DNA of 64,000 nucleotides, from contig NZ_JAUYUS010000068.1 in the NCBI RefSeq assembly GCF_030694575.1, positions 1,924 through 65,923 of the forward strand, in the 5' to 3' direction. The stretch comes from Parvibaculum sp. GTDB lineage: Bacteria; Pseudomonadota; Alphaproteobacteria; Parvibaculales; Parvibaculaceae. The stretch's first letter is position 1. Every line of letters starts with the position of its first letter. A program made the translations under genes and the position numbers. Shown in pieces: positions 1 through 64,000 of the stretch. Below the pieces are notes generated by a model, which worked only from the letters and a program-made list of their open reading frames with translations, did not search any database and was not told where the DNA came from.

Positions 1-50
1 ACAGGGTTCGAGAGCGAGCCGCACAACAGGTTCCGCCCTCGCCTCTCCGG

Positions 51-410
51 TTATTTTCCGAGATCGACCAGCGTCTTGAAGCCGCCATACATCATGCGCT
101 TCGGATCGAAGGGCATGGAGGAAGGCATCTTGCCGAGGCGCGGGTCGGCCATCACTTTTGCGTTCACCTTGTCGCGGTGAGCGCGCGACTTGTAGGTGAT
201 CCAGGAGAACATGACGGTTTCGCCCGGCTTCACCTTGATGCCTTTCGTGAAGCTCAACATGCCCTTGATGTTGAGATCGTCGCCGACGCATTCCTTGAAA
301 TCGAGCGCGCCATATTCCATCCAGATTTTCCCGGCCTTGCGCGCCATGCGCTTGTAGGCGTCGATATTCTTCTTCGGAACCGGCAACACAAATCCGTCTA
401 CATATGCCAT
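51..410 (-). CDS. DUF1428 (YbaA-like) family protein
   Basis: MAYVDGFVLPVP...YGALDFKECVGDD...PFDPKRMMYGGF matches the DUF1428 pattern. Confidence 0.9.
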   Translation of the reverse strand: MAYVDGFVLPVPKKNIDAYKRMARKAGKIWMEYGALDFKECVGDDLNIKGMLSFTKGIKVKPGETVMFSWITYKSRAHRDKVNAKVMADPRLGKMPSSMPFDPKRMMYGGFKTLVDLGK

Positions 411-442
411 TTGAACTCTCCTCCGATTGATCTTTGTCGACG

Positions 443-832
443 CTATTTCTTCCTGTCCGGCTTCGGCTTGGCTGTATCTTTCCGGCGCGCGGCTTTTCTT
501 TTGTCATCCGTTTCCAGAAAGGCCGCGAGCCGGTCCAGATTGGCGGCCCAGAAACGGCGATAGCGGTTCAGCCACTCCATCGCTTCCCTCATGGGTTCGG
601 CGTTGAGCGAGCAGGAAACGGTGCGGCCGGTCTTTCGCTTTTCGATGAGGCCGGCGTCGCTCAGCACATCGAGATGCTTCATCACCGCAGGCAGCGACAT
701 CGCGAACGGGCGAGCAAGTTCGCTGACGGAAAGGTCTTCGCCCGCTTCGAGCCGCGCAAGCAAGGCGCGCCGCGTCGGATCGGCAAGGGCGGCGAAGGTC
801 CGGTCGAGATGCCGGTCTTGATACTTAACCAT
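443..832 (-). CDS. ArsR/SmtB family transcriptional regulator
   Basis: LDRTFAALADPTRRALL...SLPAVMKHLDVLSDAGLI..KTGR winged HTH; start moved to ATG at 832 because a promoter lies directly upstream. Confidence 0.9.
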   Translation of the reverse strand: MVKYQDRHLDRTFAALADPTRRALLARLEAGEDLSVSELARPFAMSLPAVMKHLDVLSDAGLIEKRKTGRTVSCSLNAEPMREAMEWLNRYRRFWAANLDRLAAFLETDDKRKAARRKDTAKPKPDRKK

Positions 833-868
833 GTGGTAAAGTTTGAAGGCAAGCGGCGGCCCTGTCAA
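821..868 (-). promoter_or_regulatory. Sigma70-type promoter with overlapping imperfect palindrome (likely ArsR auto-operator)
   Basis: Minus strand TTGACA-N17-CAAACT-N7-ATG; palindrome ATACTTAACCATGTGGTAAAGTTT (821-844) covers the start codon. Confidence 0.6.
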
Positions 869-891
869 GGCTTGCCGTCATGGACCGGCCG

Positions 892-2307
892 TCAGTCCGC
901 CATCATGCGGCGGAGCGCCGTGTGGCGTGCGATCCGGCGTTCCAGCGCCGCGCGCAGCCTTGTCTGACGCTCCCGCGTGATCGGGTAGCGGAGGATGATT
1001 GCGATGGAAATGAGCCAGAGGACCAGCGGCACCATGCAATACATGGCGAGGAGCGCGAAAAGCGCCTCGGGCGAATTCTCGCGGGACTGGGCGCTGAAAC
1101 CCGCCCAGGCAAGGATCGGCAGGGCGAGACCGACGCCGACCGCCTCGAAAATCTTGCGGACCATACCGAGGAACGCAAACATGAAAGCCGCGCGCGGCTC
1201 TCCGCTCTTGATCGTGTCGAGATCGACGACGTCCGCCATGATGGAGGGGCCGAGGATAGGGGCCGCGCCGAGCGCAAGCCCCTGGATCACCGTGATGAAG
1301 AGGAGGCACCATATGACGGCTTCAGGCGCCACCGGCTTCACCAGATAGATGACGGCCGGAACGAGGGCGAAGACGAACATGGAGGCGATGCCCGCGGAAG
1401 CAATCGCCTTGTGCTTGCCCATGCGGCTGCCGAGCCAGACCCAGAAGGGCGAGCCGATGACGCCGGCAACGAAAAGCACGAAGATCAGAACGGTGCCCGC
1501 CTGTCCTATTTCAGCGACGTGATCGTAGAAGAAGATCACGACACCGATATTGATGGAGCCGGCAAGCGCGCCGAAGATCGAGCTAAGCAGGATGATACGG
1601 AACGGGCCGTTCTTCATCGCGACGCGAAGGCCGCGGCGGAAGGGAATTGTTTTCGTCTCGTGGATGCGCGGCTCAGGCACCGACGCGAAGACGATCAGGG
1701 CACAGATCGGCAGCATGAAGGCCGTCAGCCAGCCGAGCACACCGACTGCCGAACGGCTGGCCGCGCCCTCCTCCGCCGAGGTACCGCTCCAATAAGCGCC
1801 GACGATGGGCGCGGTGATGGCGATCAGAAGGCCGGCCAGCAGAAACATCTCGCGGCTGCCGGTGATGCGGTTGCGCTCGCTGTAGTCGCCCGAAAGTTCG
1901 GCGCCCCACGCGCCATAGGGAATTGTGATCAGCGTGTAGCCGAGATAGATCGCCGATATCCAGATGAGCAGATAGAGGTTCGATACTTCGCCCTGCGGTA
2001 CGAAGAGCATCAGGGCGGAGACGACCATGACGGGCACGCCCGCGATAATCCAAGGGCGCCTGCGCCCAAAGCGCGAGCGGGTGCGATCGGAAAGACGGCC
2101 GATCAGCGGATCCGTCACCACGTCGGAAATACGCGCCAGCATCAGGATGATGCCCACGGCGGCGAGGTCGAGACCGAGCGTGCTCGAATAGAAAGGCGGG
2201 AGATAGACCGCAACGGGCAAGCCGATGACCGCGAGCGGTACGACGAGCTGGCCATAGGCGATGAGCTGCCATGTCGTCAGGCGCGCTTGGCCCTTCTCCT
2301 CCGTCAT
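892..2307 (-). CDS. MFS transporter, glycoside-pentoside-hexuronide (MelB-like) family
   Basis: ARISDVVTDPLIGRLSDRTRSRFGRRRPW and PYGAWGAELSGDYSERNRI motifs; about 12 hydrophobic segments; GGAGG RBS before ATG 2307. Confidence 0.9.
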   Translation of the reverse strand: MTEEKGQARLTTWQLIAYGQLVVPLAVIGLPVAVYLPPFYSSTLGLDLAAVGIILMLARISDVVTDPLIGRLSDRTRSRFGRRRPWIIAGVPVMVVSALMLFVPQGEVSNLYLLIWISAIYLGYTLITIPYGAWGAELSGDYSERNRITGSREMFLLAGLLIAITAPIVGAYWSGTSAEEGAASRSAVGVLGWLTAFMLPICALIVFASVPEPRIHETKTIPFRRGLRVAMKNGPFRIILLSSIFGALAGSINIGVVIFFYDHVAEIGQAGTVLIFVLFVAGVIGSPFWVWLGSRMGKHKAIASAGIASMFVFALVPAVIYLVKPVAPEAVIWCLLFITVIQGLALGAAPILGPSIMADVVDLDTIKSGEPRAAFMFAFLGMVRKIFEAVGVGLALPILAWAGFSAQSRENSPEALFALLAMYCMVPLVLWLISIAIILRYPITRERQTRLRAALERRIARHTALRRMMAD

Positions 2308-2338
2308 CGTGCCACTCCTCCCAAAGCGCAACTAATAA

Positions 2339-2354
2339 AGATAGCTTACTATCT
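2339..2354. promoter_or_regulatory. Perfect inverted repeat, candidate operator upstream of the MFS gene
   Basis: AGATAG-CTTA-CTATCT about 30 bp upstream of the MFS start. Confidence 0.4.
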
Positions 2355-2512
2355 CTGCCGCAGGACGCAATGTCCGTCCGCCATATTGCGACCTATTTCG
2401 GTTCAGGCTGCGTTCAGCTTCAAAACGCGATTATCGCATCAACCGATGGGTCGAGAGTTCATCGGTGATGTTTCCAGCCGGGACTTTAATCGGGTGCGGA
2501 TGGGAACGTATT

Positions 2513-2553
2513 GGCGGCGTCCATTCCGTACCCCGTGGACGCCGCCTTTATTT
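2513..2553. terminator. Stem-loop immediately downstream of the GST gene
   Basis: GGCGGCGTCCA-N12-TGGACGCCGCC; the T-run is on the + strand only. Confidence 0.45.
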
Positions 2554-3165
2554 TTACGCCGCAGCGCTGGGCCTTTGCGAGACCCGCGCGTGCCAGGCCC
2601 GCAGGTTCGGCGCGTCTTCCGGCATTTTCAGCCCTGCAAAATCCGCAAAGTCGACCGTACAGAGCGCAGTGATGTCAGCGGCGGAGAAATAGTCTCCGGC
2701 GAGAAATTCGCGCCCCGCAAGCTCGCGGTCGAGCCAGCGGAAGGCCGCAGTGGCGGCTTCGCGGTTCGACTCGCCGAAGTCGTTGAACTGCTTCACAACC
2801 TTCGCCGTGTAAGGGTGCGCGTGGCGCCAGAAATTCCCTATCGGCCCCATCAGCGCGAATTCGACGCGGCGGAGCCACATGTCGACCTGCGCGCGTTCGA
2901 GGGCAGTACGGCCGAAGAGAGGTTTCTCCGGGTACGTCTCCTCCAGGTAGCGGCAGATCGAGACGCTTTCGGAAATGGTCGTGCCGTCATCGAGTTCAAG
3001 GACCGGCGTCTGGCCGAGCGAATTTTTCTCGCGAAAGGCGTCCGACTTGTGCTCACGCTTTGCCAGCGCGACCTCCTCAAGCGGCAGGTCGATGCCTTTT
3101 TCGGCGGCGAATATGCGGACGCGGCGCGGATTGGGCGCGGGCATGGCCGAGTTGTAAAGCTTCAC
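2554..3165 (-). CDS. Glutathione S-transferase family protein
   Basis: APNPRRVRIF, GQTPVLELDDGTTISESVSICRYLE, FLAGDYFSAADI. Confidence 0.92.
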   Translation of the reverse strand: MKLYNSAMPAPNPRRVRIFAAEKGIDLPLEEVALAKREHKSDAFREKNSLGQTPVLELDDGTTISESVSICRYLEETYPEKPLFGRTALERAQVDMWLRRVEFALMGPIGNFWRHAHPYTAKVVKQFNDFGESNREAATAAFRWLDRELAGREFLAGDYFSAADITALCTVDFADFAGLKMPEDAPNLRAWHARVSQRPSAAA

Positions 3166-3190
3166 GACAGTTCCTCCCCTTGTTTTTCTG

Positions 3191-4459
3191 TTAAACGATG
3201 AGGCCGATCACCGCGCCGGTCATCGAGGTCGCGAGGGTGCCGGAGATGAGGGCACGCGGCGCAAGCGCCACGATCTCGGAGCGGCGCGAGGGCGCGATGG
3301 CAGTGAGGCCGCCGATCATGATGCCGACGCTTGCCGGATTGGCGAAGCCGCACAGCGCGTAGACTATGATGAGGCGCGAGCGTTCGCTCAGGCCCGCGCC
3401 GGCTTCTCCCGCCAGCGCGATATAGGCGAGAAGTTCGTTCAGGATCGTCTTGACGCCCATGATCTGCCCGGCTGCGGGCGCCTCCGTCCACGGTACGCCC
3501 ATCAGCCAGACGAGCGGTGCGAAGGCCCAGCCGAAGAGGCGCTGGAGCGTGAGCGGCGCCTCGCCGACATCGGGCAGCAGTGCCAGCAGAACATTGAGGA
3601 GCGCGACGAAGGCGACCATCACCAGCAGCATGGCGATAATGTTGAGCAGCAGATGAAGCCCCTCGAAGGTGCCGCGCGTGAGGGCGTCCATGCTGTTTTC
3701 ATAGTCGACCACGGGCACATCGTCGCCGACGCCGGTGGGCGTGCGTCCCGCCTCCTCCGGCACCATCAGGCGTGCGATCAGCAGGGCGGCGGGGAGCGAG
3801 ATGAGCGAGGCCGTGACGATCTGGCCGAGCGATCCCGGCACGACGGGCGCGATGATGCTGGCATAGAGGAAGAGAACGGTGCCCGCGACGGTGGCAAGGC
3901 CGACCGTCATGACGGCAAAGAGTTCGGAACGGGAGAGACGCTCCAGATAGGGCTTGATGAGGAGCGGCGCTTCCACCATGCCGACAAAGACATTGGCGGC
4001 AGAGGCAAGGCCGACCGCGCCGCCGATGCCCATGGTCTTGCGCAGCAGAACCGCGAAGCCCCGCGTGACGACCGGCAGGACCCGCCAGTACCAGAGGAGC
4101 GCGGAGAGCGCCGACATGAAGAGGACGAGAGGCAAGGCCTGGAAGGCGAGGACGAAGCTGTTTTGCGGGTGCGCAACCTCGAAGGGCGCGGCACCGCCGC
4201 CGACATAGCCGAAGACGAAGCCGGTGCCGGCGGAGGTCGCCGCCATCAGCGCTTCCACGACGCCGTTGAGGCCGACCAGCGCGTCGCGCGCCAGCGGCAG
4301 CTTCAGCAGGATCAGCGCCACGCCGATCTGGAGAGCGAGAGCGATGGCGACATCGACCGCCAGGTAGCGGCGGGAGGCGCGGCGGTTCTCGCTCAGCACC
4401 CAGGCAAGGCCGATAATGGCCGCGAGCCCGAGGGCGCTCTGGAGAGACAAAAGGGTCAT
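3191..4459 (-). CDS. nupC: Concentrative nucleoside transporter (NupC/CNT family)
   Basis: AANVFVGMVEAPLLIKPYL, MTVGLATVAG, KTILNELLAY, YALCGFAN motifs; start at MTLLSLQ. Confidence 0.9.
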   Translation of the reverse strand: MTLLSLQSALGLAAIIGLAWVLSENRRASRRYLAVDVAIALALQIGVALILLKLPLARDALVGLNGVVEALMAATSAGTGFVFGYVGGGAAPFEVAHPQNSFVLAFQALPLVLFMSALSALLWYWRVLPVVTRGFAVLLRKTMGIGGAVGLASAANVFVGMVEAPLLIKPYLERLSRSELFAVMTVGLATVAGTVLFLYASIIAPVVPGSLGQIVTASLISLPAALLIARLMVPEEAGRTPTGVGDDVPVVDYENSMDALTRGTFEGLHLLLNIIAMLLVMVAFVALLNVLLALLPDVGEAPLTLQRLFGWAFAPLVWLMGVPWTEAPAAGQIMGVKTILNELLAYIALAGEAGAGLSERSRLIIVYALCGFANPASVGIMIGGLTAIAPSRRSEIVALAPRALISGTLATSMTGAVIGLIV

Positions 4460-4680
4460 AAAAGGGAGCTTTCCGGCAGGGATTCGCGGCTTTTGGCGGG
4501 TGCCGACATCATAGGGGGCCGGTCGCAGAGCGCAATGGAACCGCCCGGCAGGGCTTCCCTTGACCCTCGCACGGCTCTCATGCACAAAGTCCCCGCAAGT
4601 TTCCCATGGGCCACGCCCCAAGCCCCGAAAGCGGGCATTCCGGCGGCCCCGCCCCACCTGTTCAACTGGAGAAAAGACCC

Positions 4681-5586
4681 ATGAGCATTCGTTTTGACGG
4701 CAAGGTCGCCATCGTGACGGGCGCAGGCGGCGGCCTCGGCCGTTCCCACGCGCTGGAACTCGCGCGGCGCGGCGCCAAGGTTGTCGTGAACGACCTCGGC
4801 GGCGACCGGACCGGCGCCGGCGGCTCTTCCGACGCGGCCAACAAGGTGGTCGAGGAAATCAAGGCGCTGGGCGGCGAGGCGATCGCCAACGGTTCGTCGG
4901 TGACGGACGACGAGGGCGTCCAGAACATGGTCAAGCAGACCATGGACAAGTTCGGCCGCATCGACATCCTCATCAACAATGCCGGCATCCTGCGCGACAA
5001 GTCGTTTTCGAAGATGGAAATCGCAGACTTCCAGCTCGTCGTCGATGTGCACCTCATGGGCACCGTAAAGCCGACCAAGGCGGTGTGGGAAATCATGAAG
5101 GAGCAGAATTACGGCCGCATCGTCGTGACCGCCTCCTCGACCGGCCTCTACGGCAATTTCGGCCAGACAAACTACGGCGCGGCAAAGCTCGCGGTTGTGG
5201 GCTTCATCAACACGCTGAAGCTGGAAGGCCAGAAGAACAACATTCACTGCAACGCGCTGGCGCCCGTCGCCTATACGCGGATGACCTCCGACCTGATGCC
5301 GCCGGAAGCCGAAGAGATGCTGACGCCAGACGCCGTGTCGCCGGGTGTCATGTTCCTCGTCTCGGAAGACGCGCCGACCGGCATGATCCTCTGCGCGGGT
5401 GCCGGCGTGTTCGCCGCCGCGCGCATGGAAGAAGCCGAAGGCATTTTCCTCGGCCGCGAAGGCCTCACGGCCGAAAAGGTCGCCGAGAACTGGGGCAAGA
5501 TTTCCGACTTCTCGAACGCCACCCCCTTCTTCATGGGCGGCGAGCAGACCGGCAAGTTCTTCAAGCTGGCGACGGGCGGCAAGTAA
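4681..5586 (+). CDS. SDR family oxidoreductase (hydroxyacyl-CoA dehydrogenase / MFE-2 N-domain-like)
   Basis: TGAGGGLG, VVVNDLGG, NNAGILRDKSF, GNFGQTNYGAAK. Confidence 0.9.
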   Translation: MSIRFDGKVAIVTGAGGGLGRSHALELARRGAKVVVNDLGGDRTGAGGSSDAANKVVEEIKALGGEAIANGSSVTDDEGVQNMVKQTMDKFGRIDILINNAGILRDKSFSKMEIADFQLVVDVHLMGTVKPTKAVWEIMKEQNYGRIVVTASSTGLYGNFGQTNYGAAKLAVVGFINTLKLEGQKNNIHCNALAPVAYTRMTSDLMPPEAEEMLTPDAVSPGVMFLVSEDAPTGMILCAGAGVFAAARMEEAEGIFLGREGLTAEKVAENWGKISDFSNATPFFMGGEQTGKFFKLATGGK

Positions 5587-5608
5587 GCCTCTCCGCCGGA
5601 CGGACGAC

Positions 5609-5640
5609 AAAGGGGAACCTTCCGGGTTCCCCTTTTTCTT
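5609..5640 (+). terminator. Intrinsic terminator
   Basis: AAAGGGGAACC-TTCCG-GGTTCCCCTTTTTCTT after the SDR stop. Confidence 0.8.
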
Positions 5641-5662
5641 TGGCGGCGCCTATAGTGCTGCG

Positions 5663-7564
5663 ATGCTGAACCGGGCTCTCTTCGCTCTTGCGGCGCTTTT
5701 CCTTTCGATCTGCGGCTTCCCTTCCGGCGCCGCAGCCACGCCGTCATTCGAGGTCGACCGGCCGGTGATGTTCGGCGGGCTCGACTGGGATTCCAACGCC
5801 TTCCACACCGAACTCGCGCGCGTCATTCTCGAACGCGGCTATGGCTGCGAGACGGATGTGCTGCCGGGCTCGACGCTGCCGCTCGTGACGGGGCTCGGAC
5901 AGGGCGATATCGACGTGCTGATGGAAATCTGGCGCGACAATGTCACGGAGCCGTGGAACGAAGCGCTGGAAGCCGGGACCGTGGTTTCGCTCGGCACAAA
6001 TTTTCCGGATGCGGTGCAGGGCTGGTATGTGCCGCGCTATGTGGTGGAGGGCGACGCGGCGCGCGGCATCGAGCCGATGGCGCCAGATCTCCGGTCCGTC
6101 TCCGATCTCAAACAGTACGCTGCCCTGTTTCGCGATCCTGAGCAGCCGGGCAAGGGACGCTTCTACAATTGCATTCTCGGCTGGAGCTGCGAGGAGCAGA
6201 GCACACGCAAGCTCGAAGGGTATGGGCTCGACCGCTTCTATACGAACTTCCGGCCCGGAACCGGAGCGGCACTCGCCGCCGCCATCGCTTCCGCCTATGA
6301 GCGCGGCGAACCCGTCGTCGCCTATTACTGGGGACCGACATGGGTTCTCGGCGCATTCGACCTCGTGAAGCTCGAAGAGCCGGCCTGGTCGGAAGAGGCG
6401 TGGAACGCCTTCAACGCCGACCCGAAGCGGAACCCGCCCGTCGCCTTTCCGACCGTCGAGGTCATCATCGGCGCGAATGCAAGGTTCGCGGAGAGGGCGC
6501 CGGAGGTCGCGGCCTTTCTGCGCGCCTACGAGACGACGGGGCAGATGGTGAGCGAAGCGCTCGCCTATATGCAAGCGAACAGGGACGCGTCGGCGCGGGA
6601 TGCGGCGCTGCACTTCATCGAGACGCGGCCGGACATCTGGCGGCAATGGGTGACGCCCGAGATCGCGGCGCGGGTGACCGGCGAACGGGAGGCGGAAGCG
6701 CGAAGCTTTCCGTTGGCGCTCGAATTTCCCGTCGAGGCATGGGTCAATCGCGCGATGAAGAATTTTGTCGCGGACTATGGCAACGCTTTCCATGCGGCGA
6801 GTGGCTGGTTGCTCGCGCTCATCGTGGCGCTCGAGGCGGGCCTCGGCGCCCTGCCCTGGTGGCTTATCATCCTCGCGGTTGCCGGGGCGGCCTGGCACGC
6901 CTCGCGGCGGATCGTGCTGCCCGTCGCACTGGCGGCGCTGTTGTTCCTGATCGGCGCGCTGGGGCTCTGGGATCTTGCGATACAGACGCTGGCGCTGATG
7001 CTCGTGTCGGTCTTCTTCGCGGTGCTGATAGGTCTGCCTTCGGGGATCGCGATCGCGGCCAGCGACCTCGCACGGCGGATCGTGTTGCCCGTGCTCGATG
7101 CGATGCAGACGCTGCCGAGCTTCGTCTATCTCATTCCGGCGCTGATGCTGTTCGGGCTCGGCAAGGTGCCTGCGCTCTTTGCGACGCTCATCTATGCAAC
7201 GCCACCGCTGATCCGGCTGGTCGATCTCGGCTTGAGAACAGTGGACCGGCAGCTGGTGGAGATGGCCGCCGATCTCGGCGCCGACAAGTGGCGGCAACTC
7301 ATCGACATCAAACTGCCGCTGTCGCTGCCGAGCATCATGGCGGGGGTCAACCAGACGACGATGATGGCGCTCTCCATGGTCGTCATTGCCTCGATGATCG
7401 GGGCGCGCGGGCTCGGCGAGGAAGTGCTGCTCGGCATCCAGCGCCTCGATATCGGGCGCGGGCTGGCGGCGGGCATCGCGATCGTCGCGCTCGCCATCGT
7501 GTTCGACCGGATCACGCAGGCCTATGGACGCGTGAAGCGCAAAGATGCGCCACTGCCGCGCTAG
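5663..7564 (+). CDS. Fused glycine betaine/proline ABC substrate-binding (ProX-like) plus permease (ProW-like) protein
   Basis: Signal-peptide-like N-terminus; WDSNAFH..GDIDVLMEIW..YYWGPTW binding domain, then LDAMQTLPSFVYLIP..GVNQTTMMALSMVVIASMIGARGLG permease. Confidence 0.88.
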   Translation: MLNRALFALAALFLSICGFPSGAAATPSFEVDRPVMFGGLDWDSNAFHTELARVILERGYGCETDVLPGSTLPLVTGLGQGDIDVLMEIWRDNVTEPWNEALEAGTVVSLGTNFPDAVQGWYVPRYVVEGDAARGIEPMAPDLRSVSDLKQYAALFRDPEQPGKGRFYNCILGWSCEEQSTRKLEGYGLDRFYTNFRPGTGAALAAAIASAYERGEPVVAYYWGPTWVLGAFDLVKLEEPAWSEEAWNAFNADPKRNPPVAFPTVEVIIGANARFAERAPEVAAFLRAYETTGQMVSEALAYMQANRDASARDAALHFIETRPDIWRQWVTPEIAARVTGEREAEARSFPLALEFPVEAWVNRAMKNFVADYGNAFHAASGWLLALIVALEAGLGALPWWLIILAVAGAAWHASRRIVLPVALAALLFLIGALGLWDLAIQTLALMLVSVFFAVLIGLPSGIAIAASDLARRIVLPVLDAMQTLPSFVYLIPALMLFGLGKVPALFATLIYATPPLIRLVDLGLRTVDRQLVEMAADLGADKWRQLIDIKLPLSLPSIMAGVNQTTMMALSMVVIASMIGARGLGEEVLLGIQRLDIGRGLAAGIAIVALAIVFDRITQAYGRVKRKDAPLPR

Positions 7565-7572
7565 CTCACGAG

Positions 7573-7605
7573 AAGAAAACGGGGGCGGAATTTCTTCCGC
7601 CCCCG
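7573..7605 (-). terminator. Intrinsic terminator for the minus-strand ECH-ABM-ACAD run
   Basis: GGGGGCGGAA-N4-TTCCGCCCCC with a U-rich tail on the minus strand. Confidence 0.7.
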
Positions 7606-7632
7606 GACTGTCAGATAATCATCTGGCGATGC

Positions 7633-8841
7633 TCAAAGCCCGAGCACGGCCTTCGCCATGATGTTGCGCTGGACCTCATTGGAGCCGGCATAGATCGACG
7701 CCTTGCGCAGCGAGAAGTAATAAGGCGCAACGGTGAAGGCATTCTTGGGGCCGATGTCGGGCTCGTTGGTCTCGATCATGCCATCCTCGACGAAGGGGAT
7801 GGTGTAGTGACCGAGCACTTCGACCGCGAGCTGCGAAACCGCCTGCTGGATTTCCGTGCCGCGGCACTTCAGCAGCGAGGATTCCGGGCCGACATTTCCG
7901 CCGGTCGAGAGCGCAGAGAAGATGCGCAATTCCGTGAACTCCATCGCCAGTATCTGCGACTCGAGATCGGCGACGCGGGCCTTGAATTCCGGGTCGTCGG
8001 CGAGCGTGCCGCCATCGACCATGGTTTCCTTCGCCATCTTTTTCGTCTTGGCGACGGCGCGGTAGAGGCCGGCCGAGTAGGGATTGCCGCGTTCGAATTC
8101 GAGCAGGTACTTGGCGTAGGTCCAGCCCTTGTTCTCCTCGCCGATACGATTTTCCATCGGCACCTTCACGTCGGTGAAGAAGACCTGGTTCACTTCCTGG
8201 TGGGGGCCCGGCGTGCCGTCGAGCAGCACCAGCGGCTCCACCTTCACGCCCGGCGTCTTCATGTCGATCAGAAGGAAGGAAATGCCTTCCTGGGGCTTCC
8301 CTTCTTTCGAAGTGCGGACGAGGCAGAAAATCCAGTCAGCCCACTGCGCCACCGAGGTCCAGATCTTGGAACCGTTGACGAGGTAGTGGTCGCCCTTGTT
8401 CTCGGCCTTGGTCTGCAGCGAGGCGAGGTCGGAACCGGCGCCCGGCTCCGAATAGCCCTGACACCAGAGGACGTTGGTTTCGAGAATGTCCGGCAGGAAG
8501 CGCTTCTTCTGTTCGGGTGTGCCAAACTTCATGATGACGGGGGCCACCATGGTCGGGCCGAAGGGAATGGTGTGCGGCACGCCGGCGCGGCCCATCTCCA
8601 CGTCGAAGATATATTTCTGCGAGGCGGTGAAACCCGGCCCGCCATATTCCGTCGGCCAGTTGGGCGCAAGCCAGCCCTTCTTCGCCAGTGCCTTCTGCCA
8701 CTTCACATGGTTTTCCTTGTCCATGTAGCCGTGCTTCGAGCGCGCGTGCTTCGCGCGCATCTCCGGCGTGTAGCTCTCTTCGATAAACTGACGAACTTCC
8801 TGACGGAAGGCTTCGTCTTCCTTGCTGAATGCGAGATCCAT
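7633..8841 (-). CDS. Acyl-CoA dehydrogenase (PimC-like large subunit)
   Basis: WCQGYSEPGAGSDLASL, NGSKIWTS, KASIYAGSNEVQRNIMAK. Confidence 0.92.
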   Translation of the reverse strand: MDLAFSKEDEAFRQEVRQFIEESYTPEMRAKHARSKHGYMDKENHVKWQKALAKKGWLAPNWPTEYGGPGFTASQKYIFDVEMGRAGVPHTIPFGPTMVAPVIMKFGTPEQKKRFLPDILETNVLWCQGYSEPGAGSDLASLQTKAENKGDHYLVNGSKIWTSVAQWADWIFCLVRTSKEGKPQEGISFLLIDMKTPGVKVEPLVLLDGTPGPHQEVNQVFFTDVKVPMENRIGEENKGWTYAKYLLEFERGNPYSAGLYRAVAKTKKMAKETMVDGGTLADDPEFKARVADLESQILAMEFTELRIFSALSTGGNVGPESSLLKCRGTEIQQAVSQLAVEVLGHYTIPFVEDGMIETNEPDIGPKNAFTVAPYYFSLRKASIYAGSNEVQRNIMAKAVLGL

Positions 8842-8864
8842 GATGCGCTTTCCCGGTTAGCCGT

Positions 8865-9161
8865 TCATTCGACCTTGTCGAGGAAAAGAAGTGTCGGCGC
8901 TCCGCCGAGGACCGCGCCGAGGGCGGGGCCGGCCGCACGGAAATATTCCGTCTTGCCATGCGCGTCGAGGTCGGCCTGCGAGGCATATTGCTCCATGACG
9001 ACGAAGGTGGAGGGTTCCGACTTCGACTTGAAGAAATCGTACTGGAGGCAGCCCTTCTCGTTCGCCTTCACCTTCGAGCGCAGTTCGCCGAAGACCTTCT
9101 CGAATTCCGCTTCCTTGCCCGGCTGGACCTTAAGGGTCGCCACTACACCGATGACACTCAT
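8865..9161 (-). CDS. Antibiotic biosynthesis monooxygenase (putative quinol monooxygenase) family protein
   Basis: VVATLKVQPGKEAEFE..EKGCLQYDF..FVVMEQYASQADLDAHGKT. Confidence 0.88.
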   Translation of the reverse strand: MSVIGVVATLKVQPGKEAEFEKVFGELRSKVKANEKGCLQYDFFKSKSEPSTFVVMEQYASQADLDAHGKTEYFRAAGPALGAVLGGAPTLLFLDKVE

Positions 9162-9299
9162 GTTTCGCTCCCGTTTGCTGGGCCTGACGCCCGTGTTCTG
9201 TTGCCGGGGACTTTAGGGGCAAAGCTCCCCCGCTTCAATGCGCGGGCCGCCGCGGGCTGTTCGCCCGCTGCGGCGGCCCTGTTCAGTTTCGAACGGTTC

Positions 9300-10100
9300 T
9301 CAGGCGCCCTTGTAGTTCGGCGCGCGCTTTTCGAAGAAGGCGTCCAGCGCTTCCTTGTGGTCGCTGGTGTGGTGGGCCAACGCCTGCATGGAGGCCGAAA
9401 GCTCCATCACATTGTCGAAGGAGGTGAGCATGCCCTGGCGCAGGAGCTGCTTGGTCATGCGAAGGACGTCCGGCGCCTGGTTGCAGATCTTTCCGGCGAC
9501 CTCCCGGGCCCGGTCCATCAGCTTGTCGGCGGGAACCACTTCGGAGACGAGGCCCCAGTCCATCGCCGTCGCCGCGTCGATGGTGTCGCCGGTGTAGAGA
9601 AGCTCGGAGGCGCGGGCCATGCCGATAATGCGCGGGAGCAGCCAGGCACCGCCGTCGCCCGGGATGAGGCCGATCTTGAGGAAGGTCGCGCCGAAGATTG
9701 CGCTGTCGGCCGCGATGCGCGTATCCGCCAGGCAGGCGACGTCGTTGCCGAGGCCGATGGCGGGACCGTTCACGGCGGCGATGACCGGCACCTCGATGCC
9801 CCAGACGGATTTCACGATGCGGTGGATGCCGTTCCGGTAGCGCTCGCGGATATGAACGCCGGGACCGCCGAAGCCGTCGCCGCCCTCGCGCATCGCCTTC
9901 ACGTTGCCGCCCGCGGAGAAAGCCTTGCCGGCTCCCGTCAGGATCACGCAACGAACTTCCCGGTCGGCGTTGATCCGCGCGGCGGCGCTGGAGAAGTTCT
10001 CTGCATCCTCAGGGGCGCCGAGCGGGTTACGGCTCTCGGGCCGATTGATGGTCAAGGTGACGACGGGGCCGGCTTTTTCGAAAATCAGGGGATCGCTCAT
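9300..10100 (-). CDS. Enoyl-CoA hydratase/isomerase (crotonase) family protein
   Basis: ILTGAGKAFSAGGNV, PVIAAVNGPAIGLG, FLKIGLIPGDGG. Confidence 0.92.
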   Translation of the reverse strand: MSDPLIFEKAGPVVTLTINRPESRNPLGAPEDAENFSSAAARINADREVRCVILTGAGKAFSAGGNVKAMREGGDGFGGPGVHIRERYRNGIHRIVKSVWGIEVPVIAAVNGPAIGLGNDVACLADTRIAADSAIFGATFLKIGLIPGDGGAWLLPRIIGMARASELLYTGDTIDAATAMDWGLVSEVVPADKLMDRAREVAGKICNQAPDVLRMTKQLLRQGMLTSFDNVMELSASMQALAHHTSDHKEALDAFFEKRAPNYKGA

Positions 10101-10336
10101 CGCGGACTGCCTCTTTCCTGTTCATTGTGTCTGCCTGTGAGACAGATTCTGCTGACGAGCCCATTCTTCCAATCAAAAAGGGCGCGGCGCTCGGCCGGAT
10201 TATGCCGTCTTAACCATGCCTCGGAAAACCTTATTAAGACTTTTAGCGGAGGCTGGAGCTCGAAAATCAGGAATCGCCTGCGATCGGAAAGTGGCGCGGG
10301 CGACTTCGTTTCGACAGTGGGCAAAAGGGCACCGGC

Positions 10337-11842
10337 ATGACGTGGGAAGATGCGCCTCATGGCGCCGCCAGGGTTGGCGCACGCGAGAGCCTTTTTGGTG
10401 CTCCGGCGCGCTGGCGCAGGGCGCTGCACGTCTATATCGATGCCCTGAAAGCGGGGGGGCCTCCGCTTACGCCTGCCGCGCGGATCGAACAAATGCGCAC
10501 GCTCGCGGAATCGCAGACGAGCGTTCCCCTCGCCTTCCCCCTGCTGATGACTGTTTATGCCTTCAGCCATCACGGAATCGTAGCTTGGCAGAATATCGCG
10601 GTGTGGCTCGGTGCAATGCTGGCACTGCACCTGCTCACCTATGTCAACGCCAAGAGATTTCTCGCGACGGACGTCGAGCCGGAGGATGTCGATCGCTGGC
10701 GGTGGCGCTTCGAGGGCCTTACGGCCCTCTTCTCGATCAGCTTTTCCTCGCTGCTCTTCCTGTTCTGGGTGCCGGACGACCTTATTCATCAGACCTACCT
10801 GATTTCCTCCGTCACCATCGCGCTGGTGCCGATGACGCTGGTGACGATCTTCTACTTTCCGGTGTTCTACTGGACGGTGCTGCCGACCACCCTCGCGTTG
10901 GCGCTGCGGCTGATCCTGTTCGGCGGAGTCCAGCATTTCGCCATGGTGGCGGTGCTGATCGTCTTTACCGCGCTCCTCATCCGCCTCGCCGCGCAGGTGA
11001 ACGGGGTCATGCTGCGCGCCATTACGCTGCGCGAGGATAAAAACGGCCTCATCGAGCAGCTCTTCAAGGCGAAACGCGATTCCGACGCCGCCCGGGCCCG
11101 CGCCGAAGAGGCCAATCGCGCCAAATCGCACTTTCTCGCGAATATGAGCCACGAACTTCGTACGCCGCTCAACGCGATCATCGGCTTCTCGGAGGTCATG
11201 GCGTCGGAGATTTTCGGCAAGCATTCCGTGCCGACCTACAAGGAGTATGCGAACGACATCAACCGGTCGGGGCAACATCTGCTCGGCCTCATCAACGACG
11301 TGCTCGACCTCTCCCGCATCGAGGCCGGCCGCTTCCAGATCACCGAAGAAGAGGTCGACATCGTTCAACTGGCAGCCGATTGCCGTCGCATCCTCGAAAT
11401 CCGCGCGCAGGCGCAACGCGTTTCGATCACCGAGGACTTCGCGGCCGGCCTGCCGATCGTCTATGGCGATGCCCGTGCCCTGCGGCAGACCTGGATCAAC
11501 CTGCTGACCAATGCGATCAAGTTTTCGCCGCCCGACTCCGAGGTCAAGATGTTCGCGCGCATGGAGGCTTCGGGCGAGATGCGCTTCGGCGTCCACGACA
11601 ACGGACCCGGCATTGCGGAATCGGAAATCGACAAGGTGCTGCACGCCTTCACGCAAGGCGCAACGGGGCTTGCGCAGCCGGGCAAGGGCTCCGGCCTCGG
11701 CCTTTCCATCGTCAAGGGCCTGCTCGCGGTTCACGGCGGACGCTTCGAACTGAAGAGCAAGCTCGGTGTCGGAACGCAGGCCGAATGCACGCTGCCGCCC
11801 CAGCGCCTGCGGGCACCGGCCCCGATCCCGCGCCGCGCCTGA
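10337..11842 (+). CDS. Membrane-bound sensor histidine kinase (PleC/DivJ-like kinase core)
   Basis: Multiple TM helices; H-box AKSHFLANMSHELRTPLNAIIGFSE; NLLTNAIKF; DNGPGI; GSGLGL. Confidence 0.92.
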   Translation: MTWEDAPHGAARVGARESLFGAPARWRRALHVYIDALKAGGPPLTPAARIEQMRTLAESQTSVPLAFPLLMTVYAFSHHGIVAWQNIAVWLGAMLALHLLTYVNAKRFLATDVEPEDVDRWRWRFEGLTALFSISFSSLLFLFWVPDDLIHQTYLISSVTIALVPMTLVTIFYFPVFYWTVLPTTLALALRLILFGGVQHFAMVAVLIVFTALLIRLAAQVNGVMLRAITLREDKNGLIEQLFKAKRDSDAARARAEEANRAKSHFLANMSHELRTPLNAIIGFSEVMASEIFGKHSVPTYKEYANDINRSGQHLLGLINDVLDLSRIEAGRFQITEEEVDIVQLAADCRRILEIRAQAQRVSITEDFAAGLPIVYGDARALRQTWINLLTNAIKFSPPDSEVKMFARMEASGEMRFGVHDNGPGIAESEIDKVLHAFTQGATGLAQPGKGSGLGLSIVKGLLAVHGGRFELKSKLGVGTQAECTLPPQRLRAPAPIPRRA

Positions 11843-11856
11843 TCCATACCGTCGTA

Positions 11857-11885
11857 TAAAAAAGGGGCCGCTCGCGCGGCCCCTT
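11857..11885 (-). terminator. Intrinsic terminator between convergent genes
   Basis: AAGGGGCCGC-TCGC-GCGGCCCCTT; the A-run gives a U-tract on the minus strand. Confidence 0.7.
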
Positions 11886-11907
11886 CGTCTATCCGGTCCG
11901 GTGCCAC

Positions 11908-13038
11908 TCAGGCGGCTTCGGAGTAGCGCTTCAACTGGTGGTCGACATTGCCGAACTGCGTGTCGATCATGGTGAGACGCTTGAAGTAGTGGCCGACATT
12001 GAGTTCGTCGGTCATGCCCATGCCGCCGTGAAGCTGCACGGCCTGCTGGCCCACGAAGCGCCCGGCCTTGCCGATCTGCACCTTGGCGCCGGCGGCGGCC
12101 TTGGTGCGCTCCACATCGCTCTCGCCGAGCTTGAGGTTCACCATGTAGGTCATGGAGACGGACTGCTCATACGCCATGAACATGTCGACCATGCGGTGCT
12201 GCAGGACCTGGAACTTGCCGATCGGCACGCCGAACTGCTTGCGCGTCTTGCAGTATTCGACGGTGGCGGCGTTGAGTTCCTTCATGCAGCCGATGGCTTC
12301 GGCGGAGAGGGCGGCAATCGCCTCGTCCGTGATCTTCTCGACGAGGGGCAGGCCCTTGCCTTCCACGCCGATCAGCGCATCCGCGCCAACCTTGACGTTT
12401 TCAAAGGTGATCTCCGAAGCGCGGCGGCCGTCGACCGTCGGATAGTCGCGGGTCGAGACACCCGCCGCCGACTTGTCGACGATGAACACGGAAACGCCGT
12501 CGCGGTCACGCTGACCGCCGGCACTGCGCGCCGTCACGATAAGCTTCTGCGCCCAGGGTGCGCCGAGAACCACGGCCTTGTAGCCGTTGATCGTGTAGCC
12601 CGCGCCGTCCTTCTTCGCCGTCGTCTTGAGGTCGGCGAGGTTGTAGCGGCCCTGCGGCTCGGCATAGGCGAAGGCCCAGACCGTTTCGCCGCCGACGATG
12701 CCGGGGATATGCGCTTCCTGCTGCTCTTTCGAGCCGCCCTCGCGCAGGAACCCGCCGGCGATCACGACCGTTTCGATGTAGGGCTCGACCACCAGATGAC
12801 GGCCGAACTCTTCCATGACGATCATGTTTTCGATGGCACCGCCGCCGAGGCCGCCGAGCTCTTCGGAGAACGGCGCGGCGAGGAGGCCGAGTTCGGCGAA
12901 CTGCGCCCACATCTCGGGACGCCAGCCATCGGCCGTCTTCACGACCTTGCGGCGCGTGTCGAAATCATATTTGTCGGCGAGCAGGCTCTGTACGGTATTG
13001 CGGAGCAGCGTCTGCTCCTCGGTGAACGAAAAATCCAT
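11908..13038 (-). CDS. Acyl-CoA dehydrogenase (PimD-like small subunit)
   Basis: MDFSFTEEQ start; RKQFGVPIGKFQVLQHRMVDM; QLHGGMGMTDE. Confidence 0.9.
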   Translation of the reverse strand: MDFSFTEEQTLLRNTVQSLLADKYDFDTRRKVVKTADGWRPEMWAQFAELGLLAAPFSEELGGLGGGAIENMIVMEEFGRHLVVEPYIETVVIAGGFLREGGSKEQQEAHIPGIVGGETVWAFAYAEPQGRYNLADLKTTAKKDGAGYTINGYKAVVLGAPWAQKLIVTARSAGGQRDRDGVSVFIVDKSAAGVSTRDYPTVDGRRASEITFENVKVGADALIGVEGKGLPLVEKITDEAIAALSAEAIGCMKELNAATVEYCKTRKQFGVPIGKFQVLQHRMVDMFMAYEQSVSMTYMVNLKLGESDVERTKAAAGAKVQIGKAGRFVGQQAVQLHGGMGMTDELNVGHYFKRLTMIDTQFGNVDHQLKRYSEAA

Positions 13039-13076
13039 CTCTGACCTTCCCCTTGATGTTTCTGCGGCGCCGCGGC

Positions 13077-14270
13077 TTAGAGGCCGAGCACCATTTTTGC
13101 GATGATGTTGTGCTGGATCTCGTTCGACCCGCCATAGATCGAGGTCTTGCGCATGTTGAAGTAATCCTGCGAGACGCCCGGCGCGTAGTCGGGACCCGGC
13201 GTGAATTCGTTGCCGGTGACTTCCATGCGCGGCGCCTGCACGAAGGCGTAGTTGCCCACGGCTTCCATGGTCAGCTCGGTGATGCGCTGCTGGATTTCCG
13301 TGCCCTTGATCTTGAGGATCGAGGCTTCGGGGCCGGGACCGCGCCCCCTGCTCTCGGCGGCCAGCGTGCGAAGCTCGGTCACTTCGAGGGCGGAGAGGTC
13401 GATCTCGAGTTCGGCGACCTTGCGGGCGAACTCGTCCGTCTTCATCAGCGGCTCGCCGTCGACGAGTTCGGCAGCGGCAATCTTCTTCAGCCGTTCGATG
13501 GCCTTCTTGGAGCGGGCGACGCCGGCGATGCCGGAGCGCTCGTTGCCGAGCAGGAACTTGGCGTAGGTCCAGCCCTTGTTTTCCTCGCCGATCAGGTTTT
13601 CCGCCGGCACCTTCACGTCTTCGAGGAAGACTTCGTTCACTTCGTGCGAGCCGTCCATCGTGATGATCGGGCGCACGGTGATGCCGGGGGTCTTCATGTC
13701 GATCAGCAGGAAGGAGATGCCTTCCTGCGCCTTGGCATTCGGATCGGTGCGGACGAGGCAGAACATCCAGTCGGCGAACTGGGCGAGCGTCGTCCAGGTC
13801 TTGCCGCCATTGACGATGTAGTGGTCGCCCTCGCGGACGGCCTTGGTGCGGAGGCTGGCGAGGTCGGAACCGGCGCCGGGCTCGGAATAGCCCTGGCACC
13901 ACCAATCGTCGGCGGAGAGAATGCCGGGCAGGAAGCGCTTCTTCTGCTCTTCATTGCCGAAGGTATAGATGACCGGGCCGACCATGGAGAGACCGAAGGG
14001 GAGCAGCGGCGAGGTTTCGGCGCGCGCGTTCTCTTCGTTCCAGATGTAGCGCTGGGTGATCGTCCAGCCGGTGCCGCCATATTCAACCGGCCAATGGGGC
14101 ACGACCCAGCCCTTCTTGTAGAGAATGCGGTGCCACTTCAGGATGTCTTCCTTCGACATCTCACCGCGCGTGCGGCGGCCGCCTTTGAGTTCCTGCGGGT
14201 AGTTGTTCGCGATGAACTCGCGAACCTCGTCGCGGAACGCGAGTTCCTCGGGCGAAAAACTCATATCCAT
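13077..14270 (-). CDS. Acyl-CoA dehydrogenase (PimC-like large subunit)
   Basis: WWCQGYSEPGAGSDLASL; KTSIYGGSNEIQHNII; adjacent to the PimD-like gene. Confidence 0.92.
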   Translation of the reverse strand: MDMSFSPEELAFRDEVREFIANNYPQELKGGRRTRGEMSKEDILKWHRILYKKGWVVPHWPVEYGGTGWTITQRYIWNEENARAETSPLLPFGLSMVGPVIYTFGNEEQKKRFLPGILSADDWWCQGYSEPGAGSDLASLRTKAVREGDHYIVNGGKTWTTLAQFADWMFCLVRTDPNAKAQEGISFLLIDMKTPGITVRPIITMDGSHEVNEVFLEDVKVPAENLIGEENKGWTYAKFLLGNERSGIAGVARSKKAIERLKKIAAAELVDGEPLMKTDEFARKVAELEIDLSALEVTELRTLAAESRGRGPGPEASILKIKGTEIQQRITELTMEAVGNYAFVQAPRMEVTGNEFTPGPDYAPGVSQDYFNMRKTSIYGGSNEIQHNIIAKMVLGL

Positions 14271-14623
14271 GCGTCAACCTCCATAAGGGCAGCGCGCAGC
14301 CGGTCGTTGCCCGCCGCGCTTCACGCCGTTTTCTGCTTGTGCCGGGTCCGGTGCCGCCCATGCGAGGGGTGACCTCGCCGATCCCGCGTGCCGGGCCTTA
14401 TTTTGCGGTGATAATAGTCGCCCCGCCCCCCGTTGCAAGCCAAGGGTTCAGTAAGGGGCGAACCGGGGGCTGTTCGAAAATGAACGGGAGAATGTCCGGG
14501 AATCCATTGCCCCCGGGTCATATCCCCGGCAGATTTCACCAAGGCCGATCCGGCGAATGGGAACCGGCATATCCGCCGATACACCATACCGCCGGTGGAG
14601 CGGCTTTTCGGGGAGTCCCATCC

Positions 14624-15178
14624 ATGCGCGAGTTTCTGAACGACCTGCTTTCCACACTTGTTTTCATAGCGCTCTACCTGACGCTTGGGGATATCTACAT
14701 CGCGACGGGATGCGCCATCGCGGCGGGGATCGCACAGGTCGTCTATTTCAGGCTGACGCACCGCCCGGTCGACGCCATGCTCTGGATGAGTCTGGGTCTC
14801 GTTATCGTGTTCGGAAGCGCGACCCTTTACCTCGACGACCCGCGCTTCATGATGGTGAAGCCGAGCATCATCCATTTCGCCATTGCCGCGGTCATGCTCC
14901 GGCCGGGCTGGATCGGACGGTACCTGCCGCCGATCGCGAAGGATAACCTGTCGCAGCGGATGGTCAGCGGCTGGGGCTATGGCTGGTCCGCGCTGATGAT
15001 CGTGCTTGGCGTTTCCAACATTGCGGTCGCCCTGACCGCTTCGCCCGAGGTCTGGGGCTTTTTCGCCGGCGTGGTGCTGGTGGGGATCAAGCTTGCCATG
15101 TTCGGCATCCAGTACGTGGTCTTCCGGCAAGCCGTGATCCGCCGTCTCGCGGCCAATGGCAGCGTAGCCGCCAGCTGA
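14624..15178 (+). CDS. Inner membrane protein, IspZ/YciB (intracellular septation protein A) family
   Basis: GDIYIATGCAIAAG; LVIVFGSATLYLDDPRFMMVKPSII. Confidence 0.8.
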   Translation: MREFLNDLLSTLVFIALYLTLGDIYIATGCAIAAGIAQVVYFRLTHRPVDAMLWMSLGLVIVFGSATLYLDDPRFMMVKPSIIHFAIAAVMLRPGWIGRYLPPIAKDNLSQRMVSGWGYGWSALMIVLGVSNIAVALTASPEVWGFFAGVVLVGIKLAMFGIQYVVFRQAVIRRLAANGSVAAS

Positions 15179-15181
15179 CCG

Positions 15182-16174
15182 TCAGAGCATATCCCGCGTG
15201 GCCATGCCCCGATGCGCGGCAAGGGCGGATTTGACGAGGCCGATGGCGAGGGCGGCGCCCGCCCCTTCCTCGAGCGCAATGCCGGTTTCAAGCAGCGGAC
15301 GCTTGCCGATGGCGCCGAGGAGCCGGGCGTGGGCCGGGTCGCCGGAGACGTGGGCCGCCATGCAGTGGTCGAGGGCCGAGGGTTCCAGTTTGTAGAGGAC
15401 CGCCGCCGCCGCGCAGGAGACGAAGCCGTCGAGCAGGACGGGGATGCGCTGGTAGCGGGCCGCGAGGATGGCGCCCGCAATCGCCGCGAATTCTCGGCCG
15501 CCGACGCGGCGAAGGGCTTCCAGCGGGTCGATCAGATGGCCTTCATGTTGTGCGAGGGCGGCGGATACCGCTTCTGCGCCCCAGCCGTCCGCCCAGTCTT
15601 CAGGCTTGCCGCCGAGGAGAGCGCAAGCGAGTGCCGCCGCGACGGTACGGTTGCCTGCTCCCGCCGCGCCGACGCAGAGCAGGTCCGCGCCGCCCGCTAT
15701 CGCTTCCATGCCGAAGGCCATGGTGGCGGCGCAGGCCGCTTCCGACAGCGCCGCGTCTTCGCGAATGTCGGGCGTGGGGAGGTCGAGCGCGAGATCGAAG
15801 ACCTTGAGACCCGCATCCGATTGCAGGGCGATCTGGTTCACCGCCGCGCCGCCCGCCGCGTAAAGCTCGACGAGCTGCTGGGTGGCGCCGGCGGGCGCGG
15901 CATTCGGCGCGTGTTTCGCGAGACCGTGGGTGGCGGCGAAGATCGCAACGAGGGGGCGCGTCACGGCGGGCTTCGGGAGGCCCTGCCAGGCGGCCATCCA
16001 TTCGGCGATCCCTGCGAGGCGGCCAAGCGAACCGGACGGCGCGGCAAGCGCCGCCGTGTGTGCCGCCGCTTCGGAGCGGGACCGTTCATCCGCCTCCGGC
16101 AAGCCTGCCAGCAGGTTGCGGATGTCGTCGAAAGGCAAGCCGGTTACGGCGCGGGTCATTGACGTCTCCGGCAT
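15182..16174 (-). CDS. cobT: Nicotinate-nucleotide--dimethylbenzimidazole phosphoribosyltransferase
   Basis: PSGSLGRLAGIAEW, GGAAVNQI, GGREFAAIAGAI, PVLLDGFV, LEEGAGAALA. Confidence 0.88.
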   Translation of the reverse strand: MPETSMTRAVTGLPFDDIRNLLAGLPEADERSRSEAAAHTAALAAPSGSLGRLAGIAEWMAAWQGLPKPAVTRPLVAIFAATHGLAKHAPNAAPAGATQQLVELYAAGGAAVNQIALQSDAGLKVFDLALDLPTPDIREDAALSEAACAATMAFGMEAIAGGADLLCVGAAGAGNRTVAAALACALLGGKPEDWADGWGAEAVSAALAQHEGHLIDPLEALRRVGGREFAAIAGAILAARYQRIPVLLDGFVSCAAAAVLYKLEPSALDHCMAAHVSGDPAHARLLGAIGKRPLLETGIALEEGAGAALAIGLVKSALAAHRGMATRDML

Positions 16175-16241
16175 GACGTGGGATTCGAGGTGCTTCGCTC
16201 TATACTCCGTTGCACGACAGCCGAGAACCCGGAAAAATCCC

Positions 16242-16481
16242 GTGACTTATACGAAGCCGATCAAGAGCCCCTGCCTCAGCGTTTGCGCCGTCGACGGACG
16301 CGCCAATGTCTGCACGGGCTGCGGGCGGCGGCTGAAGGAGATCGCCGGCTGGAGCGCGATGAGCGACGGGGAGCGCGACGCGGTGCTGCGCGAGCTGCCC
16401 GCCCGCATCGAGGCGCTGGGCGAGAAGGCGCAGGCGCCGGAAGAGGCGCTGGCGAAGATCGGGGCCGCGCTGGGGGCGTGA
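16242..16481 (+). CDS. DUF1289 domain protein
   Basis: IKSPCLSVCAVD..CTGCGRRLKEIAGWS; GTG start inferred. Confidence 0.85.
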   Translation: MTYTKPIKSPCLSVCAVDGRANVCTGCGRRLKEIAGWSAMSDGERDAVLRELPARIEALGEKAQAPEEALAKIGAALGA

Positions 16482-16487
16482 TGCCGC

Positions 16488-16703
16488 TCAGACCTTCTTC
16501 AGAAACTCGGTCTTGAGGACGAGCCCCTTCACCTTTTCGGCGTTGCATTCGATCAGGCCCGGATCGTCGGTCAGGCGGATATTCTTGACCACGGTGCCGC
16601 GCTTCAGGGTGACGGAGGTGCCCTTCACTTTCAGATCCTTGATGACCTGAACGGAATCGCCGTCGGCGAGCTTGTTGCCGTTGCTGTCTTTTACGTCTGT
16701 CAT
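16488..16703 (-). CDS. PhnA/YjdM C-terminal-domain protein
   Basis: VKDSNGNKLADGDSVQVIKDLKVKG..LKRGTVVKNIRL..LKTEFLKK. Confidence 0.85.
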   Translation of the reverse strand: MTDVKDSNGNKLADGDSVQVIKDLKVKGTSVTLKRGTVVKNIRLTDDPGLIECNAEKVKGLVLKTEFLKKV

Positions 16704-17240
16704 GTTTTCCGGCCTGCGGGAGAGATCGAGGTATCCTCTGTAGAGACCGGATGCCGGCGGCGCAACCGCGCTCATCGTCACAGGCCCGGCCTATGGACGA
16801 ACGTCAAAATAAACTTATCCCCGTCCTTTCCTCCGCACCCATATTAAATCCATCTCGCTCCACCGAAGGGCGCGTCCGGACTGGCCGAATGCGTGGAGAG
16901 GGAAAGCTGCTGTTCCGCGGCCCATGGAACCAGACCATGCCCCCGGGAGGTTCAGCCGGGAGCCGGGCACTACGACCCGGGACGAGCCGACGTCGAATAA
17001 AAGGCGAGCGGCTGTTTTGAAAGACACTCCTATGGACCCAAAATCGTAGCGCGCGGGGCGGAACGAAGACCGCCCTTACATGTGCCACATGTCACATGCG
17101 AGATACATGTGCGGTTCGAGTTCCAATGCCCCGCGCACCTTCTTTTGTCGAAGGCCCGCACGTCGCGTACCGAAACCCCGGAAGCCAGGCTTCACGGGGA
17201 TGGCTTTGTTTCTATCTCTCAAGGAGGATTTGGAAGGCGG

Positions 17241-18146
17241 CTAGCCCGCGTCCTTCTTCGAGCGCATGTCGAGCGGATCGCGCTTCAGGATGCGGCCTTC
17301 GAGGGCGCCGAGCCAGTCGAGGCCTTCGCGGAGCTTCACCACATCGCCGATGACGATGATGGCGGGGGCCTTGAAGTCGGCGCGGGCGACATCGACGGCG
17401 GCTGTGCCGAGCGTCGTTTCGAGGACCGACTGATCCTTCAGCGTCGCGTTGCGCACCAGCGCCACCGGTTCATCGGCGCGACGGCCGTTTTCGATCAGGA
17501 GGGCCGAGATCGCGCCGAGATGGGAGAGCGCCATATAGAGGACGATGACGGGCGAGCCCTTGGCGATGGACGGCCAGTCGAGATTTTCCGGCACCGCGCC
17601 GCCCGCCATGTGGCCGGTGACGAAGGTGACGGCGTGGTTCACGTCGCGATGCGTGACCGGAATGCCGGCATAGCCGAGACCGCCGACGCCCGCAGTGACA
17701 CCAGGCACGAGGCGGAAGGGAATGCCCGCATCGACCAGCGCCAGCGCCTCTTCACCGCCACGGCCGAAGACGAAGGGGTCGCCGCCCTTCAACCGCAGCA
17801 CACGCTTACCGGAACGGGCAAGCTCCACAAGCTTCGCGGAAATGTCGCGTTGCTTCGGGCTCGGCTTGCCGCCGCGCTTGCCGGAATATTCGAGCTTTGC
17901 ATGAGGGTTCGCGAACTCAAGGACGGTCTCGTCCACCAGCGCGTCGTAGACGACGACATCGGCCTGGCGCAGCGCGTTGAGCGCGTGCAGCGTCAACAGG
18001 CCAGGGTCGCCCGGACCGGCGCCCACGAGCCAGACCCAGCCGGGCTCGAAGACCGGCAGCGCGAGACGCGAGGCGGCGTCTTCCGCGATCTCCGGCACCG
18101 ACGCCGTCCGGCGGCCTCCGAGGGCTATGACCTTCTTGTCTGTCAC
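17241..18146 (-). CDS. cobA: Uroporphyrinogen-III C-methyltransferase
   Basis: VWLVGAGPGDPGLLTL, VLRLKGGDPFVFGRGGEE, VPGVTAG. Confidence 0.93.
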   Translation of the reverse strand: MTDKKVIALGGRRTASVPEIAEDAASRLALPVFEPGWVWLVGAGPGDPGLLTLHALNALRQADVVVYDALVDETVLEFANPHAKLEYSGKRGGKPSPKQRDISAKLVELARSGKRVLRLKGGDPFVFGRGGEEALALVDAGIPFRLVPGVTAGVGGLGYAGIPVTHRDVNHAVTFVTGHMAGGAVPENLDWPSIAKGSPVIVLYMALSHLGAISALLIENGRRADEPVALVRNATLKDQSVLETTLGTAAVDVARADFKAPAIIVIGDVVKLREGLDWLGALEGRILKRDPLDMRSKKDAG

Positions 18147-18271
18147 GCGTTTTTCACTATCTATTAAAGTGAATTGTTATCCGACTGCATCTTACCATGT
18201 AAATAAGGTACCGTCGCTCCCCTGCCAAGCGGGGTTACGAATTTATCACTCCAGCGGGATAGACTTCTTAT

Positions 18272-18967
18272 ATGAGGCAGAACAACTGGACCTGGGCGGC
18301 GCTCCTTCTTCTGGGCTTCGTCGCATTGCTGGCCTTCCTGGCAAACCGCTTTCCGGGCGCGCTCGACAGCGAGGACGCGCAGATGCGGCTGGTGCATGCC
18401 GTTCTGCTGCTGGCGCTGGTGGGCGGCAGCCTGGCGCTGGGATGGCGGGAGCGGGCGGGCCTCGCACTGAAGCAGGCCCTGATATGGATCGCCATCGGCC
18501 TTTCCCTCGTCATCGGCTATTCCTACAGCGACGTCTTCCGGGAGACGGGCGGGCGGCTGCGGTCGGCGCTCGTACCCTCCTCGCCCGTGGCGATGGAACC
18601 GGGGACGGCCTATCTCTCGCGCGACATGACCGGGCATTTTCATGCCGACGCGCTGGTGGAGGGTACGCATGTGCGCTTCCTCGTCGATACCGGGGCCAGC
18701 GACGTGGCGCTGAGCGCGGCGGACGCGCAGCGCATCGGCATCGACCTTTCGGCGCTTCACTACACCGTTCCCTACCGGACGGCCAACGGCACGATCTTCG
18801 CCGCGCGGGTGAAGCTCAAGGAGGTCAAGGTCGGCGACATCGCGCTCCGCGACGTGACGGCCTCGATCTCGCGGGAGGGGCTCGACACGTCGCTTCTCGG
18901 CATGAGCTTTCTCGGCCGGCTCGCCGCCGTGGAGGTGCGGGGCGAACGGCTTGTCCTGCGCGAATAG
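18272..18967 (+). CDS. TIGR02281-type clan AA aspartic protease with N-terminal TM helices
   Basis: GHFHADALVEG..FLVDTGASDVAL..TANG..SLLGMSFL. Confidence 0.9.
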   Translation: MRQNNWTWAALLLLGFVALLAFLANRFPGALDSEDAQMRLVHAVLLLALVGGSLALGWRERAGLALKQALIWIAIGLSLVIGYSYSDVFRETGGRLRSALVPSSPVAMEPGTAYLSRDMTGHFHADALVEGTHVRFLVDTGASDVALSAADAQRIGIDLSALHYTVPYRTANGTIFAARVKLKEVKVGDIALRDVTASISREGLDTSLLGMSFLGRLAAVEVRGERLVLRE

Positions 18968-19077
18968 AAACGCCATTCTCCCGCCTTATTCTCCGCTTCA
19001 ATACGAACCAGATACTTGCCCCCCTCCCGGCGGATTGCCGCTACAAGCCGCCGGTCCGTTCGATCCATGGAGAGACC

Positions 19078-20577
19078 ATGCCCCTGAAGCCCCGCGCCGA
19101 CCTGAAGCCCAATACGCTCGAATTCGAGAACCTGCCCCTCGTCTCCCCCAACGGGTTTCGCGAGTATGACGCGCGGTGGCTGTTCGAGAAGGAAATCAAT
19201 CTCGTCGGCGTGCAGGCGCTGGGGCTGGGGCTCGGCACGCTGATCCACGAGATGGGCGTGGCGCCGCGCATCGCGGTCGGGCACGACTTCCGCTCCTACT
19301 CCGCTTCGATCAAGCAGGCGCTCATCATCGGCCTGATGAATGCCGGCTGCGAGGTGCACGATATCGGGCTGGCGCTTTCGCCCGTCGCCTATTTTTCGCA
19401 GTTCGAACTCGATGTGCCCTGCGTCGCGATGGTGACGGCGAGCCACAACGAGAATGGCTGGACGGGTGTGAAGATGGGCGCGCAGCGGCCGCTCACCTTC
19501 GGGCCCGACGAGATGACGCGGCTGAAGGAGATCGTGCTTTCGGGCGGCGGCGAGGAGCGCGCCGGCGGGCGCTATATCCGCGTCGAAGACATGCGGGAAC
19601 GCTATATCGCCGACCTCACAGACCGGCCGAAGATCAAACGGAAGCTGCGCGTGGTGGCGGCCTGCGGCAACGGTACGGCGGGCGCCTTCGCGCCGCGCGT
19701 GCTCGAAGGGATCGGCGTCGAGGTGATCCCGCTCGATTGCGAGCTGGACTGGACCTTTCCGCGATATAATCCGAACCCGGAAGACATGGAGATGCTCCAT
19801 GCGCTGCGCGACAAGGTGCTGGAGACGGGCGCGGATGTGGGTCTCGGCTTCGACGGCGACGGCGACCGCTGTGGCGTGGTGGACGATACGGGCGAGGAAA
19901 TCTTCGCCGACAAGGTGGGCGTGATGCTCGCGCGCGACCTGTCGGCGCAATATCCGAATGCGCAGTTCGTAGTCGACGTGAAATCGACCGGGCTCTTCCT
20001 CACCGATCCGGTGCTGATCGCGAACGGCGCGAAGACGGATTACTGGAAGACGGGCCACTCTTATATCAAGCGGCGCGCGCATGAACTGAACGCTCTCGTC
20101 GGCTTCGAGAAGTCGGGCCACTATTTCTTCAATCCGCCGATCGGGCGCGGCTATGACGACGGGCTCGTCTCCGCCATCGCGATCTGCGATATGCTGGACC
20201 GGAACCCGGCGAAGAAGATGTCGGAGCTGCGCGAAGACCTGCCGAAGACTTGGGGCTCGCCCACCATGTCGCCGCATTGCCCGGACGAAAAGAAATACGA
20301 AGTCGTGGAACGGATGGTGAAGCTCTTTTCCGGCATGGCCGACAAGGGCGAAAAACTTCTCGGCCAGAAAATCCGCGACGTGGTGACGGTGAACGGCGTG
20401 CGCGTGACGACGGAAGACGGGACGTGGGGCCTTGTCCGCGCCTCATCGAACAAGCCGGGACTCGTGGTCGTGGTGGAAAGCCCGGCATCGGAAGCGAACA
20501 TGCGCGCCATGTTCGCCGAGATCGACGGGCATCTTTCGGCGCAGCCGGAAGTGGGCGAGTACGACCAGAAGATCTAG
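19078..20577 (+). CDS. Phosphomannomutase/phosphoglucomutase
   Basis: GFREYDARW, VTASHNENG, GFDGDGDR, GFEKSGH, LVRASSN. Confidence 0.93.
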   Translation: MPLKPRADLKPNTLEFENLPLVSPNGFREYDARWLFEKEINLVGVQALGLGLGTLIHEMGVAPRIAVGHDFRSYSASIKQALIIGLMNAGCEVHDIGLALSPVAYFSQFELDVPCVAMVTASHNENGWTGVKMGAQRPLTFGPDEMTRLKEIVLSGGGEERAGGRYIRVEDMRERYIADLTDRPKIKRKLRVVAACGNGTAGAFAPRVLEGIGVEVIPLDCELDWTFPRYNPNPEDMEMLHALRDKVLETGADVGLGFDGDGDRCGVVDDTGEEIFADKVGVMLARDLSAQYPNAQFVVDVKSTGLFLTDPVLIANGAKTDYWKTGHSYIKRRAHELNALVGFEKSGHYFFNPPIGRGYDDGLVSAIAICDMLDRNPAKKMSELREDLPKTWGSPTMSPHCPDEKKYEVVERMVKLFSGMADKGEKLLGQKIRDVVTVNGVRVTTEDGTWGLVRASSNKPGLVVVVESPASEANMRAMFAEIDGHLSAQPEVGEYDQKI

Positions 20578-20716
20578 CCGCATGGCATCGATCGGAGATC
20601 ATCGCCGCTCTCAATGAGGTTCAGGCCTCTGTGTGATTTGAACAGGCGTCGCGCTTGCTCTTGCCTGCCCTCCCGGTCACTCTCGTCCGAACGAGAAAAG
20701 GCGGAGGCGCAGAGCG

Positions 20717-21814
20717 ATGGGCGAGACATCAAGCGACGAACTGATCGACGCCGTCGATGCGCTGTTGCCCGCGCTGCTGCAGGCGATGGAGGCGGTGGCG
20801 TTTATCGGGCGGCACCTGCATCCGCCGCTGATCGGCAATCTGGTCGAACAGATGGAGCCCGTCGCGGCGCGGCTGGCCGAGGCGCGGCTGGCGTTCGACG
20901 AGGCGGAATGGCCGGAGCATCTGTGCGCGTTTCGCGACCATGTGCGCGAGGCGGCGGACGAGACGGAGAGGACATTCGCCGGGCTGCGCGCGGCGGGGGA
21001 CGATCCGTCGGCGGCGGGCGGCGCGATCTTCGGCACCTACCGGGCGATGCGGCACGGGCCGCGCGCGATGGAGGCGCTTTACCCGGTGAGCGCAATGCTG
21101 CCGCCGGTGAGCCGGTTCTTCCTCGAAGGCGGTGCGCGGGACGACGAGACGCTGCTGGCATCGCTTGCCGAGGGCATGGCGCGCGAGGATACCGGCATCC
21201 ACCATTTCGGCAATGAGAAGGGGCAACGCGGCGGCTTCTCGCTTTACGTGCCGGAGACCTATGACGCGGCCCGCGCACATCCGCTGATCGTTGCGTGTCA
21301 TGGCGGGAGCGGACACGGGCGCGGTTTTCTCTGGACGTGGCTCATGAATGCGCGCTCGCGCGGGGCCATCCTCATCAGCCCGACATCGCTCGACGCGACA
21401 TGGTCCCTGATGGAGCCGGAGCAGGACCGCGCCTCGCTGGCTCGCATGATGGCGCATGTGGGCGAGCGCTGGAACGTCGATGCGAGCCGTATCCTGCTCA
21501 CCGGCATGAGCGACGGCGGCACCTTCACCTATCTCGCGGGGCTGGCGGGCGGACCCTTCACGCATCTCGCGCCGGTATCGGCCGCGTGGCATCCGATGCT
21601 GCTGACGATGGCGGCGCCGGCGCGGCTCGCCGCCCTGACCGTCTACATCACGCATGGCGCGCTCGACTGGATGTTCGCCGCAGACATGGCGCGGCTGGCT
21701 CACGCCGAACTTTCGGCGGCGGGCGCAGACGTCACCTACCGGGAAATCGCAGACCTGTCGCATACCTATCCGCGCGAGGAGAATGCGCGGATCATGGACT
21801 GGTTTCTATCCTGA
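20717..21814 (+). CDS. Alpha/beta hydrolase (phospholipase/carboxylesterase-like) with N-terminal helical extension
   Basis: PLIVACHGGSG, LTGMSDGG nucleophile elbow, HGALD, HTYP. Confidence 0.8.
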   Translation: MGETSSDELIDAVDALLPALLQAMEAVAFIGRHLHPPLIGNLVEQMEPVAARLAEARLAFDEAEWPEHLCAFRDHVREAADETERTFAGLRAAGDDPSAAGGAIFGTYRAMRHGPRAMEALYPVSAMLPPVSRFFLEGGARDDETLLASLAEGMAREDTGIHHFGNEKGQRGGFSLYVPETYDAARAHPLIVACHGGSGHGRGFLWTWLMNARSRGAILISPTSLDATWSLMEPEQDRASLARMMAHVGERWNVDASRILLTGMSDGGTFTYLAGLAGGPFTHLAPVSAAWHPMLLTMAAPARLAALTVYITHGALDWMFAADMARLAHAELSAAGADVTYREIADLSHTYPREENARIMDWFLS

Positions 21815-22648
21815 TCAGCCGAACAGCCGGTAGAACATCTGCAGCGAGGTGAGGGCGAGGAAGAGCGCGAAGGCGCGGATGAGTGCCTTCGGGCTGATGG
21901 CATGCGCGAGCGCGGCGCCCCAGGGGGCCGCGAGCACGGAGAGCGGAGCGATGAGCGCCATGCCGATCAGGTTCACATAGCCGAGGCTGAATGGCGGGAG
22001 GAGCGGATCGTTCCAGCCGGCCCAGATGAAACCAATGACGGCCGGGACCGCAATCAGCACACCGAGGCCGGACGAGGTGGCAACCGCCTCGCGCGGATTT
22101 TTGCCGTAGAGCGTCATGAAGCTCACCGCGAATGTGCCGCCGCCGATGCCCATGAGCGCGGAGAGCATGCCGATGACGCCTGCAACGGAATATTGCGCGG
22201 GCTTGCCCGGCAGTTCGGTGCCGAGGCGCCAGCTTTCCTTGCCGAAGGCGAGATTGGCGGCAACGACAAGCGCGATGGTGGCGAAGACGGCCGTCAGTAC
22301 GTCGCCGCCAACATAAGCGGCGATCAGCGTGCCGCTGGCGACGCCGACAAGTATCGGCAAGGCCCAGCTTTTCAGCATGTCCCAGTCGACCGCGCCTTTT
22401 TTCGCGTGCGCGCGGACGGAACGGATGGAAGTGAGGATGATGGTGCCGAGCGATGTGCCGACGGCGAGATGCATGCGCACCGCTTCGTCGATGCCGAGCA
22501 GCGTGAAGACGTGATAGAGCACGGGCACGATGACGATCCCGCCACCGACGCCGAGGAGACCGGCGAGAACGCCGGCGACGAGACCCGTAACCACGAGGCC
22601 CGCCGCAAAGGGCGCGAGTTCCATCAGCGTCATCGCTTCGATATTCAT
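21815..22648 (-). CDS. Sulfite exporter TauE/SafE family membrane protein
   Basis: GVLAGLLGVGGGIVIVP, AVGTSL, SALMGIGGG. Confidence 0.9.
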   Translation of the reverse strand: MNIEAMTLMELAPFAAGLVVTGLVAGVLAGLLGVGGGIVIVPVLYHVFTLLGIDEAVRMHLAVGTSLGTIILTSIRSVRAHAKKGAVDWDMLKSWALPILVGVASGTLIAAYVGGDVLTAVFATIALVVAANLAFGKESWRLGTELPGKPAQYSVAGVIGMLSALMGIGGGTFAVSFMTLYGKNPREAVATSSGLGVLIAVPAVIGFIWAGWNDPLLPPFSLGYVNLIGMALIAPLSVLAAPWGAALAHAISPKALIRAFALFLALTSLQMFYRLFG

Positions 22649-22703
22649 ACGCTTCTTACTTTCGATTGACCCGACGACAGGGAACGGTCGCCGGTGCCGC
22701 CCG

Positions 22704-23711
22704 CTAGCGCGCCACGGCGAGAGGAAGAGCAGTTTCGTCCGGATCGCGCACCAGCGCCATCGCCTCGCGGATCACTTCCGCGCCCGCGCCGGGACGGGGC
22801 GCGTTTTCCGACAAATGGCGGCGGAAGGCGCGCGCGCCGGGGCAGCCCTGGAAGAGGCCCAGTATATGCCGCGTCATCGCATGGAGATGCGTTCCATGCG
22901 CCAATTCTCTTTGCACATAGGGCATGAAGGCATCCAGCACGTCGTGGCGGCTGGGTATCTCGCGGCCGTCGCCGTAGAAGCGGCGGTCGGCTTCGGCGAG
23001 AATATAGGGATGCTGATAGGCGGCGCGGCCGAGCATCGCGCCATCGACATGGGCCAAGTGCGCTTCCGCCTCGTCGAGCGTTTCGATGCCGCCATTGATG
23101 ATGATTTCCATGTCCGGCATCGTCTGCTTGAGGCGGTAGACCAGCGGATAGTCGAGCGGGGGCACGTCGCGGTTTTCCTTCGGCGACAGGCCTTCGAGCC
23201 AGGCCTTGCGCGCATGGACGATGAGCGTTTCGCAGCCGGCCCCGCGCACGGCCCTGGCCATGGCGGGCAGCGCCGCCTCCGGCTCTTGTTCGTCGACGCC
23301 GATGCGGCATTTCACGGTGACTGGAATGGAGACCGCTTCCTTCATCGCGTCGACGCAGCGCCCGACAAGATCCGGCTCACGCATCAGACAGGCGCCAAAG
23401 CGGCCGGACTGCACGCGGTCGGACGGGCAGCCGACGTTGAGATTGATTTCATCGTAGCCGAAATCCGCCGCGATCCGGGCACTCTCGGCAAGATCCGCCG
23501 GCTCCGAACCGCCGAGCTGCACCGCCACAGGGTGTTCCGACGGATCGAAACCAAGCAGGCGCGCGCGATCCCCATGCAGCACGGCGCCCGTCGTCACCAT
23601 CTCCGTATAGAGGAGTGCCCGGCGCGTAATGAGGCGCAGGAAGAACCGGTCATGACGATCGGTCCAGTCCATCATGGGGGCGACGGAGATTTTATTTGTC
23701 AGCGTATTCAA
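22704..23711 (-). CDS. dusA: tRNA dihydrouridine(20/20a) synthase
   Basis: SVAPMMDWTDRHDRFF, LYTEMVTTGA, EINLNVGCPSDRVQSGRFGACLM, VHARKAWLEGLSPKENR; TTG start. Confidence 0.95.
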   Translation of the reverse strand: MNTLTNKISVAPMMDWTDRHDRFFLRLITRRALLYTEMVTTGAVLHGDRARLLGFDPSEHPVAVQLGGSEPADLAESARIAADFGYDEINLNVGCPSDRVQSGRFGACLMREPDLVGRCVDAMKEAVSIPVTVKCRIGVDEQEPEAALPAMARAVRGAGCETLIVHARKAWLEGLSPKENRDVPPLDYPLVYRLKQTMPDMEIIINGGIETLDEAEAHLAHVDGAMLGRAAYQHPYILAEADRRFYGDGREIPSRHDVLDAFMPYVQRELAHGTHLHAMTRHILGLFQGCPGARAFRRHLSENAPRPGAGAEVIREAMALVRDPDETALPLAVAR

Positions 23712-23797
23712 GAGTTTACCCGGACCTCGGGAGCATTCAAGCGGCCTAGTTTACGCTGTTGTACCCGCCGATGCGCCTGATGGCACATGAAAATTCC
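23657..23797. repeat. dusA 5' end plus upstream DNA, copy 1 (att site of island)
   Basis: Aligns by eye with 54733-54874; shared blocks TCCATCATGGG, GGAGATTTTATTTGTC, GTATTCAA, GGGAGC, GGCCTAGTTTACGCT, GAAAATTCC. Confidence 0.9.
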
Positions 23798-23806
23798 GCC
23801 TGCCTT

Positions 23807-24478
23807 TCAGGCATCGCAAGCATCGGCATCTTGTGTTGAGAACTTCAAATGCTCAGGGCCATAAATCCTCAGGAAATCATCGAGCGCGCCGTCAAGATAT
23901 CGATCTATTTCCTCCGGCGCGAGCCTCACGTCTTCACCACAAAGCACCTTCATCTGGTACTCACCGAGTACAAGCGCGATGAAAACGTCGGCCGCGCGCG
24001 CCGGATCGCCGATGTGGAGCAAGCCGCGCAGTGATTGCTTCTCAAGATAGGTCGAGACAATTTGTCGTCCCCTGGCGGGTCCTGCTTTGTAGAAGGTGGC
24101 GCCGACTTCGGGGAAATATGGCGCCTCAGCAATAACGAGGCGGAGCAGCGACATCTTCGGCTGCTGGATCACGCCGTCGAAAAACTGTCTGGCGACGACG
24201 TGAAGCGCCTCACGGAGCGGGCGCTCGTCGATATCTTCCGAAGCGAGAACCCCGAAGAAATTCTGACACTCTTCTTCGATCATCTCCTGAAAGAGACCAG
24301 CCTTCCCGCCAAAGAGGTCATAGAGCGTTGCAAGCGATCCGCCCGATACGCCCACAATGTCGTTGAGACTGGTAGCGCCATATCCTTGCTGCAGAAAGAC
24401 ATCACGTGCGGCATCGAGAATCGCCTGTCGTCTTTTCTCGCGGCGAGTCGGTTCCTTGTGCCCCGGCCCCTGTCTCAT
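23807..24478 (-). CDS. TetR/AcrR family transcriptional regulator
   Basis: RRQAILDAARDVFLQQGYGATSLNDIV..SLATLYDLFGGKAGLF; last gene of the RND operon, 4-bp overlap with the OMF gene. Confidence 0.92.
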   Translation of the reverse strand: MRQGPGHKEPTRREKRRQAILDAARDVFLQQGYGATSLNDIVGVSGGSLATLYDLFGGKAGLFQEMIEEECQNFFGVLASEDIDERPLREALHVVARQFFDGVIQQPKMSLLRLVIAEAPYFPEVGATFYKAGPARGRQIVSTYLEKQSLRGLLHIGDPARAADVFIALVLGEYQMKVLCGEDVRLAPEEIDRYLDGALDDFLRIYGPEHLKFSTQDADACDA

Positions 24479-25923
24479 CGTTCTCCCCCCCCATTTTCAG
24501 CGGCGCTTTGTTCGAAGCCGCCCCCACCCAGAACCTTGTACAGAGTGACTGTATTGCTCACTTGCGCAAGCTGGGTGCGAATAAGCTCCTGCTCCGCTGC
24601 GTAAAGCGAGCGTTGCGCATCGAGCAAAGTGAGATAGCTGTCGATCCCGCTGCGATATCGGCGCTCCGCGAGCGCGTAGCTCTCCGCTGTCGCTGTCACC
24701 AGCGCACGTTGCGCGTCCAGTTGTCCACCGTAGGTGCCCTGCCCGGCCAGAGCATCCACCACTTCGCGGAAGGCCGTCTGAATACTCTTTTCGTAGCGCG
24801 CGATATTGATGTCCTTCTGGACCTCCGCGACTTCGAGGTTGGCGATGTTCCGCCCGCCTTCAAAAATCGGAATGCTGATCTGGGGCATGAAACTCCATGC
24901 GCCGGAGCCGGGCTCAAACAGGCCGGAAAGCGAGCTGCTGGCCGTGCCGCCTGCAGCCGTCAAGGTGATCCTGGGAAAGAAGGCGGCCCGCGCCGCGCCG
25001 ATATTCGCGTTGGCGCCCCGCAGAGAATGCTCAGCCTGCCTGATGTCGGGGCGGTTCGCGAGCAGGTCCGAGGGTAGTCCTGTCGGCACGTCCGCGACGA
25101 AGCGGTCGATGTCCTGCGCGTCGTCCAGCGTCGCATCGTCGACGGGCGCGCCGACAAGCAGCGTCAAGGCGTTGCGGTCCTGTGCGACCTGACGGATGAA
25201 GGCGAAGCGGTTCACCCGTGCCGTCTCGACAGCGGTCTGTGCCTGTGCGAGATCAAGTTTCGACGACATGCCTCGTTCATAGGTCATCTTTACGAGATCG
25301 TAGGAGCGCTCCTGCGCCGCCAGCGTTTCCTCGGTGAGCTGCAACAGGCGTTGGTCCGCCCTGAGCGTCAGCCAGGCATTGGCAACTTCGGCGATCAACG
25401 CGATCTGCGCGGCGCGGCGCGCTTCGTCCGTGGAAAAATATTCCCGAAGAGCCTGCTCGTTGAGGCTACGCACCCGGCCAAAGAGATCCAGCTCATAAGC
25501 TGCGACATTCGCCTGCACGCTGTAGCTCGTTCCCGTGCTCGCTTGTCCTGTGCCCGAAAGATCGCCCGGCACCCGCTCACGCGCCATCGTACCGTCGCCG
25601 CTGATGCCCGGCAGCAAATCCGCGCGCTGCACTCGGTATAATGCGCGCGCCTCTTCCACATTGAGCACCGCCTCACGCAGATCGCGATTGTTTTCCAGCG
25701 CCTGCGCGATCAGCTTTTGCATCGCGTCCGACAAAAAGAAGTCCCGCCAGCCGAGAGCAGCGAGATCGACATCGCCCTTCACGGAAATATTCACTTCGCT
25801 GTAGGCCGCGCCGGACGGCCACCTGGCCGGCAGAGGCGCATTGGGCCGTTCATAGTCCGGCGCCAATGTGCAGGCGCTGAGCAGAGGCAACGACAGGACG
25901 ATCAGGGGAAGAAACTTGTTCAT
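24475..25923 (-). CDS. RND efflux outer membrane lipoprotein (OprM/NodT family)
   Basis: Lipobox LLSAC; NNRDLR; [12 protein letters not shown]; [13 protein letters not shown]. Confidence 0.93.
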
Positions 25924-28900
25924 CGATCTGCTTCCGTTTCCGGCAGGGGCGTCGCTGTTGGTCGCTTCTGCAAGAAGCGCTGCACCACGACGAAGAAAAG
26001 CGGCACGAAGAAGATGGCGAGAACGGTCGCCGAGATCATGCCGCCCATGACGCCGATGCCGATGGCATTCTGGCTGCCCGATCCGGGGCCGGAGGCGATC
26101 GCCAACGGCATAACGCCGAGTGTGAATGCGAGCGACGTCATGATGATCGGCCGCAGACGCAATCGGGCCGCGTGCATCGTCGCCTCAATGAGGCTCTCAC
26201 CGCCCTGATAGAGATCTTTTGCGAACTCGACGATCAGAATGGCGTTTTTCGCAGCAAGGCCGATCGTAACGAGCAGGCCCACCTGGAAATAGACGTCGTT
26301 GGACAGTCCAGTCATGGTGGCCGCAAGCACGGCGCCGAGAACGCCGAGTGGAACGACGAGCATCACCGAGATCGGGATCGACCAGCTTTCATAAAGCGCG
26401 GCAAGACAGAGGAAAACGAACAGGAGCGAAAGCGCATAAAGAGCCGGCGCTTGCGCACCCGCCTGCCGTTCCTCATAAGACAATCCTGTCCACTCATAGC
26501 CAACGCCTTCCGGCAGCTGATCCATCAGTTCTTCCATTGCGACCATGGCGTCGCCCGAACTCACGCCCGGCGCAGCGGAGCCCTGTATCTGGCGCGAGGA
26601 TGATCCGTTGAAGCGCTCGAGCCGCGGCGAACCGTATGTCCAGTGCGTGGTCGCAAACGCGGAAAAAGGCACCATTTCACCGTTCGCATTGCGTACATGG
26701 AGCTTATAGACGTCCTCCGGCAGCATACGGAACTTCGCATCTGCCTGAAGATAGACTTTCTTGACGCGCCCCTGGTCGATGAAATCGTTGATATAGCTGG
26801 ATCCCCAAGCTGCCGACAGCGTGCTGTTGACGTCGGACAACGCGAGGCCAAGCGCCGCTGCCTTCTCCTGGTCCACATCGACGCGGAACTCCGGCATATC
26901 GTCCAGTCCGTTCGGCCGCACACCAACGAGTTTCGGATTTTGCGCAGCAAGTCCGAGAAGCTGGTTGCGCGCTTGCATAAGCTTATCGTGACCGATCCCA
27001 GCACGATCGATGAGCTGCATGTCGAAGCCCGAAGCCGTCCCGAGTTCCGTGATCGATGGTGGAATAATGGCGAAGGCCATGGCGTCCTGCATGGTGCTGA
27101 AAAAACCCATGGCGCGTTGCGCAACGCTGAAGGCGCTTGTCTCGTCCGTTCCGCGCTCGTCGAATGGCTTCAAGTTGATGAAAGCCATTGCCGAATTCTG
27201 GCCCGCGCCGGCGAAATTGAACCCCACGACCGAAAACAGGCCCTGCACGGAATCCTTCTCCTGCTCCATGAAATAATTTTCCACGAGCTTCACGGATTCC
27301 CGTGTGCGCTCTGCAGACGCGCCCGCCGGCGTCGTAATCAAAGTCATCATGAAGCCCTGATCCTCGTCCGGCAGGAAGGACGCCGGGAGACGGAGAAAGA
27401 GAGCACCGAGGATGACGACAATGACGGCGTAGATGGCCATATAGCGCACCGGCCCGGCGAGAAAGCGGCGCACGCCCGATTCGTATGAACGTCCGCCGCG
27501 GTCAAACATGCGGTTGAACCAGCCGAAGAAACCTCGTTTCTCCTCACCGTGGTTTGTCGTCGGCTTCAGGATCGTGGCACAGAGTGCGGGCGTCAGCACC
27601 AGTGCGACAATCACCGACAGCACCATGGCCGACACGATTGTCAGCGAGAACTGGCGATAGATCGCGCCGGTCGATCCAGCGAAGAACGCCATCGGAATAA
27701 GGACCGCACTGAGTACGAGACCAATGCCGATCAACGCGCCTGTAATCTGGCTCATGGACTTTCGGGTCGCCTCGCGTGGCGATAAGCCCTCCTCGTTCAT
27801 GACACGTTCGACGTTTTCCACCACTACGATCGCGTCGTCGACGAGGAGACCGATCGCCAGCACCATGCCGAACATGGTGAGCGTGTTGATCGTAAAGCCG
27901 AATGCGGCGAGAATTCCGAACGTACCGAGAAGAACGACAGGGACGGCGACGGCGGGAATGAATGTCGCACGGACGTTCTGCAGGAACAGATACATCACAA
28001 GAATGACAAGCACGATCGCTTCGGCAAGCGTCTTGATCACCTCGTTGATCGAGAGCCGGACGAAGGGAGTTGTATCGTACGGGATGACTGACTTCAGACC
28101 TTCGGGAAAGAAGGGTTCGAGATCGGCAAGTTTCGCGCGAACCGCTTCCGCCGTGTCGAGTGCATTCGCTCCCGTTGCCAGCCGGATGGCAATGCCGGAG
28201 GCCGGATCGCCGTTATAGCGTCCGATCGTTTGATAGCTCTCGGAACCAAGCTCGACACGCGCGACATCCTTGAGGCGCACCTGCGATCCATCCTCGTTGA
28301 CGCGGAGCAGAATGCTCTCGAACTGGGCCGGTGTTTCAAGGCGCGTCTGTGCCGTCACTGTGGCGTTGAGCTGCTGGCCTGCCACCGCCGGGCGAGCGCC
28401 GATCTGTCCTGCCGACACTTCCGCATTCTGTGCACTTATCGCGGTGGAAATATCCGATACCGCTACTCCGTAGCTCTGCAGTTTTTGCGGATCGATCCAG
28501 ATGCGCATGGCATGCTGAGGCCCGAAAAGCTGAATCTCGCCTACGCCGTTTACGCGGCTTAATGGATCCTGGATATGCGATGCGACGTAGTCAGCGATTT
28601 CGGTTTCGTTTATCCGGCCGTCCGTCGAAATGAACGCGATAACCATGAGGAAGTTTCTGGCTGATTTCGCGACCGTCACACCCTGCTGCTGCACTTCCTG
28701 CGGCAAGAGGGGCAGAGCCGCTTGCAGCTTGTTCTGCACCTGGACCTGGGCAATATCCGGATCGGCTTCCGGCTCGAACGTAAGCGTGACCGTACCGGTG
28801 CCCGATGAGTCGCTGGTCGAGGACATGTAGCGGAGGTAGTCGAGGCCGCTCATCTTTTGTTCGATGACCTGCGTCACGGTGTTTTCGACCGTTCGCGCGG

Positions 28901-29057
28901 AGGCCCCCGGATAGGTGCCGGTGACGGTCACCGAGGGGGGCGCGATAGGCGGATACTGCTCGATCGGCAGCTGCATGATCGACAGCACGCCGGCCAGCAT
29001 GATGACAATGGCAATGACCCAGGCGAAGACGGGACGGTCGATAAAGAAATTCGCCAT
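25920..29057 (-). CDS. RND efflux permease (AcrB/MexB family, HAE1)
   Basis: [14 protein letters not shown]; [18 protein letters not shown]; [15 protein letters not shown]; RLRPIIMTS. Confidence 0.96.
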
Positions 29058-29107
29058 GTTGAACTAACGCTCCGTTGAACCTGAATCGCGTCTACGCTCG
29101 CCGAGCC

Positions 29108-30292
29108 TCAGGGCTTCTGGCCCTGCTGCTGTGCTGCGCCCGCGGGCTGTTGTGTGCCCTCGCCTGCTTCCACCGCCTTGACCTCGACACCCGGCTGCAA
29201 TTTCTGCACACCCGCGATCACGACACGGTCGCCGGATTCGAGCCCCTCGCTTATGAGCCATTTGTCTCCGACGGCACGAAGCGCAGTGACGGTTTTCTGC
29301 GTCACCTTCTCGTCGTCGCCCACAAGCCAGACCTGCGCTTTTCCATCCGGTGTACGGGATACGCCCTGCTGCGGAACGAGGATCGCATTCTCGAGTACGC
29401 CCTGCTGCACGATGGCCCTTACGAACAGGCCAGGCAGAAGTTCGGCATTGGGATTGGGGAAGATTGCGCGCAACTGAACCATGCTGGTATCCGGTGCGAC
29501 TGTGACGCCCGAGAACTGAAGCTCGCCCGTGCCGCCATACTGCTCTTCGCTGCCTTCGAGCTTCAACGTTACGGGCGCCTTGCTGCCCTTCGCCCCCTGG
29601 ATCCTGCCCTCGGCCATTGCGCGCTTCATCCGGAGCAGGTCGGCCGCGGATTGCGTGAGATCGACATAGATGGGGTCGAGCTGCGTCACGGTGGCAAGTT
29701 CCGTCGCCTGGTTGGCTGTGACCAGCGCTCCTTCCGTCACCGAAGAGCGGCTGATGATGCCCGAAATCGGCGCAATGACTTTTGTGTAGGCGAGATTTGT
29801 TTCCGCGGTATCGAGGTTCGCCTTCGCCGTAGCGACATCCGCAGAACTCTGGGCGAGCGTAGCCATGACGTCGTCATAGTCCTGCTTGCTCACCGCGTTC
29901 ACAGCGACAAGTTCCTTGTAGCGGGCGGCGCGGGCCCTCTCGGCCTTCTCATTCGCTGCCGCCTTCGCTAACGCGGCCTTCGCCGCATCGAAATTTGCCT
30001 GATAAAGCGCGGGATCGATCTGGTAGAGCTGCTGCCCTTCCTCGACCTTTGTGCCCTCTTCAAAGAGACGCTTCTGGACGATGCCGGTCACCTGAGGCCG
30101 GATCTCCGCCACGCGGAAGGCCGATGTGCGCCCGGAAAGCTCCGTGATCACTTCAAGCTGCTCGGGCTTCACTGTTACTACACTGACTTCCGTCGGTGGG
30201 GGACCGGCCTGCTCTTCACCGCTGTCGCATCCGCTCAGGACGGCCGCCGCCACAAGGAAAGCCGCGAGCCTTACAATCACTCCGCCACGCAT
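29108..30292 (-). CDS. RND efflux periplasmic adaptor (AcrA/MexA family)
   Basis: Lipobox VLSGC; RVAEIRPQVTGIV; VTQLDPIYVDL; AGGAG RBS before ATG 30292. Confidence 0.93.
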   Translation of the reverse strand: MRGGVIVRLAAFLVAAAVLSGCDSGEEQAGPPPTEVSVVTVKPEQLEVITELSGRTSAFRVAEIRPQVTGIVQKRLFEEGTKVEEGQQLYQIDPALYQANFDAAKAALAKAAANEKAERARAARYKELVAVNAVSKQDYDDVMATLAQSSADVATAKANLDTAETNLAYTKVIAPISGIISRSSVTEGALVTANQATELATVTQLDPIYVDLTQSAADLLRMKRAMAEGRIQGAKGSKAPVTLKLEGSEEQYGGTGELQFSGVTVAPDTSMVQLRAIFPNPNAELLPGLFVRAIVQQGVLENAILVPQQGVSRTPDGKAQVWLVGDDEKVTQKTVTALRAVGDKWLISEGLESGDRVVIAGVQKLQPGVEVKAVEAGEGTQQPAGAAQQQGQKP

Positions 30293-30396
30293 CTCGACTC
30301 CTGTCGGTATCCACGAAAGGGAACCGTCCCGGTGCGCAGAAAAGGGGGAGTGCGCGAGCATGGCGGGGGGATATGCCACGACCGAGACGACTATTC

Positions 30397-30428
30397 ATGT
30401 AATGTACGATACATTACATTTTTGTCAA
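30397..30428 (-). promoter_or_regulatory. RND operon promoter with perfect palindromic TetR-type operator
   Basis: ATGTAATGTA-CGA-TACATTACAT (30397-30419) overlapping TTGACA-N16-TACATT on the minus strand. Confidence 0.75.
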
Positions 30429-30844
30429 GAGGTAATGCTCGGGCTGCCAAGCCCCCGCGCGCCGGTCGCGGAAGGCTATGCAATAATAATGTGCATCGTT
30501 TCGCACGCGGGCGAGGTTCGCCACCTCACCTGAAGCTATTGATTCAGTGTGCGCCCGCTCGGATGAAAAACTTTGGGAGAACGTCCATGGAGGTATCGCG
30601 CTTTCCTCTTCTCTCCCAAACATTGAACCTCATGTCTCGCCGCTGAACCTCGATACCCTCCGTATAGAGACATACTTAACTTTCACCAACCGCAGAGATT
30701 CCGCGAAAAGGCTGCCAGGAAAAATTTGTCGCGGATGCCGTGAGCGGCCGTAGAAGTCAGCCCATCCTCCGCTGTGCAGCACACTTGAAGCTCCGAAGAC
30801 AAGTCGCCGGAGCCAAGTTTGAGCGCCACGCAGGCATCCCTCAA

Positions 30845-31273
30845 TCAATCGATATATTGCTCGTTGCCGACAAAGCCAATCTTCGTAACGCCGAGGCGCT
30901 GTGCCGCGGCCAAGACTTTTGCCACATGATCGTATTCGACCGTGCGGTCAGGACGGAGATGTATCTCCGGCTCGGGAACAGCGGTGGCTGCGGCGAAAAA
31001 CTTCTCTTCCAATGCCGAAATATCGCTCAGGCTTTCACCGTTCCAATACGCAACACCGTCCGCATCCACCGTGAGCTGAACGACCGACGGCTCCTGCGGC
31101 GGCGCTTCGAGCGTGACAGCCTGAGGCATATCGAGCTTGATCGCGTGAGTTTGCAGCGGGATCGTGATGATGAGCATGACGAGAAGCACGAGCATCACGT
31201 CGATCAATGGCGTGGTGTTGATCTCCATCATGGGATCGTCTTCGCTACCCTCGCTGCCAACGTTCATTGCCAT
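30845..31273 (-). CDS. exbD: ExbD/TolR biopolymer transporter
   Basis: EINTTPLIDVMLVLLVMLIIT. Confidence 0.93.
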   Translation of the reverse strand: MAMNVGSEGSEDDPMMEINTTPLIDVMLVLLVMLIITIPLQTHAIKLDMPQAVTLEAPPQEPSVVQLTVDADGVAYWNGESLSDISALEEKFFAAATAVPEPEIHLRPDRTVEYDHVAKVLAAAQRLGVTKIGFVGNEQYID

Positions 31274-31287
31274 GAGGCCATGTCCTT

Positions 31288-31713
31288 CTAGCTGCCTTGA
31301 ACCGGTTCGGTGATGAAACCCACTTTGTGAATCCCGGCCCGCTGGATATCGAGAATAAGTCTGCCCACGGACTCAAAGCGCGTCATCCGGTCGCCGCGAA
31401 CCTGAATTTCAGGTTGAGTATCTGCCTGCGCTGCCTCGATGAGTTTCTTCAGCATCTCCTCGCGGGTCTCCACACGAGACGCATTCCAGTAGTAATGCCC
31501 ATCAGCATCAACCGCGATGGTGATGTTCCTGGGTTCTGTCTGATTGATCTCGCTACTCGCCTTTGGCAACTCAACCGGAACAGTCTGGATCGCAACCGGA
31601 ATGGTGATCAGGAAGATGATCAGAAGCACCAGCATTACGTCGACAAGCGGCGTCGTGTTGATAGCCGACATCACTTCATCTTCATCGCCGTTGCTTGCTA
31701 CGTTCATTGCCAT
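31288..31713 (-). CDS. exbD: ExbD/TolR biopolymer transporter
   Basis: AINTTPLVDVMLVLLIIFLIT. Confidence 0.93.
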   Translation of the reverse strand: MAMNVASNGDEDEVMSAINTTPLVDVMLVLLIIFLITIPVAIQTVPVELPKASSEINQTEPRNITIAVDADGHYYWNASRVETREEMLKKLIEAAQADTQPEIQVRGDRMTRFESVGRLILDIQRAGIHKVGFITEPVQGS

Positions 31714-31752
31714 GATCGTGCCTCGGCTTGATTTCGTCTACCCGACATGAAC

Positions 31753-32637
31753 CTACGCGACCTTTCCGGACAGAATGCGCAGGTGAACTTCGGTCGCAAA
31801 GCGGCGCGCTCGCGAAACAACGGCTTTGTTGCGGCGCGTCAGCAGGTTGTATCCAAGCACCGCAGGGACGGCCACGGCGAGGCCGATCGCCGTCATGATC
31901 AATGCTTCGCCAACCGGACCGGCAACCTTGTCGATGGATGCCTGGCCGGACACGCCGATCGCAACGAGCGCGTGATAGATGCCCCAGACAGTGCCAAAAA
32001 GACCGACAAAAGGTGCGGTTGAACCAACCGTCGCCAACAGTGCAAGACCGCCCTGGAGCTTCGCCGTCAGCCCTTCTACGGATCGGCTCAGCGCTGCTGT
32101 TGACCAATCCGACAGGGTGACTTCGCTGCTCAATCCCCGCTTGAATTGCGCCACCGCTTCTTCGCCATCCTCCGCAACGACACGATAGGAGTTGCGCTTT
32201 GGCAGAGCTTCAATGCCCTCCTTCAACGTATCCGTGGGTGCGAAGAGTTTGATGACACGATTGAACTGATCGAACATTCGGCGCTGTTCGAAGAGCTTGG
32301 TAATCAAGACGTACCATGAGCCCATGGACATGAACGCAAGGATCATCAGTGTCGCTTTGGAAACGAAGTCCCCCTGCTCCCACAGAGCACCCAGCCCATA
32401 GGGATTTTGTTCAGCTGCCGATGCCGGTTCGGCCTCCGCTATCTCGGGCAAGCCTGTGGCCTCTCCGGTCGCCTCCGCCGCCGCTTCGCCTTCGACGGGC
32501 GTTTCGGCAACGGCAGGTGCGGTTTCCTCCTGAGCATGGGCCGGCGCGTGAGCAACAGCCAACCCGACAGCAAAGGTCAGCGCAAGCGCAGTTGCCCTGA
32601 GAATGGGGAAAGTAAAATTGCCTCGGATCTTCATCAC
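31753..32637 (-). CDS. exbB: ExbB/MotA/TolQ proton channel protein
   Basis: LATVGSTAPFVGLFGTVWGIYHAL..GPVGEALIMTAIGLAVAVPAV. Confidence 0.93.
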   Translation of the reverse strand: MMKIRGNFTFPILRATALALTFAVGLAVAHAPAHAQEETAPAVAETPVEGEAAAEATGEATGLPEIAEAEPASAAEQNPYGLGALWEQGDFVSKATLMILAFMSMGSWYVLITKLFEQRRMFDQFNRVIKLFAPTDTLKEGIEALPKRNSYRVVAEDGEEAVAQFKRGLSSEVTLSDWSTAALSRSVEGLTAKLQGGLALLATVGSTAPFVGLFGTVWGIYHALVAIGVSGQASIDKVAGPVGEALIMTAIGLAVAVPAVLGYNLLTRRNKAVVSRARRFATEVHLRILSGKVA

Positions 32638-32686
32638 TGGGGTCCTTTACTCGTCTTCTGGAATGTCATCTAGGAAAGCATCAGCT

Positions 32687-33304
32687 TCAGTCGGTCAGCT
32701 TGAACGTCACGGCGAACTTCATCCAATGTCCAACCGGCCTTCCGTCCAGCGTTGCCGGGGTGAAGCGCCATGTGCGTCTGGCATGCATGAGCGCTGTCTT
32801 GTCGAGACGCGGAAAGCCACTGGACGTATCGATCCGGCCGTCTGTCACTTTCCCGTCCTCGGATACGAAGAGGATGAGAATCACACGGCCTTCCTCTCCC
32901 GCGCGCCTCGACGCGGCGGGATAGGGCGGCTGGGTATTGCCGTGACTTGGATCCGCGCGCGGGAGGACCGGTTGCGGCTCACGGACAACTGGCACCGGAT
33001 CCGGTTTGACCGTCTGTACCTGCTGGATTGTTTTCTGCGGTGCCGGTGCAGGCTTCACTGCGACTTCCGGTGGCGGCACATAAGCTTCAGGCGGCTTCAC
33101 GATTTCGGGTGGCGGCGGCGGTGCTTCCTTGGACGGCTCCGCAATCAGCGCAACCTGCAGCGGCTGCTGAACGGCTTCCACGACATCGCGGGCAAGGCCA
33201 CTCACGAGTGCCCACAAAAGTAGAAGATGCAGGCCGATAACCACACCAAGCCCGACAACACGGCTCGACGCTGGATGACCTTCCTGGAAATCAAGCGTAC
33301 TCAT
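32687..33304 (-). CDS. tonB: Energy transducer TonB
   Basis: N-terminal TM with conserved His, Pro-rich linker, QPPYPAASRRAGEEGRV, SSGFPRLD. Confidence 0.92.
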   Translation of the reverse strand: MSTLDFQEGHPASSRVVGLGVVIGLHLLLLWALVSGLARDVVEAVQQPLQVALIAEPSKEAPPPPPEIVKPPEAYVPPPEVAVKPAPAPQKTIQQVQTVKPDPVPVVREPQPVLPRADPSHGNTQPPYPAASRRAGEEGRVILILFVSEDGKVTDGRIDTSSGFPRLDKTALMHARRTWRFTPATLDGRPVGHWMKFAVTFKLTD

Positions 33305-33365
33305 TTGTCAGTCACTTTCACGCACCCGGTCCGCCACATGGATCGCGGACCGTTGGTTTTGTCCA

Positions 33366-33381
33366 TGCACAACAGGTGCCA
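33366..33381 (-). promoter_or_regulatory. Sigma54-like -24/-12 promoter upstream of tonB
   Basis: Minus strand TGGCAC-CTGTT-GTGCA (GG-N10-GC), intergenic, about 60 bp before the tonB ATG. Confidence 0.5.
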
Positions 33382-33388
33382 GTTCATC

Positions 33389-33913
33389 TCATCGAACCTC
33401 AAGCCCGCCAACAGTCAGCTCGGCAAATGCACTTCGGTAATAGACCAGAGGCACCGGATTCGGATCGACGCTCGCGGCTCTGACCAAACCGACCAAAATC
33501 TCGTGATCCCCGCCCGCAAGACTGTCTTCGAGGTCACATTCTATTGCGGCGGCAACGCCATCGATGAGCGGCGCACCGTTTTGTCCGTCACGGTGAGAAA
33601 TACCCTCAAACTTGGCGCTGCCGTTTGCTTTCGAAAAGCAGGTGGCGATGTCGTCCTGACCTGCCGAAAGAATATTCACGGAGAAAAATCCTGCCCTTTT
33701 TATGTGCGCCAGCGTCTCGCTTTTCAGCGCCAGTGCGACAAGGACCAGCGGCGGCGTGAGTGACAGCGCTGAAAATGCGCTAACCGTCGTGCCTACAGGA
33801 GCGCCGGCTGCTTTTGTAGTGACCACCGTGACCCCCGTGGCAAAACTGCCAAGCGCGTTCCGGTATTCAGCCTGGTCGACAACGGATGGCACGTATCTGG
33901 ATGTCTGGCTCAT
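33389..33913 (-). CDS. Flavin reductase (RutF/HpaC-like)
   Basis: YRNALGSFATGVTVVT, SAFSALSLTPPLVLV, GGDHEILVG, PLVYYR. Confidence 0.92.
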   Translation of the reverse strand: MSQTSRYVPSVVDQAEYRNALGSFATGVTVVTTKAAGAPVGTTVSAFSALSLTPPLVLVALALKSETLAHIKRAGFFSVNILSAGQDDIATCFSKANGSAKFEGISHRDGQNGAPLIDGVAAAIECDLEDSLAGGDHEILVGLVRAASVDPNPVPLVYYRSAFAELTVGGLEVR

Positions 33914-33929
33914 AGCCCTTGCCTCCGCA

Positions 33930-35300
33930 TCAGAATGGATTGTCGCCGTAGACAGGCTTGTATGCTGTCCGGGATGCCCCTTCGGGCGCACGGCCACAGA
34001 CAGACAACGCCGTCAGCGCATATATCAAAGCGCTTTTCGCCAGATCGGCCGGCGTCGGCCGCCATCGAGGCATGCCGGTCGTGACAGCCGGGATACGGTG
34101 CATGTTGAAGACATTCTGGTCGCGCCACATGCTGGAATAGACCGGGTTCGCGCGCTGCAACGGCTCACGAAGCGTCAGTTCCGTTGCCGCGCCGACGGCG
34201 GCGACCAGAGGTGCCACATCCGTTGCATCGGCTTCAAATCCGTGGCGAACAACCATCGGCTCGATCTCAAAGCCTTCGATATCGAACCCGCGCATCAATG
34301 CGGTCAGTTCGTGCAGAACATCGGCCGCTTTCTGCTTCGGCGTTAGGCCCGCCTCGAAATAGATAGAAACGACTTCCGTGCCGGTGCCGAAGGAATAGGG
34401 AACGCCGGCCTTGATGGAGTCGATCTGTGTCTTCGGAACCGAGATGCCGCCGGCACTCTCATAATAGTTGCGCTCAGGATAGGTCTTTCCCCATTTGTGC
34501 AAGGCCTCGATGATAGGACCGAGCCGGTAAACCGGATTTGGGTGCTGGAGAATGTCGTCCGGGTAATCGAGAATTGGCGTGAATATTCCTTGCCCGAATA
34601 TTCGTATACGGAACACAACGTACCCACAGCCAACCCATGTCAGGCCGAAATCGCATCCCTCTGCAGCAATCGCATAATCCGGCGCCACACCGCCGTGATG
34701 AAACAGATAGTGCGCACCTATATCCTTGCCGAGGTAATCGACGCCGCGCCTGTCCTCTATTGGCTCCGGACCTATCTCACCCGGACATGCCGTGAGATAG
34801 AGCTTGCCCGCAAGCGGGATGTTCGCCTTGCGGAGCGCTTTCGCCGCTATCATGAAACAGCTCATCGGGCCCCGATCATTCGCGATCGGATAACCGAACA
34901 GTTTTCCATCTTCCAACCAACACTCCAGCCATTCGCGATTGGCGAGCGTCTCCGGCCGATACTTGGCGAAGTCGAGATCGGGCTCATAGGTCGGCGCTTC
35001 GGTGTCGAGATGTGCGGTGAAGAGGAGATTCGCGCCGGGAGCGTCGCCGCCATACTCGCCAATTACATTCTGACGTTCCGGCGTAGCTCCGACCGAACGG
35101 GGACTGAAACCTTCGCGCTGCATCCAGTCGAAGACATACTTGCTTGCAGCCGCCTCGTTCCGCGATGGGCTCGGGATATTTCCAAGTTCCAAAGCGAGGT
35201 TGCAGAGCTCGTCTTCGTCTATCGCCGCTTCGAGCGCAGCCCGATCTTCATCGGTCACCTGATAAGGCGCCTTGCCTTCAATTTTCAGAAGGTCAGCCAT
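33930..35300 (-). CDS. M20-family (ArgE/DapE-like) peptidase/deacylase, divergent
   Basis: IPSPSRNEA, NVIG..LLFTAHLDT, GYPIANDRGP, GEIG, AIAAEG. Confidence 0.75.
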   Translation of the reverse strand: MADLLKIEGKAPYQVTDEDRAALEAAIDEDELCNLALELGNIPSPSRNEAAASKYVFDWMQREGFSPRSVGATPERQNVIGEYGGDAPGANLLFTAHLDTEAPTYEPDLDFAKYRPETLANREWLECWLEDGKLFGYPIANDRGPMSCFMIAAKALRKANIPLAGKLYLTACPGEIGPEPIEDRRGVDYLGKDIGAHYLFHHGGVAPDYAIAAEGCDFGLTWVGCGYVVFRIRIFGQGIFTPILDYPDDILQHPNPVYRLGPIIEALHKWGKTYPERNYYESAGGISVPKTQIDSIKAGVPYSFGTGTEVVSIYFEAGLTPKQKAADVLHELTALMRGFDIEGFEIEPMVVRHGFEADATDVAPLVAAVGAATELTLREPLQRANPVYSSMWRDQNVFNMHRIPAVTTGMPRWRPTPADLAKSALIYALTALSVCGRAPEGASRTAYKPVYGDNPF

Positions 35301-35961
35301 TGACGCCTCCCCAGGAGGCTTCGATTTCCGCCGTTGCGCTCAGAATGGCGCAGTTGAGCTCCAGCATCCGCAACGCAGCACCGTGAACATCGTCGCCATA
35401 AGCGGCACAGGCATCCGCCGCGATGATGACGTGATAGTCCCGATGGAAGGCATCGCGAACCGTGCAGTCAATGCAGCATTCCGTAGTGAGGCCGCAGGCG
35501 ATGAGCGTGTCGACGCCGAGCTTCGCAAGCACCTCGGAAAAATCCGTGTCGTGGAAGGCGCTGTACTTTGGCTTCATCACGACCGGGTCCCCCGGGAGGG
35601 GTTGCGGCCCGTAAAACGCCGCACCCGGCATTCCGGCACGGCAGACTCCGCTTTCGGCCTCAGGATCGACACCACGCCGGCGCATGCGTTCGGTCCAGAC
35701 GGGCGAGTCCGTTTCTGGCCTCGTCTCGAGACCGACAAAAACGACCGCCACACCTGCCGCGCGGGCGGCCGCAACCAGCCTCTCGGCATTGGCGATCGCG
35801 GCAGGCACCGCACTCATATCGACGCCGAATCCGGCAAGCAGACCATCGGGTGCGGCGAAGTCGACCTGGATGTCGATCACACAAAGCGCCGTACGACCGG
35901 GCGCGATCCATTCCGCCAGACCGGTGGCGGCAGCGCGGCTTGTGAGGGGAACGGCTGTCAT
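35293..35961 (-). CDS. Cysteine hydrolase / isochorismatase family (RutB-like amidohydrolase)
   Basis: ALCVIDIQVDF, KPKYSAFHDT, GLTTECCIDCTVRDAF (Asp-Lys-Cys triad). Confidence 0.9.
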   Translation of the reverse strand: MTAVPLTSRAAATGLAEWIAPGRTALCVIDIQVDFAAPDGLLAGFGVDMSAVPAAIANAERLVAAARAAGVAVVFVGLETRPETDSPVWTERMRRRGVDPEAESGVCRAGMPGAAFYGPQPLPGDPVVMKPKYSAFHDTDFSEVLAKLGVDTLIACGLTTECCIDCTVRDAFHRDYHVIIAADACAAYGDDVHGAALRMLELNCAILSATAEIEASWGGVNG

Positions 35962-37025
35962 GAGAAGTATGCCTTCAGGCCCGGCAGAACCTCAGCGCCC
36001 ATCGTCTTCAATCCCTTGACGTAGTCCGGGAAAATCAGCATCACGCCATCGAGCTCGCAGCCTTCAATCTGCTCCTTGATCTTCTGCTGACAGGTGGCGG
36101 GTGTGCCGGCCACGGTGTGGGTCATGAAAGTTTCCTTGGCTTTCTCTCCCATCACGCTCGGGCTGCCGTCCACTTCCATGCCGTAGCTGCGCATCATTCC
36201 CTGCGCGGCGCCCCAGTCGAGACCTTCCTTGTAGTATGCGACCGTCTTCTCGGCCTCGGCGTCGGTTTCACCGAAAACGACGGTGCTCATCGCGAAGACC
36301 TTGATGGTGGTGTCGTGTTCGGTGGCAACGCGCCGCGCCATCCGGCTGATCCGCAGTGTATCTTCAGCCGTCTTGCCACCGATGAAGCAGGCATCGGTGT
36401 GCTGCACGGTGAAGCGCAAGCCCCTCTCCGACTGGCCGGCGCAGATCAGATAAGGGCGCGGACTGGAGACGGGCTTCGGCTGAGAAATGCAATCCTTGAA
36501 CTTGAAAAACTCACCGTCGTAGTCGACGTGATCCTTCTCCCACATCGTCTTGACGAGCGTCGTCCATTCCTCGGCGAAGCGATAGCGGCCATCGTGGTCG
36601 AGCGTTTCGGGCCAGGCGCCCATCTGGTCGAACTCGCTTTTGTAGGAGCCCGAGACGATGTTGAGGCCGGCGCGGCCGCCCGAAATCTGGTCGAGCGTCG
36701 CGATCATCTTGGCGACAACCGCAGGGTTCTGCAGCAGCGTATGAACGGTGGCGATGATGCGCGCATTCTTCGTCACCTCGGCGATGCCCGCCATCATGGT
36801 GACGGACTCGAGCGAAGTGCCCCAATGATCGGTGTCGCCGCCGAAGCCTCGCCACTTCATCATCGACATGATGAAATCGAGACCGATCTCGTCCGCCAGA
36901 ATGGCGATTTCGCGGTTCTGCCGGTAGGACGCATCGAGCGGGGGCGTGTTCTTCGAAATGATCCAGCCGCCATTGGCGATGGGAAGGAAGACACCGAACT
37001 GTTTCTTTGCCTCGGAGACGGACAT
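35958..37025 (-). CDS. LLM-class flavin-dependent monooxygenase, RutA-like
   Basis: FGVFLPIANGGWIIS, SMMKWRGFGG, LESVTMMAGIAEVT, EFDQMGAWP, ICAGQSERG parallel to pyrimidine monooxygenase RutA. Confidence 0.85.
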   Translation of the reverse strand: MSVSEAKKQFGVFLPIANGGWIISKNTPPLDASYRQNREIAILADEIGLDFIMSMMKWRGFGGDTDHWGTSLESVTMMAGIAEVTKNARIIATVHTLLQNPAVVAKMIATLDQISGGRAGLNIVSGSYKSEFDQMGAWPETLDHDGRYRFAEEWTTLVKTMWEKDHVDYDGEFFKFKDCISQPKPVSSPRPYLICAGQSERGLRFTVQHTDACFIGGKTAEDTLRISRMARRVATEHDTTIKVFAMSTVVFGETDAEAEKTVAYYKEGLDWGAAQGMMRSYGMEVDGSPSVMGEKAKETFMTHTVAGTPATCQQKIKEQIEGCELDGVMLIFPDYVKGLKTMGAEVLPGLKAYFS

Positions 37026-37085
37026 TTTCTTCTACTGACCTCTTGCTTGCCTTACTGAGCGGATCGCGGACCGATCGCTGATCTG

Positions 37086-38396
37086 TTAGTCGGCGACGTG
37101 ACCGAGGTCACCCGCCCGGGTGAGGATCGCCGCCGTCATGATTTCCTCTTCCTCGACCTCTTCCGCTTCCGCGCGGAGCGGCGGGCGCATGAACAGCACC
37201 GCGACCAGTACCGCTGCCGGCACCAGCGTGTAGAGAAAGAAGGCGTAGGAGAACGAGCCCGTGACGTCGCGCATGTAGCCGCCCAGGAAAGGACCAAAGG
37301 AAGCAAGCGTTGCTGCAACGTTCATGAAGGAGAACAGTTCGAGATAGGCACTGCGTCCATAGTAATTCATCAGCAGGACGCTCGTGGCGAGGAAGGTCAT
37401 GCCATAGCCAACGCCGATGCCGATGGCATAGACCATGAGAGCGAACCAGTTCGTACCAACGCCGAGCCCGACCATGCCCGCCACGAGAAGTGCAAGCGCC
37501 ACGATCAGCAGAATCTTTGGATCGACATATTCACCGATGAAGCCACTGACCGCTCGCGAGGCTGCATTGAGGAATGCCTCGAAGCTCAGAAGACCGCCAG
37601 CGACGCCCATGGCAATGCCGATCTCGGTCAGATGACCGACGGACAGACTGTTTACGGTGATCCCGCAAAGAAGGAACGCCACATAGCCAGCGGCAATAAT
37701 GTAAAATTGCGGCGTGCGAAGCGCCTGAAGAGCTGTCCAAGACTGCTTTGTAACATACACACCCGACGCGCTTTCAACCGCGGCCGCGGTGGCAACGTCG
37801 GCTGCGCGGCGATCCTCATCCTCGCCTTCGCGCAGGAAGGCGGCCGTGATCACGCCGGCAATCGCTGTGAGGACCGCGACGATCATCCAGTGCATCCTCC
37901 ATTCGTCCCAGACGCCGACGGCCAGGAAGTAGATCAACGGACCGACGATGCCGCCCACGCCGCCAATCGTGAAGTAGATGCCGAACGCCATCGACTGCTT
38001 CTTGAAGGAGCGAGCGATCATGAAAGTGCCGGGAACGGTGGCGACGAACGAGAAGCCCGTGCCCGCGAGCAACATGGCCGCAAAATAGGCCGGCACGCTC
38101 TGCACGAAATAGAGAAGGAGATAGCCGGCGACGAGAATGGCGGTGCCGAAGAGAATCGTCGCCCGCACGCCAAACCTGCGGATCATGAAAGCGGGGGGAT
38201 AGCTCGAAAGCCCGCAGGAAATACCGAGAATGGTGAAGCCGAGCCCGGCCGCCGTCCAGTCCCAACCCAGTTCGGAAACCATGTCGGGCAAGACGACACC
38301 GAGCGAGGTGAAGGTTCCCGCCGTGACGAGAAAGAACATGAAGCTGAAGGACAGCAGAACGAACCACGGATATATCGTCTCTTTCGCGTCGTTCAT
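37086..38396 (-). CDS. MFS transporter
   Basis: About 12 TM segments; MIRRFGVRATILFG; exact start uncertain (38396 or 38417). Confidence 0.88.
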   Translation of the reverse strand: MNDAKETIYPWFVLLSFSFMFFLVTAGTFTSLGVVLPDMVSELGWDWTAAGLGFTILGISCGLSSYPPAFMIRRFGVRATILFGTAILVAGYLLLYFVQSVPAYFAAMLLAGTGFSFVATVPGTFMIARSFKKQSMAFGIYFTIGGVGGIVGPLIYFLAVGVWDEWRMHWMIVAVLTAIAGVITAAFLREGEDEDRRAADVATAAAVESASGVYVTKQSWTALQALRTPQFYIIAAGYVAFLLCGITVNSLSVGHLTEIGIAMGVAGGLLSFEAFLNAASRAVSGFIGEYVDPKILLIVALALLVAGMVGLGVGTNWFALMVYAIGIGVGYGMTFLATSVLLMNYYGRSAYLELFSFMNVAATLASFGPFLGGYMRDVTGSFSYAFFLYTLVPAAVLVAVLFMRPPLRAEAEEVEEEEIMTAAILTRAGDLGHVAD

Positions 38397-38448
38397 CTGC
38401 TGGCCTCCAGACTTCATGCACTTCGGTTACTGATAGACGCTTCGGTAC

Positions 38449-40926
38449 TCAGAAGCGGTAGGTTGCCGTCACGCGCCACTCGCGGCCCTTGCCGGGCAGC
38501 ACAGCCACGTCGCCGTAGAGATCCTGGAGCGGCGTGAAGTATTCTTCGTCGAACACGTTGTCGATGTTGAGCGCCAGCCGCCATGTCTGGAAGTCCGCAT
38601 AGGCGGAGGCCTGGACGAGGAAGTAGTCGGGATACTTCACTGGATTGGACGCAAGACCGGCCGTCTCGGAAACGTAGCGCACGCCCCAGGTGGTGCCGGC
38701 ATGGCCCCAGTCGTAGGTATCGGTCGTATAGGTCGCGAAGAGGCTGAGAACCTTTTCGGGGATACGCCGATCTTCGATCTCGCCGGAGTAGTAGCTGTCG
38801 CCTGTGATGCCGGCGATTCCGCTGAAGGAATACCCGACAAGCGCGGCGCCGTAGTAATCGGCCGGGTCGTAGCCAAAGGTCGCCGGTGTGAAGTAGTAGA
38901 AGGCATCGTAGCTGCCGAGGAATTTCGTCTTCTGTACGTTGCCGGCAAAGGTGAAGCTGAGGTTGTCGGTCGCGAGATAGCGCAGCTCGAGTTCGACGCC
39001 CTCCCCTTCCGTTTCGTCTACGCCGCCGCCGACATTGTCGAGCACCGTGCGATGTTGACGATAGGCGGCGAGAGCACCGGTCAGCACACCGTTGAACGCT
39101 TCGAGTTTTATGCCCGCTTCGAGCAGATCACCTTCGGAAAGATATTCTCCCCTTCCGATGCTTTGGGGCGCTATGTCGCCGGCCTGGCCGAACTCAAGTG
39201 CCACGGTTTCGGCATAGGTCGCGTAGGGGCGGATTCCGAAGGGGCCGTTCACCATCAGCATCGCGCTGTAGGTAAAGGCTTCGTCCATATCGTGCTCACG
39301 ATCCGGAACGCAGTAGCAAAGAGAGCCGTTATCCACGGAATCCACCCAGTACATGTCGTACCGGCCGGTTGTCGTGAGGAAAACCAGGTTCTCGAAATCG
39401 AAATCGGCTATGCCGAAGAAGCCGAGATCGTTCCACTTGGAGTCCGTATTGTAGTCCCAGGTGTAGCCCGACCCGGGAATGAACGGCGATCCGAGCGTAT
39501 CGGTCGGCGTTGCCCCCTGAGAGAGGTCGCGGCGATCAAGCGCGATGCCACCATAGTTAAACGACTCCTTTTTGTTGGCGTCGTAATAGCGATTGCTCAT
39601 CCCGACATTGAACGCTGCCGTAACGGGCGCTTCCGAAGGGAGCTTGACGTCGAAATTGTAGCTGACGCGTCCCTCGACCGTGTAGGCGTTATAATCCGCA
39701 GGAAAGCCGTAGCTGACGAAGCGCTCGTTATCGAGCGAGTCGTAGAAGAGCTGGAATTTGAGTTCCGACCCGTTGCCGAAGGCTTTGATGAGGTCGCCAT
39801 ATATCGTCAGCGTCGACGACTCATTGAAATCGAGATCGCTGGTATAGACATTGCGCCGGCTGAGCTGCGTCGTCCCAACGCCGGTGTCCAACTGGCGATA
39901 GACAGGCAAGATATCGCACCCGCCAAAACATTGCGGAGCCCCGGTAAGTCCTCCGGGTGGCAACTCTCCTCTGTCGATGTAGCCATTGCCGTTGACGTCG
40001 ATGATGCCGGAATTGCTTCCGGTGATGTACGTACCGTTGTCGATCAGGTCTTGCGTGACGCGGTTCCAGCCCGGCGTCTGCAGGTAGCCTTCCGACTGGT
40101 AGTACATGACGCCGCCGCCATAGGTCCAACCGTCTAGCGTCTCGAATTGCGCGGTCGTCTGAAGGAGCTGATGCTGGGGCTCGATGCCGTGATAGAAACT
40201 TTCGGAATCCTCCAGCTCGCCATAGACGAAAACCCCGCCCGCGGTGTTACCGAAGTTGAGCGGAATGCCGGCCTCGAAGCTGCCATTCTTCTTGTCGTAA
40301 GAGCCGAGCGTGCCGGTCACCTGACCCGACATTTCGGTCATGTAACCTGCCTCTTCGCTGATCTTCGCGGTCTTCGGTTCGAGGTTGAGCAAACCGCCGA
40401 CCTTGCCCGGACCGAAATTCGCGGTCGGCGGGCCGCGCAGAATGTCGACGCGCGACGTCGCGCCGATCGGCGTCTGGTAGGTACCGCGATTTTCGATGCG
40501 CTTGAAGCCGTGGAAATAGGTTTCCGCCAGCAGGCCGCGTACATTGAGCGCGCCTTCCACACCATAGAAGGATGATGTGAAGGTGCCCGGCGAGACGGCG
40601 GCGAGATCGTCGACCGTCGTTACGCCGTAGGCGCTGAGCGTCTCGTCGCTCACGAAAGTTGCCGAACGCGGCGTTTTCAGCAGCGGCTTCTTCAGGCCGA
40701 AAAGCAGATCGCTTGGCTGCTGCTCCAGCAGACCCGCCTTGTCACGCTCGGAGATGACAAGCATCTCCCTCACCTTGGCGTCCCCGGCCGCGTCCGGTGT
40801 CGCTTCGACCACCGGAACCTCTTCAATCGCTTCCTGCGCCACTACGTTCACCGGAACGATGAACGCCGCGAGGATGACCCCCAGAGCCACTCGCGAGGCG
40901 GAATTCAAATAATGTGACTTGTTCAT
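38449..40926 (-). CDS. TonB-dependent receptor
   Basis: Signal peptide; LLKTPRSATFV plug start; RVDILRGP; NIDNVFDEEY..GREWRVTATYRF with terminal Phe. Confidence 0.93.
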   Translation of the reverse strand: MNKSHYLNSASRVALGVILAAFIVPVNVVAQEAIEEVPVVEATPDAAGDAKVREMLVISERDKAGLLEQQPSDLLFGLKKPLLKTPRSATFVSDETLSAYGVTTVDDLAAVSPGTFTSSFYGVEGALNVRGLLAETYFHGFKRIENRGTYQTPIGATSRVDILRGPPTANFGPGKVGGLLNLEPKTAKISEEAGYMTEMSGQVTGTLGSYDKKNGSFEAGIPLNFGNTAGGVFVYGELEDSESFYHGIEPQHQLLQTTAQFETLDGWTYGGGVMYYQSEGYLQTPGWNRVTQDLIDNGTYITGSNSGIIDVNGNGYIDRGELPPGGLTGAPQCFGGCDILPVYRQLDTGVGTTQLSRRNVYTSDLDFNESSTLTIYGDLIKAFGNGSELKFQLFYDSLDNERFVSYGFPADYNAYTVEGRVSYNFDVKLPSEAPVTAAFNVGMSNRYYDANKKESFNYGGIALDRRDLSQGATPTDTLGSPFIPGSGYTWDYNTDSKWNDLGFFGIADFDFENLVFLTTTGRYDMYWVDSVDNGSLCYCVPDREHDMDEAFTYSAMLMVNGPFGIRPYATYAETVALEFGQAGDIAPQSIGRGEYLSEGDLLEAGIKLEAFNGVLTGALAAYRQHRTVLDNVGGGVDETEGEGVELELRYLATDNLSFTFAGNVQKTKFLGSYDAFYYFTPATFGYDPADYYGAALVGYSFSGIAGITGDSYYSGEIEDRRIPEKVLSLFATYTTDTYDWGHAGTTWGVRYVSETAGLASNPVKYPDYFLVQASAYADFQTWRLALNIDNVFDEEYFTPLQDLYGDVAVLPGKGREWRVTATYRF

Positions 40927-40988
40927 GCTTGACGCCCCCAATCGCAGTACAAAGAAAGAGCTTGCTTCTTCGCAGATGCGATATCATT

Positions 40989-41004
40989 AGCAAGGCGCGT
41001 GCCA
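40989..41004 (-). promoter_or_regulatory. Sigma54 promoter for the TBDR-MFS-rut-like operon
   Basis: Minus strand TGGCAC-GCGCC-TTGCT is a full -24/-12 consensus, about 60 bp upstream of the TBDR start; AT-rich IHF-like tract just upstream. Confidence 0.8.
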
Positions 41005-41500
41005 GATATTTAATCCTTTGTTTTCAAATGATTATTTCTGATTTTCTGTGCAGATGCAGTTGATGGGTGACAAAATATCATCCTGCAGCGCAGCAGATCA
41101 GCGAGACCCTGCACGAGATCGCGGCACGCTCCGCCCGGCCAAGCGATTTGATCAAGTATTCGTTCGTCCTTGCTACGCTTTGGCGCCGCTCCAGGGCAAT
41201 TCAACAGCACCCATCTCCCGCATCCCAGCTGCACATGCCACAGTTTCCGGCCGGCAGGGCTCCCCCACATCTGACGGAAACAAGGCCAAACGGGCCGGAA
41301 AACCGAGGCCGCCAGCCTCTTGCTCTCACCAATTGCCCCTTTCGAAGCAGGCAAGGTGAGATTGCCAATTTGTTGGTCAGCAAGGCGCGAGCGAACGAAG
41401 CGCCGGAAATCCTCTCAACTCATAGGGCGCACCGGGGCAAGACGCGCGCAGGAGAGAAGCCATAGCTTTGCCCGACAAAATACAAGAAGTGGCGTAACGA

Positions 41501-42355
41501 ATGACCATCGATCTGCAGCTCCGCACTCGCCCGCTCATGCCGGGCTTCGGCGTGGAAATCTTCGAAACCGACCTGAAGACCGCCGGTGCTGATGCACGAC
41601 AGCAGGTCGTCGATCGCTTCCATGAGAATGGTGCGATACTTTTGCGCAATCAGGACATGACGCCGGACGACCTTATGTCGTTCATTGATCTTTTCGGCGA
41701 TCCTGAAGATCATACGCAGACGCAGTTCACGCTGCCCGGATATCCTAAGATATTTATTCTGTCCAACCGCATCGTCGACGGTCGATCGATAGGGGCGCAC
41801 AATGACGGTGTAGGCTGGCACACCGACTATTCCTACAAGGAAGAGCCGGTCATGTGCACGATGCTCTACGCAGTCGAAGTTCCGCCGGAAGGTAGCGACA
41901 CGCTGCTTGCAGACCTCTGCGCTGCATATAACGAACTTCCCGATGAGCGAAAGGCGCAGCTCGACAAGCTGATCCTTCATCACAGCTATCAGCACCTCAT
42001 GTCGACCCGCCAGTTTGGCCGGATGGAACTCAGCGATGAGATGAAAGCCGCCAATCCGGACGTCTATCACCCGCTTGTCCGCTCCCATCCCGCCGACGGA
42101 CGGAAAGCGCTGTGGGTCAGCACCGGCACCGTTAAGGGTATTGTCGGTATGGACGACGACGCGGCGCTGGCGCTTCTCGATGAACTCGTGGAGTTTGTCA
42201 CCAACGAACGGTTTGTCTACCGGCACAAATGGCAAGTCGGCGATATTCTCATGTGGGACAATCGCTGCACGTTGCACACAGGCACTGTCTTCGACGATAC
42301 GAAGTACATACGGCTGATGCATCGTTTGTGGGTCAAGGGTGACAAACCCTTCTAG
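41501..42355 (+). CDS. TauD/TfdA family Fe(II)/2-oxoglutarate dioxygenase
   Basis: GWHTDYSY, GSDTLLAD, MWDNRCTLH. Confidence 0.93.
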   Translation: MTIDLQLRTRPLMPGFGVEIFETDLKTAGADARQQVVDRFHENGAILLRNQDMTPDDLMSFIDLFGDPEDHTQTQFTLPGYPKIFILSNRIVDGRSIGAHNDGVGWHTDYSYKEEPVMCTMLYAVEVPPEGSDTLLADLCAAYNELPDERKAQLDKLILHHSYQHLMSTRQFGRMELSDEMKAANPDVYHPLVRSHPADGRKALWVSTGTVKGIVGMDDDAALALLDELVEFVTNERFVYRHKWQVGDILMWDNRCTLHTGTVFDDTKYIRLMHRLWVKGDKPF

Positions 42356-42387
42356 CGCGTCGTTTAACGCAAGAAAGACGAGGCGGT

Positions 42388-43239
42388 ATGCCCGAGAGGA
42401 AGCCGAGAGTCTGGTGGATCACCGGCGTAAGCAGTGGTCTTGGCAAGGCAATAGCTACGGCAGCACTTGATTGTGGCGACATCGTCGCCGGCACTGTCCG
42501 CCGCCAGAGCGATCTCGACGATTTCGAGGCGCAAGCGCCGGATCGTGCGCTGGGCTATATCCTCGACGTCACCGACGACAAAGTGGTTCATGCAACGGCG
42601 GCGGTGATCGAACAACGAACCGGCGGCGTCGATGTTCTCGTCAACAATGCGGGATACGGGCTCATCGGCGCTATCGAAGAAGCCAGCCCGGTGGAAATCC
42701 GGGCCCAGTTCGACGTCAACGTCTTCGGCGCCCTCAGCGTTATTCAAGCTGTGTTGCCTTCCATGCGCCGCCGCCGGCGCGGACACGTCATCAACATCAC
42801 ATCGGTAAGCGGGCTCGCTCCCTGGATGGGAACCGGCATATACGGCGCAACAAAGTACGCGCTGGAATGCATCGGCCAAACGCTAGCGGAGGAAGTCCGC
42901 CCTCTCGGGATTAAAGTAACGAATGTGGCTCCGGGCGGTTTACGCACCGATTTTGCCACGCGTTCGCTCACGCTCTGCCAGGCGGAGATCGCGGACTACA
43001 AACCGACTGCACACCTTGCCCGCAACATATTGTCCGGGCACGGCGGCAGCGAGGCCGGGGATCCCGACAAGGCCGCGCTGGCCGTGCTCAAGATCGCTCT
43101 GACCGACGAGCCGCCGCTGCATCTCCTTCTCGGTGCCGACGCCCTGCACTATGTCGGCCGAAAACTCGGTGCCTTCCACGCGGAGATAGCCGACTGGGCA
43201 CCCACCACCCTTTCCATCGGCTTCAACGAAACCACGTGA
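42388..43239 (+). CDS. SDR family oxidoreductase
   Basis: WWITGVSSGLG, LVNNAGYGLIGAIEE, YGATKYALE. Confidence 0.92.
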   Translation: MPERKPRVWWITGVSSGLGKAIATAALDCGDIVAGTVRRQSDLDDFEAQAPDRALGYILDVTDDKVVHATAAVIEQRTGGVDVLVNNAGYGLIGAIEEASPVEIRAQFDVNVFGALSVIQAVLPSMRRRRRGHVINITSVSGLAPWMGTGIYGATKYALECIGQTLAEEVRPLGIKVTNVAPGGLRTDFATRSLTLCQAEIADYKPTAHLARNILSGHGGSEAGDPDKAALAVLKIALTDEPPLHLLLGADALHYVGRKLGAFHAEIADWAPTTLSIGFNETT

Positions 43240-43266
43240 AAAAGGCGGCTCCATGCCGCCCTTTTT
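43239..43266. terminator. Bidirectional intrinsic terminator
   Basis: AAAAAGGCGGC-TCCAT-GCCGCCCTTTTT between convergent genes. Confidence 0.7.
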
Positions 43267-43290
43267 CATCTCGGAAAGATCGTGGTCCCG

Positions 43291-44106
43291 TCAGATGGGA
43301 CGTCGCGTTTCCGCTACCGTCACACGGTAACCGGAACGCACCTGCGGGAAGTAATCCCACACAGCCAGATGCCAGGTGCAGCGATTGTCCCAGAACGCCA
43401 CGGATTTCGGCTTCCAGCGGAAGCGAACGTGAAAATTCGGATTGGCGCAATGCTTGTAGAGCATTTCCAGCACGCCATCGCTTTCCGCTTTGCCAAGCCC
43501 CACGATTTCAGTCGTATAGGATGGATTGACGAAAATGCCCTTGCGGCCGGTTACCGGATGCGTGCGCACCACAGGGTGCGTATTGCATGGAAAGCGCTTG
43601 TTCGGATCGTTGACGATCGGCCGATACACATGCTCGCCGTCATGCACCGCGTGCAGGCCCTCGAGATAAATCTTCATACCCGGCGAGAGGGCGTCGTACG
43701 CGGCATACATGCTCGCGAACATTGTGTCGCCGCCGACCTCCGGTACAACAGGCAGATAGAGAATGCTGCCCATCGGTGGTATTTCGTTGCAGGTCAGGTC
43801 GGAGTGCCAGTTTTCGCCGGCGACAAACTTTGAGTTTCCGTCGGCATGGATGGCAACGATTTCAGGGTGGTCCGCCAGGCCGGCGACGCCGCTGTGAATG
43901 GCAAGCTCGCCGAAAGCCCCGCCAAGTTCCTTGTGCCGCACGTGGTCCAGATCCTGGTCGCGGAAGAAGATCACCTGATGCTCCATCAGGGCCGTATGAA
44001 GTTCGTCAATGACCTTGTTCGTCAGCGGCTCGGCGAGATTTATGCCTTCGATTTCAGCGCCGATACGCATGGTCATCGGCTTTACCTTCAAAACTTCGTA
44101 TTCCAT
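43291..44106 (-). CDS. TauD/TfdA family Fe(II)/2-oxoglutarate dioxygenase
   Basis: HQVIFFRDQ, WHSDLT, GGDTMFAS, HPVVRTHPVTGRK, FWDNRCTWH. Confidence 0.93.
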   Translation of the reverse strand: MEYEVLKVKPMTMRIGAEIEGINLAEPLTNKVIDELHTALMEHQVIFFRDQDLDHVRHKELGGAFGELAIHSGVAGLADHPEIVAIHADGNSKFVAGENWHSDLTCNEIPPMGSILYLPVVPEVGGDTMFASMYAAYDALSPGMKIYLEGLHAVHDGEHVYRPIVNDPNKRFPCNTHPVVRTHPVTGRKGIFVNPSYTTEIVGLGKAESDGVLEMLYKHCANPNFHVRFRWKPKSVAFWDNRCTWHLAVWDYFPQVRSGYRVTVAETRRPI

Positions 44107-44179
44107 CGCCCTGATCCTGCGAAACGCTCACTGGAGCTCTTACCGAGGGCATGACGATCACGCCCTATCCCAAACGCTA

Positions 44180-44195
44180 AACAAAAGCCGTGCCA
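44180..44195 (-). promoter_or_regulatory. Sigma54-like promoter upstream of the second TauD gene
   Basis: Minus strand TGGCAC-GGCTT-TTGTT; the -12 element is imperfect. Confidence 0.4.
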
Positions 44196-44240
44196 AAGGC
44201 TTGTCTGTGTGCGCCCAAGCACTTGATCGCCGCTCATTCC

Positions 44241-44849
44241 CTACATGCCGAAGGGATAGGTTTTGAGATCGCAGGCGCCGCTGGCGCGAACAGCGCGAAG
44301 TGCTTTTGCATATTCGATCAGGATACCGATGCTGTGTTCGCAGCGGCCCTTGATCATGTTCTCCATCGCAACATCGGCAGCGGGCGCCCCGTTCAGCACG
44401 CCAGTAACGCCGCGAATGATGACATGATCCGGTATCCAGCAAATCCGGTTGTTCTTGAACCCTGTGGTTCGCAGCTCCACGATCGGATATGTCCCGCCCG
44501 CTGCTGCGGATATCGAGACGATGAGCCCGGGTTTGTTGGCCAGTTCCGTCGTGCATAGCAGCAGCATGTTCTTGAAGGCTGGCGGCACCATACCGTGCCA
44601 TTCGGGAACGACCGCGACAAAACCATCGCATGAAGATAGCTCTTCCGAAATCGGCTTCCATGCATCCTTCAGCGGCGAGGGATCGGCGGAAAAGGCTGTT
44701 TCATCCCAGAAAGGCAACGGCGCAGTACCCATGTCGATCGGATCGCAAACGACCACATCGCGCGCCTTCAGCCGTGCCAACAGATAGGCCGCGACCTTGG
44801 CCGATTGCGCATTCGGTCGCTGGCTACCGGCAATCACGCTGATCTTCAT
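44241..44849 (-). CDS. NADPH-dependent FMN reductase (flavodoxin-like)
   Basis: ISVIAGSQRPNAQS, VVPEWHGMVPPAFKN, LANKPGLIVS. Confidence 0.9.
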   Translation of the reverse strand: MKISVIAGSQRPNAQSAKVAAYLLARLKARDVVVCDPIDMGTAPLPFWDETAFSADPSPLKDAWKPISEELSSCDGFVAVVPEWHGMVPPAFKNMLLLCTTELANKPGLIVSISAAAGGTYPIVELRTTGFKNNRICWIPDHVIIRGVTGVLNGAPAADVAMENMIKGRCEHSIGILIEYAKALRAVRASGACDLKTYPFGM

Positions 44850-45170
44850 GAGTCTCGCCTTCCTGTTCGACTGACATGTCCAGCACCCGCCGGACCGGCA
44901 CTGAGGCTAGGCTCAGGAGGTCCCGGGTTCTTGCCTCTTTGCGTTCGATTGCTTTTCCCACGTAGATACAAGTTCCTGCCAATGCCACTTTTGCAGGCGG
45001 TCCGTCGCCGGTTTTCTAGGCAATGCGGTCACCGACGCGAGGCCTGAACAACAGTTTGGTCGCTCAATCACAAGAGCTCTCGTCTCTGTCGGCCTAATAT
45101 CGATGCTGGAAACAGAGGCCCAAATTTTGCGTCGCTCCCTTTCGGGAGGCAGATGATTGAGCGGAGTGCG

Positions 45171-46358
45171 TCAATGTCCGGTACGATTCTCACCGATGAT
45201 TTTTTTAACGCGTTCGAGAGCTCTCTCGGAGACGTCACGGAAGCAGAAACGTTGCCGCCGCACTGTTACACCAGCGAAGAATTTTTCAAGTTCGAAAAGG
45301 AAGCGTTGTTCAGCCGCGAATGGCTCTGCGTCGGGCGCGAAGACTGGGTGAAAAATCCCGGCGACTATTTTACCGCCTCGCATGTCGGCGAACCGCTCAT
45401 CATCTCGCGTACACGCGACGGCGAACTCAAGGCGCTCTCGGCCGTCTGCCAGCACCGGGCAATGCTCGTTGCAGAAGGTCGCGGCAACACCAAGGCTTTC
45501 GTCTGTCCGTATCACCACTGGACCTACGGACTCGACGGCAGGCTGGTTGGCGCACCGGCCATGAGCAAGACCTGCGGCTTCGACCGCAACGATGTCGGCC
45601 TGCCTGAGCTCAAGACCGAGATATGGGAAGGTTTTGTTTTCGTCAATTTCGACAATGACGCGCTGCCGCTCGCTCCACGACTCAAAACCGTGAGTGACGC
45701 ACTCGCACACTACGACCTTCCCAATGCGGAAGGTGCGGTTCCGGATGAGCCACAGAGCTATCCGTGGAACTGGAAGGTAATGATGGAGAACAACAACGAC
45801 GGCTATCATGCCACCCGGTTGCACAAGGGCCCGTTGCACGATTTCATTCCAAGCGAACTTGCGATTTTCCCGGAGATGCCTGAGGGGAGCGCCGGCTATC
45901 TTCGCTTCAACGGCACGTTGCACCCCGACGCGGCTTTCAATCCGCTGCAGAGGGCCGTCCTGCCGGTCTTTCCGAAGTTGACGGCCGAGGAACGTCATCG
46001 CGCCGTGTTCGCCAACATCCCGCCGACACTATCGCTGGTCATCACCTCCGACATGGTGATTTACCTCATACTCCACGCTGAATCGGCCGGTCGGCATTCC
46101 ATGACGATTGGCTGGCTGGTTGCTCCCGGCGCCATGTCCGAACCGCTTTTTCAGGAACGTCTCGACATGAACATGCGGACGGCGATGGAAATTACCGAGC
46201 AGGATCTTCATGTCGACAAGCTCGTCCAGATCGGGCTCAAATCGCGTTTCGCGGTGCGTGGGCGCTACTCTTGGCAAGAGCGCGCGCAGAGCGACCTCAA
46301 TCACTGGCTCGTTACGCGCTACCGGGATACGTGGCAACGCATGAAATCGGCATCGTAA
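45171..46358 (+). CDS. Rieske non-heme iron oxygenase alpha subunit (choline monooxygenase/GbcA/CntA-like branch)
   Basis: CQH..CPYHHWTY Rieske motif; NWKVMMENNNDGYHATRLH mononuclear Fe site; start 45153 or 45171. Confidence 0.92.
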   Translation, partial: SMSGTILTDDFFNAFESSLGDVTEAETLPPHCYTSEEFFKFEKEALFSREWLCVGREDWVKNPGDYFTASHVGEPLIISRTRDGELKALSAVCQHRAMLVAEGRGNTKAFVCPYHHWTYGLDGRLVGAPAMSKTCGFDRNDVGLPELKTEIWEGFVFVNFDNDALPLAPRLKTVSDALAHYDLPNAEGAVPDEPQSYPWNWKVMMENNNDGYHATRLHKGPLHDFIPSELAIFPEMPEGSAGYLRFNGTLHPDAAFNPLQRAVLPVFPKLTAEERHRAVFANIPPTLSLVITSDMVIYLILHAESAGRHSMTIGWLVAPGAMSEPLFQERLDMNMRTAMEITEQDLHVDKLVQIGLKSRFAVRGRYSWQERAQSDLNHWLVTRYRDTWQRMKSAS

Positions 46359-46386
46359 CGACGAAATCATCGAGGCAGGACCACCG

Positions 46387-47178
46387 ATGCGAAACGGAAA
46401 CGGCAGGCGCCAGCCTGCGATATTTTTCGGGCATGGCAGTCCCGGCAATGTGATGGAAGACAACTTCGTCACGCAGTGCTGGGAGAATCTCGGCCGCGAG
46501 ATTGGCAAGCCCAAAGGTATTATCTGCGTTTCCGCCCACTGGTATACACGTGGCATTCGGGTCACCGCCGCGCCAAATCCCGGCACAATCCATGATTTCG
46601 GCGGCTTTCCGAAGGCCATGTACGACCTTCGTTATCCCGCTCCCGGCAGTCCGGGGCTTGCCGGGGAGATTGCGCGCCGGCTTGCACCTGTCGATGTTCT
46701 TCTGGACGACGAAAGAGGCTTCGATCACGGCTCCTGGTGCGTGCTTGCCAAAGTCTACCCGCAGGCCGATGTCCCGATGGTTCAGATAAGCATGGATGCG
46801 ACCATGCTGCCGCACCAGCATTTCGCGCTCGGGACGACGCTGGGGCAGTTTCGCGACGAAGGCTGCCTGCTTATGGGCAGCGGAAACATCGTCCACAACC
46901 TGCCGGAGATGGACTGGCGGATGCGGGATGGCAGCTATAATTGGGCGGGCCGGTTTGGCGACTACATTCGCGAGAGCATCGTCGCAGATCGGCCAGACAG
47001 GTTGATCGACTATGCGTCGCAGGGACGCGACGCCTCGCTTTCCGTGCCGCATCCCGATCACTACCTGCCGCTGCTTTATGTGGTTGGCGCCCGGCGCGCG
47101 GACGATCCCGTCCGCTTCGAGACGCCGATGGTGGAATACGGCTCTCTCGACATGACAACCGTGGTCATCGGCGCCTGA
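46387..47178 (+). CDS. ygiD: 4,5-DOPA extradiol dioxygenase family (YgiD/LigB-like)
   Basis: FFGHGSP, SAHWYT, FDHGSW, GSGNIVHNL, PHPDHYLPL. Confidence 0.9.
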   Translation: MRNGNGRRQPAIFFGHGSPGNVMEDNFVTQCWENLGREIGKPKGIICVSAHWYTRGIRVTAAPNPGTIHDFGGFPKAMYDLRYPAPGSPGLAGEIARRLAPVDVLLDDERGFDHGSWCVLAKVYPQADVPMVQISMDATMLPHQHFALGTTLGQFRDEGCLLMGSGNIVHNLPEMDWRMRDGSYNWAGRFGDYIRESIVADRPDRLIDYASQGRDASLSVPHPDHYLPLLYVVGARRADDPVRFETPMVEYGSLDMTTVVIGA

Positions 47179-47399
47179 AGGACGAGCCCTGCGCCACCGG
47201 AGCAGGCATATGCTTCCTCACTCTGCCCGCTTGCGAGGCAATACCCTGTGCGATGGGTCGCCGGGCAACATCTTCTGCGCTCCAAAGCAAGATCGATCGC
47301 CTTGTACGTCGGACACTCGTCTCATCCGCTTTGAACATCGGCGTCCGCCGCAGTGTCATTGCCGCGGATGAAATGTTGTCTCAAGGCGCGAGGAGTTTC

Positions 47400-48479
47400 A
47401 TGGCGCATGCAGTAATCCCGGGATCGAAGGCCACAGCGCACGCACATCCCACCGCCCTCCACCTCCTCAGAGCAACGCCGGAGACCTGTCACTGGGGGTA
47501 TTTCGATCCGGCGCTGGCGCCGGTACTCACAGTGAAGAGTGGCGACCTCGTTCAAGTCGAGGCGGTTACCCATCATGCCGGCGATGCACCCGATATCATG
47601 ATGGATGACGCTGTCCGGCACATCTACAACACGATCCCCGAAGCCGATCGCAATCCCGGCGTCCATTTGATGACAGGGCCGATCTATGTCGAGGGCGCAA
47701 AGCCCGGCGATATGCTGGAGGTGCGTTATCTGCGGATGACGCCGCGCTTCGACTACGGGTCCAACCTCGCCGCAAACTGGGGGCATCTCCACAAGGAGTT
47801 TGACGAGAAGGAACGCGTGACCATCTACCGGCTCGATCGGGCGACCCATCAAGCCGAGGCCTTCTATGCCTATGATTATCCCGGCAAGTACGAAACACCG
47901 GGCAAGATCACCAACTGCCCCGAATGCGACCGGCAGACAGCTTTGAACGGCGTCCGTGTTCCCGTCAGGCCGCATCTCGGTACGGCGGGGGTTGCACCGG
48001 ATGTGGAGGGTCGCGTCAGCACCATTCCGCCGGGGGCACATGGCGGCAACATCGACAACTGGCGCATCGGCGCCGGTGCGACGATGTTCTATCCGGTGGC
48101 GGTGGACGGCGCGCTCTTTTCTGTTGGCGACCCGCATATCTCGCAAGGCGACGGCGAGATCAGCGGCACGGCAATCGAAGCCTCGCTCGATGTGCTTTTC
48201 CAAATCGTTTTGCGCAAGGACTTCGAGTTCCCTTCGCCGCTTCTCGAAACGCCCAAATACTGGATCGTTCACGGCTTCGATGAAGACCTCGACAATGCCA
48301 TGCGCAATGCCTCTCTGGACATGCTGAAGTTCCTTCACGAAGAACGTAATCTCAGCAAGAACGACGCCTATTCGCTCATGAGCGTTTCAGCGGACTTCAC
48401 GGTCACACAAGTCGTCGATGGGCGTCAGGGCGTGCATGTCCGCATGCCGCGCAGCATCTTCCCGACCGAAAAGAAATAG
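47400..48479 (+). CDS. Acetamidase/formamidase (FmdA/AmdA) family protein
   Basis: HWGYFD, HLMTGPIYVEGAKPGD, HGGNIDNW, GDPHISQGDGEISGTAIE; AGGAG RBS. Confidence 0.92.
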   Translation: MAHAVIPGSKATAHAHPTALHLLRATPETCHWGYFDPALAPVLTVKSGDLVQVEAVTHHAGDAPDIMMDDAVRHIYNTIPEADRNPGVHLMTGPIYVEGAKPGDMLEVRYLRMTPRFDYGSNLAANWGHLHKEFDEKERVTIYRLDRATHQAEAFYAYDYPGKYETPGKITNCPECDRQTALNGVRVPVRPHLGTAGVAPDVEGRVSTIPPGAHGGNIDNWRIGAGATMFYPVAVDGALFSVGDPHISQGDGEISGTAIEASLDVLFQIVLRKDFEFPSPLLETPKYWIVHGFDEDLDNAMRNASLDMLKFLHEERNLSKNDAYSLMSVSADFTVTQVVDGRQGVHVRMPRSIFPTEKK

Positions 48480-48492
48480 GGGCCCCTGCGGT

Positions 48493-48508
48493 GGGCACAC
48501 TTCTTGCG
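48493..48508 (+). promoter_or_regulatory. Sigma54-like promoter upstream of the AraC-amidase fusion
   Basis: GGGCAC-ACTTC-TTGCG (GG-N10-GC). Confidence 0.5.
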
Positions 48509-48596
48509 ACGTCGTAATCGGCGACGCAGCCGACGGCGCAAACCCCTGATTTCCGGAGCGTGAAAAAAGCGGAACCGTTTGAGCTGCACAAATTTA

Positions 48597-48639
48597 CGGC
48601 ACCGGGAGGTCTGTTTTTGCGGCAGACCTTCGGGTGCCG
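48597..48639 (+). other. Long stem-loop in the leader of the fusion gene
   Basis: CGGCACCGGGAGGTCTG-N9-CAGACCTTCGGGTGCCG, 17-bp stem with one mismatch and one G-U pair. Confidence 0.6.
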
Positions 48640-48662
48640 GGTAACGAGTTGTGTGCGATCGA

Positions 48663-51065
48663 ATGGATGCCTGGCGATTTTCAACCGAATCCTATCCCAA
48701 GGCCAACCGCTACGAGGCGTGGCAGGAAGCCCTTGAGCGCCTGGCATTGAAGCCAACGGGCCATGCAACCGATGACGGCGCCTATGGAATGCTGTCCGCT
48801 GTCGTTTCGCAATCCGGCATCAGCTTCACGCGCCTCATATCGACCCCGCAAGATATCAGCGCCATTCACGAGCTCAACAAGGAAGCAGGCAAAGACGGCA
48901 TCTGGCTCACATCTCTGCTCGAAGGTCATCTGACTTTTCACGATGGCGGCAACGACATCAAGGCAACGGCCGGCGATATTGTATATGGCGCTGTCGGTTC
49001 ACACACCACGCTGACGCTTGAAACCAATTGCCGCGTCATCATCGTTTATATCCCACGCTTTGCATTCCAGCCTCGTCTCATGACGCCACTGCCGACCAAG
49101 GTCATCCACCTGTCGGGCCGCGCCGGCATCGGGCATGTGCTGGCCGGCTTTCTGTCCTCGGTCGCCGAAGCGCTCGAGGACCTCAGCATCGACCAGTTGA
49201 GGCCCATCGAGATGGCGTTGCCGGAATTTCTGATGGCGGGCATTTTCCGTCAGGCAGACACGCGGGCGCTGGGCGGCGCAGCGGGTGTTCGCGCGGCGCT
49301 TCTGCATCGGGTTTGCCAGACCATCGAGGCGCAACTTGGCGATCCGGATCTTTCGCTCGCGAACATCGCCGAAGCCCACGGTATCTCTCCACGCTATGTG
49401 CAAAAACTTTTTGAGTCCGTCGGCCAGAGCTTTATCCGTTACATCCGCTACAGACGCCTTGAGCGCTGCCGCTATGATCTGGAAAGCCCGATACATGGCC
49501 AGCTGTCCATTTCCGACATCTGCTTTCGTTGGGGCTTCAACGATGCCGCGCATTTCAGTCGCGCGTTCCGCGACCAATATGGCGTCTCGCCCCGGGAATA
49601 CCGCCGGGCGGCACCGTCCAACGCGCAACAGAGTCATCCATGGATCACCAATCGCGGACGGCCGGACGACCGCCTCGGCGCACCGCGCGACGACCGTTCG
49701 ATTTCCTGGTCCGACTTGCCGGCGGATGAGGCGCCGTTGCCCGAAGACGGGGATCTGGCAGTCGTCACACCCGCACTTCCCTCGGAAACGCTGCCAATTT
49801 CGGTGCCGCTGTCCGAAGATGGCGCGCGCCATCACTATCTGCCGGTCACCGCCAATACCGTGCATTGGGGCTATTTCAGCCGTTTCCTTCCGCCTGTGCT
49901 TGAGATGAACTCGGGCGACTTTGTCACCATCGAAACGCTCACGCAGCACGCCTATGACGATTACGAGCGCATGATCGAGAACGATCCGGGTGCCGAAAGC
50001 GTTTTCCACTGGACCAAGGACGGCAAGAATGTCGATCGGCGAGGCGCCGGTCCGATGGATGCGTCCACCTATGGTCGCGGACCGGGCGAGGGCTTTGGCG
50101 TGCATATCTGCACCGGGCCCATCTCCATTCACGATGCGAAGCCCGGCGACATCGTCGAACTGCGGATCCTCGACATTCATCCGCGCCCCAGTGCCAGCGC
50201 GCGCTTCGAGGGGCGGCATTTCGGCAGCAACGCAGCCGCATGGTGGGGCTACCACTACAACGAACTGCTCACGCCACCAGCACCGCGCGAGGTCATCACG
50301 ATCTACGAGATCGAGAAGCGACACGGCAACGATGTCGCACGCGCGGTCTACAACTATCGCTGGACGCCACAGACAGATCCGTTCGGTGTGGTGCATGAGC
50401 TGATCGACTACCCGGGCGTACCGGTCGATCACACGACGATCGAGAAAAACTTCGACGTGCTGAAGAGCGTCGAGATTCCGTTGCGGGCTCATTTCGGGGT
50501 GGTCGCTCTGGCCCCCGACCACTGGGGCATTGTGGACTCGGTGCCTCCAGCCTATTTCGGCGGCAACATCGACAATTGGCGCCTGGGCGCGGGCTCCTGC
50601 ATCTTCCTGCCTGTCTCTGTCCCCGGCGGCTTGCTGTCGGTCGGCGATCCGCACGCGTCACAAGGCGACTCGGAGCTTTGCGGCACAGCGATCGAATGCT
50701 CTCTCACCGGCATTTTCCAGGTCATCCTGCACAAGAAACGGGAACTGCCCGGCAAGCTCATCGATCTCGACTACCCGCTGATCGAGACGCCGGACGAATG
50801 GGTCATCACCGGCTTTTCCCATCCGAACTATCTGAAGGAACTCGGCAAGAACGCCCAGACCGAAGTCTACAAGCAGGCATCCGTCGATATGGCAATGCGC
50901 GACGCGTTCCGGAAAACGCGCCGCTTTCTCATGACGTCCAAAGGCCTGTCGGAGGATGAGGCCATCTCCCTCATGTCCGTTGGTGTCGATTTTGGCATCA
51001 CGCAGGTGGTGGATGGAAACTGGGGCGTGCACGCCGTCATTCGTAAAGCCATGTTTCTCGATTGA
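48663..51065 (+). CDS. AraC-family regulator fused to a C-terminal acetamidase/formamidase domain
   Basis: N-terminal WRFST..YEAWQEAL FeaR-like domain; HTH GISPRYVQKLF..SISDICFRWGFNDAAHFSRAFRDQYGVSPREYR; then VHWGYFS..GGNIDNW..GDPHASQGDSELCGTAIE in one frame. Confidence 0.9.
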   Translation: MDAWRFSTESYPKANRYEAWQEALERLALKPTGHATDDGAYGMLSAVVSQSGISFTRLISTPQDISAIHELNKEAGKDGIWLTSLLEGHLTFHDGGNDIKATAGDIVYGAVGSHTTLTLETNCRVIIVYIPRFAFQPRLMTPLPTKVIHLSGRAGIGHVLAGFLSSVAEALEDLSIDQLRPIEMALPEFLMAGIFRQADTRALGGAAGVRAALLHRVCQTIEAQLGDPDLSLANIAEAHGISPRYVQKLFESVGQSFIRYIRYRRLERCRYDLESPIHGQLSISDICFRWGFNDAAHFSRAFRDQYGVSPREYRRAAPSNAQQSHPWITNRGRPDDRLGAPRDDRSISWSDLPADEAPLPEDGDLAVVTPALPSETLPISVPLSEDGARHHYLPVTANTVHWGYFSRFLPPVLEMNSGDFVTIETLTQHAYDDYERMIENDPGAESVFHWTKDGKNVDRRGAGPMDASTYGRGPGEGFGVHICTGPISIHDAKPGDIVELRILDIHPRPSASARFEGRHFGSNAAAWWGYHYNELLTPPAPREVITIYEIEKRHGNDVARAVYNYRWTPQTDPFGVVHELIDYPGVPVDHTTIEKNFDVLKSVEIPLRAHFGVVALAPDHWGIVDSVPPAYFGGNIDNWRLGAGSCIFLPVSVPGGLLSVGDPHASQGDSELCGTAIECSLTGIFQVILHKKRELPGKLIDLDYPLIETPDEWVITGFSHPNYLKELGKNAQTEVYKQASVDMAMRDAFRKTRRFLMTSKGLSEDEAISLMSVGVDFGITQVVDGNWGVHAVIRKAMFLD

Positions 51066-51957
51066 GACTGGAAGCAAGCGCCGCGAGCGTTCCTCTGTCG
51101 AGACTGGGGCCGGGCGTGGCGCACACGGCGGCGGCCACACGCGCGGCAAATATCATTGCATTCCCGAAAGGCGCACCTTCCATGTCGGCGAACAGAAAGC
51201 CGGCATGAAACGCATCGCCGGCACCTGTCGTGTCGACCACGACGCAGGGTTGCGCCGGCACAAATATGGGAACATCTCCCTTGAGTGCACCGACAGCTCC
51301 GTCGCCACCCAATGTGACAACGTGCCGACGCCCGCCGAGTTCCGCGAGCGCTGTCAACATGTCGCCATGTATGCCGGAACCCGCAATCTCGGCTGCCGTT
51401 GCCCGCGGAACGATGGCGGTATCGACGAGCGCGAGCAAAGATCTCGTGCCATCCGTCGCGATTTCGGCATCCGTCAGCGTCGGGATCCCACGCCGCGCAG
51501 CTTCCCGTGCAATCGAGAGCGAGGCTTCTTCCTCGTGCCCGTCAAAATAGACATACGAAGCGGCCGTCCACACTGCTTCGGAAATTTTCCCGTTAAAACG
51601 GGGATAGGCTTCCGGTGCCGTTTCCACGATGCAGCGCTCACCTGTCACCTTGTCCACAAGTATGTAGGCGCACGGATTTGCCATACCGCGCGCATGCTGC
51701 ACGCCTATACCGTCAATTCCGCGCTCGGCGAGAAACGCCATGACATGGGTTCCGTTGACATCGTCACCGACGACGCCGGCGTAAAAGACCGCACAGCCGA
51801 GCCCAGCAAGGGTCACGGCCGCATTTACACATTGGCCGCCGATCAGCACCGCCGGGTCGCCTGTACGCTGCTTGCTGTCAGGTCCTACACGTCCGAGATC
51901 GACATTGAAAACAAAGTCGACGCTGTTGCGCCCGACGCAAAGAACTCCGCCTCCCAT
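51037..51957 (-). CDS. PfkB family carbohydrate kinase
   Basis: GGQCVNAAVTLAGLG..GVVGDD; VVTLGGDG; VDTTGAGDAFHAGF. Confidence 0.92.
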   Translation of the reverse strand: MGGGVLCVGRNSVDFVFNVDLGRVGPDSKQRTGDPAVLIGGQCVNAAVTLAGLGCAVFYAGVVGDDVNGTHVMAFLAERGIDGIGVQHARGMANPCAYILVDKVTGERCIVETAPEAYPRFNGKISEAVWTAASYVYFDGHEEEASLSIAREAARRGIPTLTDAEIATDGTRSLLALVDTAIVPRATAAEIAGSGIHGDMLTALAELGGRRHVVTLGGDGAVGALKGDVPIFVPAQPCVVVDTTGAGDAFHAGFLFADMEGAPFGNAMIFAARVAAAVCATPGPSLDRGTLAALASSLNRETWLYE

Positions 51958-52174
51958 ATCCCCACTCCCGACCAGATGCACTCTTCCGATCCTAGACCGG
52001 CACCGGCAGCGCTTCGACGACAAACCCGCTCAATAAGTTGGATCTGTACATCGGAATGCAGCCCTGTGCTCACTCCATCCGGGCAAGCCAAGTTTCCGTG
52101 CGTGCAGGCACCAGAACCGGACGAGCGGATCGCCCAATATGAAACCATCCGCTTCCTGTAGCCAAAGGTTCGCA

Positions 52175-54043
52175 ATGACATCCGAAAACCCGACGCGGCG
52201 AGACGCGCTCAAGGGACTTGCCGCCGGTGGCGGCGCCGCGCTGGTCGCCAGGCCCGGACGCTCGGAGCCCTCCGCGGCCGGGGTCAGATTTCTTCACGGT
52301 GTTGCCAGCGGCGACCCTGAAATGACGGCCGTCATCATCTGGACACGCGTCACGGCATCGGGCGACGTCGCCCTCCGCTGGCAGATGGCGCATGATCTGG
52401 ATTTTCTCGATATCGCTGCCGAAGGCGACGCAACGGCACAAGGTGCAAATGACCACACCGTGAAAATCGACGCGCGCGGACTCGAATCTGGCCAAAAATA
52501 TTTCTATCGCTTTGTAGCAGGTGACGTAGCATCCCCGACCGGGCGCACGAGAACACTGCCGGGCGACGACGCAGTCAAAGTACGACTCGGAGTCGTTTCC
52601 TGTTCCCACTACAGCTTCGGCTTCTACAATGTCTACAAGGAGCTTTCGAAGGACGCCGACCTCGACGCGATCGTGCATCTCGGCGACTACATCTACGAGT
52701 CCGGCGTAGACGGTTATGGCGGCGATGTCGGCGCGGAGCTTGATCGCCTGCACGAGCCGCCGCACGAAATCATGACCCTCGACGATTACCGGAAGCGCTT
52801 TTCGCAATACCGCCTCGATCCCGATCTTCAGGCCGCCCATGCTGCCGCCCCGTTCATCGCAATCTGGGACGATCACGAGACGGCGAACAATTCATGGAGC
52901 GGCGGTGCACAGAATCACAAACCGGAGACCCACGGGGCGTGGTCCCTGCGCAGGGATGCCGCGCTGCGTGCCTATTTCGAATGGATGCCGATCCGCGACC
53001 CGAAGCCCGGCGAAGCATTCCACCGTCTTCATCGCACCTATCAGCTCGGCAACCTCGCGAGCCTCCACGTCATCGAAACGCGATTGACGGCGCGAAGCGA
53101 AGAGGTGAGCTACGACGCGCAGATGACCTACTTCGAAATCAGCTACGATGTCTCCGATCCCGAGGCCGCGAAGCCGCTTTCAAACCCCGACGCCGCAGCG
53201 CTCGACGTCGATCTGATCGAGAAGCTCAAAACACCTTTTTCGGAAGCCGATGGCAGCCCGGTGCTCGACTATGCGCTGGCGCGCGCGTGGGCGCTTGAGG
53301 GGTTGCCCGAAGGCTATGTCTACCGGCCGGACACCGATCGCTTCCGCCGCGAAGTTCTTGCCGATCCGTCACGCGAGATCCTCGGCCCGTCGCAGCTTGC
53401 GTGGCTTGAAGATGGCCTCAAGACATCACGCGCCAGCGGAACACCCTGGCAGATACTTGGCAACCAGGTCATCATGGCGCGGATGGACGCACCCGACTAC
53501 ACGAGGGCGTTTCCACCGGATGTCATCGAACCTGCGGTGCGCGACAATCCTTATGCCAAACGCTGGATTGATCGCACGGCCATGCGCCTGCCGATCAATC
53601 CGGATGCATGGGACGGGTATCCAGCGGCCCGTCAACGCGTCTACGACGCCGTCCGCGCGGCAGAAGCAAATCTGGTTGTTCTCACCGGCGACACCCATCA
53701 CTTCTGGGCAAACGATCTGCGGGAAACGCCCGGCGGACGCCGCATCGGCGTGGAATTTGCCACCAGCAGCGTCAGCTCAAAAGGCGGCTACGATTATATC
53801 GCCGCCGATCCGCGCGTCTACGACATCGCCGAGGAGACACTCGTGCGCGAGGTGCCGGAGATCGTTTATTGCGAGACGCGGCATCGCGGCTTTATCGTCC
53901 TGGAAATCGAGGCAGATGCAGTGCATGCGGACTACATGGCGGTATCAACCGTCAGGTCACGGGAATACACGGCGACACGCCTCAGGCGCTTTCGGGTTCA
54001 ACGCGAAAGCGAAGGGCTGCTCTCCGAAATTCAGGTCGTCTGA
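52175..54043 (+). CDS. phoD: Alkaline phosphatase D family protein with Tat signal
   Basis: TRRDALKG twin-Arg; FLHGVASGDP; VHLGDYIYE; WDDHETANN; DAWDGY; LTGDTH. Confidence 0.92.
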   Translation: MTSENPTRRDALKGLAAGGGAALVARPGRSEPSAAGVRFLHGVASGDPEMTAVIIWTRVTASGDVALRWQMAHDLDFLDIAAEGDATAQGANDHTVKIDARGLESGQKYFYRFVAGDVASPTGRTRTLPGDDAVKVRLGVVSCSHYSFGFYNVYKELSKDADLDAIVHLGDYIYESGVDGYGGDVGAELDRLHEPPHEIMTLDDYRKRFSQYRLDPDLQAAHAAAPFIAIWDDHETANNSWSGGAQNHKPETHGAWSLRRDAALRAYFEWMPIRDPKPGEAFHRLHRTYQLGNLASLHVIETRLTARSEEVSYDAQMTYFEISYDVSDPEAAKPLSNPDAAALDVDLIEKLKTPFSEADGSPVLDYALARAWALEGLPEGYVYRPDTDRFRREVLADPSREILGPSQLAWLEDGLKTSRASGTPWQILGNQVIMARMDAPDYTRAFPPDVIEPAVRDNPYAKRWIDRTAMRLPINPDAWDGYPAARQRVYDAVRAAEANLVVLTGDTHHFWANDLRETPGGRRIGVEFATSSVSSKGGYDYIAADPRVYDIAEETLVREVPEIVYCETRHRGFIVLEIEADAVHADYMAVSTVRSREYTATRLRRFRVQRESEGLLSEIQVV

Positions 54044-54057
54044 AAAGTGCGGTCACA

Positions 54058-54549
54058 TTACTCCCGGCTGAAATGCACGGGGATTTCCGGCTCCGGCCCG
54101 GCTTTGACCCAGAGCACGATCTCGTTTCCCCACGGATCGCGGAACGCGTGGTTGAAGCCGTTGAATTCTTTCCAGTAGTGATCGCGCCACAGAATGGTCG
54201 CTCCGTGTTTCTCCGCATCGGCCAGAATGCGCGCTTCGCTGTCGTCGGAGCTCACAAGAATCCATATCCGCGCCTTGCGGCCGTCGCGACTGATCTCTCG
54301 AGGACCGACGCCCGCGGGATCGGGATGCGGCCGTGCGTTCGACGCGTCGTGGATGCCGATATGGAAATTGCCGATATGGCTCTGCGATCCATCCGTGTTC
54401 AGCGCATTCTGACCGGGCACCATCCGGTGATAGACGCCGAAAGGACGAGGATCGTTTTCCCAGCCGAAAACCTCTGCATAGAATTGGGCGCAGGCAGCGG
54501 GATCGTCGGATGTCAGATCGACAAAAATGAGCGTATTCGGATAGGGCAA
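54058..54549 (-). CDS. VOC (glyoxalase-like) family protein
   Basis: FVDLTSDDPAACAQFYAEVFGW..AEKHGATIL..AFRDPWGNEIVL. Confidence 0.85.
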   Translation of the reverse strand: MPYPNTLIFVDLTSDDPAACAQFYAEVFGWENDPRPFGVYHRMVPGQNALNTDGSQSHIGNFHIGIHDASNARPHPDPAGVGPREISRDGRKARIWILVSSDDSEARILADAEKHGATILWRDHYWKEFNGFNHAFRDPWGNEIVLWVKAGPEPEIPVHFSRE

Positions 54550-54732
54550 GGCGTGCTCCCTTTTCTGGGTGCGTGATCAATCGTTGGCCATCGCATCGGC
54601 CAAGCATCGTCCGACCGGCGGCTCGCGTCTTGTCCCTCCGCGCTTGTTTACTGGATCGCGATGTGCCTCAGATGCCAACCCGTCGCGCGCGCTGCACGTG
54701 CGCAGTTCTTTGAATAGCTGAGCCCAAACGCA

Positions 54733-54874
54733 GATCGCTCAAATCCATCATGGGCGCGATGGAGATTTTATTTGTCTGTGTATTCAACAGGTTACCTGCA
54801 GCTTGGGAGCGTTCAAAGAGGCCTAGTTTACGCTCTTCTATCGCCTAATGCGCCGAGAGCCACAGGAAAATTCC
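54733..54874. repeat. dusA 5' end plus upstream DNA, copy 2 (displaced att site)
   Basis: Minus strand from TTG at 54787 reads MNTQTNKISIAPMMD, then diverges (LSDLRLG...); homology to 23657-23797 continues about 90 bp upstream. Confidence 0.9.
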
Positions 54875-54979
54875 AAATCGGCTTTCGGCGTGCCCTCCCA
54901 AGTGCCGCAACAAGGCATCCCCTTCCCGCGGCGCCAGCCTTCGTTTCGCATGAACGGCATTTTGGAGGTCACCCGCACA

Positions 54980-55376
54980 TGGCATCAGCGGCTGCGTGTT
55001 GATGCCGTCGGGCGTCGCTTCCGCATAGCGCGCCTTCTCAGTCGAAATGGAAAGCAGCTGATCGTGATCGACGCCCGGCGTGAAGTCCGCGTCGCGCGTC
55101 ATATCCCAGACCTTTTTTCAGCGTCTCAGAATTGTAGATCGTACCGTTCTTGCGCTGAACCATGATCGTCACGGTTAGCGGATTGCCAAAGTTTGGATGA
55201 TCTTTGAATACCTGAACGAACGGGTGATTTTTTGGCAGAAGATCGGAGAATATCGTCTTCAGTTCGGCATTCCGGATGCCCGCCAGGAGGAACAAGGTCA
55301 GCGCACCGGCGGCAGCCAGAACCAGCCAGTGGTGTTCCAGCGTGAATCGCGCAAGCCTGAACCGGAAGCTATTCAA
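54980..55376 (-). pseudogene. Frameshifted and truncated MMPL/RND-superfamily transporter remnant
   Basis: TM segment then KTIFSDLLPKNHPFVQV..FGNPLTVTIMV..IYNSETLKK; an extra A in an A6 run (~55113) shifts the frame; next frame gives VWDMTRD..TPGVDHDQLLSISTEKARYAEATPDGINTQPLMP, then similarity appears to stop. Confidence 0.75.
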
Positions 55377-55619
55377 CTTTCCCTCCCCGCCAGCCTGCTC
55401 CCCGCTTGTTCGGAGATTCTTTCCGGCCAGCAGGCTCATGCTGACCGGGGCGGCAAGGGGATGCCCCCTAAACCTGCATAGAGGCTTGTTATGACCCCTA
55501 CCCGTTCAGGGGGCGGTTGGTTCACCGGGATTTTGCTGCAGCGCGAAGTATCCGCGCGCCCGTCGCTGGCAGTGCCTTGGGGAAGCCGGCAGGAATCAAT
55601 GGAGCGGCGTACCCCCGTA

Positions 55620-56393
55620 TCAATGCGCAGCCAGCTCACATGAACATATCCGCGCACACGTGCCCGGGACAATGTTTCCAACTATGAGAACAAGCGGCGC
55701 ATCCGGCGGCAGAGCTGCGACAGCGTGCTTGAGTCGATTCAGGCTGGCGACAACGCGGACTTCGTCAGGCTGGCTCGCGCTCGCCACGATAAGAACCGGC
55801 GTGGTGCCCGGCCAGCCGGCATCGATGAGGCCAGTGCCGATCGCGGAGGCAGCTCCGCGTGCCATATAGACCACACTTGTCACAGCCGGGTCGGCCAAAC
55901 CTGCGGCAACGGGATCGAAGGGTTCGCCCTTGCGGGTATGGCCGGTGACGAACTGCACCCGCCTTGCAACGCCGCGCATGGTCAGCGACAAGCCCGCCGA
56001 AGCCGCGGCTGCCGAAGCTGCGGTGATGCCGGGAACGATCTCGTAAGGAATGTCCGCTTCGGCAAGTGCCGTCATCTCCTCGTCCAGCCGGCCGAAGATA
56101 ACGGGATCGCCGCCCTTCAACCGGGCGACGCGTTTGCCCCGCGATGCGAGGTTGACGAGCAGGCGGTTGATCTCCTCCTGGGGCATGGCGTGCCGTCCGG
56201 CGCGCTTTCCGACATTTATCCGGCGAACCGACTCCGGCAGGAGATCTAGAATTTGCACGGTTCCCAGCGCGTCGTGGAGCACGATGTCCGCGTGTTGCAA
56301 GCGGCGCATGGCGCGGACAGTCAGAAGTTCGGGATCGCCCGGCCCCGCGCCAATGAAAGATACCGCTCCCGTTGCGTGTGGGTTTCCGGTCAT
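55620..56393 (-). CDS. cobA: Uroporphyrinogen-III C-methyltransferase (siroheme supply for nitrite reductase)
   Basis: FIGAGPGDPELLT, VARLKGGDPVIFGR, IVPGITAA; 4-bp overlap with the nitrate reductase gene. Confidence 0.92.
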   Translation of the reverse strand: MTGNPHATGAVSFIGAGPGDPELLTVRAMRRLQHADIVLHDALGTVQILDLLPESVRRINVGKRAGRHAMPQEEINRLLVNLASRGKRVARLKGGDPVIFGRLDEEMTALAEADIPYEIVPGITAASAAAASAGLSLTMRGVARRVQFVTGHTRKGEPFDPVAAGLADPAVTSVVYMARGAASAIGTGLIDAGWPGTTPVLIVASASQPDEVRVVASLNRLKHAVAALPPDAPLVLIVGNIVPGTCARICSCELAAH

Positions 56394-59053
56394 GCCGCCT
56401 CGTCTCTTTCAGATTGACCGACCAGGCTGCGGATCTCCGAGCGGCACGATCCGCAGTTGGTGCCTGCGCCAGTCTGCTCGCCGACGGCCGCCACGTTGCA
56501 GGCGCCTGCTGCGATGGCGGCAAGGATCGCACCCGAGCGAACGCCCATGCAGGCACAGACAACGCGACCCTCGTCGTGCTGCCCTTCAGCGGGATGGCCG
56601 GAGAGCAGGGCACGGCGCTCGCTTTCATCCAACACTTCGGACGCAAGCAGGCCGACCAACCAGTCGCGTAACGGCAAGATGCCCTTTCTTGTGAGAAGGA
56701 GACAATCCACAAGACGGCCGCCTTGCAGCCTCGCCTGGCGAAGCGCGCCGCCATGCCCGTCGCGCATTTCGATCCGCTCGAATTCGGCGTCCAGCGTACC
56801 CGCGAGCGTATCGAGTTCCGGTGCTGTCTCCGCTGCCGATAGTCCGGCGAGCTCGTAGAGCCAGCCAGCTTCGACACGGCGGACCACCCAGTAGCCACAT
56901 GAAGGCGGCGCGATTTCCCGCCGCGACAGGAAGAAGGCGCGCCATAGCGGCTGGACGGACTCGGCACGCGCAGGCGTGTGCTTGAAGGCGGGCTGGCCGG
57001 ACAAGGGATCGCGCTCCGGATGCGCCAAGCAGCCGGCGCCGCTGCCGGCGCTGTTTGCCGCAGACCAGTGGATCGGTATGAAGAGTGAACCCTGGCGCTG
57101 ACCGGCACTCACATGCGCGCGGAAGACGGCGGAACCATATTCGGTGACGATGCGCATAAATCCGCCATCCGTTATGCCGGCGGCGCGGGCGTCTTCCTCG
57201 TGAATTTCAGCGACGGGTTCCGGCGCGTTGGAACTCAAAGTCGGTGAAAGACCGGTGCGCGTCATCGTATGCCACTGGTCGCGCAAGCGGCCGCTGTTCA
57301 ACCTGAGCGGAAAAGCAGTCGGTTTCCTTGAGCGCGGCTGTGCCGCCGCCGCCGCAAACCGGGCACGGCCGGAGGGTGTCGGGAAGCCCCCCCTGCCGAA
57401 AAGGCGTGGTGTGCCTTCTGGCGTGTGAACCGGCCATTGGACGGGAGCGAGCGCTTCGTATTCCTCATCGCTCAGATTCGAGAGCGCCGAAATGTCGAAG
57501 CAGCGGGTGCCGTCATTCTCGAAACCGGAAAGACGTGCATGTTCGCGGAAGATGTCCGCCGGGCCGCGGTATGGGAACGCGTCCGCGAAACCCATGCGCC
57601 GCGCCACTTCGCTGACGATCCACCAATCGGGTTTTGCCTCACCCGCCGCCTGCATGAAGGACCGCTGGCGCGAAATGCGGCGCTCCGAATTCGTGACGGT
57701 GCCGTCCTTCTCGCCCCAAGCTGCGGCGGGGAGCAGGATGTCGGCGCAGGCTGCGGTATCCGTTCGGGCGATACAATCGGATAGGACAACGAAGTCGCAG
57801 GACTTGAGCGCGCGGCGCACGAAATCCGCGTTCGGAAGGCTCACGACCGGATTTGTTGCCACGATCCATAACGCCTTCACGCGCCCGGCCGCAACCGCGT
57901 CGAAGAGATCGACGGCCTTGAGGCCGGGCGAAGTTGCGAGGCGATCCGTCTGCCAGAAACGGGCAACCGTGGCGCCCCCCTCCTCCGTAAAGTCGAGATG
58001 AGCGGCGAGCTGGTTGGCGAGCCCTCCGACTTCACGCCCGCCCATCGCATTCGGCTGACCGGTGATGGAGAACGGACCCGTGCCGGGCCTGCCGATTCGG
58101 CCGGTGAGAAGATGGCAATTGACGATGGCGTTGACCTGATCGACGCCCGTCTTCGACTGGTTGACCCCTTGCGAGAAGGCGGTGACGACACGCTCCGTTT
58201 CCGCGAACCAGCGGATGAAGGTTTCGAGATCGTGCGCATCGAGGCCGCAGGCCTCCGCCGTCACCTCGACGGAGCGATGGCCTTCACTCGCAATTGCGAG
58301 TGCTTCTTCAAGGCCCTCGGTATGATTTGCGACGTAGGCCGGGTCGGCGACACCTCGCGCTGCGAGTTCGCAGAAGAGCGTATTGAAGAGTGCGAGGTCG
58401 GCGCCCGGCGCAATCGGAAGGTGCAGGTCGGCGTCGTCGCAGGTCGCGGTGCGGCGCGGATCGATGACAACGATGCGCGTGCCACGCTTCGCCTTCGCGG
58501 CGAGCAACCGCTGATAGAGGATCGGGTGGCACCAGGCGGTGTTGGAGCCCACGAGCACGACGAGGTCCGCCTCCTCGAAATCCTCGTAGCAGCCGGGCAC
58601 GACATCCTCGCCGAAAGCGCGCTTGTGCGCGGCGACGGCAGACGACATGCAAAGACGCGAGTTCGTGTCGATGTTGCCGCTGCCGATGAAGCCTTTCATC
58701 AGCTTGTTGGCAACGTAATAATCTTCGGTGAGGAGCTGTCCCGAGACATAGAAGGCGACGGCGTCGGGCCCATGCGCATCGACGATGGCGGTGAATTTCG
58801 CGGCGACCTCGTCGAGCGCCTCATCCCAACCGATGCGCGCTCCCTTTTTCATCGGATGAAGCAGGCGGCCTTCAAGACCCGTCGTCTCACCAAGAAGAGA
58901 GCCCTTGGAACAGAGGCGGCCCGCATTCACCGGGTGCGAGACGTCTCCGGAAATGCGGGCCCCTCTCGCGGCGCCACGGGGGGCAGCGACGCCGCAGCCG
59001 ACCCCGCAATAGGGGCAGGTGGTTTTCGCGAGAGGCTGCTTCATCATTTTCAT
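56390..59053 (-). CDS. nasA: Assimilatory nitrate reductase catalytic subunit
   Basis: TTCPYCGVGCG..GRLCSKG; SGQLLTEDYY; NIDTNSRLCMSS; GQPNAMGGREVGG; GRLRDQWHTMTRTG; C-terminal CACMGV..GTNCGSC. Confidence 0.95.
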   Translation of the reverse strand: MKMMKQPLAKTTCPYCGVGCGVAAPRGAARGARISGDVSHPVNAGRLCSKGSLLGETTGLEGRLLHPMKKGARIGWDEALDEVAAKFTAIVDAHGPDAVAFYVSGQLLTEDYYVANKLMKGFIGSGNIDTNSRLCMSSAVAAHKRAFGEDVVPGCYEDFEEADLVVLVGSNTAWCHPILYQRLLAAKAKRGTRIVVIDPRRTATCDDADLHLPIAPGADLALFNTLFCELAARGVADPAYVANHTEGLEEALAIASEGHRSVEVTAEACGLDAHDLETFIRWFAETERVVTAFSQGVNQSKTGVDQVNAIVNCHLLTGRIGRPGTGPFSITGQPNAMGGREVGGLANQLAAHLDFTEEGGATVARFWQTDRLATSPGLKAVDLFDAVAAGRVKALWIVATNPVVSLPNADFVRRALKSCDFVVLSDCIARTDTAACADILLPAAAWGEKDGTVTNSERRISRQRSFMQAAGEAKPDWWIVSEVARRMGFADAFPYRGPADIFREHARLSGFENDGTRCFDISALSNLSDEEYEALAPVQWPVHTPEGTPRLFGRGGFPTPSGRARFAAAAAQPRSRKPTAFPLRLNSGRLRDQWHTMTRTGLSPTLSSNAPEPVAEIHEEDARAAGITDGGFMRIVTEYGSAVFRAHVSAGQRQGSLFIPIHWSAANSAGSGAGCLAHPERDPLSGQPAFKHTPARAESVQPLWRAFFLSRREIAPPSCGYWVVRRVEAGWLYELAGLSAAETAPELDTLAGTLDAEFERIEMRDGHGGALRQARLQGGRLVDCLLLTRKGILPLRDWLVGLLASEVLDESERRALLSGHPAEGQHDEGRVVCACMGVRSGAILAAIAAGACNVAAVGEQTGAGTNCGSCRSEIRSLVGQSERDEAA

Positions 59054-59073
59054 ATGCCGTACGCCAACGCCTT

Positions 59074-59418
59074 CTAGTCCGCCGCGACGGAGGCCATGAG
59101 ATCGACATCCATCAATATTTTTTCCCCTTCCCGCTTCAGCGCGAAAGTGCGCACCGATCCTTCATCCGCGCCGAGCGCGGCGCCGGTTTCAAGAGAGAAC
59201 ACCCAGTTGTGCAAAGGACAGGTAACGGCCGCGCCATGGACGATGCCCTGGCTCAAGGGACCTCCCTTGTGCGGGCAGCGATCCTCCGTCGCGTAGAGAT
59301 CGTCGGTCGCCGTCCGGAAAACGGCGATGCGCCCGAGCGGCGTCGTCACGCAGCGCGCGCCGCGCGGAGGAATGTCCGACAGATTACCGATCTCGATCCA
59401 GCTCGCCATCGCGCTCAC
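59074..59418 (-). CDS. nirD: Nitrite reductase small (Rieske-type) subunit
   Basis: CPHKGGPLSQGIV..VTCPLHNW. Confidence 0.93.
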   Translation of the reverse strand: MSAMASWIEIGNLSDIPPRGARCVTTPLGRIAVFRTATDDLYATEDRCPHKGGPLSQGIVHGAAVTCPLHNWVFSLETGAALGADEGSVRTFALKREGEKILMDVDLMASVAAD

Positions 59419-61868
59419 TCCGCTGCCCGGGGAAAACCGATTTCGGCCATGGGCCGGAACTCATGCTGGTGCTTTCCCGAGACGCGCTCGGACCAGGGGT
59501 CCACCTGCGCAAATTTCTGCGAGAAGACGAACCGGCCAAACAAGGCCTTGCGGCGCTCCTCATCGTCCATGATCTGACGGCGGATTTCGTCGTAGCCGAT
59601 GCGCTTCGCCCATTTGTAGATGCGCTCCAGATAACGCGCCTGTTCACGGTACATCTGGACGAGCGCCACGATATGCTCGAGCGCTTCGTCCTCCGTCTTC
59701 ACGATGCCGAGTTTTTCGGTTCCCCTGATGTCGAGGCCCGCGGCCCCCGCGAAGTGGATCTCGTAGCCGGAGTCGACGCAGATGACGCCGACATCCTTAC
59801 AGGTCGCTTCCGCGCAGTTCCGGGGGCAACCTGAGACGGCCATCTTGACCTTGGCGGGCGTCCACGATCCCCACATGAACTTCTCGATGCGGATGCCGAG
59901 GCCGGTGGAATCCTGCGTGCCGAAGCGGCACCAATCCGTGCCGACGCAGGTTTTCACCGTGCGGAGCCCCTTGGCATAGGCGTGGCCGGAGACGAAGCCC
60001 GCCTTGCCGAGATCGGCCCAGACGGCCGGCAGGTCTTCCTTGGCTATGCCCAGCATGTCGATACGCTGGCCGCCCGTGACCTTCACGGCGGGAATGGCGA
60101 ACTTGTCCACGACATCGGCGATAGCGCGCAGCTCCTTCGCGCTCGTCATGCCGCCCCACATGCGCGGCACGACGGAATAGGTTCCGTCCTTCTGAATGTT
60201 GGCGTGGACGCGCTCGTTGACGAAGCGCGACTGGTAATCGTCGGCATATTCATCCGGCCAGTCGCAGACGAGATAATAGTTGAGCGCGGGACGGCACTTC
60301 GCGCAGCCGCAGGAGGTCTTCCATTCCAGTTCCTGCATCACGGCGGGGATGGTCTTGAGTTCCTTCGCCTTGATGAGACGGCGAACCTCGTCGTGACCGA
60401 GATCTGTGCAGGTGCATATCGGCTGGACGGCTGCGGGGTTGTAGGTGCCGCCGAGGGTGAGCGCCATCAGCTTCTCGACAAGACCGGTGCAGGAACCGCA
60501 GGAGGCGGACGCCTTGGTGTGGGCGCGCACGCCATCGAGCGTCGTCAACTCCTTCTCCCTGATCGCATTCACAATCGCGCCCTTGCAGACGCCGTTGCAG
60601 CCACAGATTTCGCTTGTGTCGGGCAGCGCGGCAACGGCGGCATTAGGGTCCTGGGAGGCACCGGCGAGCGCAGGCCCGAAGATCAGCGTTTCGCGGCGTT
60701 CGGCGATGTTCTCCTTCTCGCGCAGAAGACTGAAGTACCAGCTTCCATCCTGTGTATCGCCATAGAGAACGGCGCCGATGACGCGATCTTCCGAGATGAC
60801 GAGGCGTTTGTAGACGCCGCGCGCTGCATCGCGGAAGACGATGTCCTCCCTGTCCTCGCCGCTCGCAAAATCGCCCGCCGAAAAGACATCGACGCCCGTC
60901 ACCTTGAGCTTGGTGCTGGTAACGGAACCTCGATAACCCTCGCCATCCTCTTCCGCGAGCGCGGCGCCGGCTGCGCGGCACATCTCCCAGATGGGCGCGA
61001 CGAGACCGTAAACCTGCCCCCGATGCTCCACGCATTCACCGACGGCGTAGATCGCGGGATCGGAGCTGCGCATGAAATCATCGACGACGATGCCACGATT
61101 GCAGGAAAGCCCGGCCTCGCGGGCGAGCGCGATGTTCGGCCGAATGCCTGCCGCCATGACGACGAGATCGGCGGGAACGAGACGCCCGTCCTTGAGGCGC
61201 ACGCCTTCGACACGGCCCGTTCCGACGATTTCCTCGGTTTGCGCGCCCGTCAGCACCTCGATGCCGCGCATCTCGAGCTCGCGGCGCAGGAGGAAGCCCG
61301 CTGCCTCGTCGAGCTGGCGCTCCATCAGCGTGTCCATGAGATGGATGACCGAGACCTGCATGCCGAGGGTGCGAAGTCCGTTTGCCGCTTCGAGACCGAG
61401 AAGACCGCCGCCGATCACGACGGCACGTCCGCCGCCTTCAGCCGTCGCGATCATCCGGCGCACATCGGCAATGTCGCGGAAGGCGATGACACCGTCGAGC
61501 GCCGCGCCCGGCACGGGAAGGATGAAGGGCAGCGAACCGGTGGCGATCAGCAGCCGGTCGTAGGAGGAACGCGCGCCCTTGTCCGTGGCGATGGTCCGCG
61601 AGGCAGCGTCAATTGCGATGACTTCCTCACCGCTTCGAAGCGCGATGCCGTTCTCCTCGTACCACCCTCGCCCATTGATGACGATTTCATCGAATCCGGT
61701 TTCGCCGGCGAGGACGGGGGAAAGCATGATGCGGTTGTAGTTCACCTCCGGCTCGGCGCCGTATATCTCGATCTCGTAGCGGTCCGGCGCGAGATCGAGC
61801 AGTTCCTCGACCGCGCGGCAGCCCGCCATGCCGTTTCCGACGACGATGAGTTTCCGCTTTTTCGTCAT
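59415..61868 (-). CDS. nirB: NAD(P)H-dependent nitrite reductase large subunit
   Basis: VVGNGMAG, YNRIMLS, GGGLLGLEAA, CGCNGVCK..CGSC, TCVGTDWCRFG, SGCPRNCAE. Confidence 0.95.
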   Translation of the reverse strand: MTKKRKLIVVGNGMAGCRAVEELLDLAPDRYEIEIYGAEPEVNYNRIMLSPVLAGETGFDEIVINGRGWYEENGIALRSGEEVIAIDAASRTIATDKGARSSYDRLLIATGSLPFILPVPGAALDGVIAFRDIADVRRMIATAEGGGRAVVIGGGLLGLEAANGLRTLGMQVSVIHLMDTLMERQLDEAAGFLLRRELEMRGIEVLTGAQTEEIVGTGRVEGVRLKDGRLVPADLVVMAAGIRPNIALAREAGLSCNRGIVVDDFMRSSDPAIYAVGECVEHRGQVYGLVAPIWEMCRAAGAALAEEDGEGYRGSVTSTKLKVTGVDVFSAGDFASGEDREDIVFRDAARGVYKRLVISEDRVIGAVLYGDTQDGSWYFSLLREKENIAERRETLIFGPALAGASQDPNAAVAALPDTSEICGCNGVCKGAIVNAIREKELTTLDGVRAHTKASASCGSCTGLVEKLMALTLGGTYNPAAVQPICTCTDLGHDEVRRLIKAKELKTIPAVMQELEWKTSCGCAKCRPALNYYLVCDWPDEYADDYQSRFVNERVHANIQKDGTYSVVPRMWGGMTSAKELRAIADVVDKFAIPAVKVTGGQRIDMLGIAKEDLPAVWADLGKAGFVSGHAYAKGLRTVKTCVGTDWCRFGTQDSTGLGIRIEKFMWGSWTPAKVKMAVSGCPRNCAEATCKDVGVICVDSGYEIHFAGAAGLDIRGTEKLGIVKTEDEALEHIVALVQMYREQARYLERIYKWAKRIGYDEIRRQIMDDEERRKALFGRFVFSQKFAQVDPWSERVSGKHQHEFRPMAEIGFPRAAE

Positions 61869-61870
61869 GA

Positions 61871-62671
61871 TCAGGCCGCCTTGTCGGTACGGTTGCGGGT
61901 GAGGAAGCGCATCACGGCGGTGCGGGCGGCGAGGTAATCCGGATGCTCCCCGAGTTCGAGCCGGCGCCGCGGACGCTGGAGGGAGACCTCGTGGATTTCC
62001 CCGATGCCCGCCGCCGGGCCGTTAGACATCATCACGATGCGATCCGAGAGCAGCACCGCTTCGTCCACATCATGCGTGATCATGACAACCGTGTTGCCGA
62101 GGCGAGCGTGAATTTCCATCACGCTGTCCTGGAGCTGCGCGCGGGTGAGCGCATCGAGCGCGCCAAAGGGTTCGTCGAGAAGCAATACCTTCGGCTCCAT
62201 GGCGAGCGCGCGGGCGATGCCGACGCGCTGCTTCATGCCGCCGGAGATTTCCGATGGGCGCTTGTCGGCCGGATGCGCCATGTTGACGAGGTCGAGCATC
62301 TCGCGCGTCCAGGCGTCGCGCTCCGCGGATGTTTTCCGGCCCGCGAAGACCTTGTCTACCGCGAGACGGACATTGCCGTAGACGGTGAGCCAGGGCAGCA
62401 GCGAGTGGTTCTGAAAGACCACCGCCCGCTCCGGTCCGGGCCCATCGACAAGAATGCCATCCAGAAAAATGCCGCCGAGCGTTACCGTCTCGAGACCCGC
62501 CACCAGATTGAGCAACGTGGATTTGCCGCAACCCGAATGGCCGATGATGGATACAAACTCGCCCTCATAAATCGAGAGGTCGACGTCACGCAGCGCCTCG
62601 AACGAACCCGAGCGCGTTTCGAAGGTCTTGCCGAGCTTGCTGATCCGCAGAACCGGATGCCGTTCCGTCAT
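61871..62671 (-). CDS. Nitrate ABC transporter ATP-binding protein (NrtC/D-type)
   Basis: GHSGCGKST, ISGGMKQRVGIARAL, LLDEPFGALD; true start MTERHP. Confidence 0.93.
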   Translation of the reverse strand: MTERHPVLRISKLGKTFETRSGSFEALRDVDLSIYEGEFVSIIGHSGCGKSTLLNLVAGLETVTLGGIFLDGILVDGPGPERAVVFQNHSLLPWLTVYGNVRLAVDKVFAGRKTSAERDAWTREMLDLVNMAHPADKRPSEISGGMKQRVGIARALAMEPKVLLLDEPFGALDALTRAQLQDSVMEIHARLGNTVVMITHDVDEAVLLSDRIVMMSNGPAAGIGEIHEVSLQRPRRRLELGEHPDYLAARTAVMRFLTRNRTDKAA

Positions 62672-62676
62672 GGGCC

Positions 62677-63576
62677 CTACTCCTTCTTGCCGGTGTAGTC
62701 GTAGCGGCGGCGCACGAAGTTCATGCCCGTTTCGAGAACGATGCCGACGCAGCCGATGATGACGATGGCAACGATGATCGAGGGGACGGAAAGGTTGTTC
62801 CATTCGTCCCAGATGTAGAAGCCTATGCCGATGCCGCCGGTCAGCATTTCGGCGGCGACGATGACCATCCATGCCGTACTGAGCGAAAGCTGCATGCCGG
62901 TCAGCATGTAGGGGAGCGTTGCCGGTACATAGATCTTCGTCACCATCTCACGGCGATCGAAATTCAGCACGCGCGCGACGTTCAGGTAGTCCTGCGGAAT
63001 CGCCTTCACGCCCGCCGCCGTGTTGAGGATCACGGGCCAGATGCTTGTGATGAAGATGACGAAGATGGCGGAGGGATCGACGGCGCGGAAAACGAGCAAG
63101 CCAATCGGTAGCCAAGCGAGCGGGCTCACCGGACGGAGAATGGCGATGAGCGGCATCCATGCCTGCTCGAACGTCTTGTTCGCGCCGATGAGGAAGCCTG
63201 CTGGAATGCCGACGGCGAGCGCAAGGAAGAAGCCTGCGAGGACGCGGCCCAGCGAGTACATGACTTGCCAGGCGATGCCCATGTCGTTGGGGCCATAGAC
63301 ATAGAAGGGGTTGGAAAAGATTTCGACCGCCTTGTTCCAGACCGTCGGAACATCGGGAAAGGCAGGCAAGAACGCTGCCTGCATGACTGTCCAGCCGAGG
63401 AGAACGAGCGCAAAGGTGACCGCAGGCAGGAACACAGGTCGCAGGATCGCCTCGAGCCTGGAAGGCTCCCGCCGCAAAGGTTCGCGCAGCGCGGTGGAAG
63501 GCGGCCTGGGGGTTTCCCGCATGTCCGTCTCTGGCTCCTCTACCGGCTTGACGATGGCAAGCGCTGCAGATTTCAT
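62677..63576 (-). CDS. nrtB: Nitrate ABC transporter permease
   Basis: ILRPVSPLAWLPIG, ITSIWPVILNTAAGV, WMVIVAAEMLTGG..FYIWDEWN; start MKSAAL. Confidence 0.92.
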   Translation of the reverse strand: MKSAALAIVKPVEEPETDMRETPRPPSTALREPLRREPSRLEAILRPVFLPAVTFALVLLGWTVMQAAFLPAFPDVPTVWNKAVEIFSNPFYVYGPNDMGIAWQVMYSLGRVLAGFFLALAVGIPAGFLIGANKTFEQAWMPLIAILRPVSPLAWLPIGLLVFRAVDPSAIFVIFITSIWPVILNTAAGVKAIPQDYLNVARVLNFDRREMVTKIYVPATLPYMLTGMQLSLSTAWMVIVAAEMLTGGIGIGFYIWDEWNNLSVPSIIVAIVIIGCVGIVLETGMNFVRRRYDYTGKKE

Positions 63577-63587
63577 CCGTTGTCTCC

Positions 63588-64000
63588 TCACGTGTTCAGC
63601 TTCGCGAGCTCGTCCATCGCGAAGGCGAGGTTCTTCACTTTGAAGCCGTCGATGTAGGACAGCACTTTCCCCGGGTTGAAGACGTCGCCATTGAAGAAGA
63701 GGTCGGGGCCCATGGCGATCGGGTTCGTCGCCTCGTCGAGCGTCCAGCTCTCGGCATGCGTTCCTTCGGTCTTCATGTCGATTGTGGGAACGGGAATGCC
63801 GAGCCCTTTCACCGCTTCGCGATAGATGTCGGGTCGGTAGATTTCGCTTGCCGCCTTGACGATATCGAGGGGCTGTTCGATCTGGCCCCAGCGGACCATT
63901 TGCGACATGAACCACACCGCATGGCTTCGCCAGGGGAAGGTCGCCGCATAGCGGTAGAAGACGTTGAAATCCGGCATCGGGCGCGGTTCTTCGTCGATCG
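63588..64000 (-). CDS. nrtA: Nitrate ABC transporter substrate-binding protein (NrtA/CmpA), 3' part only
   Basis: FPWRSHAVWFMSQMVRWG..YRPDIYREA; runs off the window end. Confidence 0.9.
   Translation of the reverse strand, partial: IDEEPRPMPDFNVFYRYAATFPWRSHAVWFMSQMVRWGQIEQPLDIVKAASEIYRPDIYREAVKGLGIPVPTIDMKTEGTHAESWTLDEATNPIAMGPDLFFNGDVFNPGKVLSYIDGFKVKNLAFAMDELAKLNT

What the first reader, a model, noticed from the sequence alone, without database searches (positions are those of the whole stretch)
48663..51065. AraC regulator fused to an apparently intact amidase: candidate trigger enzyme
An ~800-aa single ORF joins a FeaR-like AraC (ligand domain plus double HTH), a low-complexity Pro/Asp-rich linker and a full FmdA/AmdA domain. 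That domain retains GGNID and GDPHxxQGDxE, the same presumptive metal-binding residues as the stand-alone paralogue immediately upstream. The protein may sense an amide through its catalytic domain and control the Rieske/extradiol/amidase genes. I know of no functional characterisation of this architecture.
Basis: partly seen in the sequence, partly recalled or inferred. Interest (0 to 1): 0.75.

Follow-up and report, generated by a model that had tools for sequence, protein, structure and literature searches.

The report
AraC regulator fused to amidase domain
This gene really does encode one 800-residue protein joining a complete AraC-type gene switch to an intact-looking amidase; the untested fusion family probably switches on the neighbouring breakdown genes, which carry a DNA site found nowhere else in the genome.

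Summary
ORF 48663-51065 (+) encodes 800 aa: a complete FeaR-like AraC regulator (1-318), a disordered linker of about 65 aa, and a 3b9t-type FmdA/AmdA amidase fold of about 410 aa. It is not an artefact: four independent metagenome assemblies carry it without indels, and more than 100 full-length homologues (54-88% identity) exist in Alpha-, Beta- and Gammaproteobacteria.

New findings here:
- Fusion C-domains form one clade, sister to free cytoplasmic and Tat-exported enzymes, with a short stem branch.
- The amidase module is the most conserved part (71% mean identity; DNA-binding domain 64%). It keeps every family core motif, but some polar sites beside the motifs vary (e.g. H428Q here).
- A direct-repeat operator, CAAC-N8-CGC-N7-CAAGA, occurs exactly three times in the 3.8-Mb genome, all in this cluster. 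A fourth relaxed copy is also there. The element recurs before cluster genes in Sphingomonas and Alteromonas.

Best reading: a class II AraC activator of a conserved catabolic island for an amide or N-heterocycle, using the amidase module as sensor and possibly hydrolysing its inducer. Catalysis, ligand and DNA binding are untested. It is a new variant of a known kind. Earlier notes of this scan report it in other genomes.

The parts
48663..51065 (+). AraC::FmdA/AmdA fusion gene (800 aa plus stop)
   Evidence: ORF. Domains. Full-length homologues. Indel-free in independent assemblies.
48663..49262 (+). N-terminal AraC_binding_2 / FeaR-like cupin domain (residues 1-200)
   Evidence: Pfam PF14525 is weak here (20.8 bits) but is flagged in most homologues. 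The FeaR profile is covered end to end. The model has pLDDT about 90 and resembles CuxR, PDB 5nla. Mean family identity is 38%.
49275..49616 (+). Double helix-turn-helix DNA-binding domain (residues 205-318)
   Evidence: HTH_18 at 1.2e-22 and HTH_AraC at 7e-17. PDB matches to MarA, Rob, SoxS and AraC DNA-binding domains. Mean family identity is 64%.
49653..49664 (+). Invariant R-G-R-P (residues 331-334), an AT-hook-like motif just after the HTH
   Evidence: R331, G332 and P334 are invariant in 62 aligned fusions and are the only conserved feature of the linker. The AT-hook reading comes from my own knowledge of the RGRP core motif and was not tested.
49617..49829 (+). Flexible linker (residues 319-389)
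   Evidence: pLDDT is about 30 over residues 319-383. Mean identity is 18% and length ranges from 40 to 115 aa in the family.
49830..51062 (+). 3b9t-type FmdA/AmdA amidase module (residues 390-800)
   Evidence: 621 bits to PDB 3b9t. The model superposes on 3b9t at TM 0.93. Mean family identity is 71%. 134 of 412 columns are invariant across the fused, cytoplasmic and Tat-exported forms.
50559..50675 (+). Core motifs GGNID (residues 633-637) and GDPHASQGDSE (661-671), candidate metal and catalytic residues
   Evidence: Shared with all six solved family members and kept in 106 of 106 fusions. The family is described as related to a bi-zinc formamidase in PMC4602302.
47266..47292 (+). Operator copy upstream of the free FmdA gene (CAACATCTTCTGCGCTCCAAAGCAAGA)
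   Evidence: Conserved in the genus, Sphingomonas and Alteromonas. A -10-like GACACT lies 19 nt downstream.
45049..45075 (+). Operator copy upstream of the Rieske-LigB genes (CAACAGTTTGGTCGCTCAATCACAAGA)
   Evidence: A -10-like TAATAT lies 19 nt downstream and is conserved in the genus alignment.
44199..44225 (-). Relaxed operator copy upstream of TauD1 (CAAGTGCTTGGGCGCACACAGACAAGC)
   Evidence: Orthologous CAAGC-type copies lie upstream of TauD in L014, L015, L017 and L018.
41416..41442 (+). Operator copy upstream of the second TauD gene and SDR (CAACTCATAGGGCGCACCGGGGCAAGA)
   Evidence: Found independently by the loose pattern. It is one of only three strict matches in the genome and is conserved in L014-L018.
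47400..48479 (+). Free-standing FmdA/AmdA paralogue (359 aa), 45-47% identical to the fusion's C-domain
   Evidence: Pfam 3.3e-36. Adjacent to the fusion in every same-genus genome with an intact fusion, and present in the same cluster in Sphingomonas and Alteromonas.
45153..47178 (+). Rieske oxygenase alpha subunit (45153-46358) and YgiD/DODA-type LigB extradiol dioxygenase (46387-47178)
   Evidence: Pfam. LigB scores over the NCBIfam 4,5-DOPA-dioxygenase cut-off, 310 against 233 bits. Syntenic.
41501..44849 (.). TauD2 (41501-42355 +), SDR (42388-43239 +), TauD1 (43291-44106 -) and FMN reductase (44241-44849 -)
   Evidence: Pfam. Synteny.
33930..40941 (-). Accessory block: M20-like hydrolase, BiuH/RutB-like isochorismatase, RutA-like monooxygenase, MFS transporter, TonB-dependent receptor
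   Evidence: The same gene order occurs next to the fusion in Alteromonas. No operator copy was found before this block.

Best explanation
The gene encodes a one-component transcription factor. A FeaR-like AraC module (cupin-type N-domain plus two HTH motifs) is tethered by a flexible linker of about 65 residues to a complete 3b9t-type FmdA/AmdA metallo-amidase fold.

I propose that it acts as a class II activator. It would bind a direct repeat (CAA-nn, 17 further bases, CAAGA; 22-bp period) that overlaps the -35 region of four promoters in this island: tauD2-sdr, tauD1, rieske-ligB and fmdA. This would switch on catabolism of an amide-bearing aromatic or N-heterocyclic compound. The amidase module would be the ligand-sensing input and would bind the amide at its intact metal site. 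I put the chance that it also hydrolyses the amide at about even.

Shown: the architecture, its conservation and single origin, the intact core motifs, and the genome-unique operator with its conservation across three lineages.

Inferred: that this protein binds the operator, that it activates, that the C-domain rather than the N-domain senses, and the chemical class of the ligand.
For: - Real and conserved. More than 120 full-length homologues share the same Pfam architecture. Intact frames are present in 8 of 24 same-genus genomes. Independent assemblies are indel-free.
- Single origin. All 106 fusion C-domains form one clade (support 0.88), sister to the free enzymes (0.96). The stem is 0.08, against 1.59 to the adjacent paralogue. 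The one 'free' member inside the clade is a frameshifted fusion.
- Constraint. The C-domain has 71% mean identity, against 64% for the HTH, 38% for the N-domain and 18% for the linker. All core motifs are kept in 106 of 106 fusions. 127 of the 174 sites fixed in free enzymes are also fixed in fusions. The model superposes on 3b9t at TM 0.93.
- Regulon. CAAC-N8-CGC-N7-CAAGA occurs three times in 3.8 Mb, with zero matches for the control. All three copies are in this island and co-oriented with the downstream genes. A fourth, relaxed copy lies before tauD1. The same element precedes cluster genes in Sphingomonas (LigB, FmdA, glyoxalase, Rieske, TonB receptor, TauD) and Alteromonas (FMN reductase, Rieske, FmdA). 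The fusion is the only regulator shared by all three clusters.
- Mode of action. A -10-like hexamer lies 19-20 nt after each repeat and no sigma-70 consensus promoter is detected. This fits class II activation.
Against: - No experiment exists for any member.
- The N-terminal AraC_binding_2 domain is the effector domain in relatives and is retained, so it may be the real sensor.
- The linker is long, disordered and unconserved. That argues against rigid allosteric coupling.
- Polar sites fixed in free enzymes vary in fusions: H428Q (Gln in this protein), E620H, Y631, H716 and D784N. I could not place them on coordinates, so loss or change of activity is possible.
- The free-enzyme sample is less diverse than the fusion sample, which inflates the apparent relaxation.
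- The strict operator pattern was refined after the sites had been seen. Sphingomonas has a second AraC gene in its cluster.
- The substrate of the island is not identified.
Confidence: 0.5

Rival explanations
1. Bifunctional protein without cross-talk. The N-terminal AraC_binding_2 domain senses the effector as in FeaR-type regulators. The C-terminal amidase is simply a tethered, active pathway enzyme that became fused to the regulator.
For: The N-domain is complete and confidently modelled. Free AraC relatives of the N-half work without any amidase. The linker is flexible and unconserved. The catalytic motifs are intact and enzyme-like constraint is high.
Against: Regulators are usually made in small amounts, which suits a metabolic enzyme poorly (general knowledge). 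The island already encodes a free amidase. The fusion has persisted as one clade across three proteobacterial classes with no natural split seen. That persistence suggests the physical link itself is under selection.
Confidence: 0.2
2. Pseudoenzyme sensor. The amidase fold binds the amide or a pathway intermediate but no longer turns it over. The free FmdA paralogue does the catalysis.
For: 21 sites fixed in free enzymes are relaxed in fusions, including His, Asp and Glu positions beside the core motifs. His428 is Gln in 30 of 106 fusions, including this one, against 1 of 88 sequences classed as free, and that one is a frameshifted fusion. There is precedent for enzyme-derived, inactive sensor domains in AraC regulators, such as the GATase1-like domains of GbdR and CdhR (my own knowledge).
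Against: Every motif shared with the solved enzymes is invariant. There is no long stem branch after the fusion event. The C-domain is the most conserved module. Pseudoenzymes usually lose catalytic residues.
Confidence: 0.2
3. Oligomerisation scaffold. The amidase fold mainly provides dimer or tetramer contacts that position AraC modules on the repeats, with no ligand role.
For: The solved family members all have four or more chains in their entries. Four operator sites lie within 6 kb, so looping is conceivable.
Against: This does not explain the invariance of the metal and catalytic motifs over the whole family. AraC_binding_2 domains are generally held to mediate dimerisation already (my own knowledge).
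Confidence: 0.07
4. Assembly or annotation artefact: two adjacent genes joined by a sequencing error in the linker.
For: None found. One homologue (P0165) does show the opposite error, a fusion broken into two calls.
Against: Four independent assemblies are identical with no indels. More than 120 full-length homologues have linkers of varying length, all in frame.
Confidence: 0.01

Closest known systems
FeaR and other AraC_binding_2-type AraC/XylS activators (CuxR, PDB 5nla, is the nearest solved structure)
   Same: The N-terminal 318 residues cover the FeaR profile end to end. They have the double HTH and a CuxR-like fold. The predicted operator is a direct repeat overlapping -35, as for class II AraC/XylS activators (the mode of action is from general knowledge).
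   Different: The score is below the FeaR equivalog cut-off (120 against 199 bits). The protein carries an extra module of about 480 residues after the DNA-binding domain. Free relatives end at about 315-345 aa.
PDB 3b9t, a predicted acetamidase/formamidase from Methylobacillus flagellatus, and its free cytoplasmic (about 430 aa) and Tat-exported (about 480 aa) relatives
   Same: 62-73% identity over about 420 residues, TM 0.93, and all core motifs shared.
   Different: Those are stand-alone enzymes, and their biochemical function is itself uncharacterised. The fusions form a separate sister clade. They carry a fusion-specific Leu649 (Tyr in the free enzymes) and have relaxed polar sites.
Trigger enzymes with a built-in DNA-binding domain (PutA, BirA, NadR)
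   Same: One polypeptide combines an enzyme fold with a DNA-binding domain and sits among genes of a related pathway. PMC9132996 describes PutA sensing its substrate (listed; otherwise my own knowledge).
   Different: Those proteins are experimentally proven and use other DNA-binding folds and other enzyme families. Here neither catalysis nor ligand control has been tested.
Ada of E. coli (AraC-type HTH followed by a C-terminal methyltransferase domain)
   Same: An AraC-type HTH is followed by a C-terminal domain of enzymatic origin (my own knowledge; earlier notes of this scan also named it).
   Different: Ada is activated by self-methylation of its N-domain. It has no cupin N-domain and no hydrolase. 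There is no sequence relationship outside the HTH.
AraC regulators with a GATase1/DJ-1-like sensor domain (GbdR, CdhR, ArgR of Pseudomonas)
   Same: An amide-hydrolase-derived fold serves as the ligand sensor of an AraC regulator (my own knowledge). GbdR and FtrA appear among the weak HTH hits.
   Different: There the enzyme-like domain replaces the N-terminal domain and is believed to be inactive. Here the normal N-domain is kept and the enzyme fold is appended C-terminally with its motifs intact.

Membership tests
AraC/XylS family transcription regulators | C-terminal region of about 100 residues with two helix-turn-helix motifs (Pfam HTH_18 / HTH_AraC over the gathering score) | tested here: met
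   HTH_18 scores 80.4 bits (cut-off 33.6) and HTH_AraC 61.5 bits (cut-off 26.6) at residues 235-315. PDB matches to MarA, Rob, SoxS and AraC DNA-binding domains.
FeaR (NCBIfam NF007243 equivalog) | Whole-protein score at or above the curated cut-off of 199 bits | tested here: not met
   120.4 bits, although profile positions 8-301 of 303 are covered. It is FeaR-like, not FeaR.
AraC_binding_2 N-terminal domain (PF14525) | Pfam gathering score of 27 bits | tested here: inconclusive
   20.8 bits for this protein. Most homologues are flagged PF14525, and the modelled fold matches the CuxR N-half.
FmdA_AmdA acetamidase/formamidase family (PF03069) | Pfam gathering score, the family fold, and the shared motifs P-x-x-x-H-x-G...AP, GGN-x-D and GD-x-H-x-x-x-GD-x-E | tested here: met
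   90.9 bits (cut-off 27). TM 0.93 to 3b9t and 0.75-0.88 to 2f4l, 5ubu, 2ii1 and 3tkk. The motifs align to all six solved members.
FmdA_AmdA acetamidase/formamidase family (PF03069) | Metal-dependent amide hydrolysis | not testable with these tools
   Only sequence and fold evidence is available. No member of the 3b9t subfamily has a published assay in the library searched.
Formamidase FmdA (NCBIfam NF045496 equivalog) | Whole-protein score at or above 500 bits | tested here: not met
   52.3 bits for the fusion and 77 bits for the adjacent paralogue. Neither should be called a formamidase.
Trigger enzyme (an enzyme that also controls gene expression according to substrate availability) | An enzyme fold and a DNA-binding domain in one polypeptide | tested here: met
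Trigger enzyme (an enzyme that also controls gene expression according to substrate availability) | Demonstrated catalytic activity, and regulation that depends on substrate or turnover | not testable with these tools
   Requires enzyme assays, DNA-binding assays with ligands, and reporter assays.

The most novel reading that the evidence does not exclude
The protein is a true trigger enzyme of a new type: an AraC activator whose own C-terminal metallo-amidase hydrolyses the inducing amide. Occupancy or turnover at the active site would gate DNA binding, and the regulator would consume its own inducer, giving a self-limiting response. The invariant RGRP after the HTH would add a minor-groove contact that the amidase domain masks or releases.
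Probability: 0.25. Interest if true: 0.75.

Novelty: new variant of a known kind. Interest (0 to 1): 0.52.

Why it matters
AraC-family regulators are among the commonest bacterial switches, yet the effector is known for few of them. One-component regulators that use a complete, apparently active enzyme as their input are rare (PutA, BirA, NadR).

This family offers a clean test case:
- a compact clade with a solved structure for its closest free relative;
- a small, sharply defined predicted regulon (four promoters and a genome-unique operator);
- a conserved catabolic island of about 18 kb, found in groundwater, hydrocarbon, sludge, soil and marine bacteria, whose substrate is unknown.

Identifying the ligand would name the pathway. 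It would also show whether catalysis and regulation are coupled, and could give an amide-responsive biosensor part.

Tried and rejected
- **Riboflavin/lumichrome catabolism as the island's function.** The reconstituted pathway uses a P450, a xanthine-oxidase-type enzyme, a thiamin-dependent enzyme and an alpha-beta Rieske dioxygenase (PMC12746152). None of these is present here. Rejected.
- **3-hydroxy-4-pyridone (pydA/pydB) pathway.** PydA's conserved DDHFENH and EWICGM motifs (PMC3637104) are absent from this LigB protein, which is instead a YgiD/DODA-type equivalog. Not supported. A dihydroxypyridine-type route, in which ring cleavage gives an N-formyl amide that is then hydrolysed, remains only an analogy from my own knowledge.
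- **L-amino acid amides as the ligand.** One cytoplasmic sister enzyme ends an SBP_bac_5 ABC-transporter operon. This resembles the operons of bioRxiv 10.1101/2024.02.22.581678, but the ANTAR and cytoplasmic-PBP genes of those operons are not seen, and the amidases were not assayed. A lead only.
- **A conserved RNA hairpin in the fusion's 5' leader.** RNAalifold found no shared structure.
- **Sigma-54 boxes at the Rieske and FmdA promoters.** The spacing is off by one base in each, so I read those elements as AraC half-sites instead.
- **A first strict operator pattern with the wrong spacing** gave zero hits. I corrected it.
- **Natural split versions of the fusion.** P0165 is a frameshifted fusion. 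P0268 and P0286 are free AraC regulators that are not next to an amidase.
- **Literature.** Searches for the architecture found nothing specific.
Full report
**Observation.** A single open frame runs from 48651/48663 to 51065 on the + strand. The ATG at 48663 gives an 800-residue protein identical to a database cluster seen on three contigs. Pfam finds HTH_18 and HTH_AraC at residues 235-315, a weak AraC_binding_2 match at 84-175, and FmdA_AmdA at 480-784. The NCBIfam FeaR profile is covered from position 8 to 301 of 303, but below its cut-off. The description is therefore correct.

Two details need adjusting. First, the amidase module is about 410-425 residues, not 305: residues 374-798 align to PDB 3b9t at 621 bits. 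Second, it is only 45-47% identical to the adjacent free amidase, so it is not a recent copy of its neighbour.

**Is it real?** Four metagenome assemblies from three unrelated studies (hydrocarbon, groundwater, activated sludge) contain 48400-51200 with no insertion or deletion and at most one substitution. Eight of 24 genomes of the same genus have an intact full-length frame, with the free paralogue about 200 bp upstream. The best 120 database hits are all 762-893 aa with the same Pfam architecture, at 54-88% identity. Where a source names them, they come from Parvibaculum, Rhizobiales, Sphingomonas, Asticcacaulis, Altericroceibacterium, Alteromonas, Paraglaciecola, Aliiglaciecola, Nevskia and Burkholderiales. 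At 50% clustering the full-length form collapses to about five clusters, so this is a compact family. It is sparse: about 1-2 of 400 evenly drawn species of the class carry it. That pattern fits a mobile catabolic island.

**Anatomy.** An AlphaFold2 model built from 62 homologues (mean pLDDT 81, pTM 0.55) shows two confident bodies, residues 1-318 and 390-800. They are joined by a segment with pLDDT about 30 at residues 319-383. The C-body superposes on 3b9t at TM 0.93 and on other FmdA/AmdA structures at 0.75-0.88. The N-body resembles CuxR, Rns and ToxT.

Mean pairwise identity by module across the family:

| Module | Mean identity |
|---|---|
| N-domain | 38% |
| HTH | 64% |
| Linker (length 40-115 aa) | 18% |
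| C-domain | 71% |

The enzyme fold is therefore the most constrained part of the protein. The only conserved feature of the linker is an invariant R-G-R-P at residues 331-334. This is the core of the AT-hook motif (my own knowledge, untested).

**History of the amidase module.** The 3b9t subfamily exists in three architectures: cytoplasmic (about 420-434 aa), Tat-exported (about 470-490 aa, with RRxFLK) and AraC-fused. In a maximum-likelihood tree all 106 fusion C-domains form one clade (support 0.88), sister to the free enzymes (0.96). The stem is 0.08 substitutions per site, against 1.59 to the adjacent paralogue. The single 'free' sequence inside the fusion clade overlaps an upstream AraC-HTH gene call, so it is a broken fusion. 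The closest free relatives of the N-half are ordinary AraC regulators of 315-345 aa that are not next to an amidase. One of them sits beside a TauD gene. So the fusion arose once, did not diverge rapidly afterwards, and is not normally split.

**Is the amidase intact?** The motifs shared by all six solved family members are present and are kept in 106 of 106 fusions. 134 of 412 columns are invariant in all three architectures. A review describes the family as related to a bi-zinc formamidase (PMC4602302), and the invariant His, Asp and Glu residues of these motifs are plausible ligands.

Against a fully unchanged enzyme, 21 of the 174 sites fixed in free enzymes fall below 85% in fusions. These include H428Q (Gln in this protein and in 30 of 106 fusions), E620H, Y631, H716 and D784N. 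Leu649 is fusion-specific. The fusion sample is more diverse than the free sample, so part of this difference is a sampling effect. I could not place these sites on coordinates. My reading is that the catalytic core is retained while the periphery of the pocket is tuned. Whether the domain turns over substrate remains open.

**Context and regulon.** The gene order in the window is: TonB receptor, MFS transporter, RutA-like monooxygenase, BiuH/RutB-like isochorismatase and an M20-like hydrolase (all on the - strand); then TauD2 and SDR (+); TauD1 and FMN reductase (-); Rieske, LigB, FmdA and the fusion (+); and PfkB (-). Nearly the same gene set surrounds the fusion in Alteromonas, and a shuffled version surrounds it in Sphingomonas abietis. 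Within the genus the order is fixed.

Aligning the intergenic regions showed a shared element before the Rieske and FmdA genes. A loose form of it (CAA-N19-CAAGA) then found a third copy at 41416-41442, before a TauD gene I had not yet recognised. The refined pattern CAAC-N8-CGC-N7-CAAGA has exactly three matches in the 3.8-Mb genome and none for the reversed control. All three are in this island and on the strand of the downstream gene. A relaxed pattern gives six hits in the window against 0.6 expected and adds a copy before TauD1.

The element recurs before cluster genes in the other genus members. In Sphingomonas it precedes LigB, FmdA, the glyoxalase gene, Rieske, the TonB receptor and TauD. 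In Alteromonas it precedes FMN reductase, Rieske and FmdA. Each copy is followed 19-20 nt later by a -10-like hexamer, so the proximal CAAGA overlaps the -35 position. No sigma-70 consensus promoter is present. This is the layout of class II AraC/XylS activators. The fusion is the only regulator common to all three clusters, so it is the best candidate for binding the element. That assignment is an inference. The strict pattern was also refined after the sites had been seen.

**The regulator's own promoter.** No operator copy precedes the fusion gene. Instead, GGCAC(A/G)CTTCTTGC at 48494-48507 fits the sigma-54 -24/-12 spacing exactly. It is conserved in all seven genus loci, and the genome encodes sigma-54. 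No terminator follows the free FmdA gene, so read-through from the FmdA promoter is also possible.

**What the island degrades.** This is not resolved. The enzyme set suggests an amide-bearing aromatic or N-heterocyclic compound, possibly a riboside, used as a nitrogen source. It comprises a Rieske oxygenase, a YgiD-type extradiol dioxygenase, two TauD enzymes, a RutA-like monooxygenase with an FMN reductase, a BiuH/RutB-like amidohydrolase, an FmdA-type amidase, a PfkB kinase and, in Sphingomonas, a nucleoside hydrolase. The riboflavin and 3-hydroxy-4-pyridone pathways were checked and do not fit.

**Verdict.** The fusion is real and ancient, and it is very probably the activator of the island. 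Sensing through the amidase domain is the best-supported mechanism, but it is untested and competes with sensing through the N-domain. No functional study was found. The architecture is already annotated in databases, and earlier notes of this scan met the same family in other genomes. I rate it a new variant of a known kind, with moderate interest.

Noticed in passing
window 48494-48507 (+): GGCACACTTCTTGC, 156-169 bp upstream of the fusion's ATG, fits the sigma-54 -24/-12 consensus with exact spacing. It is conserved in all 7 same-genus loci, and the genome encodes RpoN. The regulator gene may be sigma-54-dependent, for example under nitrogen control.
   Followed up: partly
window 48583-48602 (+): A second conserved block, GCTGCACAAATTTACGGCAC, lies in the fusion's leader. 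It is an imperfect palindrome around an AT-rich centre, is present in all 7 genus loci, and has no assigned function.
   Followed up: no
window 49653-49664 (residues 331-334): An invariant R-G-R-P directly after the AraC HTH is the only conserved feature of the linker. It matches the AT-hook core motif and may be an extra minor-groove DNA contact.
   Followed up: partly
window 41501-42355 (+): A second TauD-family dioxygenase gene (Pfam 4.9e-63) is masked in a six-frame listing by a longer spurious ORF on the minus strand (41420-42322), which has no family match.
   Followed up: yes
window 33930-40941 (-): A Rut-like module (RutA-like luciferase-type monooxygenase, BiuH/RutB-like isochorismatase, M20-like hydrolase) sits with an MFS transporter and a TonB-dependent receptor, in the same order as beside the fusion in Alteromonas (L012). 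No operator copy was found before it, so it may be controlled differently.
   Followed up: partly
L021 (contig carrying P0164): A cytoplasmic free sister enzyme of the fusion's C-domain ends an SBP_bac_5 ABC-transporter operon next to hydantoinase A/B genes. The layout resembles the operons shown to import L-amino acid amides (bioRxiv 10.1101/2024.02.22.581678).
   Followed up: partly
L024 and L025 (contigs carrying P0286): A free-standing AraC regulator 45% identical to the fusion's N-half lies directly upstream of a TauD gene and an SBP_bac_5 gene, next to hydantoinase genes. The regulator lineage may have been linked to TauD genes before the fusion arose.
   Followed up: no
window 52139-54043 (+): A PhoD-type phosphatase with a Tat signal lies just beyond the island. 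It appears unrelated.
   Followed up: no
G066:C2:498212-501834: In another genome of the class, the C-domain match lies in an 868-aa open frame. About 1.1 kb upstream is a second 3b9t-type gene (55% identity, 518-aa frame). There the fusion is paired with a same-subfamily enzyme rather than a distant paralogue.
   Followed up: no
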